From a virus, in IMG/VR virus record IMGVR_UViG_3300011438_000003, positions 1 through 54,602 of that record: a stretch of DNA of 54,602 nucleotides. The stretch is one strand, 5' to 3'. Positions 1-54,602 of the stretch are shown here, in pieces. The position numbers were made by a program, and so were the translations under genes. The notes under the pieces were generated by a model, which did no database searches, was not told where the DNA came from, and saw nothing but the letters and a program-made list of their open reading frames with translations. How positions within the stretch are numbered: position 1 is the first letter of the stretch; each line of letters begins with the position of its first letter.

Positions 1-123
1 CGTCTAAAGACAGTGATATATAGGGCGCAATGGGGATTTGGCGACACTGGCGACACTCGCGACACTCACGCATTGCTGGGCCCCCCTCTTTCGACGTAGA
101 GAACCGGGTGATATCGGGCATCA
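1..123. repeat. Terminal direct repeat copy 1 (identical to 54480-54602). End-overlap of a circular or circularly permuted 54,479-bp replicon
   Basis: The first 123 nt (cgtctaaagacagtgatatatagggcgcaatgg...gtgatatcgggcatca) recur exactly as the last 123 nt. Read directly. Confidence 0.95.
41..67. repeat. 3 x 9-bp tandem repeat GCGACACT(g/c). The same DNA is seen again at 54520-54546
   Basis: gcgacactg gcgacactc gcgacactc, read directly. It overlaps the helicase stop codon (66-68) and lies upstream of the terS-like gene on the circular map. Confidence 0.9.
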
Positions 124-1490
124 CTTTGCTGAACAGAACGGAGCTTCAGGGCATCCATCCGATTGGCAAAATTCTTTGACGATACGCAGCGATAGCCGTT
201 GCTGATAGTCCACTGTCGATAGGCTGAATAGAGGGTCGACGCGCGGGTGCCATTGGCTATGTTGGTGGGCAGCATCGGATCGTTCGGCCGCGTCGCCTCA
301 TCGACGAACATCGCGACACTGTCGCTGGCCCTTCGCCACTCGTTTACAGCGTCGGTAGAAGTCTGAGGTATCGTGTACCCACCTTGTCGCTGAAGTCGGG
401 CGGCCCCTTCAACCGCCCACGCTGCAATTCCAGCACGGTCGAGTGTCACGACATAACGCCCGATATCCTTCCGGCTACCCGGTGCGCGCTCCATGTCGCG
501 GGTGAATTTGACGATGAGGAAGCGGCGGAAGAACCCGTGGGAGAGATCGGCGGTGCTCGGCAGGAGGTTGGCCGAGAAAAGATGCCCGGCGACCGGGCGG
601 TGCTCGAACGGATCGCGGTGCTTGCGCTCGGTGTGGACCGGCTCTCCGGTAATGACGGACTTGAAGAGATCGCCGGATACGATTTCCTTCTCGGGGATCT
701 CGTCCACGATGTTGGCCAGGCAGCCGACGAGCTTGGCGATTTGGAAGCGCTCGCCCCACTGCTGCGGGGGTAAGGAGCATACGGTGCGCGGCGGGAAAAC
801 GGAGCGGATGATCTCCTCGGCCTGGCTCTTGCCGTTGCCGCCGGGCCCCTCGAACACGAGGCAGCGCTGATAGCTGGTCGCCTTGCCGATGAGGCACGCC
901 CCTGTAAATTCCTGGATCAGCATCACGCGGGCGGAGCGCTCTTCTTCGCTGGTGTCGGCGAAAACGTCATCCCAGAACTGATCGAGTTCGGGATGGAGCG
1001 CTCCGGGCTCGTAGTCGATATCGACGCGGTGCCTCGCGCGTTGGTCTGAGGTGTGGCGATGGGTGGTGATCTTGCCATCGCAGACCTCGACGAAACCGTT
1101 GTTGAAGGTGATGCCGGTGATGCCTTGATCGAAGAAGTTGGGGTTGGAGACGAGATCGCGAGCGAGTTTGATGGTGCCGCTGACCGTGCCAGCAGAGACC
1201 TTCAATCGTTTCTTGCCGCCCACAGACAAGCCGGCGAAGCTCTGCACGGTGCGGGAGAGCTCGGACTCGTCGATCTCGGTCCAGACGCCGGACGGCGGAT
1301 CGTATTCGCGGTAGGCGCCTTCGGAGTAGATGGGGGCGAGGTCCCCTGGACAGCGGGTGTCGATGAGTTTGGATGCGAGCTCGGCATCATCGCCGCGGAG
1401 CAGATCACCGAAGCCGAGGATCGGTGTATCGTCGAGTGGCGGGACGAGGCCGAGCGGCGGGGCATCTGTGGTGTCTGTAGTATCGGTCAT
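66..1490 (-). CDS. SF3 (D5 / P4-alpha C-terminal type) replicative helicase-NTPase, 474 aa
   Basis: Walker A 'VFEGPGGNGKS', Walker-B-like 'NIVDEIP', and a D5_N-like N-terminal region. ATG 1490 shares 1 nt with the stop of the upstream ORF. The 170-codon upstream extension of ORF 66..2000 is P/R/A-rich and overlaps the better ORF 1490..1987. Confidence 0.8.
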   Translation of the reverse strand: MTDTTDTTDAPPLGLVPPLDDTPILGFGDLLRGDDAELASKLIDTRCPGDLAPIYSEGAYREYDPPSGVWTEIDESELSRTVQSFAGLSVGGKKRLKVSAGTVSGTIKLARDLVSNPNFFDQGITGITFNNGFVEVCDGKITTHRHTSDQRARHRVDIDYEPGALHPELDQFWDDVFADTSEEERSARVMLIQEFTGACLIGKATSYQRCLVFEGPGGNGKSQAEEIIRSVFPPRTVCSLPPQQWGERFQIAKLVGCLANIVDEIPEKEIVSGDLFKSVITGEPVHTERKHRDPFEHRPVAGHLFSANLLPSTADLSHGFFRRFLIVKFTRDMERAPGSRKDIGRYVVTLDRAGIAAWAVEGAARLQRQGGYTIPQTSTDAVNEWRRASDSVAMFVDEATRPNDPMLPTNIANGTRASTLYSAYRQWTISNGYRCVSSKNFANRMDALKLRSVQQSDARYHPVLYVERGGPSNA

Positions 1491-1987
1491 CACGACGCTG
1501 GCTCCTGCCCACGCATGCGGGAGATAGCGGCGGTGAGGTTCTGGGCGGCGAGGGAGAGATCGGAGCCTGGCGAGCGGAGCAGCGCTTGGGCTTGGGCAAT
1601 GTGATCGAGCGCTGAGCGGCGCCATGAGAGCTCGACGACATGCATTGCGATCGGCTCGAGCTGGACTTGGGCCGGGGTATAGGTAACGAGCGCTTCGATG
1701 TCCGGGGAGAGCGTCGGGGAGCGGACATTGCGAGCCGCTAGCCAGTTGAGCGCGGCTGGGATGTCTGGCGGGTTCGTGGTGAGGAATTGGAAAAGCAGCC
1801 GGTGGAGAGGCGCGAAGAAGTGTTCCGGTTGCAGATAGGAAGGGGTGACGATGCCACTCCACGCCGATGAGATGAGCGCTCGTTCGGCATGGAGATCGTA
1901 GGGAGGGCTCGGCGGTGGATCCGCGGTGAGCATGATCCCAGCGCGTAGCTCCTCGCGCACGATGGTCGCTAGTTCGGTTCGCGTCAT
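1490..1987 (-). CDS. Stand-alone DnaB N-terminal-domain-like protein, 165 aa
   Basis: 'HAERALISSAWSG...PEHFFAPLHRLLFQFL' resembles the helical N-terminal domain of DnaB-family helicases. No P-loop. The stop is coupled to the helicase start. Confidence 0.55.
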   Translation of the reverse strand: MTRTELATIVREELRAGIMLTADPPPSPPYDLHAERALISSAWSGIVTPSYLQPEHFFAPLHRLLFQFLTTNPPDIPAALNWLAARNVRSPTLSPDIEALVTYTPAQVQLEPIAMHVVELSWRRSALDHIAQAQALLRSPGSDLSLAAQNLTAAISRMRGQEPAS

Positions 1988-2376
1988 GGAGGCGGAGCAC
2001 GGCGATCCTGGTTGGGGCGGGATTGGCGGGCGTGAGCTAGAACCGAGCGAGCGTCATCGACGGAGCGGACGACCTCGTAGATGCCGCCGAGTTCACGAAC
2101 GACGCGCGCCCAGTTGATTTGGTCGTCGCTCTGTTTCGAGCCGGGGCGATGTGTTTTGACTTCTAGGGCGACGAGTCGACCGAGCGGGGCGAGGATCCCG
2201 ATGATGTCGGCGGAGCCGGGGGCGAGACCGAACCGGACCAAGCGCCCAGTAGAATCGTAGAGGGCACCGGTTGAATTGCGCCAGACACGGAAGTCTGACT
2301 CATTGCCCAAAGCGAGAAGGATCTCCTTGAGTAAAGGAGCCTCGCGCTGCGGCTTCTTTAGGTGATCGGCAGTCAT
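1984..2376 (-). CDS. VRR-NUC family (D/E)xK nuclease, 130 aa
   Basis: 'GSADIIGILAPLGRLVALEVKT' matches the GxxD...ExK core of VRR-NUC. ATG 2376 sits in an ATGA overlap with the helicase stop. The upstream 19 codons of ORF 1984..2433 are rejected. Confidence 0.7.
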   Translation of the reverse strand: MTADHLKKPQREAPLLKEILLALGNESDFRVWRNSTGALYDSTGRLVRFGLAPGSADIIGILAPLGRLVALEVKTHRPGSKQSDDQINWARVVRELGGIYEVVRSVDDARSVLAHARQSRPNQDRRAPPP

Positions 2377-3650
2377 CTGACCTCCGCGCCTGGCCAATGC
2401 CGGTAGCGAATTTTGTACTGCACAGCGGGCCACTTGGGCGAGTAGCCGCGCGCCGCAGCGGTAGCGACGAGCGCTTGGTAAGTGCGCTTCTTCTCAGCAA
2501 CGGTGTGGGTCGCTAGAACTTTTTGGATCTGCTCCCTTCGGATGCGAGGGTCAGGTTTGCCCTTGCTGCGAGCTCCGCAGCTTGGGCACGTGGCGTCGTG
2601 GTACTCAACGGCGCGGAATACTCTTTGGCAGGAGCGGCACTGGCGGATGGCTTCGGTGACATCGCCCCCCGTGGAAATCGCCTTACCTTCTAGGCTGTAA
2701 GAGCGGTCTTCGTCCGGCATGCCGTGCAGGTAGACGGAGCCGCGTAGATCGATCACTACGGCGCGGAGCTTGCCGGGGTAGGGGCGGACGATCCGGCCGA
2801 TGCGTTGAATCCACGCGCCTGGGGTAGAGACGCCGGTGCAGATGATGGCGCACGAGACGCTAGGATCGTCGTAGCCCTCGGTGAGTAGTTGAACGTTGGT
2901 AAGGATCAGTAGTTCGCCAGAGCGGTGCGCAGCGAGCCGAGCCGCCCTGAGTTCTTCCGGCATCTTCCCGTCAACGCAGCCCGCGGGGATGCCGGCGTCA
3001 CGGAAGTCGTCGGCTACTTGCTGCGCGTGCTTGACGTCGCGGCAGAAGACGATCGCTTTCTGTCCGGGCGCGTGTTGCTGATAAGCCTTGACCGGGTGCT
3101 CCGACATAGCGCGGGTAGGGCCCGCTGGAGCGATCACGTCGCACGGGACGAGGAACCCCGCAGCGATGAGCTCGCGGGGTTGCGCAGCCGTAACAAGAGC
3201 GTCGGCCAGGTTGCCGAGGGCCGCGCCGTCTCCGCGCTCGGGGGTGGCGGTAAGGGCGAGGGTTGGGCCTGTGCGCGCGGGGGCAATGGCTGGCGACCAT
3301 TGCTCTGTGCCGTAGAGGTGATGACATTCGTCGAGCACGTACCAATCCGCGCCGATGGGGATGTGGCCGCCTTGGACCATACAGAACCGCACGCGGGGGC
3401 CGCCGAAGAGCATCGCGTTCATCGCTTGCTCGAGTAGTTCTTGACGGTGTGCTACCCAAACGCCGATGCCAGCTGGAGCTCGTTGCCGCATCGCCCACTC
3501 GACCGCCGTGGTGGTCTTACCCGAACCAGTTGGCGCAACGAGGCACACGGTGCGAGCACCGCGCAAGCGTGCGGCTTCGTCCTTGGCGAGCGCTTCCACC
3601 TGGTACGGCCGGAGCTCGCGCGGGGCGGGGAGGGACTGCGCGGAGGTCAT
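2373..3650 (-). CDS. DEAD/DEAH-box SF2 helicase with a C-terminal Zn-ribbon, 425 aa
   Basis: Motif I 'APTGSGKT', motif II 'DECH', motif III 'TATP', motif VI-like 'QRIGRIVR', and 'CRSCQ...CPSCG'. Confidence 0.85.
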   Translation of the reverse strand: MTSAQSLPAPRELRPYQVEALAKDEAARLRGARTVCLVAPTGSGKTTTAVEWAMRQRAPAGIGVWVAHRQELLEQAMNAMLFGGPRVRFCMVQGGHIPIGADWYVLDECHHLYGTEQWSPAIAPARTGPTLALTATPERGDGAALGNLADALVTAAQPRELIAAGFLVPCDVIAPAGPTRAMSEHPVKAYQQHAPGQKAIVFCRDVKHAQQVADDFRDAGIPAGCVDGKMPEELRAARLAAHRSGELLILTNVQLLTEGYDDPSVSCAIICTGVSTPGAWIQRIGRIVRPYPGKLRAVVIDLRGSVYLHGMPDEDRSYSLEGKAISTGGDVTEAIRQCRSCQRVFRAVEYHDATCPSCGARSKGKPDPRIRREQIQKVLATHTVAEKKRTYQALVATAAARGYSPKWPAVQYKIRYRHWPGAEVR

Positions 3651-3820
3651 GCCGTCTCCTTCTGCAAATCCTTCATTTCACACTCCTCGCTGCAGTAGAC
3701 CTTCGTCAGCCGGTCGCTGTAGTACGGGCCGAGCGGATCGGAGCCGTGCCGCCACCCCACGCCGAACGGCGCGCGGAGGCCGCACAAAGCGCACCGGGAT
3801 GGACGCTGCGGGGCGATCAT
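3647..3820 (-). CDS. Small Zn-ribbon protein, 57 aa
   Basis: 'CALCG...YCSEEC'. ATGA overlaps at both ends (3817-3820 and 3647-3650). The upstream part of ORF 3647..4084 is R/A-rich and overlaps ORF 3817..4107. Confidence 0.5.
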   Translation of the reverse strand: MIAPQRPSRCALCGLRAPFGVGWRHGSDPLGPYYSDRLTKVYCSEECEMKDLQKETA

Positions 3821-4107
3821 GCGGACGCACCGCGGAAGTGATGGCGCTGCAATGGACCGCGCGCCTTGTTTGCCTCGACGCGAAGGCAGCCGCAGCTGCG
3901 CCCCTTGCCCTTCGTGAACTCGAAAGCCCGCACGCGAGCGGCGCCGCCGCAGTCGCAGGAGCAAAGCCAAATGACATTGCGGTAGGCATCGACGCCAACG
4001 GGCTTGAGTGCAATCAGCCGGCCACGGCGCTGACCCGTGAGGTCGACGCGGTGACCAGATCGGCGCGACGCGAGCCGCTGCCACTCTTCGAGGGTATAGT
4101 GCCTCAC
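3817..4107 (-). CDS. Zn-ribbon 'module A' protein, a paralog of the N-terminus of 5068..5778, 96 aa
   Basis: 'GQRRGRLIALKPVG...VIWLCSCDCGGAARVRAFEFTKGKGRSCGC' parallels 'RRRFGSLVVLRRSG...VWLCVCDCGKQVETRGASLRNGTTKSCGC' in 5068..5778. Confidence 0.6.
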   Translation of the reverse strand: MRHYTLEEWQRLASRRSGHRVDLTGQRRGRLIALKPVGVDAYRNVIWLCSCDCGGAARVRAFEFTKGKGRSCGCLRVEANKARGPLQRHHFRGASA

Positions 4108-4108
4108 G

Positions 4109-4432
4109 CTATCGGCGCTCCGCCAACGAAAGCTGTCGAGCGTCCGGCTGAATGCGCGTTTTGCTCGGATACTTCTTGCTGCGCGATGGTTTCGGCGCGG
4201 TCGGCTTCAGTCCAAGGTCGCCGCAAAACGCCTCCGTGTCGTCGTCCGACAATCGCCACGGACCCCGCGGCGAACCGACCTCTCGACCGGTGAGCGCCGA
4301 GAACAGGAGCACACCGTTGAGCGGCCACACCACCGACACCTTGCTGGTCTTGCCGTTCTTGCCCGACCGGATCAGCTCGCCAGTTAGCCCGAGCTTCTGC
4401 CCCCCCCCACGATGGATTAGAGTTACTTTCAT
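4109..4432 (-). CDS. Hypothetical protein, 107 aa
   Basis: ATG 4432 is preceded by a GGGAG SD (gaagggagcaacaaATG). ATGA overlap with the upstream ORF. Confidence 0.6.
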   Translation of the reverse strand: MKVTLIHRGGGQKLGLTGELIRSGKNGKTSKVSVVWPLNGVLLFSALTGREVGSPRGPWRLSDDDTEAFCGDLGLKPTAPKPSRSKKYPSKTRIQPDARQLSLAERR

Positions 4433-4629
4433 TTGTTGCTCCCTTCGGTCCACGGAATCCGCTCACGCTCGTCTTCGTGCTGCCCGGCGTGGTCTTTTGG
4501 TAGCGTGCAGAGCAGCGGCGACCAATCGATGCCCGGCGCAGCCTTCGGCCACACTGGCGAGAACTCGTAGCGCGCACGGCAAGCGTCGAGCGGGATCAGC
4601 GCGAGTTTGAGTTGCCCGGGTGACGTCAT
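4429..4629 (-). CDS. Hypothetical protein, 66 aa
   Basis: Internal ATG of ORF 4429..4728. ATGA overlaps at both ends. Confidence 0.5.
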   Translation of the reverse strand: MTSPGQLKLALIPLDACRARYEFSPVWPKAAPGIDWSPLLCTLPKDHAGQHEDERERIPWTEGSNK

Positions 4630-4874
4630 CTCCCCGCCCTCTCCCGCGCCGCGAGCCGACGAACCGCGCGAGCGCAATCCATCGTTGCAGCGGCACCATC
4701 GCCCAGCGGGGCTGGCTCGGACTCGCACGCCATTGCGGCGGCTTCGATGGCGTCAGACTGCACGGCTTGAACGGCATTCAGCAGCACGTCGATAAGCTTG
4801 GACTCGTCGACGCTTTGCTGAATGGCCATCGCTTGCGCGATCTGGACAGTCCACGCCTCGGCAGTTTTCATCAT
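4626..4874 (-). CDS. Hypothetical protein, 82 aa
   Basis: ORF in operon register. ATGA overlaps at both ends. Confidence 0.55.
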   Translation of the reverse strand: MMKTAEAWTVQIAQAMAIQQSVDESKLIDVLLNAVQAVQSDAIEAAAMACESEPAPLGDGAAATMDCARAVRRLAARERAGR

Positions 4875-5080
4875 CGCTTTCCAGCCTTCGCCCGCGTCAT
4901 CGCGCGGACCACGAGGCGCTGCATCATTGCCTTGTGGTCAACCAAGAGCCGACGAACCAGCTCGCCCTGTGGGACACGAAACTGCTTCGAGTTTTCGCGC
5001 AGCCACGCCACGACGTCGGGATCGCATGGGATGCTGAGCATGACCTTCTTCTTTTTCGGAGCTGTGGTCATCGGCGGCAC
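4871..5080 (-). CDS. Putative ribbon-helix-helix (Arc/CopG-like) DNA-binding protein, 69 aa
   Basis: Basic N-terminus 'KKKK', then a beta-strand-like 'VMLSIP' and two helices ('DVVAWLRENSKQF', 'QGELVRRLLVDH'). Confidence 0.45.
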   Translation of the reverse strand: MPPMTTAPKKKKVMLSIPCDPDVVAWLRENSKQFRVPQGELVRRLLVDHKAMMQRLVVRAMTRAKAGKR

Positions 5081-5778
5081 CTCTCAAGAATGGGGGAAGT
5101 AATGGCTCTCTCCGTTGACCACCCTCGCTCTAACCTTGCGGCGATAGTGTCCGATGGAATTCCAGCGAACTCTGACCATGCCGACAACGGCATTGACCGA
5201 CCGTCGTGTTCAATGAGTCGATTGGTTCTCTTATTGCGGCCCTGCTGGATATTCGTGGCCCATCGGACATTCCCGGGCTCATAGTTGCCGTCGTTGTTGG
5301 GAAATCGATCTAGCGAATGCGCTGGCGTCGGCTTGCGCCCCACGTCAGCGAGGAACGCTGCGAAGTCGTTGCGCCAACGAGGGGCTACCCTAATCCCGCG
5401 CAGACCATAATTGGGGTAGCTGAGATGCGTCTTGCGATAGCAACGGTCCAGCATTCCGCGCCACGCAAGGTATTCCGGGCTAAGCCCACGAATAGCCCCG
5501 CCGTGCTTCACGTTGGCAGCCGAACACATGGCACCTTTTCGACACCCGCACGACTTAGTCGTACCGTTGCGCAGACTGGCGCCGCGTGTCTCGACCTGTT
5601 TCCCGCAGTCGCAGACGCATAGCCACACGGGCCAAGTATGGCTCCCCTTGGCACCTGTGCCGCTCCTGCGGAGCACAACCAACGAGCCGAATCGGCGGCG
5701 AGACATATCTATTGCCGGCATCATCGTGGCCACCAAAGCAGCGTGTGATCGACTTTGCTGTTGGCTCTCATGGCTCAC
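5068..5778 (-). CDS. Three-module DNA-binding protein (Zn-ribbon module A, degenerate HNH/AP2-like module B, C-terminal HTH), 236 aa
   Basis: Module A: 'WLCVCDCG...SCGC'. Module B: 'WRGMLDRC...YGLRGIRVAPRW...FLADVGRKP...SLDRFPNNDGNYEPGNVRWAT..QQGRNKR'. HTH: 'PLSAWSEFAGIPSDTIAARLERGWSTERAI'. This architecture is common in phage early regions. Confidence 0.65.
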   Translation of the reverse strand: MSHESQQQSRSHAALVATMMPAIDMSRRRFGSLVVLRRSGTGAKGSHTWPVWLCVCDCGKQVETRGASLRNGTTKSCGCRKGAMCSAANVKHGGAIRGLSPEYLAWRGMLDRCYRKTHLSYPNYGLRGIRVAPRWRNDFAAFLADVGRKPTPAHSLDRFPNNDGNYEPGNVRWATNIQQGRNKRTNRLIEHDGRSMPLSAWSEFAGIPSDTIAARLERGWSTERAITSPILERCRR

Positions 5779-6064
5779 TCCATCCGCGGACCACTGCCGC
5801 CAGCACTTCGAGGCTCGGGTTCGCGGCTACCGCCTGAGCGGCAACCCGGCGGGCTTCAGTGAGAGCGGCGAGCAGCGCCGGCACATCGGTCCTGGCGGCA
5901 GCGATAAACTCGGCATTCTGCCCATCGTCGCACTGCGCGAACAGGTAGCCGGTGCCGTCGAGAATGACGCGCGAGCCAGAGCCAACGGCGGGGGCGTCTC
6001 GCCACGGACCCGGCGTTGCGCCGGTGATGCGCTGGAGAATCTTCGAAAGATCGGCGCACGTCAT
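5768..6064 (-). CDS. Ead/Ea22-like family protein, 98 aa
   Basis: 'ATPGPWR' and 'NAEFIAAARTDVPALLAAL' are the signature stretches of Ead/Ea22-like phage proteins. ATG 6064 sits in an ATGA overlap. Confidence 0.6.
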   Translation of the reverse strand: MTCADLSKILQRITGATPGPWRDAPAVGSGSRVILDGTGYLFAQCDDGQNAEFIAAARTDVPALLAALTEARRVAAQAVAANPSLEVLAAVVRGWSEP

Positions 6065-6267
6065 GAGTGCGCCCCGTGCAGCTTCGCGAACTCCGCCGCG
6101 GGCGGTGTCATCGAGCGAGCGTTGTCGAACGGCGGCAGGTAGCGCCGAGCACCGCAAGGACAAGACAGCACCGTGCCCAACATGTCGTCCGCCATCGCGC
6201 GGAGCGTGGCGTTCAGCTCGATGCGCGAGAGCGCGAGCTGCAGCTTTTCAACATCGAGCGTCGTCAT
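6061..6267 (-). CDS. Hypothetical protein, 68 aa
   Basis: Internal ATG of ORF 6061..6414. ATGA overlaps at both ends. Confidence 0.5.
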   Translation of the reverse strand: MTTLDVEKLQLALSRIELNATLRAMADDMLGTVLSCPCGARRYLPPFDNARSMTPPAAEFAKLHGAHS

Positions 6268-6455
6268 CGCGCCAACTCCTCTCGAGTGAGCGGACAACAG
6301 AGCGTCACGTCGTCGAGCTGGCGCACTTCCGCCTGCCCGGCTGGGCACACGAACCTTTCGCCGGTGAGCCCATAGTGCAGATGACAGCGTGGGGTGGTCG
6401 CCGGCTGGGCGCACGCGAGCGCGAAGACGGCGGCGAGGAGGGCGAGGCGGGTCAT
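6264..6455 (-). CDS. Small predicted lipoprotein, 63 aa
   Basis: 'MTRLALLAAVFALAC' gives a signal peptide plus lipobox (FALAC). ATGA overlaps at both ends. Confidence 0.55.
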   Translation of the reverse strand: MTRLALLAAVFALACAQPATTPRCHLHYGLTGERFVCPAGQAEVRQLDDVTLCCPLTREELAR

Positions 6456-6715
6456 GCTGACTCCCGGTGCTTGTGTGGAATGACGAGAGCGCAGCCGACT
6501 ACGCCACAACTACCGGCCGGCGCGCTAATGCCGGGAGGCTTAAGAGGCAGTGGGGTTGCCAACAACGCGGCGGCTTTCTCGGTCCCGGTGGTGGGCTTCG
6601 TCGAGAACTGATCGACGTCGCTAAGCCGCACGTTCTTCTGCATCGCGGCTGCGGCAGGCTTGGCGGGATACGTTCGCCAGGCTTGCCCCGGCGGCTTTTT
6701 GGTGGGCGTGCTCAT
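6452..6715 (-). CDS. Hypothetical protein, 87 aa
   Basis: ORF in operon register with ATGA overlaps. Confidence 0.5.
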   Translation of the reverse strand: MSTPTKKPPGQAWRTYPAKPAAAAMQKNVRLSDVDQFSTKPTTGTEKAAALLATPLPLKPPGISAPAGSCGVVGCALVIPHKHRESA

Positions 6716-6936
6716 CGGCAGCGCCTTTCGATCGCAACGTCCTCAGCGCTCACGCCCGAAAGGCGCATGCAGCGAAGACACGAGCCGGTCTCGTTCTCGT
6801 TCTCGTTGTACGACCAGATCCACCGTTTCCCGTCGACGTGGTACGCCTGCCCGCAGAGCGTGAGTCCTCGCGGCTTTACATTGCGCGACACGTGGACCGT
6901 GCCGGTCGCGATGCGCTGGAGAGTGCCGCCCGTCAC
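6712..6936 (-). CDS. Hypothetical protein, 74 aa
   Basis: ORF in operon register with ATGA overlaps. Non-biased composition ('WIWSYNENENETGSCLRC'). Confidence 0.55.
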   Translation of the reverse strand: MTGGTLQRIATGTVHVSRNVKPRGLTLCGQAYHVDGKRWIWSYNENENETGSCLRCMRLSGVSAEDVAIERRCR

Positions 6937-7157
6937 TTCCGCCTCGCTTTCGCCGCAGCCTTGAGCAGCTCAACTGCCGCCATGAGGCAGCGTGCGTCGG
7001 TGCGGTGGCGGATGCGCTCTTCAACGTCGACGTCGATGACGCCCCAGTTTGCCGACGACTTCGCTTCGTCGCGGAAGAAGTGCAGCGCCGCACGACGGGC
7101 GACGACCGGCATCGCACGCCACCGCTTGATCGCTTGCGCGAGGGTCGGTGGCTTCAT
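6933..7157 (-). CDS. Hypothetical protein, 74 aa
   Basis: Internal ATG 7157 of ORF 6933..7406, in an ATGA overlap with the stop of 7154..7915. Confidence 0.5.
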   Translation of the reverse strand: MKPPTLAQAIKRWRAMPVVARRAALHFFRDEAKSSANWGVIDVDVEERIRHRTDARCLMAAVELLKAAAKARRK

Positions 7158-7870
7158 CGCCGCACCGCCTGACTTGCGAGCTCGACGAGCCATTGAGCGA
7201 GCGCCGGAGGCGTGCGACGACGTTGCTGCGCGGAGCAAACCTTGATGCCTGGCGGCACAAACCCGCCTGAGCCTTTGCGCGGATGCGGGCCCATGCCAGA
7301 TGCCCAATGCGTCGGAGTACCGCCGAATCTCAGCCCGTCGATCACTGCCTGGTACTCGATGCCTACGAAGTAGAGCCACGTTTTTTTGCGAGCAACATGG
7401 CCCCAAGAGACCTGCTCCACCTCAACACTGAACCCGCCGTCGGGGCCCTCGTAGTTGAGGGCATACGGTTCGGGAACCCCCATGCGCTCCCACAATTTGG
7501 AGCCGCGAGGCTGCTCGAGTACACCGCCCCACATGCGAACTTGCTCGACGGCGCGCGGACCACAGTCGGCGTCGTCTCGTTGATTCAAGTGTCGCAAGTT
7601 GCCCCAAGCGCCACACGGCGGATGCGCCACGACCGGCCACGGCCCATCGTAGGTCTTTGCGTCTCGAGCCTCGTCCCACCAATGCTCGACCAACGCGGGG
7701 TACGGACCGCGCGGATCGACGTAGAGCGCTGCAACGTTCGACACCTTCGACACGGCTAGCGCGCTCACAGCCGCCTCAGATCTCGCCGCTCCGCCCGCGT
7801 CGGCGCGATGCAGAACGAAAGGCAGACCGCTACGATGACGAGGGCGATCACGTGCCCACCCGCTCGCCAT
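7154..7870 (-). CDS. Hypothetical protein with C5-methyltransferase-like 'PPC' motif. Start uncertain (ATG 7870 or GTG 7768)
   Basis: 'VVAHPPCGAWGNL' (motif IV-like), 'VLEQP' (ENV-like), 'ARKKTW' (QxRxR-like), 'RRTPPALAQWLVELA' (motif X-like). No clear FxGxG SAM motif. Confidence 0.5.
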   Translation of the reverse strand: MASGWARDRPRHRSGLPFVLHRADAGGAARSEAAVSALAVSKVSNVAALYVDPRGPYPALVEHWWDEARDAKTYDGPWPVVAHPPCGAWGNLRHLNQRDDADCGPRAVEQVRMWGGVLEQPRGSKLWERMGVPEPYALNYEGPDGGFSVEVEQVSWGHVARKKTWLYFVGIEYQAVIDGLRFGGTPTHWASGMGPHPRKGSGGFVPPGIKVCSAQQRRRTPPALAQWLVELASQAVRR

Positions 7871-8492
7871 CTTCGATTGGCATAAGTCGAAGCACCACCC
7901 GCTGCCCGTGCTCATTCTTCAGCACACGAATGCTCCGGCTGGCAGCCTTATCAGTCGTCTCTATGAAGCCCTTGCGCACGAGCGCCCGCAGGTGATCGTT
8001 TACTGCGTTGGTAGATGTGACGCCGATGCGCCGCCCGATCTCGCGCATACTCGGCGGTACGCCTTCAGCCTCAATCGACTCACAGATGAACTTGAGCACT
8101 TCCAGTTGACGCGCCGTCAGTGCCCTCGATCCGTCAGCTGTCCACTCGACCGGACCGCGCACGGCCTGGCGCCTGTTGACGCCTTGAATTACAGGCAACG
8201 CCCATCGGCAATTGCCGGGTTCGTAGTTACCGTTGGTGTCGATGCGGTCGATCGAGTGGCGGTTGCTAGGGCGCGGGCCCATGTCCAACATGAACTGATC
8301 AAAACTGTCTCGCCAGCACTCGTGAACGACAATGCCCCGGCCACCATAGTTGGTATGTGGTGTCGGGCCGTGACACCGCGAGATCATCCCGCGCCAAATG
8401 CCGTGCTCACGGTCGAGCTTCCTAGAAGCTATCAACGGCCCGTTTGGCATGTTCCGAAACCGCGCGTCGAGGAAAGAGAGGTTCATTTCCAT
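7848..8492 (-). CDS. Fusion of degenerate HNH/AP2-like module B with a LexA-type winged-HTH domain (no S24 peptidase), 214 aa. First gene of the leftward block
   Basis: N-terminus: 'WRGMISRC...YGGRGIVVHECW...FMLDMGPRP...SIDRIDTNGNYEPGNCRW'. C-terminus: 'LTARQLEVLKFICESIEAEGVPPSMREIGRRIGVTSTNAVNDHLRALVRKGFI' matches the LexA N-terminal DNA-binding domain. GAGGG SD upstream. Confidence 0.7.
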   Translation of the reverse strand: MEMNLSFLDARFRNMPNGPLIASRKLDREHGIWRGMISRCHGPTPHTNYGGRGIVVHECWRDSFDQFMLDMGPRPSNRHSIDRIDTNGNYEPGNCRWALPVIQGVNRRQAVRGPVEWTADGSRALTARQLEVLKFICESIEAEGVPPSMREIGRRIGVTSTNAVNDHLRALVRKGFIETTDKAASRSIRVLKNEHGQRVVLRLMPIEDGERVGT

Positions 8493-8585
8493 TTTGCTAA
8501 ACCCTCGTTCAGTTGACGGTCTTCACTGGCGGCCGCACCTTCCCAGGCACTTAAGAAGGCTTGGCTTTCTTGGCGGTGCCCATGC

Positions 8586-8600
8586 GAATTCTCAGAATTC
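8586..8600. promoter_or_regulatory. Perfect 15-bp AT-rich palindrome GAATTCT-C-AGAATTC in the divergent gap 8493-8728 (candidate operator)
   Basis: Read directly. 94 bp upstream of the first leftward gene. Confidence 0.5.
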
Positions 8601-8728
8601 ATCCCCGGCGGGGACCACGCGAAGATCCGCCCGCCGCTCGAACGTTCGGCCGAAGACGTGGCGCTGGGGGAGCGCCGTGACACGGCCGGCAAAAGGTGCT
8701 CCCATAGCCCGATCGGGAGGTGTGTACG

Positions 8729-9148
8729 ATGCGACGATTGATGATCCTGGCGGTGGCGGTGGGGTGCTCGGGGAGTGGTCCGTCCGAGCCCGTGGGCCCG
8801 TGCGCGGCACGCAACGGCACTTACTCGACGAGCTACACGACTCGGTCCGGGGATTGCGGCACCCGCCCCGAGCAGCTCTTCGTTGTGCACCCCGGAGACG
8901 ATGTGGCGGCTGTTGCGAAGGCTGCCGGGTGTACCGGGAAGTGGTCGAACACCGCCGACGGTTGCAGGGTGACGACCGAACTGACGTGCCCCGGGGCAAC
9001 CGGCTACTCGGTTCACACGGTGGATGTCGCGGACTGGGCGAAGGATGGCGCCACGGGCCGCGCGACCGAGCAACTCACCATCAGCGATGCCGCGACCGGG
9101 CTGATCCAGTGCAGCGGGACGTACGACCTGACGTTCTCGCGACTCTAG
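8729..9148 (+). CDS. Predicted lipoprotein (moron-like, opposite strand to its neighbours), 139 aa
   Basis: 'MRRLMILAVAVGCSG' gives a signal peptide plus lipobox. GGGAGG SD 8 nt upstream of ATG 8729. Cys-rich mature part. Confidence 0.7.
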   Translation: MRRLMILAVAVGCSGSGPSEPVGPCAARNGTYSTSYTTRSGDCGTRPEQLFVVHPGDDVAAVAKAAGCTGKWSNTADGCRVTTELTCPGATGYSVHTVDVADWAKDGATGRATEQLTISDAATGLIQCSGTYDLTFSRL

Positions 9149-9264
9149 CATCGGACCGCCGTGCGTGTGGCAATCGCGCCCCACGTTGTAGAAATCTTCA
9201 GATTCGTCATCCGGTTCGGAACATTCTTCCCGCTAGCGGTGTTTTTCATGCTCGGCGCTGGGGG

Positions 9265-9558
9265 CTAGCGAGCGGTTGGCTTGCGGCTCTTGGCGACTGC
9301 TGCGGCCACCGTCCGAACGGTGGGGGAAGGACCGACGCCGGAGATGAGCCAATCGAGCGACAGGCCGAAGACTCTGGCGATGCGTTCGGAGACCATCGAA
9401 CCTGGGTCGGGTCTGTCTCCCGACTCGATGCGGGAGCAGTACCCGGGGGAGACGCCGATCAGCTTGTCGAGCTCTCGTGCGCTTATCCCGGCCAGCTCGC
9501 GAGCTGCTTCCAATCGTTTCCCTATCCCACGGCTCAAGTCCCTTACGGTTGCCAGCAT
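9265..9558 (-). CDS. XRE-family HTH repressor (CI-like, no peptidase domain), 97 aa
   Basis: 'IGKRLEAARELAGISARELDKLIGVSPGYCSRIESGDR...ARVFGLSLDWLISGVG' is a typical HTH_3 domain. ATG 9558 is chosen over 9618 on domain spacing. No SD upstream. Confidence 0.75.
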   Translation of the reverse strand: MLATVRDLSRGIGKRLEAARELAGISARELDKLIGVSPGYCSRIESGDRPDPGSMVSERIARVFGLSLDWLISGVGPSPTVRTVAAAVAKSRKPTAR

Positions 9559-9564
9559 CGTGCG

Positions 9565-9592
9565 GACTAAAGTACACAGTACGACTTTAGTC
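9565..9592. promoter_or_regulatory. Inverted repeat GACTAAAGT-N10-ACTTTAGTC between the divergent XRE genes (candidate operator)
   Basis: Read directly. Lies 7 nt upstream of the CI-like start codon. Confidence 0.7.
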
Positions 9593-9661
9593 GTCAAGCG
9601 GGAATCGGCGTCGACCATCCGCGCTGGTGACTTTGGTCGTCGGCTGCGCGATGATGGCGCG

Positions 9662-10018
9662 GTGCCGAAGCCTTATGCGTGGCGGACCCTAGAGGGGCGA
9701 ATCCGTTGGATTATTGAGCAGGCGGAAGAGCGCGGTTTGAACCCGAGCGTTCTCAGTGTGAGGGCAGGGGCCAGCCGCGGATATCTTTCTCGCATCCCTC
9801 GCAAGCTGGAGAATCCGAAGGCCGACATGGGGATCCGTCTGCTTACCCGAACCTGCGAGGTTGCTGGGTTTGACCTCGGCTGGGTGGTAACGGGGGCCGG
9901 ATACCCCGATGAGGCCACCAAGCGTCTCTACGAGAAGGACGACGCGGCTGGTCAAGCGCTCCTCTCCGACGTGGTCCCCGTGGTACCGCCCCATAAGAAG
10001 CGCCGTACGGCCCACTAA
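9662..10018 (+). CDS. Second XRE-family HTH protein (Cro-like side of the switch), about 118 aa. GTG start uncertain
   Basis: 'ERGLNPSVLSVRAGASRGYLSRIPRK...AGFDLGWVVTGAG'. The upstream part of ORF 9281..10018 is antisense to the CI-like gene. The only in-frame canonical start after 9592 is GTG 9662. Confidence 0.55.
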   Translation: MPKPYAWRTLEGRIRWIIEQAEERGLNPSVLSVRAGASRGYLSRIPRKLENPKADMGIRLLTRTCEVAGFDLGWVVTGAGYPDEATKRLYEKDDAAGQALLSDVVPVVPPHKKRRTAH

Positions 10019-10100
10019 CCCCCGGGTAGCTGGCCCCACCTGGCCAGGCCGTTAACCCCAGGTTTAGGGGGCATGTCGATTTTTGTGCATTTGGCTTGCC

Positions 10101-10128
10101 GACTTTAGTCAACGTGTGTACTTTAGTC
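10101..10128 (+). promoter_or_regulatory. Two direct copies of (G)ACTTTAGTC (10101-10110 and 10120-10128) abutting ATG 10132. Candidate operator or promoter of the rightward early block
   Basis: Read directly. The 13-mer ACTTTAGTCGTCA is shared with 9584-9596. Confidence 0.65.
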
Positions 10129-10131
10129 GTC

Positions 10132-10539
10132 ATGAGCAAGCGATATTACTTCGGGCTCGCACGGCGGGCAGAGCGGCGTGATGCGGCGGTTGCCGCGCAA
10201 GCTACTGGTTTACAGGGAGCGTCGGGTGATGGGACGGCCGCAAGGCATGCCAAGCCCAGTGCGAAAGCGCTCCCTCTCGAAGCGGGCCGAATGATCAACG
10301 GCAGCGCAGGCCGGGCGTTGGAGAATAGCCAACCGCTCCCTGTAAGCCAGCAGAAACGCCGCGGTCCGCAACTGTCCCGCGAGCAACGCGCCCGCGTGCG
10401 GTCGATGATCGAAGACGAGGGGCAGACGCGCGCCGAGGCCGTGGCTTGGGTGTTGGCGTTCGAGCCCGCCACGGAGCCGCACAGTAACGACTGCCGGGTT
10501 TCGCTTCTCGGCGACATCTCGCTGGACGGTGCGCGATGA
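10132..10539 (+). CDS. Hypothetical protein, 135 aa. First gene of the rightward early block
   Basis: ATG 10132 of ORF 10096..10539. No SD, and the motif copy ends 3 nt upstream. Confidence 0.55.
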   Translation: MSKRYYFGLARRAERRDAAVAAQATGLQGASGDGTAARHAKPSAKALPLEAGRMINGSAGRALENSQPLPVSQQKRRGPQLSREQRARVRSMIEDEGQTRAEAVAWVLAFEPATEPHSNDCRVSLLGDISLDGAR

Positions 10540-10763
10540 GTACCTCCGCCTTTGGCATAGAGCGCGTGTATCTCGCTAGCCACATTCGTCGCGGTCGCCA
10601 GGCCACGTCGCCGACGTGGCAGGTTCGAACCGGCGGCTTCTTATGGCGCTTTCAGCGAATGGCCGATGCCGTTCGCTTCGTTGCAACCGGCGCGGAGTGT
10701 CCCAGCCACGAGCCGCTCTGCTGTCGCAACTGCCGCGGGCAACGCTCATTGGAGGACGCATGA
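10536..10763 (+). CDS. Hypothetical Cys-containing protein, 75 aa
   Basis: ATGA overlaps at both ends. Confidence 0.5.
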   Translation: MSTSAFGIERVYLASHIRRGRQATSPTWQVRTGGFLWRFQRMADAVRFVATGAECPSHEPLCCRNCRGQRSLEDA

Positions 10764-10963
10764 TCTCCCCCGGCAGCACCGAAGCGACGGTCGACTTCGA
10801 GCTAGCGCTTGAGCGGTTCGATGCGGCGCTACCGAGCGCGGGCGACATGCAGGTTTATCGCGCACGGCAAGCGCTCATGCAGGAAGCGCGGCGGCTCGCG
10901 CGCAGTTTCGCGGAGCGGCTTGATGCATTGGAAGCAGTTCACCAAGGGGAGATCTCGAAATGA
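10760..10963 (+). CDS. Hypothetical protein, 67 aa
   Basis: Internal ATG of ORF 10616..10963, in an ATGA overlap. Confidence 0.5.
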   Translation: MISPGSTEATVDFELALERFDAALPSAGDMQVYRARQALMQEARRLARSFAERLDALEAVHQGEISK

Positions 10964-11274
10964 CCGCCGCAGACCGCATCAATTCATCGTTCGAGCACTT
11001 CATGGCCGGCAGGCTCGTAGCCCGCCGCACCGAAGCAGCGCGGCACCCCGTTGACGTTCTCCCGCTGCGCTTCGTCTTCGAAGTCTCCGGTCTTCGCGGT
11101 GAGCTGTTCGCCATCATCTGCCATGTCACCGACGACGGCGGGCGGTTGATCGTCGACATCGAGCCGGGGCAGCAGTGGACAATGAAGGCGACGGGGTTCG
11201 AAGACGACGCCGAGCGGTGGGGTGATTGGCTTGTGGGCGAAGGGATTCGTAGCTGGTTGAGGAAAGGAATCTGA
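10960..11274 (+). CDS. Hypothetical protein, 104 aa
   Basis: ATGA overlap. Balanced composition. Confidence 0.6.
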   Translation: MTAADRINSSFEHFMAGRLVARRTEAARHPVDVLPLRFVFEVSGLRGELFAIICHVTDDGGRLIVDIEPGQQWTMKATGFEDDAERWGDWLVGEGIRSWLRKGI

Positions 11275-11276
11275 CG

Positions 11277-11495
11277 ATGCATTCTCGAAACAAGAGCGGA
11301 CCGACACTCAAGCAGAATATCGAGCGCATTCTCGCCGAGTGCGACCTGCCGCCCGAGGCGATGGGCGTGCTCAAAAGCTGGCACCTCGCCGTGATTCTCG
11401 ACGCCGTGCGGGCTGGTGCTTCACCGCAGCTCGCCCGCTGCGCCGTGCTCGACGTTGCGGGGGAAGCTTGCCCGGATTCGGCGAGGTCGGCGTGA
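11277..11495 (+). CDS. Hypothetical protein, 72 aa
   Basis: ATG 2 nt after the previous stop. The stop overlaps the next GTG. Confidence 0.55.
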   Translation: MHSRNKSGPTLKQNIERILAECDLPPEAMGVLKSWHLAVILDAVRAGASPQLARCAVLDVAGEACPDSARSA

Positions 11496-11911
11496 GCGAC
11501 TGGACCGACCAGGCGGAGAAGATCGCCGCCGATAAAGGGCTAATCGTGGTCCGCCCGCAGCCGAACGAGCTGTTTGTCGACATTGACGATGCGGATGGCC
11601 ACGCGGTGTTCGTGAAGCATCTTCCCATCCTTGGGGAGCTGGTAGCGAGCCACACGATCGCGCCGAGTCCAAGCGGCGGCGCCTATCGCTTCCACGCTAG
11701 GGTGATGTTGTCGCGCAACGTCTTCGACGAACTGGAGCGCGTCTTTCTGCAAACGTTGCTCGGCTCGGACCGGTTGCACGAGGTTCTGAGCTGGCGCGCG
11801 GCGACGCGAGGCGTAACCGGCGTGACCGTGTTCTTCGAGAAACCTACCAACGGAGTGGCGCTGCAAGCCGCCACTGAGAAGCCGATAGATGCAACGGAGA
11901 TCCCATGGTGA
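11492..11911 (+). CDS. Hypothetical protein, 139 aa (GTG start)
   Basis: GTGA overlap at 11492-11495. In frame with ORF 11339..11911, whose upstream part is R-rich. Confidence 0.55.
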   Translation: MSDWTDQAEKIAADKGLIVVRPQPNELFVDIDDADGHAVFVKHLPILGELVASHTIAPSPSGGAYRFHARVMLSRNVFDELERVFLQTLLGSDRLHEVLSWRAATRGVTGVTVFFEKPTNGVALQAATEKPIDATEIPW

Positions 11912-12324
11912 GACGACACGGGTTGCGCGGGATGCGCTCCAGATACCTCAATGCACAAATCGCCATGAATCGCGCCGACGACGCGACCGAAGCTGGGCTC
12001 TTCGAGCTTGCCATTCGCGAGTACGGCACGGCGATCGAGGCATTCCGCGCCGACTTCGAAGAGCGGCGCGACCCTCGGTCGAACATGCTGCGCGAGCGCT
12101 GCGAAGCGGCCATCGCGGCGCTGTCGCCGAAAGACGTGGTTGCTGAAAAGCAAGGGTCCGTCCCACCGACGCCGGTACTCGGTTCCGCGAAAACCGGCAC
12201 TTCTCCCACTCCGCTCGCGCGCACCGAGCCCGAGCCGGACTGGGCGGAGAGCTTCGCCACGCAGCAAGCGGTGCTCGACGGCACCAACGCACTCTACGGA
12301 CCAAGCGAAAGGCGGACGAAGTGA
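11905..12324 (+). CDS. Hypothetical protein, 139 aa
   Basis: ORF with a 7-nt overlap to the previous gene. Helical N-terminal half. Confidence 0.55.
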   Translation: MVRRHGLRGMRSRYLNAQIAMNRADDATEAGLFELAIREYGTAIEAFRADFEERRDPRSNMLRERCEAAIAALSPKDVVAEKQGSVPPTPVLGSAKTGTSPTPLARTEPEPDWAESFATQQAVLDGTNALYGPSERRTK

Positions 12325-13775
12325 AACTGTTGCTCATTGACCTGTCGAGCGTCTTCTATCCTGCATGGCACATGAGAGACGGGAAGGACACCAACTTCCC
12401 CTACCAGGTGACGATCGAGCGCGTTCGAACGCTTGCCGCGCCGCATGATCACGTTGCCGTGCTTTGCGACTCCGGGCGATCGTTCCGCAAGGACATCTCG
12501 CCCGAGTACAAGGCGAACCGACCCGACAAGGACGAGGCGCTTATCGACCAGATCACGCGCGCCGAAGAGACACTCGCCAAAGACGGCTACCTCGTTCTGC
12601 GCGCGCCCGGCTTCGAGGCTGACGACTTGATCGCCACGATGGTCGCGTGGGCTGACCCGCAGGATCAGATCGAGACCACGGTCGCATCGTCGGACAAGGA
12701 TTTGCTTTCTCTCGTGGACGAACGCGTGCGCATCTACAGCCTAACGAAGGGCGTCACGCTCGGTATTCCCGATGTCGAAGCGAAGTTCGGGGTCAAGCCG
12801 TGGCAGATGCGCGATTTTTTGGCGTTGTGCGGTGACAGCTCGGACAACGTGCGCGGGATTCCTGGCGTTGGCCCGAAGACAGCCGCGAAGCTGCTTACCG
12901 ACTTCGGCGACATTGCTGGGATCTATTCGGCACTGAAGCAAGCGCCCGACGACGTGGCGACGCCGAGTGTGCGCAAGGCGCTGGCGGAAAACGTGGGTAA
13001 CCTCGACATCGCGATCAAGCTCGTAACGCTGCGCACGGACGCTCCGATCGACTGCGCTGCGGTGCTCTTGCCGCGCGAGGTCAAGCCGCTGGCTCAAGTC
13101 AACGAAGGCGAATTCACAGAGGAGGAAGACGTGGAAACGGACCCAACGAATCAGGCGAAGAGCGAACCAACGACCGCAATGACCAACACCGTAACGGACC
13201 TTCCGAAGCCGGCAACCGCCATCCAGCGCGCAAAGCTCGAAGAGGCTCCCGCGCCCGAAGATTGGGACAAGGCGCTCGAGCCGCGCACGCCAGGCCAGGC
13301 CGTTGTGATGGCTGGCAAGCTCTTCGATTCGCGGATGTTCGCCGGCTACGGCAACGAGAACGCCGTGCTTTCCACCATCCTGCTCGGCCGAGAGCTTGGC
13401 ATCGGCGCCATGGGCAGCCTTCGCGGAATCCACAATATAAAGGGGAAACACGCTCTTTCGGCTGACCTCATGGCCGCGCTCGTGATCCAGTCGGGGAAGG
13501 CGAAGTTCTTCGAGCCTGTGCTGCTCACGGCAACCAAGGCGACCTACCGCACGCATCGGATTGGCTCCGAGAAGCCCTTCGAGATGACCTTCGACTTCGA
13601 AGAGGCTCGTGTAGCTGGGCTCGTGAAGGACGATTCTGGCTGGGCCAAGTGGCCGATCGACATGTGCAAGGCGCGTTGTATCGCGCGGCTGGCGCGCACC
13701 ATCTACCCGGATGTTTGCTTCGGGTTGTACGTGCAGGAAGAGCTGGAGAGCATCAACGAAAGGGCGGCGGCGTGA
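12321..13775 (+). CDS. Fusion protein: FEN-type 5'-3' exonuclease (PIN + H3TH), acidic linker, then RecT-like single-strand annealing domain, 484 aa
   Basis: N-terminus: 'LLLIDLSSVFY', 'FRKDISPEYKANR', 'GFEADDLIAT', 'SSDKDLLSL', 'GDSSDNVRGIPGVGPKTAAKLL' (Pol I 5'-nuclease/FEN motifs). C-terminus: 'ILLGRELGIGAMGSLRGIHNIKGKHALSADLMAALVIQSGK...WAKWPIDMCKARCIARLARTIYPDV' (RecT-family pattern). GTG start in a GTGA overlap. Confidence 0.8.
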   Translation: MKLLLIDLSSVFYPAWHMRDGKDTNFPYQVTIERVRTLAAPHDHVAVLCDSGRSFRKDISPEYKANRPDKDEALIDQITRAEETLAKDGYLVLRAPGFEADDLIATMVAWADPQDQIETTVASSDKDLLSLVDERVRIYSLTKGVTLGIPDVEAKFGVKPWQMRDFLALCGDSSDNVRGIPGVGPKTAAKLLTDFGDIAGIYSALKQAPDDVATPSVRKALAENVGNLDIAIKLVTLRTDAPIDCAAVLLPREVKPLAQVNEGEFTEEEDVETDPTNQAKSEPTTAMTNTVTDLPKPATAIQRAKLEEAPAPEDWDKALEPRTPGQAVVMAGKLFDSRMFAGYGNENAVLSTILLGRELGIGAMGSLRGIHNIKGKHALSADLMAALVIQSGKAKFFEPVLLTATKATYRTHRIGSEKPFEMTFDFEEARVAGLVKDDSGWAKWPIDMCKARCIARLARTIYPDVCFGLYVQEELESINERAAA

Positions 13776-14275
13776 TGGGCGGCCCGAGGAATCCAGACGT
13801 TACCGTCGAGGACGAGAAGACCGTGGCGGCGCTGCTCCGGCTGATTCTCGACGAGATGAAAAAGCTCAACGCTGCTGCTTCGCGCCGAGCCGCAGCGACG
13901 AACGGCGCCACCGTTGCGTCCGACTACGATCTGGATAGCCAGTACGGTGACGAACAGGTCAAGTTCTCGCCGCGGGACTGGACGGGCGCCGACATCAAAG
14001 GGCTACCGATGAGCAACTGCCCGCCCGAAGCGCTCGATCTGCTGGCCAACGCGTTCGACTTCTTTGCGAAGAAGAACGAAGGCAAGATGACCGACAAGGG
14101 GAAGCCAAAAAGCGACTTCGACAAGCGCTCCGCCTCGCGCGCCCGAGGGTGGGCCATTCGGTTGCGCGCCGGTTGGAAGCCGCGCCAGGCGTCAACGTCG
14201 ACAAGCAGCGGCGCCGACTTCGATGACGCCAGCTTCGAGCCCGACGAGTTCGGCGACGCAATGCCTGACCTATGA
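13775..14275 (+). CDS. Hypothetical protein with an acidic C-terminal tail, 166 aa
   Basis: The ATG shares 1 nt with the previous stop. Tail is 'ADFDDASFEPDEFGDAMPDL'. Confidence 0.6.
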   Translation: MGGPRNPDVTVEDEKTVAALLRLILDEMKKLNAAASRRAAATNGATVASDYDLDSQYGDEQVKFSPRDWTGADIKGLPMSNCPPEALDLLANAFDFFAKKNEGKMTDKGKPKSDFDKRSASRARGWAIRLRAGWKPRQASTSTSSGADFDDASFEPDEFGDAMPDL

Positions 14276-14535
14276 ACGCCGCAGCAAACTGTAATGGGGA
14301 CGACATGCCGTCGCCCTTGGAAATCACCCTTCGCAAGAGTTTGAGGAAGACCATGCCCCCGCCCCCCGCAACGACGACACCGCCCGCCGACAAGAAGCGC
14401 AAGCCGCGCGCCGCGAACTGGATGCGCGACGCGAAGCAGCTCACCGACACCCTTTCGCTGTACTCGGCCGAGAAGCGGCAGAAGCTGATCGACTTCGTGC
14501 TCGCTGGGCTTAGTAGCGGAGTGGAAGACCTGTGA
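14272..14535 (+). CDS. Hypothetical protein, 87 aa
   Basis: ATGA overlap. Confidence 0.5.
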   Translation: MNAAANCNGDDMPSPLEITLRKSLRKTMPPPPATTTPPADKKRKPRAANWMRDAKQLTDTLSLYSAEKRQKLIDFVLAGLSSGVEDL

Positions 14536-15044
14536 CTCTCGTAAGCAAACTTGAACGGCAGTTCTTGGGGGCTCGCATCGATGCCAGCCTGCAAACCAAG
14601 CTCGGCGAGTTTCACCGCGCAATGGGCGTGCCTATCCTGCCCACGCCACAGGTGCCGAGCGACGACCGTGTGCGGCTCCGATGCCGGCTCATTCTCGAGG
14701 AGTGCCTCGAGTTCATCGAGTCTTGCGTCGACGTAGGAGAAGGTCAGCCGTGGCACGTATCCTTCAAAAGCGCTGCCCTGAACTTCGCCGCAGCGATTGA
14801 CAAGTCAGCCGTGCGCGTCGATCTGCCCCTGGCAGCCGATGCGCTCGCTGACATCGCATATGTCGTCGAAGGGTCGAACCTGGAGTTCGGAATCGACTCG
14901 GGCCCTGTGCTCGACGAAGTGCAGCGCGCAAACATGGCCAAGGCGAATGGTCCAAGGCGCGCGGACGGGAAGGTCATGAAGCCAGAAGGGTGGACGGCGC
15001 CCGACATCGCCGGAGTACTTGAAAGGCAGAAGGCCGAACAGTGA
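14532..15044 (+). CDS. MazG-like nucleotide pyrophosphohydrolase, 170 aa
   Basis: 'LGEFHRAMGVP', 'RLRCRLILEECLEFIE', 'DALADIAYVVEGSNLEFGID', 'EVQRANMAKANG....DGKVMKPEGWTAPDI' match the all-alpha NTP-PPase (MazG/HisE-like) phage family. GTG start. Confidence 0.7.
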   Translation: MTLVSKLERQFLGARIDASLQTKLGEFHRAMGVPILPTPQVPSDDRVRLRCRLILEECLEFIESCVDVGEGQPWHVSFKSAALNFAAAIDKSAVRVDLPLAADALADIAYVVEGSNLEFGIDSGPVLDEVQRANMAKANGPRRADGKVMKPEGWTAPDIAGVLERQKAEQ

Positions 15045-15232
15045 ATTTAACCGAGCTCGTAGATCTCCTCTTCACCCCGATGTCGCCGTGCGCGTACGCG
15101 AAGCTAGCGGCGCGCGCGTCGGCGGAGACTCAACTCGCATTGATCGGGCTGCGGCTAAGTTGGAAAGTACTTTCTCGCGCGCGCGACGTGTCGGCGGGCT
15201 CGGCGTTGGAGTACCGGATTATCAGCTCATGA
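15041..15232 (+). CDS. Hypothetical protein, 63 aa (GTG start)
   Basis: It fills the gap exactly, with a GTGA overlap at 15041 and an ATGA overlap at 15229. Confidence 0.4.
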   Translation: MNLTELVDLLFTPMSPCAYAKLAARASAETQLALIGLRLSWKVLSRARDVSAGSALEYRIISS

Positions 15233-15735
15233 GCGGCTTCGCGTCCAGCACGTCGGTACCGGTCGAGCGATCCAAGATCGAGTTGGATCGGTTACTGGCG
15301 AAGCATGGCGCAACGCAGCGAGGGACTGCACACGACGACGAAGCCGGGTTCGCGGTCGTATTCTTCGCGCTGAGCAGTCGTCAGATCCGTCTACAGATTC
15401 CGCTGCCGAAGGTGGAGGAGTTCGCCAAGCGTCCCGATCCGTATTGGGCTGGGCACTTCAAAGCCGTCACCAACGATCAGAAGTTCAAGAACTGGGAGCA
15501 GGCGTGCCGCACTCGATGGCGCTGCATGCTGCTCATCGTCAAGGCAAAGCTGGAGTTGATCGAGATGAAGCTGTCGACGGTGGATCGAGAGTTCTTGGCT
15601 GACATCACATTGCCCGACGGGCGAAGCGTGGGCGAGTGGCTCAAGCCAGGTATCGAACAGGCGTACATGGGAGGGAAGATGCCGCCGATGTTGGGCATGG
15701 GGAGCGGTCCTGTTGAGGGAGAGTTAGAGCCATGA
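15229..15735 (+). CDS. Hypothetical protein, 168 aa
   Basis: Internal ATG of ORF 15019..15735. The conserved-looking 'RCMLLIVKAKLELIEMKLSTVDREFLADITLPDGRSVGEWL' recalls an uncharacterised phage early-protein family. Confidence 0.6.
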   Translation: MSGFASSTSVPVERSKIELDRLLAKHGATQRGTAHDDEAGFAVVFFALSSRQIRLQIPLPKVEEFAKRPDPYWAGHFKAVTNDQKFKNWEQACRTRWRCMLLIVKAKLELIEMKLSTVDREFLADITLPDGRSVGEWLKPGIEQAYMGGKMPPMLGMGSGPVEGELEP

Positions 15736-15914
15736 CTCTGTCAATCATCGACCGCCTTGAAGCGGAGAACGCGGAGCTGCGCGCTATGGTTGCGCAGCTC
15801 CGGGAGCAGCGAGACGAAGCGCGAGCGTTGGTGTCGCGGGCGGCGCATCGCGAATGGGTGGCGGAATATAACGAGGAGTTCGGCGAAGACGACGACGCGG
15901 GCGGTGGGGTGTGA
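15732..15914 (+). CDS. Small coiled-coil protein, 60 aa
   Basis: ATGA overlap. Heptad-like 'LEAENAELRAMVAQLREQRDEARAL'. Confidence 0.5.
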   Translation: MTLSIIDRLEAENAELRAMVAQLREQRDEARALVSRAAHREWVAEYNEEFGEDDDAGGGV

Positions 15915-16138
15915 GCGGCATGGCCATCCCCATCGATGAATTCATGAGCGCCACCAAGGCCGCCGAGCAGACCGGCAGGCGCCTGGAGCGAGCAGCGATC
16001 GTGCGGCTCGTCCGTCAGGAGCTAAAAGGGTACCGCTCAATCCTTGCGACAACCAAGGTGCCGCAAGAAGCGATCGAAGCAACGCGCGCCGTCTACGTTT
16101 GCTCGGAGCTGATCCGAATGATTGGGGAGCGCAAGTGA
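15911..16138 (+). CDS. Hypothetical protein, 75 aa (GTG start, or ATG 15920)
   Basis: GTGTGA overlap with the previous stop. Confidence 0.5.
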   Translation: MSGMAIPIDEFMSATKAAEQTGRRLERAAIVRLVRQELKGYRSILATTKVPQEAIEATRAVYVCSELIRMIGERK

Positions 16139-16335
16139 CCTCCACCCCGACGCTCGACAAGATGGCAGCGACCTTCTCGCTCCCCGGCAGCACCACCTCG
16201 CCAGCCGCGGGCACGACCGCCGTGGTGGGCATGGAGTCGCTGCCGGCGGCTGAGAGGGAGGAGCTGGAGGCGAAGACGGCGGCGAAGAGGGAAGAATCGT
16301 TGAAGATGCTACGTCCGAAGAAAGGGAAGCGATAA
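16135..16335 (+). CDS. Hypothetical protein, 66 aa (GTG start)
   Basis: GTGA overlap at 16135. In frame with ORF 16099..16335. Confidence 0.45.
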   Translation: MTSTPTLDKMAATFSLPGSTTSPAAGTTAVVGMESLPAAEREELEAKTAAKREESLKMLRPKKGKR

Positions 16336-16943
16336 TGCCGACGGGATTTACTGCGATGATCGAGGAACGCGATGACGTCACGTTCGAGGAGTTCTGCTGG
16401 GCGTGTGCTCGCGGGATGGGCGCCTGCGTCATGATGCGAGAATCAAGATTCGACGCACCCGTTACCGACGAAGACGTGCAGGACAACAGCACATATTACG
16501 CGGACGAGCTTGCGAAGAACAAGAAGAAGCTGGCAGCGCTCGCCGAGATGCATCCTGCCCAGGTGCAGATCTTGGCGAAGGAGGAGTTCGAGCAGGCGAT
16601 GGTGAACCGCCTGGACGCCATCAAGAAAGACGCGGAGCAGGCGGCTCGCTACGACAAGATCCGCCGCAAGGTCGAAGCGTGGGTCCCTCCGACGCCGGAC
16701 CACGTCGGACTGAAAGAGTTCATGCTGCAGCAGATTCAGGTCTCGACCGAGTACCGCTATGATCGGCCTGCGCCCGTTCTCAAGTCAGCCGACGCGTGGA
16801 TGGCACAGGAGTTCGAGATCCTGACGCGACGGATCGTAAGGGGAAACGAAGATCTCGCCGGGCAGAACGGGCGCAACGCGGAGCGTGTCGCGTGGATTCG
16901 GGCGCTTCGTGAATCGGTGCCGCAGCCGAAGGCGAAGCGATGA
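16335..16943 (+). CDS. Hypothetical protein, 202 aa
   Basis: TAATG junction. Balanced composition. Confidence 0.65.
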   Translation: MPTGFTAMIEERDDVTFEEFCWACARGMGACVMMRESRFDAPVTDEDVQDNSTYYADELAKNKKKLAALAEMHPAQVQILAKEEFEQAMVNRLDAIKKDAEQAARYDKIRRKVEAWVPPTPDHVGLKEFMLQQIQVSTEYRYDRPAPVLKSADAWMAQEFEILTRRIVRGNEDLAGQNGRNAERVAWIRALRESVPQPKAKR

Positions 16944-17251
16944 CCATCGACGAAATCGAAGCCCGCATCTGTGCGGCGGTTGCGAAGGCGAAGGCCGACG
17001 GGTGGACCATCTGCCCAAACCTGCTCTACCCGGACGAAGTCGCGCGGAAGTGCTGCGCGCTGTCAGCGCTGGATCTCAAGAATGTGAGCCACTCGTTCTC
17101 GACGAGCGCCAGGATCGCGTTCAACTTCGTTGCCGGCTCCGATTGGCCGTGGAACTTCGCGAGCGGCTTCGATGGCAACACCACCCCGATCTCGTATGCA
17201 TTCCCCGAAGCCTTCGAGCTCGGACGCAAGCTTCGCAAGGAGATGCTGTGA
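16940..17251 (+). CDS. Hypothetical protein, 103 aa
   Basis: ATGA overlap. Confidence 0.6.
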   Translation: MTIDEIEARICAAVAKAKADGWTICPNLLYPDEVARKCCALSALDLKNVSHSFSTSARIAFNFVAGSDWPWNFASGFDGNTTPISYAFPEAFELGRKLRKEML

Positions 17252-17511
17252 GCTACGGCGCAGCCATGACCGGTCAGCGAGCAGGCGCTCGCGCACTTCG
17301 CGACGCCATCATCGCCAAGCTGCGCACGTGCAGCGAGCCCAAAACAGCCTACGAGCTGCACGGCAGCGGACTGCAGCAGCTCGGCTCGCTGGCGAACGTT
17401 CGGAGGCTGCTCGCCACCCCTGCGCTCGAAGGTGTTGCGGGGGTTGCTGCGCGCGGGAGCAAGGCGACGGGTAGTGCTTACGTGTGGCGGAGGGAGCGAC
17501 AGACGGCATGA
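17248..17511 (+). CDS. Hypothetical protein, 87 aa (GTG start, or ATG 17266)
   Basis: GTGA overlap. In frame with the C-terminal part of ORF 16885..17511. Confidence 0.45.
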   Translation: MSYGAAMTGQRAGARALRDAIIAKLRTCSEPKTAYELHGSGLQQLGSLANVRRLLATPALEGVAGVAARGSKATGSAYVWRRERQTA

Positions 17512-17798
17512 AGCTCCACTTTCACACCAACCTAGACGAAGCCAAGGGCGACGTTGCCAGTCTCAGCGGGCGGTATCATGACGTCGAGTCCTTGCCGGTC
17601 CCCCGCAAGGGTGAACGGATCGAGTTCTCGTTCGGGCCCGACAACTTTCACTATCACCTCGAGATCGTTGGCGTCGTTTACAAGCTGACCCTGCCACGCC
17701 CATACGTAGACATCGAACTGCACATGCCGAGCTACCATGGCGCGATGACCATTGCGGAATGGTCAACATGGTTCAATCGGCACAGGTTCGGGCGATGA
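17508..17798 (+). CDS. Hypothetical protein, 96 aa
   Basis: ATGA overlap. Internal ATG of ORF 17484..17798. Confidence 0.6.
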   Translation: MKLHFHTNLDEAKGDVASLSGRYHDVESLPVPRKGERIEFSFGPDNFHYHLEIVGVVYKLTLPRPYVDIELHMPSYHGAMTIAEWSTWFNRHRFGR

Positions 17799-17917
17799 CT
17801 AGCGCCGTCGTCTACCTCGCCGTTGGGTTCTTCGCGTCCGCGCCGATCGTGGCGCTTGCGGTGGGTGCGGTCGCTAGTGCGGTGGCTGGGGTTTTGAGGA
17901 AGTCGGTGCTGCGGTGA
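17795..17917 (+). CDS. Small single-pass membrane peptide, 40 aa
   Basis: 'MTSAVVYLAVGFFASAPIVALAVGAVASAVAGVLRKSVLR', translated by hand. ATGA overlap upstream and GTGA overlap downstream. Below the ORF-track size cut-off. Confidence 0.4.
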   Translation: MTSAVVYLAVGFFASAPIVALAVGAVASAVAGVLRKSVLR

Positions 17918-18345
17918 GTGACGCCGTCACACTTCTAACGAAAGCGCAAGCTGCGCAGTTTTGCAGTGTTTCGGTGACGTCTTTCGAGCGCCACGTTCAG
18001 GCGAACGTCGAATACACTACCGTCGGTCGGCGGCTGCTCTTCTACCGCGACTCCCTCCAGCGATGGCTCGACGATCGCAAGGTTTCGCCCTCAAGCTCCA
18101 CCAAAAGGGGATCTGGTACGTCCGGTTCACGCACCAAGGGCGGCGGACCGATGTCAGCACTGGAGCAAGAGATCATGCGCAAGCTGTTGAAGCCGCGCAA
18201 GGGATCTACGCCGAGACCATCTCTGGCAAAAGGCGAGCGCCGCCCGTCCACCAAAGCGGCGGGTCCGGGATTATCGAAGTCGGCACGCGCTGGCTTGCAG
18301 CGGTCTCGACCGAGCTCGACCCCCTCACCGTCGAGCAATACCTGA
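17914..18345 (+). CDS. xis: Excisionase-family (MerR-like HTH_17) DNA-binding ORF. Only the first ~55 aa look genuine; the tail overlaps int out of frame
   Basis: 'LLTKAQAAQFCSVSVTSFERHVQ...VGRRLLFYRDSLQRWLDDR' is an Xis-type HTH. Residues after ~55 are an S/P/G/R-rich alternate frame of the integrase gene. Confidence 0.55.
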   Translation: MSDAVTLLTKAQAAQFCSVSVTSFERHVQANVEYTTVGRRLLFYRDSLQRWLDDRKVSPSSSTKRGSGTSGSRTKGGGPMSALEQEIMRKLLKPRKGSTPRPSLAKGERRPSTKAAGPGLSKSARAGLQRSRPSSTPSPSSNT

Positions 18346-19088
18346 TGTACACCCGCGCCCACTTCGCCCCATTCTTCGGCACCATCGGCGCCGTGACGAC
18401 GACCAGCGCGGAGTCCTACATCCGCAAGCGGCTCGGCGCTGTACAACGGGACACCGTTCTGAAAGAGCTGTCCGGGCTACGCGGGTTGGTCGGCTGGGCG
18501 GCAGGGGAGGGGTACATCAGCGAGATCCCCCACATCCCGTCACCGCAGAAGAAGGCTACCGGGGAGGTCGTCTACGAGCGCAAGGTGACCGAGCTCTCGC
18601 CCGTTCAAGTCGCCCGCTTCCTTCGGGCTGTAGGCGATCGGCACCTCGCCCGCGAGTACTTCGGACTGATGTACGAGACCACGCTACGGCCCGCCACGCT
18701 GCAAGCGCTGAGCGTTCCCGAACACTTCAGGCAAGGAGCGAAGATGTTGACGATCGAAGACGCGATAGACAAGGCCCGCTTCGGTAGGGAACTGCCGTTG
18801 ACCGCCAAGGCTCGCCAGCTGCTCAAGGCGGCCTCCCCGAAAGCCGGGCTCATCTTCGGCCAGCACGACTACCGAACGCAGCTAGCGAACGCCTGCGCAC
18901 GGGCGAAGTTGCCGCTTTTTACCCCCTACGACCTGCGTCATGCTAGGGCTACCCACCTCCTTGAAACCTCCGGCAACCTTCCAGGTGTGGCGTACCTGCT
19001 CGGACATCGCAATACCGCGACAACGAGCGCGCGCTACGTACATCCGAGCCTGCGAGCTGCCCGTGATGTTTTGGGGAGGCGAAAGTGA
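18063..19088 (+). CDS. int: Tyrosine integrase, 341 aa
   Basis: SAM-like N-domain ('LTVEQYLMYTRAHFAPFFG'). Catalytic residues in 'TTLRPATLQAL' (R), 'TPYDLRHARATHLL' (HxxR), 'LLGH' and 'TSARYVH' (Y). ATG 18063 chosen within ORF 17961..19088. Confidence 0.9.
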   Translation: MARRSQGFALKLHQKGIWYVRFTHQGRRTDVSTGARDHAQAVEAAQGIYAETISGKRRAPPVHQSGGSGIIEVGTRWLAAVSTELDPLTVEQYLMYTRAHFAPFFGTIGAVTTTSAESYIRKRLGAVQRDTVLKELSGLRGLVGWAAGEGYISEIPHIPSPQKKATGEVVYERKVTELSPVQVARFLRAVGDRHLAREYFGLMYETTLRPATLQALSVPEHFRQGAKMLTIEDAIDKARFGRELPLTAKARQLLKAASPKAGLIFGQHDYRTQLANACARAKLPLFTPYDLRHARATHLLETSGNLPGVAYLLGHRNTATTSARYVHPSLRAARDVLGRRK

Positions 19089-19100
19089 GCCCCGAATTGT

Positions 19101-19115
19101 GGGGTACGGTACCCC
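19101..19115. promoter_or_regulatory. 15-bp palindrome GGGGTAC-G-GTACCCC. Further GGGGTAC/GTACCCC heptamers at 19143-19149 and 19282-19288. Candidate integrase arm-type or accessory sites
   Basis: Read directly. The four heptamer copies flank the tRNA-like core. Confidence 0.45.
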
Positions 19116-19179
19116 GAACGGCGCCGCTTTCTGGTGTCCAGTGGGGTACTCTGACGAAATCAGCCGTGAAAAGTATCGA

Positions 19180-19218
19180 GCGAAAGTGGCGGAACTGGCA
19201 GACGCGCAGGATTCAGGT
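19180..19218 (+). other. 5' half of a tRNA-Leu(CAG)-like sequence (acceptor 5' strand, D-arm, anticodon stem 5' strand and loop). Candidate attP core, not a functional tRNA
   Basis: GCGAAAGTGGCGGAACTGGCAGACGCGCAGGATTCAGGT closely parallels bacterial tRNA-Leu(CAG) 5' halves (E. coli leuV: GCGAAGGTGGCGGAATTGGTAGACGCGCTAGCTTCAGGT). The downstream sequence (GCCACTGCG...) cannot pair with CAGGA, and there is no T-arm or acceptor 3' strand. Confidence 0.65.
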
Positions 19219-19326
19219 GCCACTGCGTTGTGTGGATTTCGCCGGGCTTTCTAGCCTGCCGCTGAGTGGTGCCCCAGTCGGGTACCCCAGACCACTAGCC
19301 CAAACCGCCGCAGGCCGGGGGTCGCG

Positions 19327-19548
19327 ATGAGCTTCGAGGGCTGCCGCCACATCGTCATCCTTCGCGAAGAGGACGGCACCGAGCGGAGCTACGACCTCGC
19401 GATCCCGAAGCTCACGCCACCGGCGATCGTGGTGACCGAAGACAGGCGACCGTACTTGCTGACAGACAAGAGCAAGCGGGAGCCTGGCAGAGAGTGGATC
19501 TACGAGCAGCCGTCGTGGACGCTGGTGAGAGAACGGAGGTCGCGATGA
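19327..19548 (+). CDS. Hypothetical protein, 73 aa
   Basis: ATG preceded by a G-rich SD (ccgggggtcgcgATG). First gene after attP. Confidence 0.55.
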   Translation: MSFEGCRHIVILREEDGTERSYDLAIPKLTPPAIVVTEDRRPYLLTDKSKREPGREWIYEQPSWTLVRERRSR

Positions 19549-19901
19549 GTGAGCGCGTGATGTGGGCGGAGAAGCTAACGGCAGGCTGCTGCGCCGGGAG
19601 CTGGGCCAGCGGCAACTGCTCCGACTCGGTCTATCGAAAGGATATGCGCGCTCTCAGGAGCCGACCTGAAGCGCTCCTGCTCGCTAGCAAGTTCGAGGAG
19701 GAGTCCAACGCCCGCCTCGTCAAGGTGACCTTCAAGCCACGGGCTAAGCCGGCGGAGAAGAGCCTGGAGCAGGTTGGCTACGAAGGATTCTATGGTCCAC
19801 GCGGCTGGGACACTCTCGACCGCAAGACGCGGTGCATGTGGAACTCTGGTGCGATGGCAGTCGAAGCAGAGGTTCTGAAGAGGCACGGGGTGAAGCTGTG
19901 A
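19545..19901 (+). CDS. Hypothetical Cys-rich protein, 118 aa
   Basis: ATGA overlap. Internal ATG of ORF 19494..19901. Confidence 0.55.
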   Translation: MSERVMWAEKLTAGCCAGSWASGNCSDSVYRKDMRALRSRPEALLLASKFEEESNARLVKVTFKPRAKPAEKSLEQVGYEGFYGPRGWDTLDRKTRCMWNSGAMAVEAEVLKRHGVKL

Positions 19902-19999
19902 CTTTCGACTTGGGCATGATGCTCGCCGCCTCGGGCATCTCGCTGTGGGCTGGCTACTTGGCTGGCTGCTTGGTCACAGAATGGAGTAGCCGCCGATGA
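19898..19999 (+). CDS. Possible small membrane peptide, 33 aa (GTG start)
   Basis: 'VTFDLGMMLAASGISLWAGYLAGCLVTEWSSRR', translated by hand. GTGA overlap with the previous stop. Confidence 0.3.
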   Translation: MTFDLGMMLAASGISLWAGYLAGCLVTEWSSRR

Positions 20000-20027
20000 C
20001 CCCCTCTCTACCTAAGGAGTGTGTGCC

Positions 20028-20453
20028 GTGAAAAAGTACCGCATTCACGTCGAGTACAGGAGCCCGGTAGACATCGTTATTGAGGCCGCGTCGTACAGCG
20101 CGGTCCTCGACCTTGGGCGACGCATCGCCGAGGCTCACGATAGACCGCGCGCGACCGTTCACGCGGTTGAGACCAGCCCGCCCCGTCACTTCGAGGCTTT
20201 CGTGAGCCACCCGATCCTCTCGAAAGAGGAGCGCGACATCATGGAGCACGCCACCGCTTGGAATCACAAGCAGCGTCTCTACCGAAACCATTTCGTGACC
20301 GACCACGACTCGGACGACGGGAAGATTATCGCTGGTCTCATTGAGCGCGGACTGATGGCGATGACCCGGCAAGGCGGTCAGCTGTCCGGCGGCATGCCGG
20401 TGTTTGCGGTCACCAAAGCTGGACAGGACGAGCTAGCCAAGGAGTCACCATGA
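20028..20453 (+). CDS. Hypothetical protein, 141 aa (GTG start)
   Basis: AAGGAG SD (20014-20019) 8 nt upstream of GTG 20028. Confidence 0.6.
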   Translation: MKKYRIHVEYRSPVDIVIEAASYSAVLDLGRRIAEAHDRPRATVHAVETSPPRHFEAFVSHPILSKEERDIMEHATAWNHKQRLYRNHFVTDHDSDDGKIIAGLIERGLMAMTRQGGQLSGGMPVFAVTKAGQDELAKESP

Positions 20454-20623
20454 GCCCCCCGGCAGCCGGGCCCGGGCGGCGCGTGTGTCGAATTCGACGG
20501 AACTTGAGCACGTCGAGGTCTCGCGCGTGGTGGGCCGATGCTCTGCGCGTGGCGGCAATAGTGCGGACCTGGCCCGATTGGAAGCGGGCGGGCATCAACG
20601 TTGCGGAGAGGCGGACAAAATGA
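20450..20623 (+). CDS. Hypothetical small basic protein, 57 aa
   Basis: Hand-translated 'MSPPAAGPGRRVCRIRRNLSTSRSRAWWADALRVAAIVRTWPDWKRAGINVAERRTK'. AAGGAG SD upstream. ATGA overlaps at both ends. Not in the ORF track (<60 aa). Confidence 0.45.
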   Translation: MSPPAAGPGRRVCRIRRNLSTSRSRAWWADALRVAAIVRTWPDWKRAGINVAERRTK

Positions 20624-21225
20624 CCCAAGAGTGCCAGCATCCCAGGACAGGCAGCGTTAGCGGCCTAAACGGCGTGAGGCGATGGTGTCTCGAGTGCAAC
20701 GCCGATCTAACGGACAAGGCCATTGTGTATCGAGAGGCCATTAAGCACATCGGTAAAGAGCTGGACGTCTCTCTGGAGAACCTAGAGAGCATTGGGGGCC
20801 TACCTGTCGGCGCCCTTACTGAGCCGCTCCCCGCGCCGGTCAGCGCGGCATCTCAATGCATCTGCAACGTCGGTCTTGCGAAGCGTCGCCATCAGCCGTG
20901 GTGCCCCAAGGGCGCCGAGCCGGGCGGCGCGGTAGCCCCGCGGTGCACGTGCGAGCGAGGTGAGACGCACCGGTGCCCGGTTCACGGCAGCGCGCTAGCC
21001 AGTGAGCCCGCGCGGGGACTCGAGGTCGGTCATTACGTGGGAGGCGGCGCGAAGCTGGCCTATCGGGACGGCTACGCCGCGGGTCTCACCCGAGCGGCAG
21101 AGCTGTGCGACAAGCACCTCGCAGAATGGGCCCAGCTCGAAATCAACCAATACGTCTTCGGCCACAAGAGCGCGGCGATCGACCTCGCAATCGCCATTCG
21201 GGCCGAGCTGAAAGGGGGCCGGTGA
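20620..21225 (+). CDS. Hypothetical Cys-rich protein, 201 aa
   Basis: Internal ATG 20620 of ORF 20485..21225, in an ATGA overlap. Several CxxC/CxC pairs. Confidence 0.55.
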   Translation: MTQECQHPRTGSVSGLNGVRRWCLECNADLTDKAIVYREAIKHIGKELDVSLENLESIGGLPVGALTEPLPAPVSAASQCICNVGLAKRRHQPWCPKGAEPGGAVAPRCTCERGETHRCPVHGSALASEPARGLEVGHYVGGGAKLAYRDGYAAGLTRAAELCDKHLAEWAQLEINQYVFGHKSAAIDLAIAIRAELKGGR

Positions 21226-21226
21226 G

Positions 21227-22159
21227 ATGAAGCCTGAACGACTGGAAGAGATTCAGAAGGACTGCGGGCAGCGTGGGCTCTCGTGGCACTGGTCGGCATG
21301 CACCGATCTGCTCGCTCGCGTCCTCGAACTCGAAGCCGCTCTTGAACAGGCGCGCACGGACCTGAATGTCCAACGTGAGACGTTCATTGCACAAGACAAC
21401 GAGCGTGTGAAGAAGTGGGCGTCAACCGTCGCCGAACTCGAAGCCGCTCTTGAGGCAAGCCGGGCTAACGAGGCGATCGCCCGGGAAGACGCAGGGGTTC
21501 TTGATACTTGCCTCGATGAAACGCGAGCCGACGTCGCCAGACTGCGGGAGGAGCTACGTCAGCTCACAATCGATCGCGACGGTCTGTCGGACATGCTTAA
21601 GCGGACCAAGTCACCAGACATAGCTGCGTTGGAGACGTCCTGCGAGAACATGCGGGAAGGGCTTGAGGCACTCGCGGCGCGAAACGCGCTGCGAGAAGAG
21701 GCCGCCCGACTGCGGGAAGAGCGAGACGAGGCGCGCGGGATTCTGCGAGAAACATGCAATGGAACCATTCGTTTTGATGCTGGCGGCAGAATGTATCCGT
21801 ACCAAGAAATCGCTTTAGCCAAGTGGGACGCCGAGCCCGGGAAGTTGGAAGCCCGCCCGATGAGCGCCTGCCTCTCCACCTACCCCGCGTCCAGCATCCG
21901 CCCCGATCTCGCCGGTACACCATGCGAGCTCCACAAGGGCCACGCGGCTGCTCACCGAGCGACGTGCGACGGATACCAGCTCGGTTGGTGGGATGAGCCT
22001 GTAAACGCCCCAGGCGACGAGCCCTACGCCGAGTGCGCCGCGTGCGGACACGTCAGAGAGCGGCACATCAGCCGGATGGTCGACGGTGTGATGCTCGAGG
22101 AGCCGTGCGATGAGCTGGACGAGGGGTGCGCCTGCTTGGCGTTCGTGGTGAAGGGGTAG
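21227..22159 (+). CDS. Coiled-coil protein with a Cys/His-rich C-terminal domain, 310 aa
   Basis: Long heptad regions ('LELEAALEQARTDL', 'VAELEAALEASR', 'LREELRQL'). C-terminus 'CELHKGH...CAACGHVRERH...CACLAF'. Confidence 0.65.
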   Translation: MKPERLEEIQKDCGQRGLSWHWSACTDLLARVLELEAALEQARTDLNVQRETFIAQDNERVKKWASTVAELEAALEASRANEAIAREDAGVLDTCLDETRADVARLREELRQLTIDRDGLSDMLKRTKSPDIAALETSCENMREGLEALAARNALREEAARLREERDEARGILRETCNGTIRFDAGGRMYPYQEIALAKWDAEPGKLEARPMSACLSTYPASSIRPDLAGTPCELHKGHAAAHRATCDGYQLGWWDEPVNAPGDEPYAECAACGHVRERHISRMVDGVMLEEPCDELDEGCACLAFVVKG

Positions 22160-22167
22160 TGGTCGGG

Positions 22168-22182
22168 GGGTCGGAGGAAACA
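22168..22182 (+). promoter_or_regulatory. Start-associated linker motif, copy 1 (GGGTCGGAGGAAACA), abutting ATG 22183
   Basis: Read directly. Embeds a GGAGG SD. Confidence 0.8.
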
Positions 22183-22404
22183 ATGGCAAGTGTCCACACA
22201 GCGAAGTGCGTCCGATGCTTCGGCGGTCCCGTCGAGATTGTCATGGGTCATGTCACGGCAGAGGTTACCCGTGGAAGCCCAAGAGAGATTGGTGCGGGCT
22301 GGTGCTCGCGTCACCGGTCGAACCCACTGGCCCCCGGCGGGTGGTGTGGTCACTGGCTTCCAAAGATGGGTCTCACGAAGTGGGCGCCTAGCCCGATTGA
22401 TTGA
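22183..22404 (+). CDS. Hypothetical Cys/Trp-rich small protein, 73 aa
   Basis: ATG directly follows motif copy 1. Internal start of ORF 22126..22404. Confidence 0.55.
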   Translation: MASVHTAKCVRCFGGPVEIVMGHVTAEVTRGSPREIGAGWCSRHRSNPLAPGGWCGHWLPKMGLTKWAPSPID

Positions 22405-22406
22405 CC

Positions 22407-22421
22407 GGGTCGGAGGGAACA
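22407..22421 (+). promoter_or_regulatory. Start-associated linker motif, copy 2 (GGGTCGGAGGGAACA), abutting ATG 22422 but without a credible downstream ORF
   Basis: Read directly. Confidence 0.75.
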
Positions 22422-22496
22422 ATGCACTGGACGATCAAAGGTTGGCTCTCGCATCAGTGGTGGCGCTTGACCCGCCGGTTTCGAAAGCGACCCGCC

Positions 22497-22512
22497 GGGT
22501 CCGGAGGAAACA
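22497..22512 (+). promoter_or_regulatory. Start-associated linker motif, copy 3 (GGGTCCGGAGGAAACA), 12 nt before ATG 22525
   Basis: Read directly. Followed by a second SD, AGGAGA. Confidence 0.75.
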
Positions 22513-22524
22513 GGAGAATTGAAA

Positions 22525-22770
22525 ATGAAGATCGTGCTGCTGTCTCAATCGAAGGGCGTCGAGGTCATCAACGATGAGAATCCAGAACCTCGCTATGTCG
22601 CTGAGGGAGCCAATAAGATCCCGCACGTGTTGGTTGTGGGGAACGAAATCTACACGCCTTCCGTCGCGGTGTTCGGTGATGAGACGGGAGAGATTGCCGG
22701 CCATGTCTACCTGAAAGCCCACGTACGCCGAATCTCGAAGTCCAAGAAGCCGAAGAAGTCCCTCGTTTAA
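22525..22770 (+). CDS. Hypothetical protein, 81 aa
   Basis: ATG 22525 of ORF 22519..22770. Balanced composition. Lys-rich C-terminus 'KSKKPKKSLV'. Confidence 0.6.
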   Translation: MKIVLLSQSKGVEVINDENPEPRYVAEGANKIPHVLVVGNEIYTPSVAVFGDETGEIAGHVYLKAHVRRISKSKKPKKSLV

Positions 22771-22787
22771 CCGGGTCGGAGGAAACA
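22771..22787 (+). promoter_or_regulatory. Start-associated linker motif, copy 4 (CCGGGTCGGAGGAAACA). Starts right after stop TAA 22768-22770 and ends 2 nt before ATG 22790
   Basis: Read directly. Confidence 0.85.
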
Positions 22788-22789
22788 CG

Positions 22790-22996
22790 ATGAGTACCAA
22801 GAAACCAAAGAAGCCGGTAGCCGTTGAGAGGACAGTTGTGCTCGACGGCTACTATGCGATCCATCCTGGCAATGCCTGGTTCGAACGGCGCGACCCCGTA
22901 GGCCGTTCACAGGTGACATTGTTTGATTTGCTGCCAATCTCGTCTGGGCAGCGAGGTCGCTTCACAGTGACGATCAAATTCGAACCGCTAGACTGA
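22790..22996 (+). CDS. Hypothetical protein, 68 aa
   Basis: ORF headed by motif copy 4. Lys-rich N-terminus 'MSTKKPKKP'. Confidence 0.6.
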   Translation: MSTKKPKKPVAVERTVVLDGYYAIHPGNAWFERRDPVGRSQVTLFDLLPISSGQRGRFTVTIKFEPLD

Positions 22997-23000
22997 CCCA

Positions 23001-23018
23001 CCGGGTCGGGAGGAAACA
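23001..23018 (+). promoter_or_regulatory. Start-associated linker motif, copy 5 (CCGGGTCGGGAGGAAACA), 2 nt before ATG 23021
   Basis: Read directly. Confidence 0.85.
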
Positions 23019-23020
23019 CC

Positions 23021-23245
23021 ATGGGAAGACTAGAATTGGTTGGCAAGCTTGAAGCGATCCGAAATGGCCTCGTGTTCGCAACCGCGGGTGACGACCCGCA
23101 TGATTGGCGCAAGGGGTGCGAGATCGCCAAGACGCAATTGGACGAGTTGAGCAGTGAGTTGGCGACGGTCGATCCCGCTTACGGCAATTGCATGGTGGCC
23201 GGTTGCTACTTGCGGTTGCCTCACTCACACAAGAGCGGCACGTAA
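23021..23245 (+). CDS. Hypothetical protein, 74 aa
   Basis: ORF headed by motif copy 5. Confidence 0.6.
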   Translation: MGRLELVGKLEAIRNGLVFATAGDDPHDWRKGCEIAKTQLDELSSELATVDPAYGNCMVAGCYLRLPHSHKSGT

Positions 23246-23264
23246 CCGCGGGTCCCTTCGAACA
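23246..23264 (+). repeat. Degenerate sixth copy of the linker motif (CCGCGGGTCCCTTCGAACA) that has lost the SD
   Basis: Hand alignment to CCGGGTCGGAGGAAACA. Starts right after stop TAA 23243-23245. Confidence 0.5.
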
Positions 23265-23281
23265 CTACACGGGGCCCCTGC

Positions 23282-23300
23282 TGTGGTAGGAGTGGAGCGA
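23282..23300 (+). promoter_or_regulatory. Second start-associated motif, copy 1 (TGTGGTAGGAGTGGAGCGA), abutting ATG 23301
   Basis: Read directly. 16 of 19 nt are identical to 23488-23506. Confidence 0.8.
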
Positions 23301-23477
23301 ATGAAAACGCAGAAGAAGCCGCCCGCTGTTTACCGCGTCGCTTGGTCGTGCGAAGACTGCGGGCGCCAAGTCACGGTTCCAAACACCAAGGAGTGGGAGC
23401 ACATCACGCCGGCTGTGCTCTGCGCCTGCGAGGCTGCAACTAAGCGACGTCGGGCACTGACTCCGGGAGTCCCTTGA
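23301..23477 (+). CDS. Small Zn-ribbon-like protein, 58 aa
   Basis: 'WSCEDCGRQ...LCACEA'. Internal ATG of ORF 23154..23477, headed by the second motif. Confidence 0.55.
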   Translation: MKTQKKPPAVYRVAWSCEDCGRQVTVPNTKEWEHITPAVLCACEAATKRRRALTPGVP

Positions 23478-23487
23478 GTTGCAACTA

Positions 23488-23506
23488 TGTGGTAGGAGTG
23501 GATCGC
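23488..23506 (+). promoter_or_regulatory. Second start-associated motif, copy 2 (TGTGGTAGGAGTGGATCGC), abutting ATG 23507
   Basis: Read directly. Confidence 0.8.
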
Positions 23507-23797
23507 ATGGATAAATACCCTGACGACTCGCTGAAAACCAAGCTGCCAGATGGGACGGAGCGCTGGGAGATTCAGCCAGACGACGTCGTCTATTGCCGAA
23601 AGGCCAAGCACGGCTACTTTGTCTCTGGTCTCCGCAGTGACACATTGGGGAATCACGACTGGCCGACCGCCGTCAACCAACCTCGCGCTATTTTTGCTAG
23701 CGGGATGCCCGAGCCGCCCCACCGGGAGAATTTGCCAGACAGGCGCAATCAGCCCATCGCGATAATCTTCTACGAGAATCTCGAGCGGATTCTGTAG
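23507..23797 (+). CDS. Hypothetical protein, 96 aa
   Basis: Internal ATG of ORF 23474..23797, headed by the second motif. Its stop abuts the stop of the convergent endolysin gene. Confidence 0.6.
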   Translation: MDKYPDDSLKTKLPDGTERWEIQPDDVVYCRKAKHGYFVSGLRSDTLGNHDWPTAVNQPRAIFASGMPEPPHRENLPDRRNQPIAIIFYENLERIL

Positions 23798-24481
23798 CTA
23801 AGCCACGTCGTCAGGAGGCGGGCCGGCGTGGGCTGGGTCGAAAGCATCGGCGGTCAGGTCGAAGTGGAGCTTAAACGCACGCTCTGCCACGTCGCCCGGG
23901 GTAAGTGGCGGCGTCGGGTCCTCCGCTGGAGCTTCCACTTCAGGCCGTGGCCCGTCATCGACCTCTACCTCGATACGCCCTTGCGCGGACTCGTAGAGCG
24001 AGCGGATCGCGTGGCAGACTTCGGCCTTGGTGACGCCATCGGCATTGCGATCGAATCCCGCGTTCTGCTTGTAAGCGATCGTGCCCCTGGGGAATAGAAC
24101 GTAATCATTCGGCTTCCCAATTCCGGCTGGCCAGAGGATCGACATGTACGTGTCTTCCAGCGTGACGAGCTTGCCCTTCCCGAACCAGAGCAGATACTTG
24201 GCCACATAGTCGAGCTGCTCCACCGCAGACATCGCTACCAGCATCGCGGTCGATGTGCCGAGGTTGCGAGCTGTCGACGGCATGAACTGTATTAAGCCGC
24301 ACGCGCCCGAGCCGGCCTTGTTGAGAATCGACGGGGAGTGAGTCCCGCCCGTCTCGAATCCGATCACCGTGGCGATGTTGTCGACGGCCGTCTCTACGAG
24401 CTGGGAGACTGCCCATAGTCGCCGCTTGTAGGCCAGTGACGTTCCCGCGAGCCCACGCACATTGGCGATTGAGATAATCAT
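23798..24481 (-). CDS. Endolysin, lytic transglycosylase (SLT/GH23-like) type, 227 aa
   Basis: 'VIGFETGGTHSPSILNKAGSGACGLIQFMPSTARNLG' carries the catalytic Glu and the GLIQFMP..TA..LG signature of SLT-like phage muralytic enzymes. Last gene of the late block. Confidence 0.75.
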   Translation of the reverse strand: MIISIANVRGLAGTSLAYKRRLWAVSQLVETAVDNIATVIGFETGGTHSPSILNKAGSGACGLIQFMPSTARNLGTSTAMLVAMSAVEQLDYVAKYLLWFGKGKLVTLEDTYMSILWPAGIGKPNDYVLFPRGTIAYKQNAGFDRNADGVTKAEVCHAIRSLYESAQGRIEVEVDDGPRPEVEAPAEDPTPPLTPGDVAERAFKLHFDLTADAFDPAHAGPPPDDVA

Positions 24482-24897
24482 GAACTACCTCCCAAGAGCC
24501 GCTCGTAGCGCTTCACCCTGCGAGAGACTTCCTTGTCGTTCTCCCGCCTGCCCATGAAGGCGGCGATGCGGGTTCGGACCGTCTTCCCGTGGCTCAGAGC
24601 TCGGAGTGCGAGTTCAGCTTGTAGCCGTGGCGAACGGCAGAACTCACCGATGGGGCCTCTGATGTGCTGGCGATGTAACTGGAACCCGCCGAACGCATGG
24701 CCGTTGTCGCCCAGAATCCGGCAGTCGAGCACCTTGGGCCGCACGCCTCCCTCGGCGTCGAGCGTTGTCGCAAGCAACAGCCCATCTTCGAGCGTTGTCG
24801 CTACCTCCGCGATCGGCGCTGCGAGTTGCTGCGCGTGCGGCTCGGACAAGTGAGCCAGCGCGATCAGCGCTGCGACGATGGGCCCGGATGCGATCAT
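24478..24897 (-). CDS. Secreted lysozyme-like (second SLT-like) protein, 139 aa
   Basis: N-terminal signal-like 'MIASGPIVAALIALAHL', then 'LDAEGGVRPKVLDCRILGDNGHAFGGFQLH', resembling the E...GDxGxAxGxxQ transglycosylase core. ATG 24897 sits in an ATGA overlap. Confidence 0.45.
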   Translation of the reverse strand: MIASGPIVAALIALAHLSEPHAQQLAAPIAEVATTLEDGLLLATTLDAEGGVRPKVLDCRILGDNGHAFGGFQLHRQHIRGPIGEFCRSPRLQAELALRALSHGKTVRTRIAAFMGRRENDKEVSRRVKRYERLLGGSS

Positions 24898-25100
24898 TCT
24901 GTACCGAACCGCTTGTCGACGATGGCCTGTACTGCACTGTCGATTCCCGTCCGCGCAGCCGCCCGCATCATCTCGAGCTCTGCGTTCGCGGCCGCGTGCG
25001 GGTCTTCGGCGCCGTTCTCGAGCGCGCGCCTGAGCGCGTCGCTGGCGAGCCCGAGTGCCGTTTGCACGAGCGGTGACTGGAGCACTTCCCACGGGCTCAT
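24894..25100 (-). CDS. Hypothetical protein, 68 aa
   Basis: ATGA overlaps at both ends. Confidence 0.5.
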   Translation of the reverse strand: MSPWEVLQSPLVQTALGLASDALRRALENGAEDPHAAANAELEMMRAAARTGIDSAVQAIVDKRFGTE

Positions 25101-25408
25101 GTGCCCTCCGGGCAATGCACGTTGAAAGCGCTATTGCCGGTATATATTTCCGCACATTCCGGAGAACTCTTCAGAAGCCCAGCGAGCCCCTTCTTTACGT
25201 CAGCGCACGTCGGCTCGGTCGAAGCGATCGCAACCGCCAAGATGGTGCACTCCGCCGAACTCTTGACGACGTGCACGCGCTCGACGGGCGTCACCGGCTC
25301 CTGCTTGCCGGCGCACCCGGACACCATGAACACCCCGGCCGCTACGCCAGCGAGGACGCAGACGCCGAAGAGCACCAAGGCCCATGAGCGCTTCTGACGG
25401 CGGTTCAC
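25097..25408 (-). CDS. Lipoprotein (o-spanin candidate), 103 aa (GTG start)
   Basis: 'WALVLFGVCVLAGVAAGVFMVSGCAGKQ' gives a signal peptide plus lipobox. GTGA overlap with the holin-like stop. Sits in the lysis cassette. Confidence 0.55.
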   Translation of the reverse strand: MNRRQKRSWALVLFGVCVLAGVAAGVFMVSGCAGKQEPVTPVERVHVVKSSAECTILAVAIASTEPTCADVKKGLAGLLKSSPECAEIYTGNSAFNVHCPEGT

Positions 25409-25590
25409 GGCTCCTCCGGCTTGGTGGCGGACTTCTCGGGAATGTCTCCCGGCATCCGGCCATGAGCCCACCCGAGCAGAAGCGTAGCGGCCCCGGTAGC
25501 GACGACAGTGGCCCCCGGTACGTACACCGCGAGAACCGCGCATCCCACTGCGGCGAGGGTCATCACGAAACGTTGCTGGGCTGGGGTCAT
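25405..25590 (-). CDS. Holin-like two-TM protein, 61 aa
   Basis: Two hydrophobic segments ('FVMTLAAVGCAVLAVYV', 'TVVATGAATLLLGWA') and a charged C-terminus. Sits in the lysis cassette. Confidence 0.5.
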   Translation of the reverse strand: MTPAQQRFVMTLAAVGCAVLAVYVPGATVVATGAATLLLGWAHGRMPGDIPEKSATKPEEP

Positions 25591-25850
25591 TGTTTCTCTC
25601 CGTTCAGGTTGGCCAGCTCGAGCTGGTGGATTCGGGTCGAGTGGTGGCGGACCTCGTCACGGATGAGCTTCACGTTGGCAGTGACTGAGTCTGCGATGTG
25701 GTCGAGCTTGACGTGGAGATCTGCAAAGGCTTGGTTGATGGCGCCCTTCAGGTCTAAGACCTGGTTCTGGATGAGCCGAACGCGCTCCTCGATGGTCAGC
25801 TCGTCCCCCGGTCCAGGTGGCAAGGTGTCGCGGTCCATGGGTATGGTCAT
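25587..25850 (-). CDS. Coiled-coil protein, 87 aa
   Basis: Internal ATG 25850 in an ATGA overlap. Helical 'IEERVRLIQNQVLDLKGAINQAFADLHVKLDHI'. Confidence 0.5.
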   Translation of the reverse strand: MTIPMDRDTLPPGPGDELTIEERVRLIQNQVLDLKGAINQAFADLHVKLDHIADSVTANVKLIRDEVRHHSTRIHQLELANLNGEKQ

Positions 25851-26257
25851 CGGCTGCTCCTCGGGCTTGTGATGATGTCCACTCGCCGCGTCTGCTCGGT
25901 ACAGCATGAAAGAGCGGTCTCGCATTTGTACTCATTCATGGAGATGCGGGAGTTTTGGGTTTCATCCTGCGAGATTCTTGCATCGAGGACTTTGGCGTAC
26001 TGCTGCTCGAGGGACTTGATGTCCCCTTTCGTTGCGACGTCTCCAAGCTTCAGAAGCCCTCCGACGATGGCCGCGCCGATGATGAACGACTCGACGCCGA
26101 GCCTGACCCAGGCCTGCTTGGAACTTTTCTTGGCTCCCGCGGCCGCTGCCGCCTTCATCAGTTCGCCGATGGCTTCTGAGGCGCCTTCGGGTAAATCGTG
26201 GAGGAATGCCAAGAGCTGGGCGTCTACCTCGCCGTGGGTGGGGCGGAGGGGGCTCAC
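25847..26257 (-). CDS. Single-TM membrane protein (holin or i-spanin candidate), 136 aa (GTG start)
   Basis: TM segment 'VESFIIGAAIVGGLL' followed by a helical region. GTGA overlap with the upstream stop. Confidence 0.5.
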   Translation of the reverse strand: MSPLRPTHGEVDAQLLAFLHDLPEGASEAIGELMKAAAAAGAKKSSKQAWVRLGVESFIIGAAIVGGLLKLGDVATKGDIKSLEQQYAKVLDARISQDETQNSRISMNEYKCETALSCCTEQTRRVDIITSPRSSR

Positions 26258-26775
26258 TCGGTGCCCTTGCTGAGCGGCGCCGTGGTGGGCTGAACGCAGC
26301 GGGAGAGCGCCGGATCAGCCCACGGATTCTGAGAACCGCTGACAAACCGCGTAAGCGCGTCTTTCATCAAGTAGAGCGACGGGCACGAAACGATTACGTT
26401 CGGCCACGCGATGCGTGCTCGCCACCGACACGGGCAGCCGGGAGTGTTCGGGAGGCCCTTAGCGTCACACCCTGAGTTCGGGGCGTCGTCGGGGAGAAGC
26501 TGTTGCGAGCCGTCACAGGAGAGGCCGCAGACGGCAATCTTCACGATGAACGACGAACGGTCGATCGGCTTGGTGGCGCACGGCTGCACCTCGTCAACGA
26601 GGCGGTCGATGAGCGCGGGAGAGATGTGCTGCCCGGTGTCGTCGTAGCGAATGCCTCGCGGCGTCGTCTGCGTCGGGCGCACGTCGTACGGAACCGCGGG
26701 CGGGTTGTACGCCCAGCGCTCCACGGTTACTGGCGCGCAGCCGATGAGCAGCAAGCAGAACGCGAGAAGCTTCAC
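26254..26775 (-). CDS. Cys-rich lipoprotein, 173 aa (GTG start)
   Basis: 'MKLLAFCLLLIGCAP' lipobox. GAGGAGG SD. About 10 Cys in the mature part. Confidence 0.65.
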   Translation of the reverse strand: MKLLAFCLLLIGCAPVTVERWAYNPPAVPYDVRPTQTTPRGIRYDDTGQHISPALIDRLVDEVQPCATKPIDRSSFIVKIAVCGLSCDGSQQLLPDDAPNSGCDAKGLPNTPGCPCRWRARIAWPNVIVSCPSLYLMKDALTRFVSGSQNPWADPALSRCVQPTTAPLSKGTE

Positions 26776-27101
26776 GGCTTCACCTCCTCGGCTTCTGCGA
26801 CGACGACCACCGCGGGGAACCAGTCAGGCGTCAACATAGCGACCGCCGAGCCCAACGGCTTCGCTACCGCTTGCTTCCCGCCTTGCGTGTCGTCACCCAG
26901 GGCAGTATCGTCCAAGTAGGCCGCTGTGCTGAGCGTGGGGTGCTTCAGCGTTCCGGCTTGGTGGTACGTCCGCCCCTCAGCCTTGCTTGCGTGTATCCCT
27001 CCGCCGATGTCCACACCGTCGCGGGGGTAGCCTTGCTTGACGTCGATGGCGGCTTGGTAGAGGGTCGCATCAGCGAGGGTGAGGCAGACTAGAGCGGTCA
27101 T
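26772..27101 (-). CDS. Hypothetical protein, 109 aa
   Basis: ATGA overlap with the fibre gene stop. Confidence 0.55.
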   Translation of the reverse strand: MTALVCLTLADATLYQAAIDVKQGYPRDGVDIGGGIHASKAEGRTYHQAGTLKHPTLSTAAYLDDTALGDDTQGGKQAVAKPLGSAVAMLTPDWFPAVVVVAEAEEVKP

Positions 27102-28327
27102 GGCGTGCCGTACCGCGCCTTCTGATAGCTGTAGAGCCTGGCTCTATCCGCCGCCGATAGTGCCCGGTTGTATACAATGACCTCTGCGATTCGCGAATTG
27201 CTAAACCCGGCTGGACCGGCGAAATCGCCCGCCCCAAGCATGAAGTTGTCAATATTGGTAATAACTCCGTTGGAGTACGCGGTCGGATCGCCACCGCGTG
27301 CCGCATTGTCAGTAAATAACGAACTGGTCGTTCCTGGCATTACGTGTATCCAGCCGTGCTGCGCCGTGCCCGAGGCTGGACCTATGCCGCTTACGACCGT
27401 CGCGCCATCATCTCTCCTATCAGTTACATAGTTGGCCGGCCCGGCATCCAACCTGAAACGTTCAAAGTCGAGCCCGGACGACGACTGCGACCATGCGAAC
27501 ATTTCCGCCGACGCTACTTGCGTGACGAACTGACCGCTGATGGCATAGGTGAACGGCTTCTGTGTCCCGTTGATGACCGCAAGCATGCTCGCCCCGGTGC
27601 CTCGCAGGTTGTCGTTCACGCCATCGGTCAGAACGGCGGGCTTTCCTCCAAAGCTTGCCGCTTCCCATAGAGGCTGGTTCGCTGCTGTTCCCTGTGAGAC
27701 ATTGTTCCCCAGCCCTGACTGGTCAGCCCATGCAGAGACCTTGGGTTGGGAGACTTCGGCGCGTATTGCGAACACGTTGGAAACACCATCGCCCTGATAG
27801 CTCGGCGTGTTGTCCGCGCTCCCCATGTAAAGCCGCACGGAGCTGCTTGTTGGCGTGATTGTGACACTGAGGAGAAACCAGCCCGGGAAGCCAGCTACCG
27901 CCGTTATCGATCGCGCCGTAGATCCGTCATTGGTTCCGAGTGCCCCGGTGCCTACATTGAACCAACTGCCCTCATTGGTTGTCCCCACGTGTACGAAGCT
28001 GCGGGTACCGGCCTTTACGTACCAAGTAACGGTTGCCGTAAGACCATTCACCCAACTCCCGGCGACCTGTAGCGCCGAATGGACGCCAAGTGTTCCATCC
28101 TCGATGAGGCTATCTGCTAAGCTCGTGCCGAATGGATCCAGCGTCGCGTCCGGCGTTACCGTCGCTCCATTCTTGGTCCATGCTGCATTGTCGAGCGCAT
28201 CCGGAAATGTGAGCGTCGGCGGGTTCAGCGTCACCCCCAAGTCCCCCCTCAGCCAGAGGACGAGGCCGCCGAGCGACTTCGGCGAGAACGGTGGATCAGC
28301 CATCGCGATATGGCGGTGGAGTCTCAC
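27098..28327 (-). CDS. Tail fibre / receptor-binding protein with LamG/ConA-like jelly-roll modules, 409 aa
   Basis: 'LVLWLRGD', 'SAWADQSG.GNNVSQGTAANQPLW', '...RIAEVIVYNRALSAADRARL' are typical of LamG-type phage fibre domains. Start is 28327 (ATGA overlap) or 28303. Confidence 0.6.
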   Translation of the reverse strand: MRLHRHIAMADPPFSPKSLGGLVLWLRGDLGVTLNPPTLTFPDALDNAAWTKNGATVTPDATLDPFGTSLADSLIEDGTLGVHSALQVAGSWVNGLTATVTWYVKAGTRSFVHVGTTNEGSWFNVGTGALGTNDGSTARSITAVAGFPGWFLLSVTITPTSSSVRLYMGSADNTPSYQGDGVSNVFAIRAEVSQPKVSAWADQSGLGNNVSQGTAANQPLWEAASFGGKPAVLTDGVNDNLRGTGASMLAVINGTQKPFTYAISGQFVTQVASAEMFAWSQSSSGLDFERFRLDAGPANYVTDRRDDGATVVSGIGPASGTAQHGWIHVMPGTTSSLFTDNAARGGDPTAYSNGVITNIDNFMLGAGDFAGPAGFSNSRIAEVIVYNRALSAADRARLYSYQKARYGTP

Positions 28328-29643
28328 AAATTCACCCGGTTGAGGTTGCCGACGCCCGCGGTGCCACCCGTCACCCCCGCCGCTGCACCACCAGCGCCAC
28401 CGGCGGAGCCCATTGTCTCGGTGATGACACCTGATCCCAAATTGAAGACCGTCAACCTTCCGCCCGAGCCGCCATTGCCTCCCTTGCCGCCGCCGCCAGT
28501 TCCGAAGCCATTGCCTCCAGCTCCGCCGTTGCCGCCGTCTGCGCTAACAGCGTTCGCCGCTGCTGCTCCCGTGAGCGAGCCGTACGCGAGGTAGCCCCAA
28601 CCGCCGCCGCCACCACCCGCTCCGCCGCCGCCGCCGCGATTTCCGGCAACCGCAGAGCCGCCATTTCCACCAATGCCGCCGTTCGCCTGAATCGCTCCCG
28701 CCGCGGTGCTTGCTGTGCGCTGAATCGTGGCCGCTGCGAGAAAGAGCACGGCACCACCACCGGCAGCACCGCCACCTCCACCTCCAGCGGTGCCGTCGCC
28801 ACCACCGCCACCGCCGCTTGCTCCTGACGCAGCGCCAAAGATCAAAGCGATGGCTGCCACGCTCACATCGTAGGATGCGAGCATTTGGGTGAACCATTGG
28901 ATCGGCGCTGGCCCCATCACGCCCCCGAAGCCCTGCCCGCCGCCGCCTGCGCCGCCTGAACCAGCTCCGCCGTTACCGCTCGAGCCGCCGATGCCGCCAT
29001 TGTTGAGCGTTCCCGCTGCGCCAGCGAAGTTACCTATGGTACCCGCGCCGGTACCGCCGTTGCCGCCCGAGCTGCCCGCCCCACCTTGCCCGATGGTGCC
29101 GATGCTTCCACCAGATCCGCCAGCGCCGCCAGCGCCCGATGCGCTGCCGATGACGCCATTGCCGACGGTCGGGCCAATGGCGCCAGCGCCCGCGGCACCG
29201 ATGTCGAGTACCCCGGACACGAAGACGCGGTAGCCCGCCGTAGCAATCTTGCCCGTGCCGGAGATCGTGAGGTTCCGGTAATACATGTCACGCGTGATGG
29301 TGGTCGTGCCGCTCGTGATGGCCAGATCGCCATCCGAGCCGCTGCCGAAGAGGCCAAAGGCTGCATTTGCAATAAGCGCAGTGGTCAACACGAATCGACC
29401 GGCACCCGTTACGGACGTCGGCTTGATGTAGTTCGTGCCGTCGTCAGCGTTCGTGTTCGCCTCGTCCCACGTGTAGACACCTTTGCCGGTCACGTTGATG
29501 CGCGTAGCCGAGAAATCGACGAGCGTGCGCAGCTCGGCAACTGAGTCAGCCGCAAAGAGCAGCCGCGTTTCGGTGGCGCCAGCGCGCTGCACGAGTTTTG
29601 GCTCGTTGCCTCGATTGGCTATGAAGAACGGGTCGCTACTCAC
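28324..29643 (-). CDS. Glycine-rich tail fibre / minor tail protein, 439 aa
   Basis: Globular N-terminus (~150 aa), then long GGxGG/GxGGxG tracts ('GAGGAGGSGGSIGTIGQGGAGSSGGNGGTGAG', 'GGGGGGDGTAGGGGGGAAGGG', 'GGNGGAGGNGFGTGGGGKGGNGGSGG'). Confidence 0.6.
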   Translation of the reverse strand: MSSDPFFIANRGNEPKLVQRAGATETRLLFAADSVAELRTLVDFSATRINVTGKGVYTWDEANTNADDGTNYIKPTSVTGAGRFVLTTALIANAAFGLFGSGSDGDLAITSGTTTITRDMYYRNLTISGTGKIATAGYRVFVSGVLDIGAAGAGAIGPTVGNGVIGSASGAGGAGGSGGSIGTIGQGGAGSSGGNGGTGAGTIGNFAGAAGTLNNGGIGGSSGNGGAGSGGAGGGGQGFGGVMGPAPIQWFTQMLASYDVSVAAIALIFGAASGASGGGGGGDGTAGGGGGGAAGGGAVLFLAAATIQRTASTAAGAIQANGGIGGNGGSAVAGNRGGGGGAGGGGGGWGYLAYGSLTGAAAANAVSADGGNGGAGGNGFGTGGGGKGGNGGSGGRLTVFNLGSGVITETMGSAGGAGGAAAGVTGGTAGVGNLNRVNL

Positions 29644-29656
29644 GTTGTGGCGCCTT

Positions 29657-29953
29657 TCACCAGAACACCATGATTGCTGTCGCGGTCGTTCCGTTGCCGG
29701 ACGATCGAAGCACCTTCGCCTCTACAGGCAAGATCGTTCCGGGCGCCAGGGCTGGTGTCGTGTCGTTCGTGCCATCTGGTCGAGTGAGAGCAACGACGCC
29801 ACCGCTGACAACATGGATCTCGCGCGGGGTGAGCTTCACGCCGGTATCCGAGGCGGACCGACCAGGACCGTCCGTCGTCAGATCGACATCGGAGGCGAAC
29901 GTCGTGTAGGACTTCCAGTAGCGCGATGGTGAAAGAAGGCTTCTGTCGGACAT
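29657..29953 (-). CDS. Small virion-associated protein (hypothetical), 98 aa
   Basis: ORF between the ejection-like protein and fibre genes. TAATG junction. Confidence 0.55.
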   Translation of the reverse strand: MSDRSLLSPSRYWKSYTTFASDVDLTTDGPGRSASDTGVKLTPREIHVVSGGVVALTRPDGTNDTTPALAPGTILPVEAKVLRSSGNGTTATAIMVFW

Positions 29954-32757
29954 TACGGACTCTCCAGTTTCTCGCTCATGGTCATGTGACTATCGGCGGT
30001 ATCAATCTTCCGCTTCGGCGCGACGGCGCCCGTTGCTTCTGCGTTCGCTTGCTCCGGCGCGCTTCCCCTCGCTGAGCTGTGCATGGCTTGGATCTTCGCG
30101 ATGAATGCAGGGTCCAGCGTCGGGTCCGTCGCGACGCCAGTCAGCTGCCACAGCTCGAGCTTCGCGTCGTACGGCAGTTCTTTCCCATCAGCCGCGAGCT
30201 CGGCGGCTTCCGAGGTCAGCATGCCGACGAACTTCTCGTGTAGCTTCGGCGCGGCCTTTCGGAACGCCTCGACGCCTTCGGGCGAGAGCTTGCCCTTCTC
30301 GAAATCCTTCACGACCGACATCGGATCTTTGGCCGCCTCGAAGGCGCGGAGGAACTCGCCCATCTGTGTATCCGCAGGCTCTGGATGGCGAGCGGAAGGG
30401 AACCCGCCGGCCGGTGCGGTCAGCGTTGGGATCTTGCTTTGCAGGTATGCGAGCGTGTCGACGTTGCGCTTCGCTATCGAGGCGGAGACGTTCGGCGCCG
30501 CTCGACTCGTCTCGTCTCCGAGCATGCGATCGAGGCGCGCTTGCGTGCGGTCGGGTGCGCTTGCAGCGTCCGCCACGTGCGAGACGGCGCTGTGGTAGTC
30601 GATCCGGTCGTCGATGCCGCTGCGTACCGCCGCGCGCCCCACGTCGGTGGCGGTGTCCTTCGCGATGCGTACGGCCTTCTTGCCGAACGCCTTCACACCA
30701 TCGAACATCTCGCTGTCGACCCGCGCACCGAGGCGCTCGATCGCAGCGAGCTGGCGGACTGCCTGCCCGGGTCGCGTCAACGCGCCCGCGACGGCCCCCA
30801 CAGCAGCGCCCACGGGGCCGCCGAACGCGAGACCGCCGAGCAGGCCCCCCATGCTCCCGAAGCCGCCAGAGTCGCCAGCCTCCAAAGCTTTGAGCTGATT
30901 CGACAGCGTGAGCGTCTTCTCTGCCTGGTCGATCGTCTTCTTGAAGCCTTCGGTGCTGCGGATGACCTTTCCGAACTCAGCGAGCCGAGCAGGATCGAGG
31001 TCGGCCAGCTGCGTGATGGCTTCGGCGAGGTCCTGGCTGTTGGCTAGGTGGTCGCGGATCGTCTGATGGATCAGGTCGTTCTTGGGGCTCGTCAGGCCGT
31101 TTACGTAGCCGTCGATCTTGGCGGGATCGGCCGTGGTGTTACGCACCCACGGATTCGCAGGATCGCGACCGAGCGGCGTCGAAAGGCGCTGCTCGAACAG
31201 GTTCTTCGTGTCGAGATATTTTGCCCACGCCTTGTTGATGCGCTGCTGATCGATCGCCGTCTTCCCCCACATGCCCTCGTCTTCGAGGCCCTGGCGGAGG
31301 TTCTCGTATAGACCGCGGACCTCCCCAGATACGGCCATGTCGCTCGACGTCGTCATGAACGTGCCCGGCTTCGCGAGCTTGCCGAGTCGCTTCTTCAGGT
31401 TGTCCAGCTCGACGTAAGCCTTCGTGCCGGACCCCTCCGCAGCAGCGTCCGCGATGCCGCGATCCGCGAGGTTCAGAAACCGGTCCATCTTCTTGAGGTC
31501 GGCGACCTGGCCGAAGGCGTCGCGGTCCGCCAGCATCTCCGTTACCTTCGAGCGGATGTCGGCAACATGCCCCTGCGCGAACTCGAGCTGCTGATCGAGT
31601 GCCTCCTGACCCTTTCGGATCGAGCGCTCGACGTGGCCAGGCTTTAGCCCGCCCATGTACTCCTCTTGCAGGTTCTTGGTCGCGCCGTTCAGCTCGTCGA
31701 TGTGATCGCGGACAGCGCGCTTCGCAGCGTCGCGCATGGCGTCGCCCTCATAGACTGCAACGCGCCGCGCCTCCCGACCAGCCTCCCCGAGGTTCTGCGG
31801 GCCGAGCGTTCGGATCGCGTCGATGTCCTTTCCGCTCGCCGCTGCCGAAGCCTTCGCCCACGCCTCACCGAGCCCGGGAGCCGCTTCGCCGAACTGACGC
31901 TCGGCCAGCGCTTCGACGTCGCGCGGCGAGATCATCCGCTTCACCTTGTCCAGCGCAGCGCCGCCAACAGCCTCGACACCACCCAGTGCTCCGCCGAACA
32001 GGGCGCCCACACCGAAGCCGTCTTTCGCGCCGGCCAGCACCTTCTCGGCCGTAAGCTCGTGGTCCGGCCCGAGCGACGCTTCCGAAATCGCGTCACCCGC
32101 TCCGATGATCGCGCCCTCCGTACCCATGCGGGCCGCACTGGCTAGCCCCTTCTGCGCTACACGGCCAAGCAGCGACTCCGCACCGGTGCCGACGAGCCCC
32201 TGCGTGACCCGCTCGGCGAACTGGCCAGCGGCCGACATGCCTTCGAGAGGAGCGGCGGCGAGCTCGGCAGCGGCACCTACGCCACGAACGCCCTTGAACA
32301 TCTTGGCGGCGGCGCCAGGAGCGAGGAACCCGGCAACCTTGCCGATCCCACCTGAAACCGGATTCGTCTCGGCCCGAAGCCGCATTTCGTCCGCGAGCTC
32401 GGGGGAGATCTGCGACGCCAGGTAGTCAGTCGCGCCAAACGACGCCGTTCCCGCGGCCCGCTCCAGCGCCGTGCGCACCTGCTGGTCGGCCGTGCCAAGC
32501 CGCTCGCGGGTGAGGGTCTGATCGATCTGCTGCTTCGACGCCTTGCGGTACTGCCCCGGGTCGAGCTGGTCGGCCTCGGACTTGTCGACATCGAACACGC
32601 CTCCCGACGTGTCGGTAACAAACACACGTCCAGCGGACTTCTTCCCAGCGTCCTCTGGTGGAAGCTGTTGGGTAATGTCCGTCGTCGGCACGGGCGCAGC
32701 AGCTGCCAGCTCCTCGGGCGTAGCGGGCCGCGTGGGTCCTTTTGCGGGCTTCGCCAT
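29953..32757 (-). CDS. Large alpha-helical internal virion / ejection (tape-measure-like) protein, 934 aa
   Basis: Ala/Leu/Glu-rich helical sequence with Gly-zipper segments ('GGLLGGLAFGGPVGAAVGAVAGAL'). Position after the nozzle-like gene. Confidence 0.55.
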   Translation of the reverse strand: MAKPAKGPTRPATPEELAAAAPVPTTDITQQLPPEDAGKKSAGRVFVTDTSGGVFDVDKSEADQLDPGQYRKASKQQIDQTLTRERLGTADQQVRTALERAAGTASFGATDYLASQISPELADEMRLRAETNPVSGGIGKVAGFLAPGAAAKMFKGVRGVGAAAELAAAPLEGMSAAGQFAERVTQGLVGTGAESLLGRVAQKGLASAARMGTEGAIIGAGDAISEASLGPDHELTAEKVLAGAKDGFGVGALFGGALGGVEAVGGAALDKVKRMISPRDVEALAERQFGEAAPGLGEAWAKASAAASGKDIDAIRTLGPQNLGEAGREARRVAVYEGDAMRDAAKRAVRDHIDELNGATKNLQEEYMGGLKPGHVERSIRKGQEALDQQLEFAQGHVADIRSKVTEMLADRDAFGQVADLKKMDRFLNLADRGIADAAAEGSGTKAYVELDNLKKRLGKLAKPGTFMTTSSDMAVSGEVRGLYENLRQGLEDEGMWGKTAIDQQRINKAWAKYLDTKNLFEQRLSTPLGRDPANPWVRNTTADPAKIDGYVNGLTSPKNDLIHQTIRDHLANSQDLAEAITQLADLDPARLAEFGKVIRSTEGFKKTIDQAEKTLTLSNQLKALEAGDSGGFGSMGGLLGGLAFGGPVGAAVGAVAGALTRPGQAVRQLAAIERLGARVDSEMFDGVKAFGKKAVRIAKDTATDVGRAAVRSGIDDRIDYHSAVSHVADAASAPDRTQARLDRMLGDETSRAAPNVSASIAKRNVDTLAYLQSKIPTLTAPAGGFPSARHPEPADTQMGEFLRAFEAAKDPMSVVKDFEKGKLSPEGVEAFRKAAPKLHEKFVGMLTSEAAELAADGKELPYDAKLELWQLTGVATDPTLDPAFIAKIQAMHSSARGSAPEQANAEATGAVAPKRKIDTADSHMTMSEKLESP

Positions 32758-34646
32758 TACTCGCCCCTCCGGCGCAGCGAAGACGGTGGCGGAGCCGGCG
32801 GCACGTACAGGCCGCGCGAGCGCGCAAGTGCCACGGCTGCCGGGTCCGTTCCAGAGGTCACGCTATTGAGCCTGTGCCGCAAAACGTTGTCGGCCTGGCG
32901 CACCGCGGCCGAGAGCTCGGCGGGGGTCTCTGCGCCCTTGAAAGCGTCTTCGATCTTATGCATCTCCTCGGCCGAGCCGCCCGATCCGGTGATGGCCTTG
33001 CGGTAGCCGAGGATGCCGCGATCGACGATGCCCCGGTTGATCCGGCCCTCTTCGCTGAGCAGCCGGCGCCCTCCGGGAAGCTTGTCGGCCAGGTCGGCCG
33101 TCCAGCCGTAGCCCGGGATCGTGTCGCTCCCCTGGTACTTGTCGGCGATCTTGCGGAGCCCTTCGAGGTCGGCCAGCGCGGGCGTGATGCCCTTCTCGTC
33201 GAGGAACTCAACGTAGTGACGCGCGTTCTCTTCCGTCTTCGACGTCACACCGCCCGCCACGATCGGCCCAGCAGGCAGGTACCGCGAAGACACGCGCTCG
33301 GTGACGGACTGGTCGAGCTTCGCAGTGAGTAGCGCCTGCTCTTTCTGAAGAGTGGCGATCGCGCTGCGAGCGTTGATCTCCGCCGTCGTCCCCTTGTACT
33401 TCGCGGACTCGGTCGCGAGTTGCCCCTCGAGCGACGCGAGCATGGCGCCGCGCGCAGCGAGGTTTGTGCTCCGCTCGTCGCCGTGCTGCTGGCGCATGAG
33501 GCCGACGAGGTTCTGCTGTTCAGCCGCTGCAGCTCGCTTGCCAGTAGCGTTCTTCTCCTGTGTAGCGATGTTCCGATCGATCATCTTGTTGACCTGCGAC
33601 ATGATCGGATTCTCGGATAGGCCTAGCGCTCCCTGCTGGAGACCCCCGAGCATCATCGCAATCGCCGCGAGTGGTTCGCTCTTCTTCTCCCAGATCTTGT
33701 CTTCGTCGATCGTGCCGTTGCGCGCTTCGTCGGCGAGCGCTTTAGCCTTCTGCATCTGCGCGCCGATCTCTTCCTGGCGCTGCGTCTCTCGCTGCTGCTC
33801 TCCGAGTTGCTGGCGCTTCAACTCGTCCTCGTAGCCCTTGCGAGCCGCGTACTCGTCGGTTGCGTGCTGGCGGCCGACCTCGGCAGAGTCGACCGCAGCT
33901 TTCATCTGCTCGGCGGTCGCTTGGCTCAGCTGACTGCGCACCTCGTCGGAAACGGGCGTCCCTTCGGTGACCTTCGAATGTGGGACGTAGGCGCCTTCTT
34001 TGCGGTAGCCGACAACGTGGGGGCCGAGTGACGCTTCGGCTGTCGCAGGCGAGCCGGTGGCGCGCGGCTGCAGCTCGTCGACTGGACGGTTGCGCGGCTG
34101 GACGGCCTCGGTTTCTCGCTCGGCGGCAGCGAGTGCGCGCGGAGTCTGACCCAAGTCGAGAGGGTTGTGGCCTACAGTCAGACCGAGTGCGGCAGCGATG
34201 CGATCGGCATCGCCGTTCGGGTGGCGGTCGCTGGGAAGCGCTGTGCCGGATCCGCCCGCCCCGGATTCGATCACCGGGACAACACCACGTTGTAATGTTG
34301 GGCCGCCGATCTGCTGAGGCGGTAGCACAACGCGCTGCGGAGGAGCCTTCGAGACGATCTGCTGCTCGGGGAGCATAATCCCCTGCGAGGCGCCAGGGTT
34401 CGCCTGTGGCGTGAGAGCGTTTCGGATGACATCGGCTGCGTCTGCCGTGCGCATGTCGTCGGGTGGAGCAGCAGCTGCGGCCATCTCCGGCGGGATCACA
34501 GGAAACTGCATCTGAGCCGGTGGCGGCAGCTGCGCCGCTACCTGATCGGCCTCGGGCCCGGCGGCGAACACCGGCGGCCCACCATCGCCAAGGTCGAAGT
34601 GGTACCCGCCGCCAGGATCGAGCGTGTAGGAGCGAGGGAGCGCCAT
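32757..34646 (-). CDS. Internal virion / ejection-like protein, 629 aa
   Basis: ATG 34646 shares 1 nt with the upstream stop. Pro-rich N-terminus, helical Q/E-rich middle, hydrophobic 'LAAIAMMLGGLQQGALGL'. Confidence 0.5.
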   Translation of the reverse strand: MALPRSYTLDPGGGYHFDLGDGGPPVFAAGPEADQVAAQLPPPAQMQFPVIPPEMAAAAAPPDDMRTADAADVIRNALTPQANPGASQGIMLPEQQIVSKAPPQRVVLPPQQIGGPTLQRGVVPVIESGAGGSGTALPSDRHPNGDADRIAAALGLTVGHNPLDLGQTPRALAAAERETEAVQPRNRPVDELQPRATGSPATAEASLGPHVVGYRKEGAYVPHSKVTEGTPVSDEVRSQLSQATAEQMKAAVDSAEVGRQHATDEYAARKGYEDELKRQQLGEQQRETQRQEEIGAQMQKAKALADEARNGTIDEDKIWEKKSEPLAAIAMMLGGLQQGALGLSENPIMSQVNKMIDRNIATQEKNATGKRAAAAEQQNLVGLMRQQHGDERSTNLAARGAMLASLEGQLATESAKYKGTTAEINARSAIATLQKEQALLTAKLDQSVTERVSSRYLPAGPIVAGGVTSKTEENARHYVEFLDEKGITPALADLEGLRKIADKYQGSDTIPGYGWTADLADKLPGGRRLLSEEGRINRGIVDRGILGYRKAITGSGGSAEEMHKIEDAFKGAETPAELSAAVRQADNVLRHRLNSVTSGTDPAAVALARSRGLYVPPAPPPSSLRRRGE

Positions 34647-37159
34647 CAGGGGTGGCCTCCTTGAGCCGCGGTCGGGTATTGCCACATGCTTCTTGGCATC
34701 TCGTCAGGACGCAGCGGGAGCAGGCCCTTATCAGTCTGCCAGGACGGGCGGCCCGTGCGAGGGTCGACCACGACGGGAGCCGCTTCCCGAGGTAAGCCCT
34801 TGCCGCCATTCCAACTTGATGTGTCAACGGGCGCGGACTGCTGGTCACCGCGCATACGCGCCTCGAGCGCGTCAAGCCGGCGCTGCGCTTCACCCGTCGC
34901 TGCTGCGTTCACCAGCGACAGCCGTGAAGCATCGACCATCTTCTTACCGTCGGGTCCGGTCTTCACGGCCGACGCGCCCGCGGGTGTCTTCTCGAGATCT
35001 TGCGCCATCGGCCCAATCTGACGGCCTGGCGCTGCGCCGGGAGCGTGTGGATCCTTGTACTCGTAGGAGTAAGCGACGGCGGGACGGAGATCGGCGCCGC
35101 CGGTACCGCCGGCGACGACGCCCTGCGCAGCGCCATCGCGGAACCCCTCAGCGCGGATCGCGTTCTTCTTTGCTTCAGTATCGCTGAGGGCGTATCGGGG
35201 CGCGACGTCTGCCCCTTGCTTCGCGTACGCCGCATCGAGGTCGGACGGCGGAAGCGGAGCTACTGAACGGTACATTGCGGGCTGTTGCCCCATCGTCGGC
35301 GCCGGTTGCTGCGTAGCCGCGCTCTCCCTCTTCCACGGATCGACCAAGCCGTTATCGACGGTGCCAGCATAGGGGTCGACGATACCGAACGGAGTCGGCC
35401 CGACTGGAGGATGCGGCGTCTTCCAATCCTGTTCTAGCAACGCAGACCGCCACGGCCCCAGCGACGCAGCTTCCTCCGCTGCCATCTGCTTCTCGAGCGG
35501 TCGTTGCGTAGTCTCCGATCCGCCTGACATGCGTGCTTCGAGCGCAGCGAGTCTGTCGTGCAAATCACCAGTCGCATCTGCTCGCACCTGGTTCTTCTTC
35601 TCGGTGGTGTCGCTGACCAAGTACCGCGGCGAGCCGAACTGCTGAGGCGGCGCCATCGGGCGCGGTCTAGGACCGGATCGATCCACCACACCGGGCATGT
35701 TCAGCGCGTTGTCCGCTCCCCATGTGCTCGCATACATCGGCGCGCCAGTGAGAGGGTGCTGCTGTGTCCACAGGTCGGCTGCGGCTGGATCGGTGAATGC
35801 TGCCGGCGGCGGTTGCCCCTGCCGCGCTGCCATCTCGGCCTTCCACGGATCGACGAGGCTCGCCTGTGCCGGATCGGAGCCGGGTGAGCCTGGCGGTAGC
35901 GCTGCTGGCGCCGTCGCCAACGTCGGATCCTTCGCGCGCTGCGGGTTGTCCTGGACGCGCGCCATCTCGCGCGACGCCTTCGTCTTCCCCGAGTCGGCTG
36001 GCATCCGGGCCCAATCTGGCGTTTCGGTGTCGCCAGCCATTGCCCCCCCTGCCGCGAGCCCTCGCGCGATCGCGCTGGTCGTCGGATCCGGCGAAGCGGC
36101 CGCCGCATCAGCAGGCTCGATATTTTTCTTCCCGCGCACATCCGAAGCCGCTGCCAAGACGAATGGCGCAACCGTGGCCGCCACCGTGCCGACCGTCTTC
36201 CAAGTGTTGGCGGTGTCGGCTTGCGATTGCTGAGCAGCGAGCCCACGCTCGGATAGGTCGCGCGAGTTGAGCAGGGCCGCCGTCTGATCTCGCTCGCCCA
36301 TGTCCATGGCGCCGATCTGCATCCTCTGCCCGCCGTAGCCGAGCTGTCCCTGCAGGTTCAGTCCGCGCTGCTGCGCTTCGAGGTTCGCATTGTCCTCTGC
36401 GATCTTCTGCCGCATCGAGGAGTCGAACTGGTTCTGTTGTGCGCCGAACTGCCCGGTTTGCAGCCCCTGGCCGTACGCGGTCGACGACTGCCCCAAATCT
36501 TGCGCGCGCTTCTGCCCCATGGCCGCGCCGTAGTCGCCGCGAGCCTGCGCCATCTCCGACGCTCGCAGCGTCGCAGTCTGCGCGTTCGTCGCCTGATCGC
36601 TAGCTGCGTTCGATCGGAGCGCGGCTCGGATCGCTGCCACGCTGTTGCCTGCGCCACCGCGAGCGCTGTTCGCGATCGACATTGCGTCGCGTGCCGCCGA
36701 CGCCTGCCCGGTGGCTAGCTGCTGCTGTGCGACAGACGGCGCCCCGCCCTCGGCGGCAGTCTGCAAAGTGTCGAGGAACTTCCCCTGCCGGCCAGCCACG
36801 GTGCTCGCGTCGTTGAGTCCCGTCGTCGACATGGCCACGCGGCCTTGGTCGATCTGCGCCTGGGTGTTTTGAACCGGGCCTACCTGCGGCGCTCCCTGCA
36901 CCGAGAGCTGATGCTGCTGATCTCGCAGGACATTGATGTCTCTATTTGCGTCTGGGCTAAAATTGCCGTAGCGGAACGCATTGGCGTTCTGCGCTGCCCA
37001 CGGGACAAGCTCTCTGCTTGCTAGCGCGTCGTGGCCCTCGGTGCCGTAGACAAGTCCGCCTCCAGTTGGTGCGCCAGGCTTGGCGCGGACGAGACGAGGA
37101 TCGTCGTACTGGGAACCGCGCGGATCTGGTTTGGTCGGGTCGCGTACTGGTCCGTACAT
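34646..37159 (-). CDS. Large virion protein with Q/A-rich repeats, an internal duplication and a C-terminal Peptidase-S74-like intramolecular chaperone domain, 837 aa
   Basis: Three 'SD(T/V)xxKKN' motifs (S339, S516, S659). 'YEYKDPHAPGAAPGRQIGPMAQDLEKTPAGASAVKTGPDGKKMVDASRLSLVNAAATGEAQRRLDALEARM' fits the S74 chaperone pattern. Confidence 0.6.
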   Translation of the reverse strand: MYGPVRDPTKPDPRGSQYDDPRLVRAKPGAPTGGGLVYGTEGHDALASRELVPWAAQNANAFRYGNFSPDANRDINVLRDQQHQLSVQGAPQVGPVQNTQAQIDQGRVAMSTTGLNDASTVAGRQGKFLDTLQTAAEGGAPSVAQQQLATGQASAARDAMSIANSARGGAGNSVAAIRAALRSNAASDQATNAQTATLRASEMAQARGDYGAAMGQKRAQDLGQSSTAYGQGLQTGQFGAQQNQFDSSMRQKIAEDNANLEAQQRGLNLQGQLGYGGQRMQIGAMDMGERDQTAALLNSRDLSERGLAAQQSQADTANTWKTVGTVAATVAPFVLAAASDVRGKKNIEPADAAAASPDPTTSAIARGLAAGGAMAGDTETPDWARMPADSGKTKASREMARVQDNPQRAKDPTLATAPAALPPGSPGSDPAQASLVDPWKAEMAARQGQPPPAAFTDPAAADLWTQQHPLTGAPMYASTWGADNALNMPGVVDRSGPRPRPMAPPQQFGSPRYLVSDTTEKKNQVRADATGDLHDRLAALEARMSGGSETTQRPLEKQMAAEEAASLGPWRSALLEQDWKTPHPPVGPTPFGIVDPYAGTVDNGLVDPWKRESAATQQPAPTMGQQPAMYRSVAPLPPSDLDAAYAKQGADVAPRYALSDTEAKKNAIRAEGFRDGAAQGVVAGGTGGADLRPAVAYSYEYKDPHAPGAAPGRQIGPMAQDLEKTPAGASAVKTGPDGKKMVDASRLSLVNAAATGEAQRRLDALEARMRGDQQSAPVDTSSWNGGKGLPREAAPVVVDPRTGRPSWQTDKGLLPLRPDEMPRSMWQYPTAAQGGHP

Positions 37160-40155
37160 TACTTCCTCGCCTCCTGCGGCAACCGCATCCGGCTGCTACC
37201 GCGCTTCACCTCTACCTCGAGCTGGATGCTCGTCAGACGGAACCCGGCACCGTTGCCAGCGCCATCCGAAACCTCGAACGAGATCGCGCTGCACTTCTGA
37301 TTGCGCAAGTGGATCGACAGTTCCTCGCGCTCCAGAGCCGCTAGCTCGGCTGCCGTCCACGTATATCCCTCGGTCAAGATCACGCGGTTGAAGTCCGCGT
37401 ACACCGTCACCGATAGGTCATGCGTGCCGAGCTTATCGAACAGTAACGTCGCTCGGCGAACCTGCTGGTAGCCCTGGAGACCGGCGACGTTGATCCACGC
37501 ACTGCGCCCGTTCGCGTCGTACGCAACGCTGGCGTCCTGCCATGTGTCTGGATCGGCGCGCCGTACACCGAGCGCGGTGCCGTAGTAGAAGACGTCGCCC
37601 ACGACGGCCGCGCACGTAACCACGGCGCCGCCCTCGATGTTCCACACCGCCCACTGCTTGCGGCTATAGTCGTACACGACGGCGCGCCCTGTGGCGCCGT
37701 CCGTCAGAGTCCAGATCACCAGTTGGCGTGACGCCCAAAGCGTCGCGCTCGTGACGATCGGGTAGTCGCTCACCTCGTCACGTACGGCCGTGCCGATGAA
37801 ATCCAGGCCCATCCCCTTGTTGAGCATGTAGATGCCGGCTTCAGACTTGAAAAACACGCCGTCTGGCGAAGAGACGCAGCTTCGCGGATCGACGCACCCG
37901 ACCTCGCTCGATACGATCCGAGCTTCGTAGTTCGAGCCGTTACCGGTGTCACCGAACCCATCGCGCTCGACCAGGAAGATAGAGGCCCGCTTGAACACCA
38001 TTGGCTTGTCGTCGAGGTTCTCGACCGCAACGATGTCGCCGCCGTCCTCGACGCGAAACGTCAGTTGCTCATTGAACCCGGGCACCTCGCCAGGCGTGAA
38101 GGCCTTCGAATACCAGACCGTTTTCCCGCTCGCGAGGAACACACGGTTCTGCACGATCGCAACGGTCTGCGAGGCGGGCGGGAGCACGTTGTCGAGCACT
38201 TCGCCGTCCGTGTAGATCGCCTCGTTCGCTTGGATCGATGCGTCCGAAGATCCGTCGGTGAACACGTTTGGCGTCGAGCTACCTCCGGCCGTCTGCGTCG
38301 ATAGCCAGCGGCGGAATGGTCCGGGTTGATTAACAGGCGTTCGGTAGAGACGCGTTACCGTGAGACTCTGCGGGCGTGTCGTGACCGGCGGATCCGCCAC
38401 CGTGACCTGCAAGCGATCGTTCAAGTTGACCGTCTTCGAAAGCGGCGGTGTCAGTACGACGCTGCTCTGCAAATTACCAAGTGCGTCCTGCGTCTCGTAG
38501 ACTACCAACACTTGGTACGTGCCGGCCGAGAGCGCTCCGCCTCCGCCGACCTGCGCGATGGAGCAATTAGCGGTGTCAGGGCCGAACACGAACGCCGCCT
38601 CTTGCGGATGACGTCCGTCGTAAAACATGGGCTTTCCGCCCGCGATCCAAAGCGACTCCGATGCCTCCGCCATGAGAGCCGTAGTGTCGCGTTCTGCCGA
38701 CTGTGCAAAGTCGATGTCGAACGTGTCGATCCCGCTCGTGCTGAGCAGATACGCATTGCTTACGTCGCGCAGCACACGCGTTTTGATCGTCGCGCTCGCG
38801 CGGAAGTGCCCCGTTTCGATCTCAGCTACGCCGGCTAGATGTCCATCGGCGCGGTCGTTTCCGGACTCACGCGGCGCGAACCATGCGACCTTTTGCCCCG
38901 CGACCGCGCTGGGACCAATTCGCAACAGAAACGTAGTCCCCTGTAGCGTCGACTTGTATCCGATCAGACAATAGGGGCCGGCGAAACCCTGGTCGAACGT
39001 GAACGCGAATGGCTTACTTTGCAGATTGAAGCCGTAGTAGGCCGCCTCCGCGCCGAGCAATGTGCCGTCAGACTTGAGCTCGCGCGTCCGGATGAACGGT
39101 CTCGCCGCCACACCGTCGCGGTGCTCGAACACGAGCCACGCGGACGTGGCCGTCGAACGCACTAGCCCTAGCTGTAGATACGTCGTTGTGCCGGCGCGAA
39201 CAGTTGTCGGACCGCTCACGACAATCAACGTCGACGGGTCTAGCACAACCGATCTGAGGCTATTCCCTACGCCCTGATCACTCCACGCCACATAACACGC
39301 CTCGCCAGGCGTAGAGATGACGGCGAGCGCATCGAACGCCGTTTCCCCTATAAGCTTCGTTGTAAGTATCGCCAGAGCACTGCTTACACGCATGACAAAT
39401 ATGAAGGTGTCGGTCCGCGTGTACGCAACGATGACCTCGGTCGCCGACACCGCCGAAACATCAAGCTTTGGCACTGCTACATATACATCCGTCTTGAGTA
39501 CCGTCGCGGTGCCAAGGATGAGCGTCGTCGTATCGAACGACATCGCTCGCAGCTCAAACGTGCCGGCGTTGTCCGCGATCCAAAAGAACAGCAGCAGATT
39601 TCCGCACGCCACCACCCGAGGAATGAAGCCATTGAGCACCGGATTCGAATCGAACAGAAACACCGCCGCCCGCGTCTCGGCCTCGTAAACGTTGAAGTAC
39701 ATCCGGTTGTCGCTGCCGAGCCAACAGTGCGCCTCGTAGCCGTTGGCGTATGCAACGTCGCCGCTGCTGTACGAGGTGCCGTCGTTGCGCGCGATGGGAG
39801 CGCGCTCCGCGAGCACAGGCGTCGTGTAGTTTGTGAACGCCCACTTGTCAGCCGTCGGATCGCGGCGGTACACGCCGTGTTTCGTGACCATCACCAGCGA
39901 GTCTTTGAAGCTGCCTAGCCGGATGGGAGGTGTCGCCGACAAGCTCGCGCCGTCAAGAGTCTTATGCTGGATCGCGATGTGACCCGAACGTCGGTTGACC
40001 GATCCGAGCCGGTCGAACTCGAGGTTGTCCATGTCCGCCAGGTAGGGCGGCTGCATCAGCTTCTTATCGACGTCCTGGCTCACGCCGGCGCCGAAGTTGA
40101 TGATAAAGGGTTGGGTCGGCACGGTTACCCCCATACCCATAGGTAAACGGTGCAC
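37159..40155 (-). CDS. Large beta-rich virion protein, probable tail nozzle (tail tubular B-like), up to 998 aa. Start uncertain (GTG 40155, ATG 40140/40134, or GTG 40122 with a GGGGG SD)
   Basis: Size, beta-strand-rich repeats and position after a ~230-aa adaptor-like gene, as in podoviruses. No motif-level identification. Confidence 0.45.
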   Translation of the reverse strand: MHRLPMGMGVTVPTQPFIINFGAGVSQDVDKKLMQPPYLADMDNLEFDRLGSVNRRSGHIAIQHKTLDGASLSATPPIRLGSFKDSLVMVTKHGVYRRDPTADKWAFTNYTTPVLAERAPIARNDGTSYSSGDVAYANGYEAHCWLGSDNRMYFNVYEAETRAAVFLFDSNPVLNGFIPRVVACGNLLLFFWIADNAGTFELRAMSFDTTTLILGTATVLKTDVYVAVPKLDVSAVSATEVIVAYTRTDTFIFVMRVSSALAILTTKLIGETAFDALAVISTPGEACYVAWSDQGVGNSLRSVVLDPSTLIVVSGPTTVRAGTTTYLQLGLVRSTATSAWLVFEHRDGVAARPFIRTRELKSDGTLLGAEAAYYGFNLQSKPFAFTFDQGFAGPYCLIGYKSTLQGTTFLLRIGPSAVAGQKVAWFAPRESGNDRADGHLAGVAEIETGHFRASATIKTRVLRDVSNAYLLSTSGIDTFDIDFAQSAERDTTALMAEASESLWIAGGKPMFYDGRHPQEAAFVFGPDTANCSIAQVGGGGALSAGTYQVLVVYETQDALGNLQSSVVLTPPLSKTVNLNDRLQVTVADPPVTTRPQSLTVTRLYRTPVNQPGPFRRWLSTQTAGGSSTPNVFTDGSSDASIQANEAIYTDGEVLDNVLPPASQTVAIVQNRVFLASGKTVWYSKAFTPGEVPGFNEQLTFRVEDGGDIVAVENLDDKPMVFKRASIFLVERDGFGDTGNGSNYEARIVSSEVGCVDPRSCVSSPDGVFFKSEAGIYMLNKGMGLDFIGTAVRDEVSDYPIVTSATLWASRQLVIWTLTDGATGRAVVYDYSRKQWAVWNIEGGAVVTCAAVVGDVFYYGTALGVRRADPDTWQDASVAYDANGRSAWINVAGLQGYQQVRRATLLFDKLGTHDLSVTVYADFNRVILTEGYTWTAAELAALEREELSIHLRNQKCSAISFEVSDGAGNGAGFRLTSIQLEVEVKRGSSRMRLPQEARK

Positions 40156-40487
40156 GCGGACGCGGCGACGAGTGTGATCGTGCGAGCGTCTCGAGCTGTC
40201 TCGCGCACGTCGGCAGCGTTGGCGCCGAAGCTACGAACGATGAGCCAGCCTCTCGGTGGACGCCCGAGCCCGTGCGCCACGAGCTTTGCCGTTGCCGATA
40301 GCGCGACGCCGTCTGTCACCTCGCCAGTGGTCGACACCTCCGATGCGAGCAACTGCCCGTTCAGAATCGGCACGCGCGCGAACAGTCTATCGAACGCATC
40401 CTGGACGTTCCGCCACAGGATCGACACGTCGTCGGGGGTTGGCGTGTCCGATACGACGTGCCGCAGGAGCTTCGGGACGGCGTTCAT
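40125..40487 (-). CDS. Virion-associated hypothetical protein, 120 aa
   Basis: ORF in the structural operon register. Confidence 0.55.
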   Translation of the reverse strand: MNAVPKLLRHVVSDTPTPDDVSILWRNVQDAFDRLFARVPILNGQLLASEVSTTGEVTDGVALSATAKLVAHGLGRPPRGWLIVRSFGANAADVRETARDARTITLVAASACTVYLWVWG

Positions 40488-41188
40488 TACAGGTTCCCCA
40501 CAATGTCTTCGTCCTCGTCGTACGCGCGCTGGGCCTGGCGACGCAGAATCATCCGCGGCGGGTTCAGCGCATCGCGGGTCTGGGCGAACTTGCGGATCCG
40601 AGCCTCGAGCGCTGCGCCCTTGCCTTCAAGCCGATCGCTAAGCTCGAAGTCATTCTCGTCGCGGGCGATGTCCGCCGCCGCCATGTAGATCGGGTAGAGC
40701 TCCCACCCGTTGTAGCCGTCGAACTGGTCCGTATCGGCGACGAGCTGAACGGCCGCCGGGATAAAGTCGACGATGATCGTAAACACCGACTGAGGCACCG
40801 GCTGAAACCGGATGTTCGCGCCCTCGAGCTGAAAGTAAACCGTCCCGTTGTACTGGTTCCAGCCGTACGTCCGCTGTGGGCCGCGCGCCTGGTTCATGTC
40901 GTACGGCAAGATCTCGCGGTGGTCGTTCACTCCGACCTGCCACCACACGCCGAGCGTGCGCAGGATAGTCACGCCGAGCGCGTACGACGGAGTACCGGCG
41001 ATCGTCGTTACGGTCTGCGGCGTTGGCGACTTGGCCCACTGCTCACCACGCACTTCGACGAGGATCTCCCAGAGCGCAGCGATGTGCTCGTTGATGCTGA
41101 GATCGATCTCCGCATCCGTGGCCCTCTGGTTGTTCGCCCTGGTTCTGACAACCGAGCGCATTTCCTGTAGCTCGATCGTACGTGCCAC
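40487..41188 (-). CDS. Virion structural protein (head-tail adaptor / tail tubular A-like), 233 aa
   Basis: Position and size only. Balanced composition. Confidence 0.45.
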   Translation of the reverse strand: MARTIELQEMRSVVRTRANNQRATDAEIDLSINEHIAALWEILVEVRGEQWAKSPTPQTVTTIAGTPSYALGVTILRTLGVWWQVGVNDHREILPYDMNQARGPQRTYGWNQYNGTVYFQLEGANIRFQPVPQSVFTIIVDFIPAAVQLVADTDQFDGYNGWELYPIYMAAADIARDENDFELSDRLEGKGAALEARIRKFAQTRDALNPPRMILRRQAQRAYDEDEDIVGNL

Positions 41189-41191
41189 GGC

Positions 41192-41503
41192 TTACACTCC
41201 CTCGTCGCTACCCTTGTCTCCGCTGTCCGAGCTGCTATCCGACTCGTGATCCGACGCCTCGTATTCGCGATGGCAGATCTCGATCGCGTCTTTCAAAGCA
41301 GCAGCGAACTCTTCCTTGTCGCCCCTCTTCGCTGCGTCGTAGACGTCGTTCGCCGCCGAGAGAAACGCCTCGCTCGGCATGCCTTCGTCTGCGCCGCTAG
41401 CTTCCGAGTCACGGCTCTCCGAGTCGTCGCCGAACGGTGAGCCGTGCCCCATCATCTCGGGCTTCTTGCCGAGCTTGCCGAGCGTTACGGAGATGATGCC
41501 CAC
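41192..41503 (-). CDS. Acidic Ser/Asp/Glu-rich protein, 103 aa (GTG start)
   Basis: GTG 41503 preceded by an AGGCGAGGA SD. In frame with ORF 41192..41644, whose upstream part overlaps 41517..41921. Confidence 0.5.
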   Translation of the reverse strand: MGIISVTLGKLGKKPEMMGHGSPFGDDSESRDSEASGADEGMPSEAFLSAANDVYDAAKRGDKEEFAAALKDAIEICHREYEASDHESDSSSDSGDKGSDEGV

Positions 41504-41516
41504 GTATTCCTCGCCT

Positions 41517-41921
41517 TCACTTGAGTACGGACTTACGCGCGACCAGAAAGAAGCTGATCCGGTTGTCCGCGTTGGCGGCGATGTCCGTTTCGGTTGCGAC
41601 GGCCAAAGACCGCATGATGAACGACACCGCAGTCGCGGTGCCAACGTTCGAGAATGCTCCGAATTGAACCTTGAGGTCGGTGCTCGCAGTCACGAACCGC
41701 AGGCCGGGGATCTCTGCCTCGATGACCTTGATCTTGTCCTTGAGCGTGACCGTCCAGTTGCCTGCGCTGTTGCGCAGAACTGTCGCGATGTGCCCGCCGA
41801 GGAACGCAGATGTGTCCGGTTGGCTCGAGCCGTTCGGGGCAAAGGATCCCTTGATGAAAACGATCTCTTTGCCCCGTACCCACGGGTGGTCGAGGTTCTG
41901 ACTGTAGGTGGCGGCCGGCAT
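41517..41921 (-). CDS. Small beta-rich head-associated protein (decoration/cement candidate), 134 aa
   Basis: Position just downstream of the capsid gene. Confidence 0.5.
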   Translation of the reverse strand: MPAATYSQNLDHPWVRGKEIVFIKGSFAPNGSSQPDTSAFLGGHIATVLRNSAGNWTVTLKDKIKVIEAEIPGLRFVTASTDLKVQFGAFSNVGTATAVSFIMRSLAVATETDIAANADNRISFFLVARKSVLK

Positions 41922-41924
41922 GGC

Positions 41925-42422
41925 TTATCGCCTCCGCAGAACGATCTGGAACCCGATGGCAGGAACCACGACACCAGACGCCTGCTTCGTGATCTGGATG
42001 CCGAGCACCTGACCGGCGGTGAGCAAGGCTACGCCCGCCGTGACGACCGAGGTGAGCAACCACGGCACCTTCGCGACGATGTCGTTCGCCGTGATGGTCT
42101 GGCGAGACGCTACGATCGTGTCCGCGCCGCCCGCCCCATCCGCCTTGTTGAGAACCAAGGTTGCGGTGTTGGAAGCGTGAGCCACGACGCCGGTAGGACC
42201 GATGGCGTAGCAGCTGAGAACCTCCATGTTCCAAGGTGCGCGGAAGAAGTATTGTGTCGCGGTGACGTCGGCTGCCATCGCATCCGCTGCCGTCTTCGCC
42301 CACGCCTCGACTTCCTCGAAGAGGTTGTTGACCTCTCCTCGAACGTCGCGCGCAGGCGATTGCGTCTGGGTGTACCGGCCGAAAAGGCCGGTAACGTTGG
42401 TGATGAGATCTCCGAGTGCCAT
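41925..42422 (-). CDS. Head-associated hypothetical protein, 165 aa
   Basis: Position immediately downstream of the capsid gene. Confidence 0.5.
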   Translation of the reverse strand: MALGDLITNVTGLFGRYTQTQSPARDVRGEVNNLFEEVEAWAKTAADAMAADVTATQYFFRAPWNMEVLSCYAIGPTGVVAHASNTATLVLNKADGAGGADTIVASRQTITANDIVAKVPWLLTSVVTAGVALLTAGQVLGIQITKQASGVVVPAIGFQIVLRRR

Positions 42423-42437
42423 GGTCTCTCGCGCTCC

Positions 42438-43658
42438 TTAGGTCGGCAACGTGATCCGGCCGCATTCGCCCGGATTCGTAATGATGAGGTTTCCGCGCCA
42501 CCCGATTCGCATCTGGTAGCCGTCCGAAGCGGGTTCGACGATGAGCTCAGATCCGCCGCTTCGCTGCAGGAACCGAGGCACTTGACCGAGCGATCGGAAC
42601 ACGAGGCCCTTTTTCGTGAGGCACCACATCGTGTCGTTCTGCGTGTTGTGGTCCGCCATGATCGTGATCGGCTTGCCACCGGCGTGGACCCTGATGACGT
42701 CGTAACCAAACTCCGCCGTCGCAGTCTCGTCGCGCGTCGCCTTGCTTCCAAGCGCGAGCCCGATCTCCACGAACCGGTCGTAGTTGACCCAGCACGAATC
42801 GATCGTTCCAGTGCCAGCCTCACGGCGGAACTGAGCCAGACCCTTGACGACGGACTCCTCGATAGCCAGCGATGAACCGTCGTACCGCATCCCGCCGAGG
42901 CGAGTGGGGTCGACCGAGCGATCGAAGGCCGAGAGAGAGAAGCTGTCACCCGCCGTCGGGTCCGCAGCCGGGATGTATGCTTCGAGCCCGTACACGCCGC
43001 GCCCGAAGTTTCCATACGGGAACAGGTAGTCGCTCGCGGCAAACCCGGTGATGTTGCCCCAGGTGGTCGACGTGATGACGCCCGTTCGGCGGTTGACCTT
43101 GTCGACGACTGCCGGAGATCCGCCGTTGAGCGAACCGCTGGTGCCGTCGGTCGTGGCCGACTGAACGCGCATGTTCTTCTTCCAGAACACGACGTCGTCG
43201 ATGTTCAAGAGCGTCATGTCGTTGCCCGACAGAGCCCCCGAGCGCCGCCCGATCGCTCCACCGCTGTTGCGGAAGAGCGCGTGCGCGAGCTTTTGAGAGG
43301 TCGACTGGAACGCGGACTCCGCCTGATCTTTCTTCAGGTCGATCCACGCACCGTCGTCATCCTCTGACGCTTCCATCGACTCGGTGTCGAGCGACAGGAT
43401 CACGTAGTGACGAGCGCGAGGGACGCGGAACTGCGCGTCGGCCGACGGGCCAGCGTTCTCGAGAGCTTCGGCAAAGCCGTGCGAGCCCTCCATGAGGTCG
43501 TAGCCGATCGACCAGGTGAACGAATCACCCGGGAACTTCGGCAACTTGTTGAGCCACTTCAGAAACGGCTGGGTGTCGTAGCCGATCTTTGTTTGGCGAT
43601 CTTTCGAGAAGTACTGATGAAACGAATTGACGAGGGTGTCGATTGCCGACCTGCCCAT
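42438..43658 (-). CDS. Major capsid protein (HK97-fold type), 406 aa
   Basis: Size, balanced composition, and position directly after the scaffold-like gene and before small head proteins. GAGG SD upstream. Confidence 0.7.
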   Translation of the reverse strand: MGRSAIDTLVNSFHQYFSKDRQTKIGYDTQPFLKWLNKLPKFPGDSFTWSIGYDLMEGSHGFAEALENAGPSADAQFRVPRARHYVILSLDTESMEASEDDDGAWIDLKKDQAESAFQSTSQKLAHALFRNSGGAIGRRSGALSGNDMTLLNIDDVVFWKKNMRVQSATTDGTSGSLNGGSPAVVDKVNRRTGVITSTTWGNITGFAASDYLFPYGNFGRGVYGLEAYIPAADPTAGDSFSLSAFDRSVDPTRLGGMRYDGSSLAIEESVVKGLAQFRREAGTGTIDSCWVNYDRFVEIGLALGSKATRDETATAEFGYDVIRVHAGGKPITIMADHNTQNDTMWCLTKKGLVFRSLGQVPRFLQRSGGSELIVEPASDGYQMRIGWRGNLIITNPGECGRITLPT

Positions 43659-43730
43659 GGGAGCCTCGAAGCCGGGGGACGCATCACGTCACCGCTGGCT
43701 ATCGACGCCGCCTTTCGTTCTTCGCCGTCT

Positions 43731-45080
43731 TCAGCTCGTCGCGCGTTGTTTCGCGATTCGCTTTGACTCCTCCCAGTCCTCAGCATCACTGAGCGGGCGG
43801 TTAAGCTCGGAACGTTGTGCGGCCAGACTACGGGTAACCGTCTTGGGTCCTCGCTGCGCCGAACCATTCGACTGCTGCGTTCCCGGGTTTGCTCCTTGCG
43901 GAGCGCCGTTGCCCTGGCCGACTACGGAACCGTTTGGGTTGGTTCCGGAACCCTCAGAACTTGCCGCGCGATGTAGCCGCTCGTAGTCCTGCTTGAGATG
44001 ATGTTCCCAGCTGTCTAGATACTTGTCAAGAGGTACTTCTTCGCCGGTGCCGGGAATCACTCTGCCCTGTGCGTCACGGCGGCTCGTCTGAATGTAGTGT
44101 CGGAGCATGTCGTCATAGGCGAGCTGTCCCACATCTTGGGGCGAATGCTTCGCCTGAATGAATCGGTACTTGCCAGCCTTGAACGCCACGTCTGCGTCGG
44201 TGGCGATTGCGCTGTACGCGTCACGCGTGACGCGCGCTTCGTGCTCGCGCTGGCGGGCGTCGTCGGCCTCTTGCTTCAGCCGCGTCGCCTCTTCGTCTTT
44301 GCGCTTCGACTCCTCGTCACGCTTGCGCAGCTCGGCCTCAAACTTCGTCTCGGTCGCCTTGAGCTGATCTTCGAGCGTGAGCTCCCCGCCGTGGATCGTG
44401 CGCCGGGTGACGGTGCCAAACGACTCCTTCGGGTCCCAGCCTTTCCACTTCGCGAGCGACTGCCACACTTCGTATGGGTCGTCACTGTCGAGTTTCAAAG
44501 ATGCGACGCGCTGCTCCGCCGCTCGTAGCTTGTCGTTCGCCGCGTGCTCACGCTTCTCGAGCTCGCCGACGACGTACGCTTCTCGATGAACGAGCTTGGC
44601 CTCGCGCTCAGTGAGACGGGTCGCGCGACTCGCGAGGCGCTTCTCGGTGTCGTCTTTGCGGGCGAGAAACTCTTTCCACTCCTTCCGCGTCGGCGCGGCC
44701 GTGCGCTCTGCCTCTGCGGCGGCGGCCTTCTCGGCCTCGGTCTTCTCGTCCGCTGGCTTCTCAGTTTCGCCCGCTGCGCCCGCTTCCGAAGGCTCCTCGC
44801 CATCGGTGTCGTCGTCCGCATCTCCGTGCGCCACAGCGCCGGCCGGCACCTCCGACTCGTCGCCGCCATCACCATCGTCGTCGGGCACCACGTGCGCGTC
44901 GAGCTTCGCCGGCTTTGCCTTCTTGCCTGCTTCCTTCGCCGCTTGCCAGGCGTTCTGCGCGTCCTTCTCGGCGGCTTCGGCTTGCTTCGCCGCAGACTCA
45001 ACCGCGCGCTCGGCGATGTCCTTCGCGGGCGGCGGCGCTGCTACTGGCTTCTCGGTGGCTACGGGAGCGGCGGTGGCCAT
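43731..45080 (-). CDS. Scaffolding protein, 449 aa
   Basis: Extremely charged, helical, A/E/K-rich sequence between the portal and capsid genes. Confidence 0.65.
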   Translation of the reverse strand: MATAAPVATEKPVAAPPPAKDIAERAVESAAKQAEAAEKDAQNAWQAAKEAGKKAKPAKLDAHVVPDDDGDGGDESEVPAGAVAHGDADDDTDGEEPSEAGAAGETEKPADEKTEAEKAAAAEAERTAAPTRKEWKEFLARKDDTEKRLASRATRLTEREAKLVHREAYVVGELEKREHAANDKLRAAEQRVASLKLDSDDPYEVWQSLAKWKGWDPKESFGTVTRRTIHGGELTLEDQLKATETKFEAELRKRDEESKRKDEEATRLKQEADDARQREHEARVTRDAYSAIATDADVAFKAGKYRFIQAKHSPQDVGQLAYDDMLRHYIQTSRRDAQGRVIPGTGEEVPLDKYLDSWEHHLKQDYERLHRAASSEGSGTNPNGSVVGQGNGAPQGANPGTQQSNGSAQRGPKTVTRSLAAQRSELNRPLSDAEDWEESKRIAKQRATS

Positions 45081-45093
45081 GGTCAGTGGCCTT

Positions 45094-46998
45094 TCAATTC
45101 GGCGCGCCGTTCATCGGCGGCGGCATCTGTGGCGGTGCGCCCATCGGCGGCATCTCGCCTCCGGGCATCGGCGGTAGTTCGGGCGGTGCGCCGGCTGGCC
45201 CAGCGCCGAGCGCGGGCGGCGGCGGTTCGATCGTCTCGCCCTCCAGCATCTTGCTGCACCACGCGACGAACACGGTCAGCTTCTCGAGGTTCGCCTTCGG
45301 GTACCAGCCGCGCACGCGAGCGAGTAGGTAAGCGTTCGTCGCCATGTGCATCGCGAGCTCTAGATCCATCAGCGGCTCAGGCTTCTGGTCTTTGCCGTCT
45401 TCGAGCATGGCATCGATCATCATCTTGATGATGTCGTGCGAGGCGTTGTCGAGATCTGCAAACTCCTCGATGTCGGGGAAGTCAGCGAGCCGCTTGAAAT
45501 CGGCCGTCGTGATTAGGCCGGAGTTTTTCCAGTCTTCGAGCGTCGCGATCCTGCCCGCTGGCGTGGTTGGCAGCGCGCTCGTCGGGAAGACGCGGATGCG
45601 GTACTGGTTCGGCTGGAGCCCTTTGAACTTGTTGAAGTCGACCAGCTCGATCGCCTTCTTGCCGTGGTAGACGACGGCGTATTTGCCGGTGCGCATGAAC
45701 ACGTCGCGCATCAGCACCGTCTTGTACTCGGCCGCGTCGCGGTGGAACGTCTCGTAGCGCTTCGCAAAGTCGATAAACCTGCGTGACTTCGATTGCTCGT
45801 AGGCTTTGATCGATTTCCCCGACGTGAGCTGAGCGGGGACCATCGACTGCGCGGCTAGCTGATTCGTCCCGTTCTGCTGGTACATCTGGTCGATGCGCCA
45901 TTGCATATGTTGGAAGAACTCGGGATGGACGGTGCCTGGCGTCGCCCACTCTGGCTTCGCACCGGAGGTGAAGTTGCCGCGTACGATCGTGCCGATGAGG
46001 TCGTCGATGCTTGAGTTGAGAACGCCCGCGTTATTGTCGATGAGGATCTTCATCCCGGCGCGGGCCATCGATTCCTTGATGAACCGATCCAGGCGGTTCA
46101 CCATCGCCTGCTCGCCGCGAAGGTCGTCAATGAGCGACGTCGACCAAAAGCCGACCTGTGGAATCTCCCACTTCAGGAAGAAGTATGGCGACTGCTTGCG
46201 CTTCCACGGCGCGTCGTAAAGCCTCGCTTTCGACGTGCAGATGAAGTGCCGCCCGTCCTCTGTCGCGGGCCGGTAGTCGTCTTTGTTGTCCGGATCGCCC
46301 CACTCGCAGATGCTCGGCAGGCGGATCCCCTCGACGACCGTGACCAGATCGCTATCGCGGTCGAAGCTGAAGAATGGATCGGTGTCGGCGCTGGCCGACT
46401 TGTCGATCTCTTCTTTCAGGTCGTCGTACTCCGCCATCAGCACGCCCTTGTCGACCTGCGTGACGTGGTAGAACGTCATCGGGCGGCCGTAGTAGGCCTC
46501 TTGCATTGGCACGACGACTTCCCAGTTCATCAGCCGCTCGCACTCGACACGGTCGGTGATGTGGTTGTCGAAGATCTTCTCGATGCCGTCGCCAACGCAG
46601 AGCGCGTCTTTGCAGAGCAGCGGGGAGATCTCCTCCTGCCCGTCCTCGACCGTCTGGCCTTCGATGAGCTTGTCGAGCCCCTTCGCCGCCTTCTGAATGT
46701 CGTGCGTGCCGCCTTCGGAAACGACCATCATGCGCGGGCGGTTCTGCGTGATCTCCGCGTGCGTCGAATTGATGATGTTCTTTACAACGTTGACGCTGCT
46801 GCGCTCGCCACGGCCGCGCTGGGCGTAGTCTCGCAGGCTCAGGCCCAACATCGGCTCGGCGCCGTAGTAGCAAAGGTTGGTCAGCGCTCGCTTCTCGCGC
46901 TCGAGCTGGTCATCGCGTAGCTTGTGCGCGATGCCGTAGACCTCTTTGAACGGGTCCGGGTAGGCCTTGCGGTCCCACCACTGGGGATTGGAGCTCAT
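45094..46998 (-). CDS. Portal protein, 634 aa
   Basis: Size and position. Pro/Gly/Met-rich C-terminal tail 'PPELPPMPGGEMPPMGAPPQMPPPMNGAPN'. ATG 46998 in an ATGA overlap. Confidence 0.75.
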   Translation of the reverse strand: MSSNPQWWDRKAYPDPFKEVYGIAHKLRDDQLEREKRALTNLCYYGAEPMLGLSLRDYAQRGRGERSSVNVVKNIINSTHAEITQNRPRMMVVSEGGTHDIQKAAKGLDKLIEGQTVEDGQEEISPLLCKDALCVGDGIEKIFDNHITDRVECERLMNWEVVVPMQEAYYGRPMTFYHVTQVDKGVLMAEYDDLKEEIDKSASADTDPFFSFDRDSDLVTVVEGIRLPSICEWGDPDNKDDYRPATEDGRHFICTSKARLYDAPWKRKQSPYFFLKWEIPQVGFWSTSLIDDLRGEQAMVNRLDRFIKESMARAGMKILIDNNAGVLNSSIDDLIGTIVRGNFTSGAKPEWATPGTVHPEFFQHMQWRIDQMYQQNGTNQLAAQSMVPAQLTSGKSIKAYEQSKSRRFIDFAKRYETFHRDAAEYKTVLMRDVFMRTGKYAVVYHGKKAIELVDFNKFKGLQPNQYRIRVFPTSALPTTPAGRIATLEDWKNSGLITTADFKRLADFPDIEEFADLDNASHDIIKMMIDAMLEDGKDQKPEPLMDLELAMHMATNAYLLARVRGWYPKANLEKLTVFVAWCSKMLEGETIEPPPPALGAGPAGAPPELPPMPGGEMPPMGAPPQMPPPMNGAPN

Positions 46999-47387
46999 GA
47001 CGTCGGCACCACGACGAGTCGCCCGATGTTGCGGTTGATCGAAACGATCTTCCAATCGCGGCCAGGCCGTACGTGCTCCCAGGTGAGAGGCTCAGCGAGA
47101 CACGCGGAAAGCTTCACGTGGTCAGCAATCGTCATCTCGACGGGCACGCGAACGGCTCTACCGTTCGTGAAGCATGCACGTTCGTAGGTGCTGAGCTGCT
47201 CACTCATCGCGGCAGCTCCGTCACGGTGAACGCGCCGCCGCTTATGTCGATGGTAGGAGGCAGAGCGCGCAGATCGTTGCGCGTCGCCGGCTTCGGTCTC
47301 ACCTTCGAACGGCTTCGGCGTCAGCCCATCCGCGGACGCAAGCGCGCCGATCATCATCTCGACGAAGAGCGACGTGGCGCGCCTCAC
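46995..47387 (-). CDS. Hypothetical protein, up to 130 aa (GTG 47387 by overlap logic; ATG 47207 would give 70 aa)
   Basis: The C-terminal 70 aa look genuine ('MSEQLSTYERACFTNGRAVRVPVEMTIADHVKL...'). The longer form is supported only by the GTGA overlap at 47384-47387. Confidence 0.45.
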   Translation of the reverse strand: MRRATSLFVEMMIGALASADGLTPKPFEGETEAGDAQRSARSASYHRHKRRRVHRDGAAAMSEQLSTYERACFTNGRAVRVPVEMTIADHVKLSACLAEPLTWEHVRPGRDWKIVSINRNIGRLVVVPTS

Positions 47388-47539
47388 GGTAGGGCAATCC
47401 TTCCGTTGAGACCGAGTCGGACTTGCCGATCGTGCCACATCTGAGCCAGCTTGATGTTGCGCTCGTCGTAGCTCGACAATGGGGGAGCTTGCGGTATCGG
47501 CTCGACGTGAACCGGCTTGCCCTCCGCGTCGAGGATCAC
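47384..47539 (-). CDS. Possible micro-ORF, 51 aa (GTG start)
   Basis: Hand-translated 'VILDAEGKPVHVEPIPQAPPLSSYDERNIKLAQMWHDRQVRLGLNGRIALP'. GTGA overlaps at both ends. Confidence 0.35.
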   Translation of the reverse strand: MILDAEGKPVHVEPIPQAPPLSSYDERNIKLAQMWHDRQVRLGLNGRIALP

Positions 47540-47706
47540 GACCGGTCCTCGACGAACTGCGCGCCGTCTCCCTGCGCGTTGATGCCGTCGTCGGACAGCT
47601 CACACGCTGGGCACAGCGGCGAGCGCCAGTAGTGCGTGAACCCGCAGCGCTCACAGCGGCGCGAACGGATGCCAGCAAAACGCAGTTCGGTGGGCTCGAC
47701 GTTCAA
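47536..47706 (-). CDS. Small Zn-ribbon protein, 56 aa (TTG start)
   Basis: 'CERCGFTHYWRSPLCPAC'. TTGA overlap with the upstream stop. Confidence 0.45.
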   Translation of the reverse strand: MNVEPTELRFAGIRSRRCERCGFTHYWRSPLCPACELSDDGINAQGDGAQFVEDRS

Positions 47707-47996
47707 TCGTCCGCTCCCCCGTCGCCTTCGACGTGCTCGCGGCTGTTCCACTTCGGATCGGCAACCCACGGCGGTGGCCCCCCGACGTGCGCCCACTCGT
47801 TGTCGAGCGATCGATTCCGAACCGCTTCGCGCAGGTCCGACTCGCTCACCGGCTTGCCCGCCGCGCGCTCCACAGCGGGCGGCCCGAACTCGAGCTCTAA
47901 CCCGTCGGACGCGCGATACCGCCGCACGCCACGGGCACGGAGCGCGTCGACGAGCGTGAGCAGGGCGTCGGTGTCGGGCTGTGCCACTTCGGACAA
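47703..47996 (-). CDS. Hypothetical protein, 97 aa (TTG start, or GTG 47987). First gene of the portal/structural block
   Basis: ORF with balanced composition, directly downstream of the divergent control region. Confidence 0.55.
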   Translation of the reverse strand: MSEVAQPDTDALLTLVDALRARGVRRYRASDGLELEFGPPAVERAAGKPVSESDLREAVRNRSLDNEWAHVGGPPPWVADPKWNSREHVEGDGGADD

Positions 47997-48001
47997 GGTT
48001 C

Positions 48002-48030
48002 CACATATGTGCCAGGTTGTGCCATATGTG
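48002..48030. promoter_or_regulatory. Inverted repeat CACATATG-N13-CATATGTG in the divergent gap 47997-48067
   Basis: Read directly. The 10-mer GTTGTGCCAT is directly repeated at 48016-48025 and 48060-48069. Confidence 0.6.
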
Positions 48031-48040
48031 ACTTGACTTG

Positions 48041-48057
48041 TGGCGCACTTTGCGCCA
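48041..48057. promoter_or_regulatory. Palindrome/hairpin TGGCGCA-CTT-TGCGCCA
   Basis: Read directly. 7-bp arms, 11 nt upstream of ATG 48068. Confidence 0.55.
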
Positions 48058-48067
48058 ACGTTGTGCC

Positions 48068-48253
48068 ATGGTTGCTACAACGAAACCACGACTACCGAAG
48101 CGTCAAGCAATGCGACTTGCAGCCGAAACCGGGCTCGATTGGCGCACCGTCGACCGCGCTTACTCCGGCGGCCGCGTCGCCACCGCCACGCGTGAACTCC
48201 TGCTCCGCGCCTCCAAGGATCTGGAGTGTCTGCCGCCTCCCGAGGCGCCGTGA
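48068..48253 (+). CDS. Small HTH DNA-binding protein (LacI-type HTH only), 61 aa
   Basis: 'RQAMRLAAETGLDWRTVDRAYSGGRVATATRELLLRASKDL' resembles the N-terminal HTH of LacI/PurR-family regulators. No ligand-binding domain. Confidence 0.55.
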   Translation: MVATTKPRLPKRQAMRLAAETGLDWRTVDRAYSGGRVATATRELLLRASKDLECLPPPEAP

Positions 48254-48477
48254 CCATCCTCGAAGACCATCGCAAGATCAAAACGCCCAACATCATACCA
48301 GCGCGGGAACTGGTCGACACGCTTCCGGATGACGTGGCAGTGACGGCTCCGCAAGCCGACGCAGTGCTCGGTGTGGTCGAAGACGCGCAGCGCGATGCGC
48401 TCGACGCAGCGGCCAACCTCGCAGAGATCTGCGGGCATCCGCTGACGGCCGACATGATACGGTCGATGAAGCCATGA
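48250..48477 (+). CDS. Hypothetical protein, 75 aa (GTG start)
   Basis: GTGA overlap. In frame with ORF 48226..48477. Confidence 0.5.
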   Translation: MTILEDHRKIKTPNIIPARELVDTLPDDVAVTAPQADAVLGVVEDAQRDALDAAANLAEICGHPLTADMIRSMKP

Positions 48478-48797
48478 GCGCCGCCGTCGAAGACGCCATC
48501 AAGCGACTCGCCGCTCGGTTCGCGGCAGAAGGCTTGCCGATCGCACGCTACGAGCAAGAGATGTCCAACGCGATCCGCGCCGGCTACGGGTTCGGGCTGG
48601 CCGACGCGATAGGAGTCGTCGTTGGTCGACTCACTGAGCTTGATGGCTTGATCGGCAAGGGCAGCGACCGAGAGATTCGTGGGCAGGCCAAAGAACTGTC
48701 TGACCTCTGCGAGAGGATCGAGACGCTGGCTGCACTCACCCCAGTCGAGCCGGTCGACCGCGAAGAGCTGAGGCGGCGCTACCCGGTGAAGACATGA
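48474..48797 (+). CDS. Hypothetical protein, 107 aa
   Basis: ATGA overlap. Confidence 0.6.
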   Translation: MSAAVEDAIKRLAARFAAEGLPIARYEQEMSNAIRAGYGFGLADAIGVVVGRLTELDGLIGKGSDREIRGQAKELSDLCERIETLAALTPVEPVDREELRRRYPVKT

Positions 48798-49039
48798 GCC
48801 ACGCCGGACGCCTTGCCCTCGCCTACGAGCTCTATGCGCCGATCATCGCGACCACCTGCGAACACTGCGGCCATACGACCTACGAGCGCAAGGAAGGCGC
48901 GGGGGTGATCGACAAGGAAACGTACGTGCGGCTAATCAACTCGGGGGAAGCTGCGGCAGGCGAGTTCGTGTCGCTACTCCCAGCTGAGGCGGTGGTCGCC
49001 TTCGAGAAGGGCATCGGGGGAGTGCCGCCCAAAACATGA
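48794..49039 (+). CDS. Hypothetical protein, 81 aa
   Basis: ATGA overlap. 'CEHCGH'. Confidence 0.55.
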   Translation: MSHAGRLALAYELYAPIIATTCEHCGHTTYERKEGAGVIDKETYVRLINSGEAAAGEFVSLLPAEAVVAFEKGIGGVPPKT

Positions 49040-49272
49040 GCGGCCGAGTTTTTTCCATCTCGCTCGGCAAGTTCCTGGAGCCGCGTCAGGGCCCATGCGA
49101 ACTGATCAGCGAGTCGCGCTGCACTTGTGGCGCCTTGCTTGGGCGGGTCGAGCGAGATCCAGACGGGAGCCCGTCGAGCTGGGGTTACGGCTGGTGTCCG
49201 AAGTGCTTCGGGCCGCGGATGACAGTGAAGGAAGACGGCTCGGTCGAGGTCAGATTTGGACGAGCGCGTTAG
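49036..49272 (+). CDS. Hypothetical Zn-ribbon-like protein, 78 aa
   Basis: ATGA overlap. 'CTCG...CPKC'. Its stop overlaps the terL stop on the other strand. Confidence 0.55.
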   Translation: MSGRVFSISLGKFLEPRQGPCELISESRCTCGALLGRVERDPDGSPSSWGYGWCPKCFGPRMTVKEDGSVEVRFGRAR

Positions 49273-50891
49273 TCGTCCTCCCAGTACTCGCGTTTCTCCT
49301 GCCGCTCAATCTCCGCTTCATCTTCTTTCTCTTCCTTCGCCGCCTCGCGCGCGACCCACTCAGGCGAGCCAGGCGGCAGCTCCACCACCACCGCCGCTGG
49401 GTCGTCGAGGTAGTACGACAGCGCTCCTACCACAGCGGGCGCATAGTCGCAGTGACGCCCGTCTGCAGTGGGCGGTAGGATGATCTTCGCCCCGGTCTGC
49501 GTGGCGCGCTTCTTCAACGCAAGCAGGTCGGCCCGCACGAACGGGTCCGAAGGCAAGTCAACATCGCCCATCGCCACGCGCGTAGCGAACGACGAGTAGC
49601 GGTTTAGCTTCTTCTTCTCGTCCGAAGTGAACAGCGTTAGCGACAGCCCGAATTGCTCGGCGATGTCCCGGTTTGCGTCTCCTGACCAGAGATCCGATGC
49701 GACCGAGCGTAGGCCGTACGCTTGGCAGATCTCCGAGATCTCACCCAGCACAGCGCGAGGCGACAGCGGCACAGCTTTCGACCCGATCCACTGACGGGCG
49801 AGGACGATCGACAGCCTCACGCGGTCACCAACGCGGCGGCGCGTTCCGATCGCGAGGGTCCAAGCGTTGCCGCGTGTGGCCGGGTCCATCATCGCGAAGT
49901 ACTGGTGCCCGTACTCGCGCGCGATCACGTCGGTGTCTGGGCTGCCGTCTGGCCGGCGCCGCAAGCACTTCTCCAGGTCCACGGCGCTGAGAAGCGACTC
50001 CTCGGGGTCGAGGAACTCACACAGAATGTCGGTCCGGTGCACGTCGGGCCGGTTCACGCGCAGGTACTCGACCGCTTCCGGCGTCCACGTGACCGGGTTC
50101 ATGTGGTGCGCGGGCGCCTTGATGACGACCAGCGAGCGCGTCGGCCTGCCGAAAGACTCGGTGACCATCTGGTAGATCGGACCGCGCGGCGCCCACACAG
50201 AGCCGATGTCGATGACCTGCGCACCAGGGAGCAGCCGCCCGAACACCGCGCTGTGCATGTCGTCGAGGTTCACCACCCCGTCCTCCTGACCGACCATGCG
50301 AGGAGCCTCGTCGAACGCAGCGCCCGCGGACCAGCGAGCAACGAGAGTCGTGCCCGCCTTCGCTCCGGCGACGACCTTGATCTCGACCGGCCTGCCGCTG
50401 GGATGGCGGAGCGTGACGGTGTCGGCCGTGGGCTCTTCAACCAGCAGCCTTCGAAGGTCGGGACGCTCGCGCACGTTGCCGACGATGTGCTGCAGGATGA
50501 CGTCGGCCAGGTCGAGCCGGGTCGAGACGACCGAGTAGCGCGCGGTCTCGCCTGGGCCGAGCCGCGAGATGTCGCATGTTTGCGTTGCCGAGATGGCCAC
50601 GCAGGCGGCGAGCATCGACTTGGCCGACCGGATGCCGCTGAGCAGCGCGATATGCGAGCAGCGCGTCGCTGGTATGCGCGCAATGGCATCGACGCCACCC
50701 ACCGCGGCGATGACGTGCGGGTCCGAGGCGAGATCGCCAAGCGGGCGCCCGTCGATGATCCGGCAGCACGCGCGCTGCAACGGCGACGCGGTGGTGAGAG
50801 CGAAATAGCGCAGCTCGGTCAGCAGCTCCTCGACCGTCGGCGGTCGGATCGCACGACGGCGGAGCTCTTCGATGATGGCCGCGGTGGACAC
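49269..50891 (-). CDS. terL: Terminase large subunit, 540 aa
   Basis: Walker-A-like 'LLSGIRSAKS', Walker-B-like 'AAFDEAP', nuclease-domain acidic motif 'YFAMMDPA', acidic C-terminus. Confidence 0.75.
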   Translation of the reverse strand: MSTAAIIEELRRRAIRPPTVEELLTELRYFALTTASPLQRACCRIIDGRPLGDLASDPHVIAAVGGVDAIARIPATRCSHIALLSGIRSAKSMLAACVAISATQTCDISRLGPGETARYSVVSTRLDLADVILQHIVGNVRERPDLRRLLVEEPTADTVTLRHPSGRPVEIKVVAGAKAGTTLVARWSAGAAFDEAPRMVGQEDGVVNLDDMHSAVFGRLLPGAQVIDIGSVWAPRGPIYQMVTESFGRPTRSLVVIKAPAHHMNPVTWTPEAVEYLRVNRPDVHRTDILCEFLDPEESLLSAVDLEKCLRRRPDGSPDTDVIAREYGHQYFAMMDPATRGNAWTLAIGTRRRVGDRVRLSIVLARQWIGSKAVPLSPRAVLGEISEICQAYGLRSVASDLWSGDANRDIAEQFGLSLTLFTSDEKKKLNRYSSFATRVAMGDVDLPSDPFVRADLLALKKRATQTGAKIILPPTADGRHCDYAPAVVGALSYYLDDPAAVVVELPPGSPEWVAREAAKEEKEDEAEIERQEKREYWEDD

Positions 50892-50903
50892 GGATCGGCG
50901 TCG

Positions 50904-51329
50904 CTACGCCCGCCCCCTCCCGGCGATCTCAATCCCCGACGCCTGCGCCCGGTACTGCAACCTTTCAGCGTCCGCCGCATCGAGGTTTCTGCGTAGCTCG
51001 CGACGCTGCTCCGCCGACATCTCACCAATACGCTGTATCGCCACCGCGTGCACCACGACCTCATTGATCTGCACGCTTGGCAGCCCACTCGAGATCTCGA
51101 CGGTCGCAAAGCCACGCAGCCATCCCAAGCCTTGCGGCGTAGGGACGAGCTGCGACGTGTGGCGGTAGGCTGGACAGAGCCGTACTGCTTCGCCGGTAAA
51201 CCGGGCGTAGTCGAGCGACAATTCATCGCCTTGCACCTTGCCAATCCACGCGGCCCCGCTCTCTGTGATGGCACAGATCCAGTCTCTGAAATCGTTCAGG
51301 TCTCGTTCTCTCGCGTTCGGATCGCTCAT
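50904..51329 (-). CDS. Hypothetical protein, 141 aa (alternative terS candidate by position)
   Basis: ORF immediately upstream of terL. Confidence 0.55.
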   Translation of the reverse strand: MSDPNARERDLNDFRDWICAITESGAAWIGKVQGDELSLDYARFTGEAVRLCPAYRHTSQLVPTPQGLGWLRGFATVEISSGLPSVQINEVVVHAVAIQRIGEMSAEQRRELRRNLDAADAERLQYRAQASGIEIAGRGRA

Positions 51330-51526
51330 CAGTTGTACCCTTCCTTCCGTTTCGCTTGCTCGCGCGCCACGCGTTGAGCCTCGGCCTGTCGTGCCGCCAA
51401 CACCATGAACAGCGCGACCTCCTCACGCTCCCGCAGCTTGCCTCGCGCCCAGCTGTAGCCGATGAACAGCACCGAGTGCGCCACCTGCGCTCCCAGCACC
51501 ACCGCGAACAGGTTGAGCGCGCTCAC
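51329..51526 (-). CDS. Small membrane protein, 65 aa (GTG start)
   Basis: 'VSALNLFAVVLGAQVAHSVLFIGYSW' TM segment plus a basic helical tail. GTGA overlap at 51523-51526. Confidence 0.45.
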   Translation of the reverse strand: MSALNLFAVVLGAQVAHSVLFIGYSWARGKLREREEVALFMVLAARQAEAQRVAREQAKRKEGYN

Positions 51527-51846
51527 AACCGCACCGCCATGGACAACGCAACGCACTCCACATCGCCCCGCGACTTGTACAGACCGGCGCACGACAGCTC
51601 GGAGTAACTCGAGATACACGCCTCGATGCCGTCCGCGTCGCCCGATACAATGCGGGAGCACCGCTCGCGTTGCTCGTCGAGCATGTCCCGTCGCACATCG
51701 ATCCGGCACTCCGCGGCGCGCTCGGCGATGAAGTCGTACCAGTCGTAGCACGCCGCTCGAGCGGAGCCGCCAGGCGCGCGGAAGGCGCAAGAGGCGAGCG
51801 CGACGGCGATGACGGCTGCGCGAGGTACCGCCATACTACGGAGCAT
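51523..51846 (-). CDS. Predicted lipoprotein, 107 aa
   Basis: 'MAVPRAAVIAVALASCAF' gives a signal peptide plus lipobox. Cys-rich. Confidence 0.55.
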   Translation of the reverse strand: MLRSMAVPRAAVIAVALASCAFRAPGGSARAACYDWYDFIAERAAECRIDVRRDMLDEQRERCSRIVSGDADGIEACISSYSELSCAGLYKSRGDVECVALSMAVRL

Positions 51847-52114
51847 CTTTCACCTCCTCGATCACCATTCGATACGTGCGATCTGCCGGCTCCGACCCGA
51901 TCCGCTCGATGTGCTCTCTCGCGTCGATCACCTCAACCGTCTCACCTCTCGCGTCGCGCACAATAACCGCCACGCGCCAGTGTTTGCCGCCGCGTTCGAA
52001 CTCCCAGCGGGAGAGCCAAGGAGTCTTCGGCATCGGCTCCGTCGATAGCTCCGGCATCTCCGCCGGATCGGACACATCGAACGGATCGAACTCGCAGAGG
52101 AGAGAGCGGGTCAT
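51836..52114 (-). CDS. Hypothetical protein, 92 aa
   Basis: ORF in operon register. Confidence 0.55.
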   Translation of the reverse strand: MTRSLLCEFDPFDVSDPAEMPELSTEPMPKTPWLSRWEFERGGKHWRVAVIVRDARGETVEVIDAREHIERIGSEPADRTYRMVIEEVKDAP

Positions 52115-52410
52115 CGTCTGGCCAGACCTTCCGCGCGAATCTCCTCCTCGACTCGCTCGATGTCAGCCGGAGAGTAGTGGCTCATGCCCACAACACCAGG
52201 CTCGACGTCGTGAAGCCGTTTCATGAAGGCTCGACGCAGCTCGGTGTGCTGGTCCTTGGCCTCGTTGAACAGCTCCAGGTGACGGTCGCGCGTCTGCTCC
52301 CAGTTCTTCGCCGCCTTGGCCAGCTCGTCACCGCGCCGCACGATCTCCTCATGAAGCACGCTGAGCTGTCCGGCCATCCGGTTCAGCTCAGCGTCGGCGA
52401 ACTGACTCAC
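52111..52410 (-). CDS. Hypothetical helical protein, 99 aa
   Basis: ATGA overlaps. Confidence 0.55.
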   Translation of the reverse strand: MSQFADAELNRMAGQLSVLHEEIVRRGDELAKAAKNWEQTRDRHLELFNEAKDQHTELRRAFMKRLHDVEPGVVGMSHYSPADIERVEEEIRAEGLARR

Positions 52411-52625
52411 GACAGCACCGCGTCGATAGCTGCCTCAGCCTCATCACGCAGAAGCTCCGGGTCTCGGTCCGCGCCGAAGAACACCACCACTCGCTTCGAG
52501 TAGCGGAAGTGCAGATAGTGCTCCCCGGTCTCGGCCGAGTGCAGGATCTCAAACTCGATGTGCTCCCGCTTGAGGCGCTCGCCGAAGCGTCTCTCGACTA
52601 GCTCCCGCGCTGCTGCCGGTGTCAC
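52407..52625 (-). CDS. Hypothetical protein, 72 aa
   Basis: ATGA overlaps. Confidence 0.55.
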   Translation of the reverse strand: MTPAAARELVERRFGERLKREHIEFEILHSAETGEHYLHFRYSKRVVVFFGADRDPELLRDEAEAAIDAVLS

Positions 52626-52981
52626 GACAGCACCACCGGACCGTTCGGCCCCTCTTTGTCTTCGGCGAGCTTCGCCAGTTCGTCTGCGTCGCGCTCGCCT
52701 TCGATCGAAGCGAACACCGACGTATCCCTAGTCACCCAATACTTGCGACCGTCGAGCATCCGACCGTCGGCCATGCCGTTGAACCAAACGCGCTCGCCGA
52801 CCTTGCACTGCATCGGGATAAGCGCGCCGCCCTCCGACATCGCACCCGGACCGACCGCGACGACTACCTTCGGGTTCGCTTCCTTCGCTGCTTGGCCGTC
52901 GGGGAGGTGAATGAGAACGTCTTTGCTCTGCTCTTCTTCCTGCAGAATGATCCAATCGTGTTTCGGTTTCGGGAATCTCAT
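52622..52981 (-). CDS. GroES/Cpn10-like co-chaperonin with an acidic C-terminal extension, 119 aa
   Basis: 'PKHDWIILQEEEQSKDVLIHLPDGQAAKEANPKVVVAVGPGAMSEGGALIPMQCKVGERVWFNGMADGRMLDGRKYWVTRDTSVFASIE' aligns by eye along the whole of E. coli GroES. Matching stretches are P.HDR.iV, the mobile loop, G.VvAVG.G, v.vGd.V.f and ey.....d.i.a.ie. Confidence 0.75.
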   Translation of the reverse strand: MRFPKPKHDWIILQEEEQSKDVLIHLPDGQAAKEANPKVVVAVGPGAMSEGGALIPMQCKVGERVWFNGMADGRMLDGRKYWVTRDTSVFASIEGERDADELAKLAEDKEGPNGPVVLS

Positions 52982-53394
52982 GGCTTGCTCCTGTTGGTTG
53001 TGGTGTTGCGTTCGGCGTTCAGCCCCGTGCGTTCGTGTGCCTCGACGAGGCGTGGATCGCGACGGCGGAGCTCGCGCTGGTAGAACTCGAGTTCGCCGCG
53101 CAGCTCAGCTTCGCGTGCGGCCCAACGATCCTCCGTCTTGCGCATGTCAGCGACGACCGATGCCCTGCTCACCATGGCTTCAGGCGCTGAGTGCGGTACC
53201 AAGTCGTCTCTGCCGAGGCTCTGAGCCCGACGCTCCTGCCACTCCTTGCGCCCTAACCCAGTGCATGGACCATCGTGCCCTTCGAACAGGTTGCTGTTGC
53301 ACGAGCATCGCTTGCGATTGATGCCGGCGAAGCGGCTCCCTGGTTCGGGCTCGGCGTCACGAGAGTTGCCAGCAGAGAAATCTACCTTGCTCAT
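52978..53394 (-). CDS. Hypothetical protein, 138 aa
   Basis: ATGA overlaps. Coiled-coil C-terminal half. Confidence 0.55.
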   Translation of the reverse strand: MSKVDFSAGNSRDAEPEPGSRFAGINRKRCSCNSNLFEGHDGPCTGLGRKEWQERRAQSLGRDDLVPHSAPEAMVSRASVVADMRKTEDRWAAREAELRGELEFYQRELRRRDPRLVEAHERTGLNAERNTTTNRSKP

Positions 53395-53762
53395 CGCCCG
53401 TCCCTCCGCTTCCCTGTCTTCGCAGGCGGCGGCATCGCGTCGCGCACTGGCCGCACCGTGCCAACCGCATCGTCAACGATCGCCGGCCCTGCCCATTCCA
53501 TTCCCTTCGGAGGTGTTGGTTCCTCCTCCGGCAGTGGACCGGCCTTCGCCAGCTCGTCCTCCCACCACTGCACCTGCTCGAAAGGCAGTCTCCTGCTGCC
53601 GATGTGCATCACGCGGTGCTCGTAGTCGGCGAACAGCGTCGTGGTCTCGCTCGCGCGAAACGTCCGCGTCCCGGGCGTCATGCGCGGCCCCGTCTCCCGC
53701 TTGTCGCGCGGCATGCGCATGTAATCGATCAGTTCGAGTTCCTTTACCGGTACCAGCATCAT
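53391..53762 (-). CDS. Hypothetical protein, 123 aa
   Basis: ATG 53762 sits in an ATGA overlap with the terS-like stop. The upstream 177 codons of ORF 53391..54293 are R/G/A-rich and overlap the terS-like ORF. Confidence 0.55.
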   Translation of the reverse strand: MMLVPVKELELIDYMRMPRDKRETGPRMTPGTRTFRASETTTLFADYEHRVMHIGSRRLPFEQVQWWEDELAKAGPLPEEEPTPPKGMEWAGPAIVDDAVGTVRPVRDAMPPPAKTGKRRDGR

Positions 53763-54400
53763 TCGCCTCCGTTCGCTTTCCGCGGCGCTGCGCTCACCGC
53801 GCTCGGCTCCGCCACTGCCTCGCCAACCGTCTCCACCGCCTCGCCACGCCCCTCTACCGTCCCGCCGCCCAATAACCCCGCCACCAGCTCCCCGAGCTCC
53901 GGCTGCGCCTTCAGAACCTGCGCGATGAGCTCCGCCGTCGACACCGTCGAGAACTCGCCCGGCTGGCCCACTTCGATGCGCTGCACGAACGCTCCGAGTG
54001 CCTTCATGTACAGCTCGACGCAGTCCTTCGCGACGCGTGTGTTCGGCTGCGGGATGGTCTCGTAGAGCCGTACACCATCGTCGTCCTTCCCAGTGCAAAC
54101 GACCTTCACCTCGGACATCGCGGTCGCTTGGATGCCTTCGAGCTCGGCCAGCTTGCGGGTGATGTGCGCCACGCGGTCGGGGTCGGTGGCGATGCGCACC
54201 GCGTGGAACGCTTCGACCGCGCGGGACTGCACCGTGCGCACACCGATGCCCCACTCCGCCGCCAGCTTCGCCGCTGAGCTCGTGCCGTTCCACAGGCCAG
54301 AGAGGGCCAGATCGACGATGCGGCCCCGCTGCTGGTCCGCTGTGGGCTGGCCAGCGGCCGTAGGGATCGCGCGCGCGGGCAGGTCGCTGGCGGTGGTCAT
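53759..54400 (-). CDS. terS: Putative terminase small subunit (N-terminal HTH DNA-binding protein), 213 aa
   Basis: HTH 'SSAAKLAAEWGIGVRTVQSRAVEA', a helical middle region, and position as first gene after the non-coding region. Function is not proven; it could be a regulator. Confidence 0.5.
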   Translation of the reverse strand: MTTASDLPARAIPTAAGQPTADQQRGRIVDLALSGLWNGTSSAAKLAAEWGIGVRTVQSRAVEAFHAVRIATDPDRVAHITRKLAELEGIQATAMSEVKVVCTGKDDDGVRLYETIPQPNTRVAKDCVELYMKALGAFVQRIEVGQPGEFSTVSTAELIAQVLKAQPELGELVAGLLGGGTVEGRGEAVETVGEAVAEPSAVSAAPRKANGGE

Positions 54401-54455
54401 GTAGACACCTGACCCAATGTTGGGAGTGTCGTCAGTGACGCCGATCTACAACTAT

Positions 54456-54465
54456 TCCTATAGGA
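54456..54465. promoter_or_regulatory. 10-bp palindrome TCCTATAGGA upstream of the terS-like gene
   Basis: Read directly. Followed by GAGCTC, CGCGCG, the direct CGTCT CGTCT and an AT-rich gtgatatatag (54492-54502). Confidence 0.5.
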
Positions 54466-54479
54466 GCTCGCGCGCGTCT

Positions 54480-54602
54480 CGTCTAAAGACAGTGATATAT
54501 AGGGCGCAATGGGGATTTGGCGACACTGGCGACACTCGCGACACTCACGCATTGCTGGGCCCCCCTCTTTCGACGTAGAGAACCGGGTGATATCGGGCAT
54601 CA
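54480..54602. repeat. Terminal direct repeat copy 2 (identical to 1-123)
   Basis: Read directly. Confidence 0.95.

Follow-up and report, generated by a model that had tools for sequence, protein, structure and literature searches.

Analysis of the window, the whole stretch of 54,602 nucleotides studied here, confirmed that a temperate phage encodes a predicted FEN-type 5'-3' nuclease joined to a RecT/Red-beta-type annealing domain. Based on sequence comparison and structural models, this fusion probably acts as a phage recombination module, like lambda Red or RecET but wired differently. The gene is located on the + strand at 12321..13775, starts with GTG, stops with TGA and encodes 484 aa; its start overlaps the stop codon of the upstream ORF (gTGA). 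The FEN/Pol I-type 5'-3' nuclease domain, PIN-like with an H3TH, spans residues 1-255 (12321..13085, + strand) and contains the H3TH motif GIPGVGPKTAAKLL at residues 179-192 (12855-12896, + strand). It is followed by a disordered acidic linker rich in Ala, Pro, Glu, Thr and Asp (residues ~256-305; 13086..13235, + strand) and by the RecT/Red-beta-family SSAP core (residues ~306-484; 13236..13772, + strand). The translation of the 484-aa ORF is exactly as quoted in the initial annotation, and both GIPGVGPKTAAKLL and GRELGIGAMGSLRGIHNIKGKHALSADLM...WAKWPIDMCKARCIARLARTIYPDV are found in it. The two domain assignments made there hold, and the presence of both on a single polypeptide is real and conserved.

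Concerning the N-terminal region, which had been assigned to the Pol I 5'-nuclease/FEN group, both Pfam models match well over their gathering cutoffs: 5_3_exonuc_N (PF02739) at residues 2-157 (E 5.7e-30, 104.6 bits, cutoff 34.3) and 5_3_exonuc (PF01367, H3TH) at residues 158-246 (E 1.2e-24, 87 bits, cutoff 40). Residues E99, D101, D102, D125, D127, D172, D175, Y63, K64 and R67 are invariant in 120 homologues, and D7 and D50 are conserved at >=90% across the same set. We take these carboxylates and the arch Tyr, Lys and Arg to be the counterparts of the catalytic residues of T5 and Taq. By this comparison the FEN domain is complete, with every catalytic carboxylate conserved, and is a predicted nuclease. 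Its AF2 model has a pLDDT >90 over residues 1-250, and Foldseek matched the domain to ExoIX (TMt 0.88-0.90; 0.88 for 3zdb) and also to M. smegmatis FenA, T5 FEN and Taq. The sequence matches of the N-domain are to Pol I (E 1e-42) and Xni (E 1e-39), versus 7e-21 for T5 FEN. The NCBIfam equivalog scores are far under cutoff for both Pol I (191 vs 720 bits) and Xni (135 vs 261).

The assignment of the C-terminal half to RecT is based on PHROG profiles, on Pfam matches of homologues and on the fold; the protein's own score against Pfam RecT (PF03837) is 20.8-22.8 bits, just under the cutoff of 24. The same model matches 14 of 15 homologous C-domains at E<=0.01 (best 2e-7), and a precomputed PF03837 match is present in about 31 of the 120 homologues. 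The PHROG RecT-like profiles phrog_4171 (E 3.6e-12) and phrog_561 (E 3.5e-11) match this half directly. The AF2 model of the C-domain has a pLDDT of 91.5, and its sole significant PDB match in Foldseek is the N-terminal domain of lambda Red-beta, 7UJL (E 1.7e-4, probability 1.0, TM 0.52/0.58, 155 aligned columns). Profile alignment places the C-domain on Red-beta residues 98-180, and the Red-beta-aligned residues W441, M448, R452, R459, Y470 and E474 are retained. Red-beta was reached by profile and fold searches only; a PDB sequence search with the C-domain alone (phmmer) returned no match. RecT-like genes were also found by tblastn in Propionibacterium, Gordonia and Salinibacter phages.

The same domain order is found in at least 120 full-length homologues with 41-71% identity, and all of the best 120 database matches are full length. 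The fusion is in frame in 51 of the best 80 IMG/VR phage loci, the architecture recurs in 95 of the best 150 cluster representatives (50% identity), and all 88 new representatives of >=440 aa contain the FEN domain. The alignment with the UniProt viral entry A0A6J5MUB0 (462 aa) covers 481 columns. In the databases, the homologues are named '5'-3' exonuclease' or 'PIN_53EXO domain protein', and a full-text literature search found no description of a FEN-RecT fusion, so that the architecture is apparently undescribed. The initial annotation had called it unusual; the fusion stands, but not its rarity, as the architecture is common in environmental phages and only unrecognised. Among cultured phages, an INPHARED tblastn search with the full protein returned half-length (FEN) matches only and no fused gene. 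In a GTDB scan with the full-length alignment, Pol I 5' nuclease domains dominated the matches listed, which were uninformative on host taxonomy. The FEN of Bacillus phage BalMu-1 was checked for an adjacent annealase and was likewise uninformative: this Mu-like phage has Gam but lacks an SSAP.

It had also been suggested to check whether a missed stop or frameshift in the linker had merged adjacent FEN and RecT genes. The linker is of low complexity and poorly conserved, and inside it an in-frame start codon follows a Shine-Dalgarno-like sequence, all of which would fit such a merger. Nevertheless, the open frame is intact in all of the best 120 homologues, in 51 IMG/VR contigs and in at least 95 clusters at 50% identity, that is in more than 100 independent assemblies, and no stop codon appears even though the linker varies in length. 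Such an artefact is effectively refuted, and we give it almost no weight. The linker measures 43-109 aa across the 120 homologues and is A/P/E/T/D-rich with low conservation; in the AF2 model the pLDDT is <50 for residues 277-305. The acidic linker described initially is thus found again as a disordered segment.

A separate exonuclease gene was reported to be missing from the neighbourhood, and this was borne out by the scan of the window: approximately 60 ORFs contained no match to YqaJ, lambda-Exo, RecE or PD-(D/E)XK families in Pfam or PHROGs, and custom HMMs built from the partner nucleases of sister loci found nothing. A difference is seen between the fused and the standalone loci. In 20-21 of 26 phage loci a PD-(D/E)XK nuclease adjoins the standalone sister annealase, and PDDEXK_1 is matched by 20 neighbouring ORFs in the standalone SSAP loci. 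Neither PDDEXK_1 nor Cas4 is one of the 25 Pfam families listed for 150 ORFs in the neighbourhood of fused loci, and the custom HMMs gave one weak PD-(D/E)XK match in 54 fused loci (637 kb); these neighbour scans used crude ORF calls with Pfam-level sensitivity, which a novel exonuclease fold nearby could escape. The 'split' form, a standalone FEN beside a standalone SSAP, occurs in none of the 26 standalone loci.

The annealases themselves differ as well. The fusion protein ends 10 aa past the invariant E474, directly after the SSAP core, and has no C-terminal domain. Across the 120 homologues the tail after E474 has a median length of 10 aa (range 1-13), and in the fused proteins as a whole it measures 0-13 aa with one exception, versus 76-268 aa in the standalone sister annealases. 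In hhalign, the fused domain aligns with standalone SSAPs at a probability of 100% (E 1.4e-47) and equals residues 33-186 of 275, so that it spans the whole DNA-binding core of the exonuclease-paired proteins. On these alignments, the fused annealase core has lost the C-terminal domain (CTD) that in Red-beta binds the exonuclease and host SSB. The Red-beta CTD binds lambda Exo and the SSB C-terminus (PMC6393309), and C-terminally truncated Red-beta is reported to anneal DNA without supporting recombination in vivo (PMC5052646). An annealase without a CTD would therefore need another route to SSB-coated DNA. The differences in neighbour and tail lend comparative support to the initial claim that a FEN stands in place of a lambda Exo/RecE/YqaJ-type partner; the usual exonuclease partner appears to have been supplanted by the FEN domain.

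The linker contains a candidate internal translation start (13119..13133, + strand), consisting of GAGGAGG at 13119-13125, a 5-nt spacer and GTG at 13131-13133. This GTG is codon 271, is in frame and would give an annealase-only product of ~214 aa. The column aligned to codon 271 holds Met in 76 and Val in 9 of the 120 homologues. The pairing of Shine-Dalgarno sequence and start exceeds a codon-shuffle null (0/300 shuffles reach it), as well as the in-frame ATG/GTG codons elsewhere in the gene. The linker start may yield a free annealase isoform. Without a genuine internal start, nuclease and annealase would be present 1:1, a ratio that fits poorly with filament formation.

Directly 3' of the fusion lies a partner gene of 166 aa (13775..14275, + strand), whose ATG overlaps the stop codon of the fusion (TGATG). 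The family to which it belongs is uncharacterised and has an acidic/aromatic tip resembling the C-terminus of SSB. Of 54 fused loci, 36 have the partner in this position, compared with 0 of 28 standalone loci. It has at least 590 homologues, all named 'hypothetical', and the family has no match in Pfam (28 members, E<=1), PDB, NCBIfam or PHROG. Its members carry the SSB-Ct-like feature of a disordered tail, an acidic tip and a terminal aromatic or hydrophobic residue: the tips include DDDIPF, DIPF, DVPF, DDGF and IKW, and among 120 of them 70 end in F or W and 109 carry an aromatic residue among the last 3. The median net acidic charge over the last 15 residues is +4, and the copy in the window ends DEFGDAMPDL. 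Two other identities for the partner were rejected. A canonical OB-fold SSB (PF00436) has no Pfam, PDB or NCBIfam support and the sequence looks helical; a split-off ancestral annealase CTD reaches an hhalign probability of 0.25% despite a superficial EYL..F.D.W/Y resemblance. The upstream gene at 11905-12324 was rejected as a member of the module, as it is not conserved in other loci. The initial annotation had proposed a one-protein module; this is probably not strictly so. The conserved downstream gene, and possibly the internal start in the linker, also belong to it, and the module is probably more than one protein.

The FEN-annealase gene is found in the early/recombination operon of the phage, 3' of the XRE-type repressor/Cro region and 5' of the integrase. 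The phage also encodes a primase, a helicase, a terminase and a portal, and no polymerase or primer-removal enzyme is recognisable among its ORFs. Prophage contexts exist for fusion homologues. In the mechanism we favour, the FEN domain would chew the 5' strand at double-stranded ends, nicks and gaps, like the T7 gene 6 and T5 D15 exonucleases, and the tethered annealase would load onto the emerging 3' single strand, the covalent link substituting for the non-covalent contact between Exo and the CTD. The annealase would then pair the 3' strand with complementary ssDNA, such as that exposed at a replication fork or on a second resected end, after which the FEN domain could also trim 5' flaps in the annealed product. 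The candidate start and ribosome-binding site in the linker may supply extra annealase-only protein for filament formation, and the translationally coupled partner with its SSB-tail-like tip might serve as an adaptor or SSB surrogate. A precedent for FEN-family nucleases in phage recombination is the T7 gene 6 protein, which degrades duplex DNA specifically as a 5'-3' exonuclease, also acts as a flap endonuclease and has been implicated in recombination (PMC4124056). SSB is bound by E. coli ExoIX (PMC1919509), a precedent for a FEN touching an SSB-type tail.

The fusion could instead be a finishing enzyme, in which the annealase pairs strands exposed by host nucleases or replication and the FEN domain trims 5' flaps or RNA primers for ligation, with no end resection. 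In favour of this, the N-domain is closest to the Pol I 5' nuclease and to ExoIX/Xni, enzymes that process flaps and nicks; Y63, K64 and R67 of the helical arch are invariant; and in a filament the flexibly tethered FEN of each protomer would suit processing along the annealed duplex; primer removal has also been proposed for the T7 gene 6 protein (PMC4124056). However, fused and standalone loci differ exactly in the PD-(D/E)XK nuclease and the exonuclease-binding CTD, which argues that a resection partner was replaced and not that a finishing step was added. We regard a purely finishing role as unlikely, although resection and finishing do not exclude each other. Long-tract resection by the fusion is not assured, given that FEN enzymes often act distributively and on specific structures, and resection could instead be carried out by host nucleases.

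Less probable still is a replication nuclease, whose RecT-like domain has lost annealing and only binds ssDNA or oligomerises, concentrating a primer-removal or host-DNA-degrading FEN on replication intermediates. The truncated annealase without a CTD and its sub-threshold Pfam RecT score are consistent with this reading, as are the primase and helicase of a phage with no recognisable polymerase or primer-removal enzyme. Against it, the core of the C-domain is conserved as strongly as the nuclease domain, the six Red-beta-aligned residues from W441 to E474 are kept, and the complete DNA-binding core of the exonuclease-paired standalone SSAPs is present; we consider it improbable. The recombination module thus remains our preferred reading. 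A more elaborate form of it, which we put forward tentatively and hold to be doubtful, is that two coupled genes give three products: a fusion that resects and loads in cis, a filament-building annealase isoform and a mimic of the SSB tip without an OB fold, together a self-contained recombination system. As FEN domains are able to bind SSB, the mimic would recruit the fusion, or else it would hijack the host SSB-interaction hub or act there as a decoy. Such a system would bring along its own 'SSB interface' and so might not be bound by the host-specificity that restricts the portability of RecT/Red-beta proteins.

The textbook architecture is a PD-(D/E)XK exonuclease and a separate annealase whose CTD contacts both the exonuclease and host SSB. 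Here evolution appears to have repeatedly maintained a different solution, a FEN tethered to an annealase without a CTD, accompanied by a small SSB-tail-like partner. Recombineering rests on single-strand-annealing recombinases (lambda Red, RecET), which also find growing use in CRISPR-assisted knock-in. Provided that the family is active, the fusion would be a compact single-ORF exo-annealase for engineering that could become a genome-editing tool, especially in soil bacteria of high GC content (Myxococcota- and Acidobacteriota-type hosts), for which Red/RecET perform poorly. It would also be a natural experiment on the purpose of the Exo-annealase and annealase-SSB contacts, the partner would be a new protein family in the SSB-tail interaction network, and the annotation '5'-3' exonuclease' would hide hundreds of phage recombinases.

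Compared with known systems, lambda Red (Exo and Beta) and RecE/RecT likewise couple a 5'-3' nuclease to an annealase of the RecT/Red-beta fold in a phage early operon. In lambda Red and Rac RecET, however, the nuclease is of the PD-(D/E)XK type and the proteins are separate, whereas here it is FEN/PIN-like with an H3TH and part of one polypeptide. The annealase also lacks the Exo- and SSB-binding C-terminal domain of lambda Red, and the protein with the SSB-tail-like tip sits where Gam would be. Relatives of the annealase are also found in standalone pairs of a Cas4-like PD-(D/E)XK nuclease and an SSAP (IMG/VR loci L131-L164, grouped with gp44/gp43 of the Burkholderia phage phiE131), which share a homologous core with 32-43% identity. 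These pairs have a separate nuclease gene and a helical C-terminal domain of ~90 aa or longer, and lack the downstream gene for an SSB-tail-like protein. Residues 1-255 match the Pol I 5' nuclease domain and ExoIX (Xni) best, both in sequence and in structure; the fusion has no polymerase domain, unlike Pol I, and differs from both bacterial proteins in that its N-domain is annealase-fused and phage-encoded. T7 gene 6 and T5 D15 also belong to the FEN family, have duplex 5'-3' exonuclease activity and are implicated in phage recombination (PMC4124056). The N-domain of the fusion resembles T5 FEN less closely than it does Pol I and Xni, and in T7 and T5 the nuclease and the annealing partner are separate proteins, that of T7 having an OB fold and not the RecT/Red-beta fold. 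Digestion by T5 exonuclease and subsequent annealing underlie Gibson assembly. The T7 partner gp2.5, which binds ssDNA and can anneal it, has at its C-terminus an acidic tail with a terminal aromatic residue, reminiscent of the tail of the partner protein described here.

The FEN–annealase gene occupies 12321..13775 (+), with a GTG start, 484 codons and a TGA stop, and the peptide motifs quoted in the initial annotation are found in its translation. The GTG shares bases with the stop codon of the preceding ORF (gTGA), as the TGA does with the start ATG of the following gene (TGATG); the operon is therefore translationally coupled. The 120 best database homologues are all 471–608 aa long, cover ~100% of the query and are 41–71% identical to it. 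The single fused ORF described earlier is not an artefact, since all 120 of these homologues are full length and in 51 of the best 80 IMG/VR loci the C-domain lies in frame behind a FEN domain. We have very little doubt that the fusion architecture is real and conserved. It is also not rare, although it had been expected to be unusual. With the C-domain as sole query, HMMER gave 15,179 relatives in the full library at E<=1e-3 (156 at E<=1e-30), and 95 of the best 150 representatives of 50%-identity clusters are extended N-terminally by 270 aa or more and lack a tail. Each of the 88 new representatives with 440 aa or more contains the FEN domain; many shorter representatives are fragments beginning within it. 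In IMG/VR, a C-domain relative is encoded on 215 phage stretches. Database names cover the N-terminal half only: ‘5'-3' exonuclease H3TH domain-containing protein’ in Kofleriaceae and Vicinamibacterales MAGs, ‘5'-3' exonuclease’, or ‘PIN_53EXO domain containing protein’ (UniProt A0A6J5MUB0).

The assignment of the N-terminal half to the FEN type holds, as both Pfam 5'-nuclease domains score above their cutoffs: 5_3_exonuc_N at residues 2-157 (104.6 bits, cutoff 34.3) and 5_3_exonuc (H3TH) at residues 158-246 (87 bits, cutoff 40). An AlphaFold2 model of the protein, built on the 120 homologues, has a mean pLDDT of 89.1 (>90 for residues 1-250). The Foldseek matches of the N-domain in the PDB are FEN enzymes, namely E. 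coli ExoIX/Xni (TMt 0.88-0.90), M. smegmatis FenA, T5 FEN and Taq Pol I; the family profile matches Taq Pol I (E 1.3e-42) and Xni (E 1.4e-39). Residues E99, D101, D102, D125, D127, D172, D175, Y63, K64 and R67 are invariant in the 120-sequence alignment; for D7 and D50 conservation is 90% or higher. In bacterial and phage FENs, the acidic residues correspond to the two-metal carboxylates, and Y63, K64 and R67 to residues of the helical arch; with these conserved, the predicted nuclease domain looks catalytically intact.

The RecT-like identity of the C-terminal half is weaker by Pfam but strong by other measures, and the PHROG, fold and profile matches agree with the earlier assignment. Pfam RecT scores 20.8-22.8 bits on the window protein, below the cutoff of 24, and matches 14 of 15 homologous C-domains at E<=0.01; NCBIfam has no model for the domain. 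Two PHROG RecT-like families match the window protein (E 3.6e-12 and 3.5e-11). Residues 301-484 are modelled with a pLDDT of 91.5, and their sole significant Foldseek match in the PDB is the lambda Red-beta N-terminal domain 7UJL (E 1.7e-4, probability 1.0, 155 aligned columns). Against PDB sequences, the C-domain profile aligns to Red-beta residues 98-180 and pairs W441/M448/R452/R459/Y470/E474, all invariant or nearly so among the 120 sequences, with Red-beta W143/M150/K154/R161/Y170/E174. The domain identities, the conserved catalytic residues and the fusion itself are established.

The window is essentially the entire ~54.6-kb metagenomic contig of a temperate tailed phage. It encodes a primase (66-2000, -), a helicase (2373-3650, -), an XRE-type repressor (9265-9618, -), a tyrosine integrase (17961-19088), a weak tape-measure-like match (29953-32757, -; E 3.1e-5), a terminase and a portal protein. 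Homologues on long contigs lie in comparable prophage early regions. A MazG-like pyrophosphohydrolase (14532-15044) is located between the gene directly downstream of the fusion and two early-operon genes of function-unknown PHROG families, 15019-15735 (+) (phrog_17260, E 2.3e-37) and 16335-16943 (+) (phrog_8905, E 1.1e-26). Among 40 window ORFs scanned, one matches the DNA-binding domain of LexA (E 3.9e-23) and another Cpn10/GroES (E 2.6e-10); the same phage genome thus encodes a predicted co-chaperonin and LexA-like regulator. At another locus (L083, on a 315-kb contig), a 435-aa AAA_23 gene (SMC/RecF-like ATPase; 8697-10004, +) overlaps the fusion start; no such gene was seen in the window.

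A separate exonuclease gene was said to be absent, and indeed no YqaJ, lambda-Exo, RecE or PD-(D/E)XK nuclease, and no SSB family, was found among the ~60 window ORFs by Pfam or PHROGs. The same IMG/VR scan contains 26 loci in which a relative of the annealase domain stands alone (32-43% identity; fused vs standalone profiles by hhalign: probability 100%, E 1.4e-47), and a PD-(D/E)XK nuclease lies nearby in 20-21 of them. In 18 loci this is a ~180-aa Cas4-like nuclease (PF12705) directly upstream (e.g. L140:5199-5741, +), and in three it is of another form. Near the fusions, neither PDDEXK_1 nor Cas4 is present among 25 of the 41 Pfam families (150 neighbouring ORFs, 23 fused loci), and a custom-HMM nuclease search of 54 fused loci (637 kb, window included) gave one weak match only. 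The sequence after the annealase core differs likewise: standalone proteins have a helical-looking tail of 76-268 aa, whereas the fused ones have 0-12 aa in 50 of 51 loci and 1-13 aa in the 120 homologues. Red-beta uses its C-terminal domain (CTD) to bind lambda Exo and the C-terminal peptide of SSB (PMC6393309). CTD loss and the complementary distribution with PD-(D/E)XK nucleases are established, as expected from the claim that FEN stands in place of the usual exonuclease; the simplest reading of these sequences is that a covalently tethered FEN displaced both that exonuclease and the domain holding it.

Three family members are atypical and may be evolutionary intermediates: L134:4996-6744 is fused but retains an 80-aa tail, L157:4216-6471 is a 751-aa ORF extended further at the N-terminus, and L097 has the weak Cas4-like ORF (4556-5263; E 8e-4) downstream of fusion and partner gene. 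The Cas4-like nuclease and standalone annealase form a compact pair in low-GC phages (within L131-L164), with a helical ~90-aa C-terminal domain on the annealase. Two standalone loci (L132:4983-5528 and L138:4430-4999, +) are without it; L132 has an upstream Sipho_Gp157-family gene in its place (E 2.5e-33), with which the L138 ORF clusters by BLASTP. In Burkholderia phage phiE131, a YqaJ-like gene adjoins the standalone annealase.

Directly downstream of the fusion is the partner gene (13775-14275, +; 166 aa), whose co-occurrence is established: its family follows the fusion in 36/54 fused loci vs 0/28 standalone loci (~135-172 aa; L083:11551-11988, L084:11498-11956, L089:6571-7050 and others). 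The family counts at least 590 proteins, every one of them named ‘hypothetical’, and has no match in Pfam, PDB, NCBIfam or PHROG. Its conserved core (…DLDG.YGDP.VK..PRDW.G…SECPPEYLDLLA.R.DYFA…ARARGWA.R.R.G) gives way to a segment of variable sequence and then to an acidic, mostly aromatic-ended tip (DDDIPF, DDDVPF, DVPF, DDGF or IKW); the window copy ends …DEFGDAMPDL. The C-terminal residue is F or W in 70/120 members, 109/120 have an aromatic residue within the last three positions, and the last 15 residues have a median net acidic charge of +4. Such an ending characterises the C-terminal tip of bacterial SSB. The E. coli protein ExoIX, structurally nearest to the N-domain, is an SSB binder (PMC1919509), which makes contact between the tip and FEN plausible. 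A split-off annealase CTD was also considered as the origin of the partner and rejected, as hhalign found no homology.

The linker (43-109 aa across homologues; rich in Ala, Pro, Glu, Thr and Asp) is disordered in the model at residues ~256-305, with pLDDT <50 for 277-305. It is unconserved except for the column at V271, which follows Glu/Asp-rich residues and is Met in 76/120 and Val in 9/120 homologues. In the window this codon is a candidate internal start, the GTG of the sequence GAGGAGG-aagac-GTG (13119-13133, +; 5-nt spacer, in frame). Shine-Dalgarno pairing at in-frame ATG/GTG codons was compared in 52 fused genes with 300 codon shuffles of the linkers. The best linker pairing averages -7.14 kcal/mol vs -6.00 +/- 0.30, a value reached in 0/300 shuffles, and is <=-8 in 23 of 52 genes (null mean 11.2, maximum 20), although the sequences are related and acidic composition itself favours GAG/GGA strings. 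Of such codons, 8.8% reach -8 or lower within the linker, compared with 0.3% across the FEN region and 2.4% across the annealase region; the true starts of partner genes have a mean of -6.7. Several members keep GGAG despite non-acidic peptides (SGGR in L146, Lys-Glu in L118/L121/L139), which argues for a nucleotide-level rather than peptide-level constraint. An annealase-only isoform of ~206-246 aa is plausible, with a roughly even chance of being made, and would resolve the 1:1 nuclease:annealase stoichiometry problem of the fusion.

We consider a recombination module, with FEN replacing the exonuclease partner, the probable function. The FEN domain would resect 5' strands, the same role that T5 exonuclease has in Gibson assembly, and the tethered annealase would load onto the 3' strand in cis and anneal it. 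The main rival is that FEN is a flap/primer finishing nuclease only, resection being left to host enzymes. A precedent for resection by a FEN domain is T7 gene 6 protein, a 5'-3' exonuclease specific for duplex DNA that is also a flap endonuclease and has been implicated in recombination (PMC4124056). The two roles are compatible, not exclusive, and in the recombination module FEN may trim 5' flaps as well. The fusion system would have to reach SSB-coated DNA by another route, perhaps via the partner protein.

No FEN–annealase fusion is mentioned in the literature searched, of incomplete coverage, including Lopes et al. 2010 and a 2023 structural review of exonuclease–annealase pairs (PMC11611040); the wider literature may hold a prior mention. 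The fusion system belongs to a known kind, the SSA two-component recombinases, and differs from them in its nuclease fold, covalent linkage, lost CTD and new accessory protein.

Follow-up and report, generated by a model that had tools for sequence, protein, structure and literature searches.

A recurrent stop-to-start connector between small orphan genes at the end of an uncultured phage's early operon

The 54.6-kb stretch of uncultured-phage DNA that we analysed (the window) carries, at the 3' end of its rightward (early) operon, an array of seven small orphan genes that are joined by short stop-to-start connectors. This block abuts a convergent endolysin gene, and the array is confined to the last 1.6 kb of an operon of ~15 kb. 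The genes that define its setting are these:

12321..13775, + strand: a 5'-3' exonuclease fused to a RecT-like annealase.
17961-19088, co-oriented inside the rightward operon: an integrase (tyrosine recombinase).
21227..22159, + strand: a 310-aa orphan gene (ORF list) directly upstream of the array; its TAG stop (22157-22159) opens junction J1.
23798..24481, - strand: an SLT-domain transglycosylase, the convergent neighbour that closes the array, found at the same position in the relatives L158 and L159.

The transglycosylase is probably the endolysin, and the exonuclease-RecT fusion is a candidate catalyst of recombination at short homologies. The 310-aa upstream protein is itself an orphan among 1.84 billion cluster representatives, its C-terminal 41 aa excepted. 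The SLT lysin, a spanin-like lipoprotein and homologues in phages of Proteobacteria together point to a host that is probably Gram-negative, and not an actinobacterium. A nucleotide search of GenBank phages with the window gave no match. Two features of this setting differ from an earlier note on the same DNA: the block had been placed next to int-attP, which is wrong, as the integrase lies 3.1 kb and eight called genes upstream of it; and the statement that genes everywhere else are joined by ATGA/GTGA overlaps describes a tendency and no rule, with 30 of the 59 other same-strand junctions overlapping.

The reading frames of the block, including one that competes with our reading, are:

22183..22404, + strand: ORF1, 73 aa, with CxxC...C...C cysteines; its coding signal is weak, and its start is backed by a 5-nt Shine-Dalgarno (SD) spacing.
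22422..22577, + strand: ORF2, 51 aa as now read; it reads across J3 and shares 53 nt with ORF3.
22190..22522, + strand: an alternative 110-aa ORF through J2 and J3, given by public gene callers, which competes with ORF1 plus ORF2.
22525..22770, + strand: ORF3, 81 aa, orphan, with a Lys-rich C-terminus (KSKKPKKSLV) and the best coding signal in the block.
22790..22996, + strand: ORF4, 68 aa, orphan, with the N-terminus MSTKKPKKP.
23021..23245, + strand: ORF5, 74 aa, orphan.
23301..23477, + strand: ORF6, 58 aa, orphan, with CxxC...CxC cysteines.
23507..23797, + strand: ORF7, 96 aa, orphan, the last rightward gene; its stop abuts the endolysin stop.

No block ORF matched Pfam, PHROGs, NCBIfam or PADLOC, the 90%-identity clusters of these ORFs are singletons, and single-sequence AlphaFold models (pLDDT 41 for ORF3, 51 for ORF7) are too poor for a fold search; that the cargo serves anti-defence or lysogenic conversion is speculation. 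The ORFs are also unrelated to each other, as had been noticed before (best blastp E-value ~0.6), and this lack of mutual similarity rules out tandem duplication of one ancestral gene. A repeat encoding KKPKK does lie on both sides of J4 (22739-22758 vs 22793-22813, 18/21 identical), but with E = 1.0 it is not significant alone as a hint of recombination. Between 22183 and 22520 the coding signal is ambiguous in every frame, and the log-likelihood of the 110-aa call is likewise ambiguous.

Seven junctions, J1 to J7, precede ORF1 to ORF7:

22160..22182, + strand: J1, TGGTCG followed by GGGGGTCGGAGGAAACA, with the ATG directly after; type A, its first two bases GG and not CC.
22402..22421, + strand: J2, TGA, CCGGGTCGGAGGGAACA and ATG; "short" type A, with 0 nt from stop to motif and 0 nt from motif to start.
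22488..22524, + strand: J3, CGA-CCCGCCGGGTCCGGAGGAAACA; "long" type A, with the palindrome GACCCgccGGGTC at 22489-22501.
22768..22789, + strand: J4, TAA, CCGGGTCGGAGGAAACA, CG and ATG; "short" type A and the exact consensus.
22994..23020, + strand: J5, TGA-CCCACCGGGTCGGGAGGAAACA-CC and ATG; "long" type A.
23243..23300, + strand: J6, TAA, CCGCGGGTCCCTTCGAACAC, 16 nt, B leader TGTGGTAGGAGTGGAGCGA and ATG.
23459..23506, + strand: J7, palindrome GACTCcggGAGTC, CCTTGA (the ORF6 stop), 10 nt, B leader TGTGGTAGGAGTGGATCGC and ATG.

When up to three mismatches are allowed, GGGTCGGAGGAAACA matches five times in the 54.6 kb, always on the + strand (at 22168, 22407, 22498, 22773 and 23004) and at consecutive junctions from 22160 to 23020; shuffled sequence gives a mean of 1.56 matches and a maximum of four. 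Across the window, + strand occurrences of GGAGGRAACA and of GGGTC-N0-2-GGAGG are limited to the block, as are 6/6 occurrences of GGGTC-N5-7-AACA, one of which (23250-23264) bears out a copy that had been described as decayed. The recurrent motif is thereby confirmed in a stronger form than first described: the connector is absent outside the block, and its conservation extends beyond GGAGG. Its consensus runs TGA/TAA, 0-8 nt, CCGGGTC, GGAGG, AAACA, 0-2 nt, ATG. In J2, J4, J5 and J6 the connector follows directly on the stop codon, and in J1 the stop is separated by 8 nt from the 15-mer core of copy 1 and by 6 nt from the 17-mer. The GGAGG stands 5-7 nt before the ATG in copies 1, 2, 4 and 5, and in four of the five copies 0-2 nt separate the end of the motif from the ATG; copy 3 lies 12 nt from the ATG of ORF3, and there 12 extra nt (GGAGAATTGAAA) at the end of J3 supply ORF3's own SD (AGGAG). 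The earlier description of a stop 0-8 nt before every copy holds for the others and fails for copy 3, which has no stop before it in the ORF2 frame. Codon 23 of ORF2 is CGA where J5, in the same register, has TGA; a stop codon has therefore probably been lost at copy 3, and ORF2 was probably once a 22-codon ORF ending at 22488-22490.

The five type A copies differ only outside GGGTC, GGAGG and AACA, and the "insertions" of copies 3 and 5 share one position. J2 and J4 are identical at 19/21 nt, and J3 and J5 at 22/25 nt, including a palindrome, GACCCNCCGGGTC, and these two junctions stand in the same codon register; in J5 the stop codon is part of that palindrome (GACCCaccGGGTC, 22995-23007). 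The palindromic extension, GAC[CT]C-N3-G[GA]GTC, is found at three places in the window, all of them junctions and one with changes on both sides: this is GACTCcggGAGTC of J7, which departs from the J3/J5 palindrome in either half. A GGGTC/GAGTC-CCTT element persists in J6 and J7, which have in addition a second shared (B) leader, TGTGGTAGGAGTGGA, with 20/22 nt shared between the copies that head ORF6 and ORF7. In J6, CCGCGGGTCCCTTCGAACAC represents a type that we name A', in which the GGGTC and AACA frame is kept without an SD; both type A' copies (window, 23246-23265; L159, 14776-14760, CCGGGTCCCCTGAAACAATG) retain the two flanks without GGAGG. The gaps between genes measure 17-24 nt at type A junctions, 55 nt at J6 and 29 nt at J7. 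Three public assemblies are 100% identical across the block and hold no natural variation. Repeats of 15-25 nt at intervals that are coding stretches of 90-275 nt rule out a CRISPR-like array.

Across the 73 genes, the ribosome-binding sites of type A rank within the strongest 11 (-9.5 to -10.3 vs a median of -5.8 kcal/mol). Neither CCGGGTC nor AAACA is complementary to the generic anti-SD tail ACCUCCUUA, a tail that may not be that of the host. An RNA-processing role, which had also been proposed, or a structured-RNA role finds no backing: connector folds have z-scores of -1.1 to +2.1 and none beats shuffled controls, J3 and J5 alone form a hairpin (5-7 bp) so that none is common to the copies, and Rfam gave no match. 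These folding controls and Rfam rule out a conserved RNA hairpin, a riboswitch and a known RNA family. Nor do the genes appear to bring promoters and terminators of their own, as morons do: there is no signal of either kind, promoter-like sites being absent from 19000-25500 and terminator-like sites occurring at the chance rate.

The decisive comparison is with L159, a family-level relative whose structural proteins are 27-75% identical to those of the window and whose third codon positions are 53% identical. At the equivalent end of its early operon, facing the endolysin, L159 carries CCGGGTCGGAGGACACA, CCGGGTCCCCTGAAACA and GGTCCCTTCGAACAC together with a B-type leader; the chance expectation for the connector matches is 0.01 and 0.00, and the 15-mer of J6, GGTCCCTTCGAACAC, is identical in the two phages. 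Connector identity is 17/18 and 18/20, against the 53% at third codon positions (P = 2e-4 and 6e-4), and is therefore above the neutral level. The connectors are the sole collinear DNA matches between the two arrays, and the small genes beside them in L159 are not homologous to those of the window. Retention of GGAGG alone in relatives, or an equal density of the motif in other parts of the genome, would have spoken against it; both checks came out in its favour, as the motif is confined to the block and L159 also keeps the CCGGGTC half and an A(A/C)ACA tail. Because L159 shares the connectors and not the adjacent genes, the non-Shine-Dalgarno half is conserved while gene content changes at connectors, and the earlier suggestion of a cassette-shuffling hot spot gains real support. 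It follows that selection has conserved the connector or that phages have exchanged it.

L159 is the single informative relative in this comparison, which includes no close pair differing by one cassette. The connector is absent from two more distant relatives (L157 and L158), and the contigs L160, L161, L187 and L188 do not reach the equivalent array. With the endolysin as an anchor, the best matches (56-57% identity) belong to non-syntenic phages that share at most one other gene; with the 310-aa gene as an anchor, the C-terminus is matched only by a 60-aa protein (P0130), in contigs that are without the connector. No relatives emerged from IMG/VR when it was queried with the endolysin, with the 310-aa protein or with a spanin-like protein alignment. 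The exact 17-mer has no match in IMG/VR, and its 83 matches in JGI metagenomes and 65 in GTDB genomes are spread singly over unrelated taxa, about as many as chance would give; the one double match (L062) is an unrelated repeat of ~150 bp. Degenerate searches of IMG/VR gave three isolated matches to the 17-mer and 22 to the A' 15-mer, none of which shares proteins with the window, and the one such match that we examined (L177) falls inside a 1387-aa ORF.

These data bear first on whether the copies are a passive relic, that is, local duplications of one strong ribosome-binding site in which GGAGG alone is functional and the flanks are alike since the copies are young. The copies do lie near one another, homopolymer slippage can produce the two "extra base" variants, and the core needs no functional reason beyond a strong SD. 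The intervening ORFs, however, share nothing, so that simple tandem duplication fails; type A' copies keep the flanks without an SD; and the flanks are conserved in L159 at 53% third-position identity, which already disfavours this reading since it implies copies that are old and constrained, or exchanged between lineages. We consider the relic quite unlikely.

We next weigh the connector against known systems. It resembles both the start-associated sequences (SAS) of Cluster K mycobacteriophages and the promoter-early stem-loop (PeSL) cassettes of T4-type phages, and is a member of neither family. Cluster K SAS are short asymmetric repeats that lie upstream of mostly ATG starts and embed an SD core, and stop codons of upstream genes sometimes fall inside the repeat (Pope et al. 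2011, PMC3203893). They lie 3-7 bp before starts, in one orientation and at non-structural genes, about half have ESAS inverted repeats, and a sequence belongs to the family if it matches GGGATAGGAGCCC with at most two mismatches (PMC3203893, PMC12699233). The location agrees, the connectors being near the ATG, on the + strand throughout and within the early operon, and so does the make-up: a start-proximal short repeat with an SD core and conserved flanks, in a single orientation, at unrelated non-structural genes and kept across diverged relatives. SAS flanks cannot pair with 16S rRNA, and those of the connector do not complement the generic anti-SD tail (perhaps not the host's). The earlier comparison with SAS (PMC3203893) is thus apt as an analogy, but membership is excluded, the host being probably Gram-negative and not Mycobacterium. 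Read side by side, GGGATAGGAGCCC of Cluster K and CCGGGTCGGAGGAAACA here share the GGAG core alone; the connector covers the whole stop-to-start gap and has an SD-less variant (type A'); 5-7 copies form a contiguous array, whereas 11-19 are scattered over a Cluster K genome arm; and the junctions (17-55 nt), as read, have no inverted repeat pair of the 17-bp ESAS type.

The SAS likeness suggests a cis-regulatory site, at which a factor (protein or small RNA) binds the connector mRNA or DNA and jointly controls translation of the array or the fate of its mRNA; CCGGGTC and AAACA would then be recognition determinants. Several observations fit: non-SD positions are conserved between phages with saturated silent sites, the copies keep to one orientation and a fixed distance from the ATG, changes among type A copies spare GGGTC, GGAGG and AACA, type A' copies retain both flanks without GGAGG, and the palindromic extension is found three times in the window and at junctions only. 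The same features recur in Cluster K SAS, whose function is also not established (PMC3203893) and was still unverified in a 2025 survey of 188 genomes (PMC12699233). Against such a site, no RNA-binding protein, nuclease or regulator candidate for the connector was recognised in the phage proteome, there is no conserved RNA structure, the palindrome is present in 3/7 junctions only and has another form in L159, and 5-7 sites occupy one 1.6-kb array, compared with 11-19 over a genome arm in Cluster K. We regard a regulatory site as possible, if somewhat doubtful, and as compatible with gene exchange.

A second mode of regulation would be a stoperator-like block, in which an immunity repressor on asymmetric intergenic sites halts RNA polymerase and silences the array in the prophage. 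The stoperators of Cluster A phages such as L5 are asymmetric sites of ~13 bp, more than 20 in number, which are spread genome-wide and match promoter operators (PMC9283540). The likeness lies in asymmetric sites, oriented with transcription and placed in short intergenic spaces of a temperate phage with an integrase, which fits that description (PMC9283540). The connectors, by contrast, are limited to one array in the last 1.6 kb of a ~15-kb operon, with no operator-like copy in candidate promoter or regulatory regions (weak matches occur at the background rate), and they contain an ideally spaced ribosome-binding site, for which a stoperator has no need. No immunity repressor is identifiable in the window, and we judge this mechanism very unlikely.

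An integron-like cassette system, with the connectors as recombination sites of the phage tyrosine recombinase, is scarcely tenable. Tandem, promoter-less small ORFs in the same orientation with a recurring element between them are what such a system would present, and a tyrosine recombinase lies 3 kb upstream. The attC sites that separate integron cassettes are imperfect inverted repeats of ~57-141 bp with R''/L'' and L'/R' boxes; the junctions here (17-55 nt) fall short of this and contain no imperfect palindrome of attC size, and their size and structure effectively refute the reading. No GTTRRRY core site was seen in J4, read by eye. With 21.9 bits the integrase falls below the cutoff of 265 set for integron integrases (TIGR02249), and it points the same way as the operon around it instead of diverging from the array; there is no attI/Pc arrangement; and L159 has connectors and no integrase in the 21 kb retrieved.

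The PeSL cassettes offer the closer parallel for exchange. These are units of ~100 bp that include a sigma-70 promoter and a stable stem-loop serving as a terminator or attenuator, and experiments have demonstrated mini-circles as products of their recombination (Arbiol et al. 2010, PMC2839356; PMC4122927); PeSL-mediated shuffling of orphan genes is thus a precedent in T4-type phages (PMC2839356). Both elements are repeated intergenic units that run from a stop to the next SD and start in regions of small orphan genes; gene content differs at the repeats, here between the window and L159 as a single relative; and both are proposed to be recombination substrates that shuffle ORFs while supplying expression signals. 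They differ in that the unit here is 17-25 nt, without a promoter or terminator signal and without a conserved stem-loop.

Bearing these comparisons in mind, we hypothesize that the element is a portable connector at which small genes are gained and lost by recombination; this is the best explanation, with in our estimate about an even chance of being correct. The block would be the variable distal tail of the rightward (early) operon, in which connector copies of common origin, spread by recombination, join successive small orphan genes, and GGAGG, 5-7 nt ahead of the ATG, would provide strong ribosome binding. Crossing over within a connector would swap whole ORFs and leave stops, ribosome-binding sites and starts intact, a logic already demonstrated for the PeSL cassettes of T4-type phages; this argues for the connectors as the sites where small genes are gained, lost and replaced, and the phage's own RecT-type annealase is a plausible catalyst. 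On this reading the unit of stop codon, CCGGGTC, strong ribosome-binding site and ATG marks such gain and loss of small accessory genes and probably mediates it, and it may bind a factor too. Several points count against exchange: homologous recombination works poorly on stretches as short as 17-25 bp, one informative relative does not allow single gains and losses to be traced, the KKPKK repeat is not significant, L157 and L158 have no connector, and no wider donor pool is visible in public collections. Recombination alone, moreover, does not explain why flanks are kept in the SD-less type A' copies, which a bound factor fits at least as well.

These two roles could be united: in a lineage of temperate phages of Gram-negative hosts, a 17-25-nt adaptor might act as a plug-in socket whose flanks (CCGGGTC and AAACA) are recognised by a phage recombination protein or a translational regulator. 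We think this unlikely; if it were true, one element would both target gene insertion and co-regulate the cargo, as a miniature, translation-level counterpart of integrons and PeSL cassettes, and SAS-type motifs would have originated independently of actinobacteriophages. The array combines PeSL and SAS features in an unrelated, uncultured phage lineage. The connector is very small, spans the stop-to-start interval exactly and is conserved where silent sites are saturated and the cargo differs; as a socket for gene exchange or as a shared translational operator it would be a compact, synthesisable element, and it would suggest that junction motifs are a recurrent solution in phages and not a peculiarity of mycobacteriophages. 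It is also an aid to annotation, marking start codons where automatic callers gave the 110-aa ORF.

The recurrent linker described in an earlier note, here termed the connector (CCGGGTC, GGAGG, AAACA, then ATG), is real and local. There are five matches to GGGTCGGAGGAAACA with ≤3 mismatches in the window, all on the + strand (22168, 22407, 22498, 22773 and 23004), against a mean of 1.56 and a maximum of 4 in shuffled sequences. The + strand occurrences of GGAGGRAACA and of GGGTC-N0-2-GGAGG are confined to the block, as are all six of the window's GGGTC-N5-7-AACA sites; among the latter is the copy previously considered decayed, at 23250-23264. The connector is absent outside the block: no similar motif lies upstream of the remaining ~70 genes in the window, and no comparable repeat family occurs elsewhere in its genome. 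The junctions J1 to J7, which precede the small cargo ORFs 1 to 7, are listed here.

Connector-bearing junctions of the window, each ending at the start codon (types A, A' and B are connector or leader variants)
J1: TAG-tggtcg-GGGGGTCGGAGGAAACA-ATG; type A
J2: TGA-CCGGGTCGGAGGGAACA-ATG; type A, short
J3: CGA-CCCGCCGGGTCCGGAGGAAACA-ggagaattgaaa-ATG; type A, long
J4: TAA-CCGGGTCGGAGGAAACA-cg-ATG; type A, short
J5: TGA-CCCACCGGGTCGGGAGGAAACA-cc-ATG; type A, long
J6: TAA-CCGCGGGTCCCTTCGAACAC-16 nt-TGTGGTAGGAGTGGAGCGA-ATG; types A' and B
J7: GACTCcggGAGTC-CCTTGA-10 nt-TGTGGTAGGAGTGGATCGC-ATG; palindrome and type B

Two connector subtypes alternate along the array, one short (J2 and J4 are identical at 19/21 nt), the other long (J3 and J5, 22/25 nt). 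The long subtype contains a palindrome, GACCCNCCGGGTC, of which the J5 stop codon forms part; the pattern GAC[CT]C-N3-G[GA]GTC has 3 sites in the entire window, 3/3 at junctions, and the J7 palindrome is changed on both sides relative to the other copies, such that its symmetry is kept. A second leader (type B) is common to J6 and J7 (20/22 nt). Type A junction gaps span 17-24 nt; half of the other same-strand junctions overlap. At J1, J2, J4 and J5, 5-7 nt separate GGAGG from the ATG, and a ranking of 73 genes by the strength of their ribosome-binding sites places these four in the top 11; we infer that GGAGG is the ribosome-binding site. A stop codon had been reported ahead of every copy, but copy 3 lacks one: at 22488-22490 (ORF2 codon 23) CGA stands in the register that TGA occupies in J5, and the probable cause is loss of a stop codon from ORF2. 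The ORF2 frame today continues across J3 and 53 nt into ORF3, a gene with an AGGAG of its own. The JGI, ENA and Logan annotations all call a 110-aa GTG-start ORF (22190-22522) through J2 and J3, where the logic of the connector predicts instead ORF1 (22183-22404) and ORF2 (22422 onward); coding statistics are ambiguous in all frames across 22183-22520, and clear for ORFs 3 to 7.

The block ORFs are mutually unrelated, as had been claimed (best blastp E-value ~0.6), which led us to reject an origin as diverged tandem duplicates. None has a match in Pfam, PHROGs, NCBIfam or PADLOC, every one is a singleton at 90% identity (~15 billion proteins), and single-sequence structure models of cargo (pLDDT 41 and 51) are too poor to use; that the cargo comprises anti-defence or lysogenic-conversion genes is speculation. 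The KKPKK direct repeat reported at one junction exists, but is not statistically significant (E = 1.0). Lys/Pro-rich termini adjoin several junctions (ORF3 ends KSKKPKKSLV; ORF4 and ORF6 start MSTKKPKKP and MKTQKKPP), and their recurrence (22742-22758, 22797-22815 and 23304-23325) is statistically not significant. The gene just upstream of the array (21227-22159) encodes a 310-aa protein that is an orphan in a set of 1.84 billion cluster representatives, except that a Cys-rich stretch of 41 residues at its C-terminus is 72% identical to P0130, a free-standing 60-aa protein found on three short JGI contigs (L154 281-463).

The window covers the complete genome of an uncultured phage, and a 123-nt overlap between its ends makes this genome a closed molecule of 54,479 bp. 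The independent JGI, ENA and Logan assemblies of the contig are all identical across the region of interest, and no GenBank phage matches the window at the nucleotide level. The features that orient the array are as follows.

Genomic features of the window
1-123 and 54480-54602: identical 123-nt direct repeat (circular or terminally redundant genome)
12321-13775: 5'-3' exonuclease fused to a RecT-like annealase
17961-19088: tyrosine integrase
23798-24481, - strand: SLT-domain transglycosylase

A primase/helicase is also encoded. A long rightward operon (about 8.7-23.8 kb) ends, on its 3' side, with the connector block. The integrase had been stated to lie next to this block, but 3.1 kb with eight called genes separates the two. 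No spacer divides the operon from the leftward one for lysis and structural genes, the ORF7 stop adjoining the endolysin stop (23795-23800); since no terminator is predicted, convergent transcription must be resolved otherwise. The host is probably Gram-negative and probably proteobacterial, given a spanin-like signal on a lipoprotein, the SLT lysin, and a 253-aa protein with homologues in phages of Pseudomonas, Caulobacter and Xanthomonas.

A scan for the exact 17-mer (~70 chance matches expected per 596 Gb) drew a blank in IMG/VR and gave 83 matches in JGI metagenomes and 65 in GTDB genomes, all single-copy and in unrelated taxa. Two near-copies of the 15-mer occur together in one public contig only (L062 7030-7330; Ga0315277_10006872), inside an unrelated ~150-bp repeat unit, and we discounted them as a chance match; the repeat adjoins a 164-aa ORF that may be an IS200/REP-type transposase. 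Neither the endolysin nor the 310-aa upstream gene, used as anchors, yielded relatives. The 409-aa virion protein (27098-28327) led to three contigs (L157, L158 and L159) with a common layout of tail genes, a 400-aa protein, small genes, endolysin and a convergent small-gene array. The closest is L159, with structural and early proteins 27-75% identical to those of the window, and it has connectors of its own.

Connectors of L159, numbered along the direction of transcription
Connector 1: TGA-cggtgca-CCGGGTCGGAGGACACA-a-ATG; before a 60-aa gene
Connector 2: TAA-cc-CCGGGTCCCCTGAAACA-ATG; before a 24-codon hydrophobic ORF
Connector 3: GGTCCCTTCGAACAC-gaggc-TATGGTAGAATTGGAGGAGAG-ATG; before the last gene

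Connector 1 is type A with one mismatch (0.01 chance matches expected in L159), and connector 3 shares an exact 15-mer with window 23251-23265 (0.00 expected), followed by a type B leader. Connector 2, directly before its ATG, keeps both flanks, with CCCTG replacing GGAGG as in J6. Conservation in L159 thus extends beyond GGAGG, and the motif is confined to the block, so that both computational outcomes which the earlier note had said would count against it are absent. ATGA/GTGA overlaps join the genes in the remainder of the L159 operon, as in the window, and connectors are limited to the starts of its last few genes. Comparison of the two arrays at the DNA level gives collinear matches at the connectors alone, and the genes that adjoin them show no detectable homology between window and L159. 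In orthologous genes elsewhere, overall DNA identity is 69% and third codon positions (53%) are essentially saturated; against that third-position rate, connector identities of 17/18 and 18/20 (P = 2e-4 and 6e-4) point to purifying selection or exchange between lineages. Conservation between phages with different cargo, as read from the sequence of this single relative, is real and testable, and disfavours a purely passive origin of the connectors, which we consider improbable.

Bearing in mind that the connector is repeated, we hypothesize, with middling confidence, that it is a portable stop-to-start unit at which small genes would be gained, dropped or swapped. Each connector would supply a strong ribosome-binding site to the next ORF, and a crossover within it would exchange complete ORFs while regenerating stop, ribosome-binding site and start intact. 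Rad52/RecT-type phage annealases tolerate short, diverged homologies, and the phage's own exonuclease-RecT protein, an unusual recombination module that joins a Pol I-type 5'-3' exonuclease (FEN) and the annealase in one polypeptide, is a plausible catalyst. That a crossover keeps expression signals intact is the advantage argued for the promoter-early stem-loop (PeSL) cassettes of T4-type phages, in which recombination between repeats around orphan genes explains differences between RB49 and phi1 (PMC2839356). Connectors likewise flank orphan genes and mark differences in gene content; unlike PeSLs, they lack a promoter or terminator and are four to five times shorter.

The main rival reading, compatible with a portable unit and in our view possible but less likely, is that the connector is a site for a putative bound factor, akin to the start-associated sequences (SAS) of Cluster K mycobacteriophages. 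Its best argument is that type A' copies keep CCGGGTC and AAACA without the Shine-Dalgarno core; moreover, type A copies vary only outside GGGTC, GGAGG and AACA. However, the sites are few and local, and nothing in the proteome, almost all of it orphan, is recognisable as a candidate factor. The connector resembles SAS in position and orientation, in a Shine-Dalgarno core with conserved, apparently unexplained flanks, in heading unrelated non-structural genes and in its conservation across relatives (PMC3203893); the role of SAS is itself still unverified (PMC12699233). Because sequence and host group differ, the junctions as read show no ESAS repeats, and copies are clustered where SAS are dispersed, we place the connector outside the SAS family.

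Several other candidates were rejected. Junctions fold no better than shuffled controls (z -1.1 to +2.1), have no Rfam match, and form a small hairpin at J3 and J5 only, which argues against a structured RNA; the L159 type A connector carries a different palindrome, CGGTGCACCG. A signal search did not support a promoter or terminator cassette, candidate regulatory regions have no copies above the background rate, contrary to a stoperator-like role, and an integron is contradicted by the shortness of the junctions and by an integrase of other than IntI type.

Also of interest in L159 is that the equivalent convergent pair overlaps by 4 nt (13893-13896). A 160-aa cargo gene in its array (14206-14688, - strand) matches the Mom DNA-modification family weakly (E = 3e-4; 20.8 bits, below the threshold of 27.1), the sole functional hint for any cargo gene. 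Before the last junction, one frame of non-coding sequence (~14190-14140, - strand) reads ...KPRAAIYMRVSTEEQ..., which has no Pfam support but resembles the catalytic N-terminus of a serine recombinase, and may be a gene remnant. Just upstream of the L159 connectors, in the early array, a protein encoded at 15714-16292 (- strand) is 62% identical to one in the window's leftward arm (7154-7915, - strand), and the two genomes are therefore rearranged relative to each other; one homologue of this protein, from a cultured phage, carries the annotation 'putative DNA methylase'. Finally, a 439-aa gene of the window (28324-29643) contains four degenerate GGC/GCC-rich repeats of ~45 nt each (28460-29020), which suggests a Gly-rich, collagen-like tail-fibre segment.

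Follow-up and report, generated by a model that had tools for sequence, protein, structure and literature searches.

An opposite-strand island between terL and the portal genes of an uncultured phage: a probable accessory operon headed by a small HTH protein

Five coupled plus-strand ORFs (48068-49272) stand amid the minus-strand late region of a phage genome, with terL on one side and the chain of genes running from m97 to the portal gene on the other. In all likelihood this island is a swappable accessory cassette of an ordinary sort, rather than a switch for late genes that belongs to the phage core. More specifically, the reading to which we incline is that of a self-contained accessory (moron-type) operon, lodged in an apparently hypervariable slot between terL and m97 and probably repressed by its first product, the small HTH protein ORF1. 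The window, i.e. the whole stretch of DNA that was analysed (54,602 nucleotides, IMG/VR record IMGVR_UViG_3300011438_000003), is an entire phage genome with a terminal overlap of 123 bp. The phage is an uncultured temperate one, podovirus-like, with myxobacteria as its probable host group.

The island opens with ORF1 (48068-48253, 61 aa), followed by ORF2 (48250-48477, 75 aa from a GTG), ORF3 (48474-48797, 107 aa), ORF4 (48794-49039, 81 aa) and ORF5 (49036-49272, 78 aa). The overlaps that chain them are, in order, GTGA, ATGA, ATGA and ATGA, and the TAG of ORF5 (49270-49272) shares bases with the TAA of terL (complement of 49269-49271). The coupled chain of five plus-strand ORFs and the convergence on terL with overlapping stops, both described in an earlier note on this DNA, are thus found as described. 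Codon-usage log-odds are high for ORF2, ORF3 and ORF4 (+18.7, +19.3 and +19.9 respectively) and low for ORF1 (+0.7) and ORF5 (-2.1); for the latter two the annotated frame is still the best of the six, a result that is not compelling alone. The GC content of the island equals that of the genome (64.1% vs 63.6%), and there is therefore no compositional sign of recent import, nor the difference from neighbouring genes by which morons are recognised. The GC3 of the island is somewhat below that of its neighbours (0.65-0.78 vs 0.84 in terL and portal). Searches of the window returned no ncRNA or tRNA, and a search for terminators on both strands returned none, the operon running up against the terL stop.

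Conserved late genes flank the island. The large terminase gene terL (49269-50891, minus strand; PHROG terminase match) converges on it. On the other side m97 (47703-47996, minus strand), a member of a conserved family with the motif AHVxGGPP, heads the portal chain. It is coupled to minus-strand genes for a 56-aa Zn-ribbon protein (TTG 47706-47536; weak zf-ChsH2 match), a 51-aa protein (GTG 47539-47384) and a 130-aa protein (GTG 47387-46995), the last of which leads into the portal gene (45094-46998, minus strand, likely start ATG 46998; PHROG portal match). In relatives, members of the m97 family lie either just before portal or just after terL.

We then considered what occupies the terL/m97 junction in these relatives. 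In L003, the closest of them (69% identity in the portal protein), terL is followed by the m97-like gene on one strand; the junction is occupied by nothing more than a Zn-ribbon gene, which is coupled, and a tRNA-like element, and no opposite-strand ORF in it resembles the island genes. In L057 and L059 the m97-like gene follows terL on the same strand after 44 and 92 bp respectively, with no island genes. Other genomes carry other genes in the slot: large same-strand genes in L001, L004 and L005; eight opposite-strand genes in L007, among them those for an integrase, lipoproteins and M10 peptidases; and in L020 (portal identity 60%) an Acyl_transf_3 gene (Pfam 2.8e-20), which is a classic lysogenic-conversion type of gene. 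L020 also has a backwards cassette, in which a gene for a small HTH protein (HTH65) is joined through ATGA to a 90-aa gene and diverges from the m97-like gene; its cargo differs from ORF2-ORF5. Compared in this way, the terL/m97 junction, normally continuous, is a hypervariable plasticity slot. The earlier note had left the choice between a late-gene switch and a self-contained accessory system, and had proposed the presence or absence of the island in related phages as a check. The island is absent from L003, L057 and L059 and replaced by other cargo in L020 and L007; this supports the accessory system and weakens the switch.

The junction is thereby of interest as a gene-exchange hot spot, and the lineage that carries it has hardly any sequenced representatives. 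A DNA search against phages gave no closer relative, and scans for peptide patterns of terL, ORF3 and portal in IMG/VR and in JGI metagenomes gave nothing, or portals of only ~35% identity. For terL, a single and distant match was found in 50,697 GenBank records; more than 1000 relatives were obtained in a protein search, the best with 59% identity. The relatives of this phage sit mostly in MAGs of Polyangiaceae and other Myxococcota.

ORF1 is a basic protein (pI 10.0). Its AF2 model (pLDDT 76) has helices at residues 11-21, 25-32 and 39-51, and in a Foldseek search of the PDB the DNA-binding domains of the LacI/GalR family dominate the top ~20 matches (probability ≤0.97, E 0.6-2, TM about 0.6 on the query). 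The model superposes on the headpieces of CcpA, CelR, LacI and PurR with an rmsd of 1.4-2.0 Å over 41-44 columns, at 27-39% identity, and the predicted recognition helix carries an “RTVDR” motif, as in the LacI/GalR headpiece. Unlike LacI/GalR proteins, ORF1 ends at residue 61, without hinge helix, sugar-binding or dimerisation core. Direct sequence matches to LacI-family PDB chains have E values of 0.07-1.4, and the Pfam LacI family (PF00356) is not matched even at E≤1. A LacI-headpiece-like three-helix HTH is supported by the predicted model, at the level of the fold only. The description “LacI-type HTH-only” in the earlier note is supported to this extent. DUF5546 was rejected as an assignment (Pfam E 9e-4, below the gathering score).

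HTH65, which has the same position in L020, is a homologue of ORF1 (38% identity over 32 aa, pairwise E 3e-5). A public gene call places the start of the HTH gene at ATG 48110, giving 47 aa. The alignment with the L020 homologue begins at residue 6 of ORF1; because of this, and of the conserved promoter geometry presented below, the comparison favours ATG 48068 as the probable true start. Weak ORF1-like ORFs were also seen in L014, L006 and L038.

The divergent gap between the m97-portal chain and the island (47997-48067, 71 bp, 53.5% GC) does prove rich in palindromes and repeats, as had been noted, and it is richer in AT than the island. A perfect dyad, TGGCGCA-ctt-TGCGCCA, lies at 48041-48057. 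An inverted repeat, CACATATG-N13-CATATGTG, covers 48002-48030 and adjoins the m97 start. The heptamer TGTGCCA is present in four direct plus-strand copies, at 47980, 48008, 48018 and 48062, the last of which takes in the A of ATG 48068; one copy falls within codons 4-6 of m97. Thus four of the seven copies in the genome are grouped on one strand in 47980-48068, as happens in ~1e-5 of random placements.

Promoter-like elements are found among these repeats. A -35-like hexamer, TTGACT (48033-48038, plus strand), just 3' of the inverted repeat, lies exactly 35 nt 5' of the A of ATG 48068. It is followed after 17 nt by a weak -10-like hexamer, CAACGT (48056-48061, plus strand; A2, T6), 6 nt before the ATG; the dyad is placed in the -35/-10 spacer. 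The divergent gap of L020 (101 bp, 53.5% GC) has TTGACA 35 nt before the ATG of HTH65, the same distance as for TTGACT here, and CAGACT at the -10-equivalent position. Elsewhere in our genome TTGAC(A/T) occurs only once 35 nt before an ORF start, inside a gene. A consensus promoter scan called no promoter, the TTGACT site included. The TTGACN-29 nt-ATG geometry suggests that the mRNA may start at the ATG of ORF1 and be leaderless, and the dyad is the best candidate operator for autorepression. The candidate operators are purely local and do not recur in any other part of the genome, which argues for local over global control.

Some of the repeats, the inverted repeat in particular, may serve the m97 side. 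The inverted repeat partly overlaps a 22-nt block 5' of the m97-like gene in which this phage and L003 have 16 of 22 positions identical, a match that chance alone would give, by our own estimate, in about one such comparison in ten. It is because this weakly conserved block is found in L003, a relative without the HTH gene, that we envisage a role on that side.

The four proteins encoded after ORF1 are orphans in family searches, in line with the earlier statement that none of them is recognisable. Searches of Pfam, PHROGs, NCBIfam and PADLOC gave no resemblance of any of the five island proteins to a known family, whether of Aca, of Acr or, in PADLOC, of defence proteins. None has a credible match in 50,697 phages and 401 sampled Myxococcota genomes, or a paralogue elsewhere in the genome. 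ORF2 is acidic (pI 4.5), and an alternative form of 83 aa is open from GTG 48226. Over its last 33 aa it has 58% identity with the product of a 60-aa L005 gene, located in a small-gene array upstream of terL; besides L005 no relative of ORF2 was found in a set of 5.8 billion. ORF3 is predicted to be all-helical (AF2 model with five helices, pLDDT 58). Among 1.84 billion representatives none is a credible homologue, the only two other matches being short stretches of long multi-stretch proteins. A fold search with the model gave designed or coiled-coil helices only, meaningless at a pLDDT of 58, and was set aside.

Two of the island proteins had been described as having CxxC pairs. ORF4 has one CxxC only, in the knuckle TCEHCGH (C22, C25); its matches are limited to short ZPR1 knuckle stretches, and its knuckle resembles that of the 56-aa Zn-ribbon protein (47536-47706) weakly and non-significantly. 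ORF5 has C29xC31...C54xxC57 plus C21. It alone in the island has enough cysteines for a zinc ribbon; judged by its sequence, ORF5 is a probable zinc-ribbon protein. No family or PDB match was found for it, and no Pfam family at E≤1. Only its CxC-22-CxxC spacing is reminiscent of the zinc fingers of P2 Ogr/Delta. A role as Ogr/Delta-like activator was rejected, ORF5 giving no match to Pfam Ogr_Delta at E≤1.

From these features we infer how the promoter is used and repressed, when the operon is expressed and what the cargo does. The host sigma70-type polymerase would initiate at TTGACT-17 nt-CAACGT-6 nt-ATG, with the 5' end of the transcript at the start codon of ORF1, and one coupled translation chain would cover all five ORFs. 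ORF1 bound to the dyad, between -35 and -10, would silence its own promoter, which would keep output low and reduce convergent transcription into terL. The cargo would consist of small cytoplasmic proteins (two acidic or helical, one with half a knuckle, one zinc ribbon) acting on host or rival-phage proteins in superinfection exclusion, defence or counter-defence, and neither in virion assembly nor in late-gene control. The opposite strand would fit expression at times when the late genes are silent, either during lysogeny or at the very start of infection. Some points do not favour this scheme. The -10 element is weak and the consensus scan calls no promoter; in addition, with no terminator found, the cassette falls short of a textbook independent unit. 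As for repression through the dyad, the modelled 61-aa LacI-type headpiece has no obvious dimerisation surface.

The accessory reading agrees in several respects with the morons of temperate phages, of which bor of lambda is an example. The extra genes lie between conserved late genes and are missing from relatives at that site, and the same slot receives unrelated cargo in related phages (the acyltransferase of L020, the lipoproteins of L007). Morons can lie on the strand opposite the late operon and be absent from related phages (PMC3594210, Cumby, Davidson and Maxwell 2012). In contrast to them, no terminator and no GC difference were found for the island, and its promoter is a putative one; unlike single-gene morons, it comprises five coupled genes including its own regulator.

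Two specific forms of the accessory reading deserve consideration, each of them rather unlikely taken singly. The first is a counter-defence operon of acr-aca type, in which a strong early promoter would yield a burst of small inhibitors of host immunity (ORF2-ORF5) and would then be shut off by ORF1 in the manner of an Aca. The promoters of acr genes are autorepressed by Aca proteins (PMC6765145, PMC9410906), and bidirectional regulation is reported as well (PMC12282945). The island shows the operon arrangement of these systems, an HTH regulator with tiny orphan genes in one operon whose promoter region carries an inverted repeat, here a dyad over the putative core promoter. The acidic nature of ORF2 also fits, and so does a regulator kept as conserved anchor with swappable cargo inside a structural module, as in L020. 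However, the HTH gene is first in the island and not last, whereas acr genes are mostly upstream of aca (PMC8633003). The lack of similarity to known families in Pfam, PHROGs, NCBIfam and PADLOC and a weak -10 unlike that of a strong promoter also count against it.

If this reading were extended to the lineage, ORF1 and its L020 homologue would represent a new anchor regulator, Aca-like and situated between terL and portal, in a myxobacterial phage lineage not yet described, and the exchangeable orphan cargo (ORF2-ORF5, the 90-aa protein of L020) new counter-defence or prophage-defence proteins; or else the HTH node would also gate a leftward portal promoter, coupling accessory and late control. 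We regard this as doubtful. In practice, a small HTH anchor with conserved leaderless-type promoter geometry may be used for mining accessory and anti-defence genes in these phages.

The second form, of similarly low probability, is a defence or exclusion module expressed from the prophage. An island protein would block an incoming phage, e.g. at packaging or assembly, and self-immunity would come from m97, the 56-aa Zn ribbon, the 51-aa or the 130-aa protein. In TERi a defence gene lies opposite the lytic genes and the counter-defence gene in the lytic operon (bioRxiv 10.1101/2025.02.27.640495); the same paper cites this layout for Tab, Tai and Tha/Ith. The island matches this layout, with small genes on the opposite strand within the packaging/head module and beside four small late-strand genes, and shares the idea of orientation as a means of keeping lysogenic and lytic expression apart. 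The other morons of the slot, in L020 and L007, also speak for this form. On the other hand the island proteins have no homology to the TERi, Tab or Tai systems and no PADLOC match, and a self-immunity partner is only a candidate. m97 is not a dedicated partner, because relatives that lack the island have this conserved core gene too.

A direct role in late expression is less probable still. ORF1, possibly with the zinc-ribbon protein ORF5, would control a leftward promoter in the gap for the m97-portal genes and the 24-kb structural and lysis block, and so set late timing. Operator-like repeats do straddle the m97 start, down to the TGTGCCA copy inside m97; the 16/22 block recurs in L003, with the chance expectation given above; and non-coding spacers precede the pre-portal genes of L003 (~350 bp) and of L001, L004 and L005 (93-145 bp), which makes an internal late promoter conceivable. 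But relatives manage without the island: in L003, L057 and L059 terL leads to the m97-like gene with no HTH gene, over 44-92 bp in the last two, and this weakens the late-switch reading. It is kept alive only by L020, where an HTH gene likewise diverges from the m97-like gene, and even there the cargo is not kept. The failure of ORF5 to match Ogr_Delta or any other family is a further argument against it.

The leftward promoter itself was sought in several ways. No sigma70-like leftward promoter was found in the gap. A minus-strand sigma54-type candidate, TGGCAC-N5-TGGC (48068-48054), was rejected, having three matches in the genome vs 3.7 expected by chance and being absent from L020. The operator motifs are not repeated in the other region that could serve in late control (54401-54546), and no motif of at least 8 nt is common to the two gaps. 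With neither a leftward promoter nor a terminator found between terL and m97, antisense read-through from terL is possible and could supply the portal block. That the 24-kb block needs a promoter of its own at about 48000, as the earlier note claimed, is thus not shown, and an interruption between terL and portal should not necessarily be annotated as marking a separate late operon. Beyond the hot spot, the anchor and this caution for annotation, the island is most likely a typical accessory cassette.

In the temperate phage P22, immI (mnt, arc, ant) is an operon headed by a small repressor, with overlapping operators, and is embedded in the late region. An equivalent here, with a small repressor first and a downstream product inactivating the prophage repressor, is very improbable, since the searches gave no homologue of Ant, Arc or Mnt, the predicted fold of ORF1 is an HTH and not a ribbon-helix-helix and the cargo is orphan; what the two operons have in common is a small DNA-binding protein at their head, operator-like dyads and a position amid late genes, in a phage that is temperate and podovirus-like.

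Reading of the frames confirmed that five plus-strand ORFs, claimed in an earlier note, lie between terL and the minus-strand portal chain: ORF1 (48068–48253, 61 aa), ORF2 (48250–48477, 75 aa), ORF3 (48474–48797, 107 aa), ORF4 (48794–49039, 81 aa) and ORF5 (49036–49272, 78 aa). They are joined by GTGA at the first junction and by ATGA at the three others. At the far end the TAG of ORF5 shares TTAG (49269–49272) with the TAA of terL, i.e. the stop codons overlap as had been proposed. With a codon-usage log-odds score trained on this genome's long genes, ORF2, ORF3 and ORF4 reach about +19 each, ORF1 just +0.7 and ORF5 -2.1, the last two being the best among their own six frames. ORF1 as a gene gains further support from fold prediction and from a positional homologue in a relative (L020). 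ORF5 as a gene is based solely on its open frame, its coupling through ATGA and cysteines arranged as CxC...CxxC. The CxxC pairs attributed to two of the proteins were half right, ORF4 carrying one CxxC only.

On the minus strand, the conserved gene m97 (TTG, 47996–47703) heads a coupled chain formed by a 56-aa Zn-ribbon protein (TTG, 47706–47536), a 51-aa protein (GTG, 47539–47384), a 130-aa protein (GTG, 47387–46995) and finally the portal gene. The latter probably starts at ATG 46998, which overlaps the stop of the 130-aa ORF as ATGA; the first in-frame TTG (47055) is a weaker candidate. A knuckle motif, CxxCG[HF]x[HT], is common to ORF4, the 56-aa protein and a Zn-ribbon protein of the relative L003, a resemblance (48833–48889 vs 47623–47679; L003 9686–9730) that is statistically non-significant (E about 1).

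No match at a meaningful level was found for ORF1–ORF5 in Pfam, PHROGs, NCBIfam or PADLOC. The five proteins gave nothing against 50,697 phage records and noise only (~17 bits) against 401 sampled Myxococcota genomes. A search of 1.84 billion representative proteins yielded no credible homologue of ORF3; the only two other matches were short stretches of long multi-stretch proteins. ORF1 and ORF2 had none in a 5.8-billion set, searched with a word index that limits sensitivity. ORF2 does have a partial match in the relative L005: its last 33 residues share 58% identity with a 60-aa gene located among small genes upstream of terL.

Folded without alignment, ORF1 gives three helices (pLDDT 76). 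The top ~20 Foldseek matches in the PDB are mostly LacI/GalR DNA-binding domains (CcpA, CelR, LacI headpiece, PurR), with probability up to 0.97 and rmsd of 1.4–2.0 Å over 41–44 columns, at E values of only 0.6–2. Since the sequence relationship to LacI is not significant, and the hinge helix and effector core of that family are missing, we term ORF1 LacI-headpiece-like in its predicted fold and not a LacI-family member; the "LacI-type HTH-only" label is supported for the predicted fold and not for the sequence. The model of ORF3 reached pLDDT 58, and the fold search with it was uninformative.

The terL-to-portal interval was read in eleven relatives. In L057 and L059 an m97-family gene follows terL on the same strand after 44 and 92 bp respectively, then two small genes and portal; L056 and L058 have two small genes on the same strand after terL, and L006 a portal-sized gene directly. 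L001, L004 and L005 carry large genes in the direction of terL (a Peptidase_S74 match in one), a ~170-aa gene, an m97-like gene and portal. In L003, the closest relative (portal 69%, m97 43%), terL is followed by an ATGA-coupled 59-aa Zn-ribbon gene (9686–9865), ~350 non-coding bases and an m97-like gene; within the non-coding stretch ARAGORN calls a tRNA-Met-like element on the opposite strand (10004–10074), with no Rfam support at gathering score. L007 holds eight opposite-strand genes, among them (4911–8571) an integrase, an Xis-like HTH, a lipoprotein and two secreted M10 peptidases; the integrase and Xis-like HTH place an integration module inside the packaging/head region. L020 (portal 60%) has an Acyl_transf_3 gene (Pfam, 2.8e-20) after terL, then a converging backwards cassette. 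The m97 family (motif AHVxGGPP) is kept in eight relatives. Given these layouts and this conservation, the junction is by default continuous and co-directional and has independently received different cargo, the island being one such filling. The interval in relatives, a comparison proposed in the earlier note, holds nothing or other cargo, in agreement with its idea of a self-contained accessory system.

In L020 a 65-aa ORF (11428–11231) diverges from the m97-like gene over a 101-bp gap (53.5% GC). An ATGA overlap couples it to a 90-aa ORF, the end of which runs into the acyltransferase gene. Over 32 residues the 65-aa protein can be aligned with ORF1 (38% identity, pairwise E 3e-5). Because this alignment takes in the basic arm preceding helix 1, it favours ATG 48068 as start of ORF1 over a 47-aa public gene call. 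The acyltransferase itself (9780–10979), a membrane protein, occupies the slot equivalent to that of the island; it is typical of lysogenic-conversion genes.

In both phages the first base of TTGAC(T/A) lies exactly 35 nt upstream of the A that opens the start codon, and a CANNNT hexamer stands 5–6 nt ahead of ATG, a geometry common to two genomes whose HTH proteins share just 38% identity. It would be the layout of a promoter yielding a leaderless mRNA from a putative start site. Elsewhere in the window the TTGACN-to-ATG spacing precedes one other ORF only, located inside a gene: this site (TTGACN-N28-30-ATG, 12335–12372), within a 484-aa FEN-RecT gene and with a TGGCACA motif adjoining ATG, is probably a coincidence.

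The gap between m97 and the island (47997–48067) is indeed 71 bp long and palindrome-rich. Its GC content is 53.5% vs 64% in the island, and it contains a perfect dyad, TGGCGCA-ctt-TGCGCCA (48041–48057), and an inverted repeat, CACATATG-N13-CATATGTG (48002–48030). Of the seven TGTGCCA copies in the genome, four fall within 47980–48068, all on the plus strand, a clustering reached in ~1e-5 of random placements. The dyad occupies the -35/-10 spacer of the promoter-like hexamers, the classic location for an autorepressor. Neither a sigma70-type promoter nor an intrinsic terminator was found in consensus scans of both strands (46900–49600). A sigma54 candidate on the minus strand (48054–48068), TGGCACAACGTTGGC, fits the -24/-12 consensus with one mismatch; it was rejected, genome matches occurring at chance frequency and the motif not being conserved in L020.

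The evidence best supports the view that the island is a moron-type accessory operon (PMC3594210). Its HTH protein probably represses the operon and would be the conserved anchor, with interchangeable cargo. Autorepression would keep expression low and restrict convergent transcription into terL, a rationale resembling the one published for Aca proteins (PMC6765145, PMC9410906). The opposite orientation would suit expression during late-gene silence. This could mean very early infection, as in counter-defence operons, or the lysogen, as with prophage defence genes encoded against the direction of lytic genes (bioRxiv 10.1101/2025.02.27.640495); the data fit either. Of modest interest are the LacI-headpiece-only regulator, the leaderless-type geometry shared with L020 and the little-known lineage of the phage.

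The other proposal, a switch by which the HTH node would control late genes, is weakened and now seems unlikely. Some relatives lack the island, the cargo shows no conservation, the operator-like motifs occur only locally, consensus scans recognise no leftward promoter and the sigma54-like match is at chance level. The HTH/m97 pairing does recur in L020. A 22-nt block within the repeat region also matches, at 16/22 positions, the sequence ahead of the m97-like gene in L003, a phage with no HTH gene; by our estimate about one in ten such comparisons would give such a block by chance. It does not follow that the late block "must" have its own promoter: consensus scans from the island to 52484 revealed no terminator, and with none separating m97 from terL, late transcription may cross the island as antisense read-through from the terL side.

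The window comprises the complete record, a 54.6-kb genome (63.6% GC) in which bases 1–123 are identical to 54480–54602; it is therefore circularly closed or terminally redundant, with ~54,479 unique bases. TerL (49269–50891) has a single distant match (28.6%) among 50,697 GenBank phages; metagenomes and MAGs supply over 1000 relatives (top identity 59%). The named genome records holding these relatives are mostly MAGs of Polyangiaceae and other Myxococcota, which makes a myxobacterial host likely and suggests a group of myxobacterial (pro)phages not yet described.
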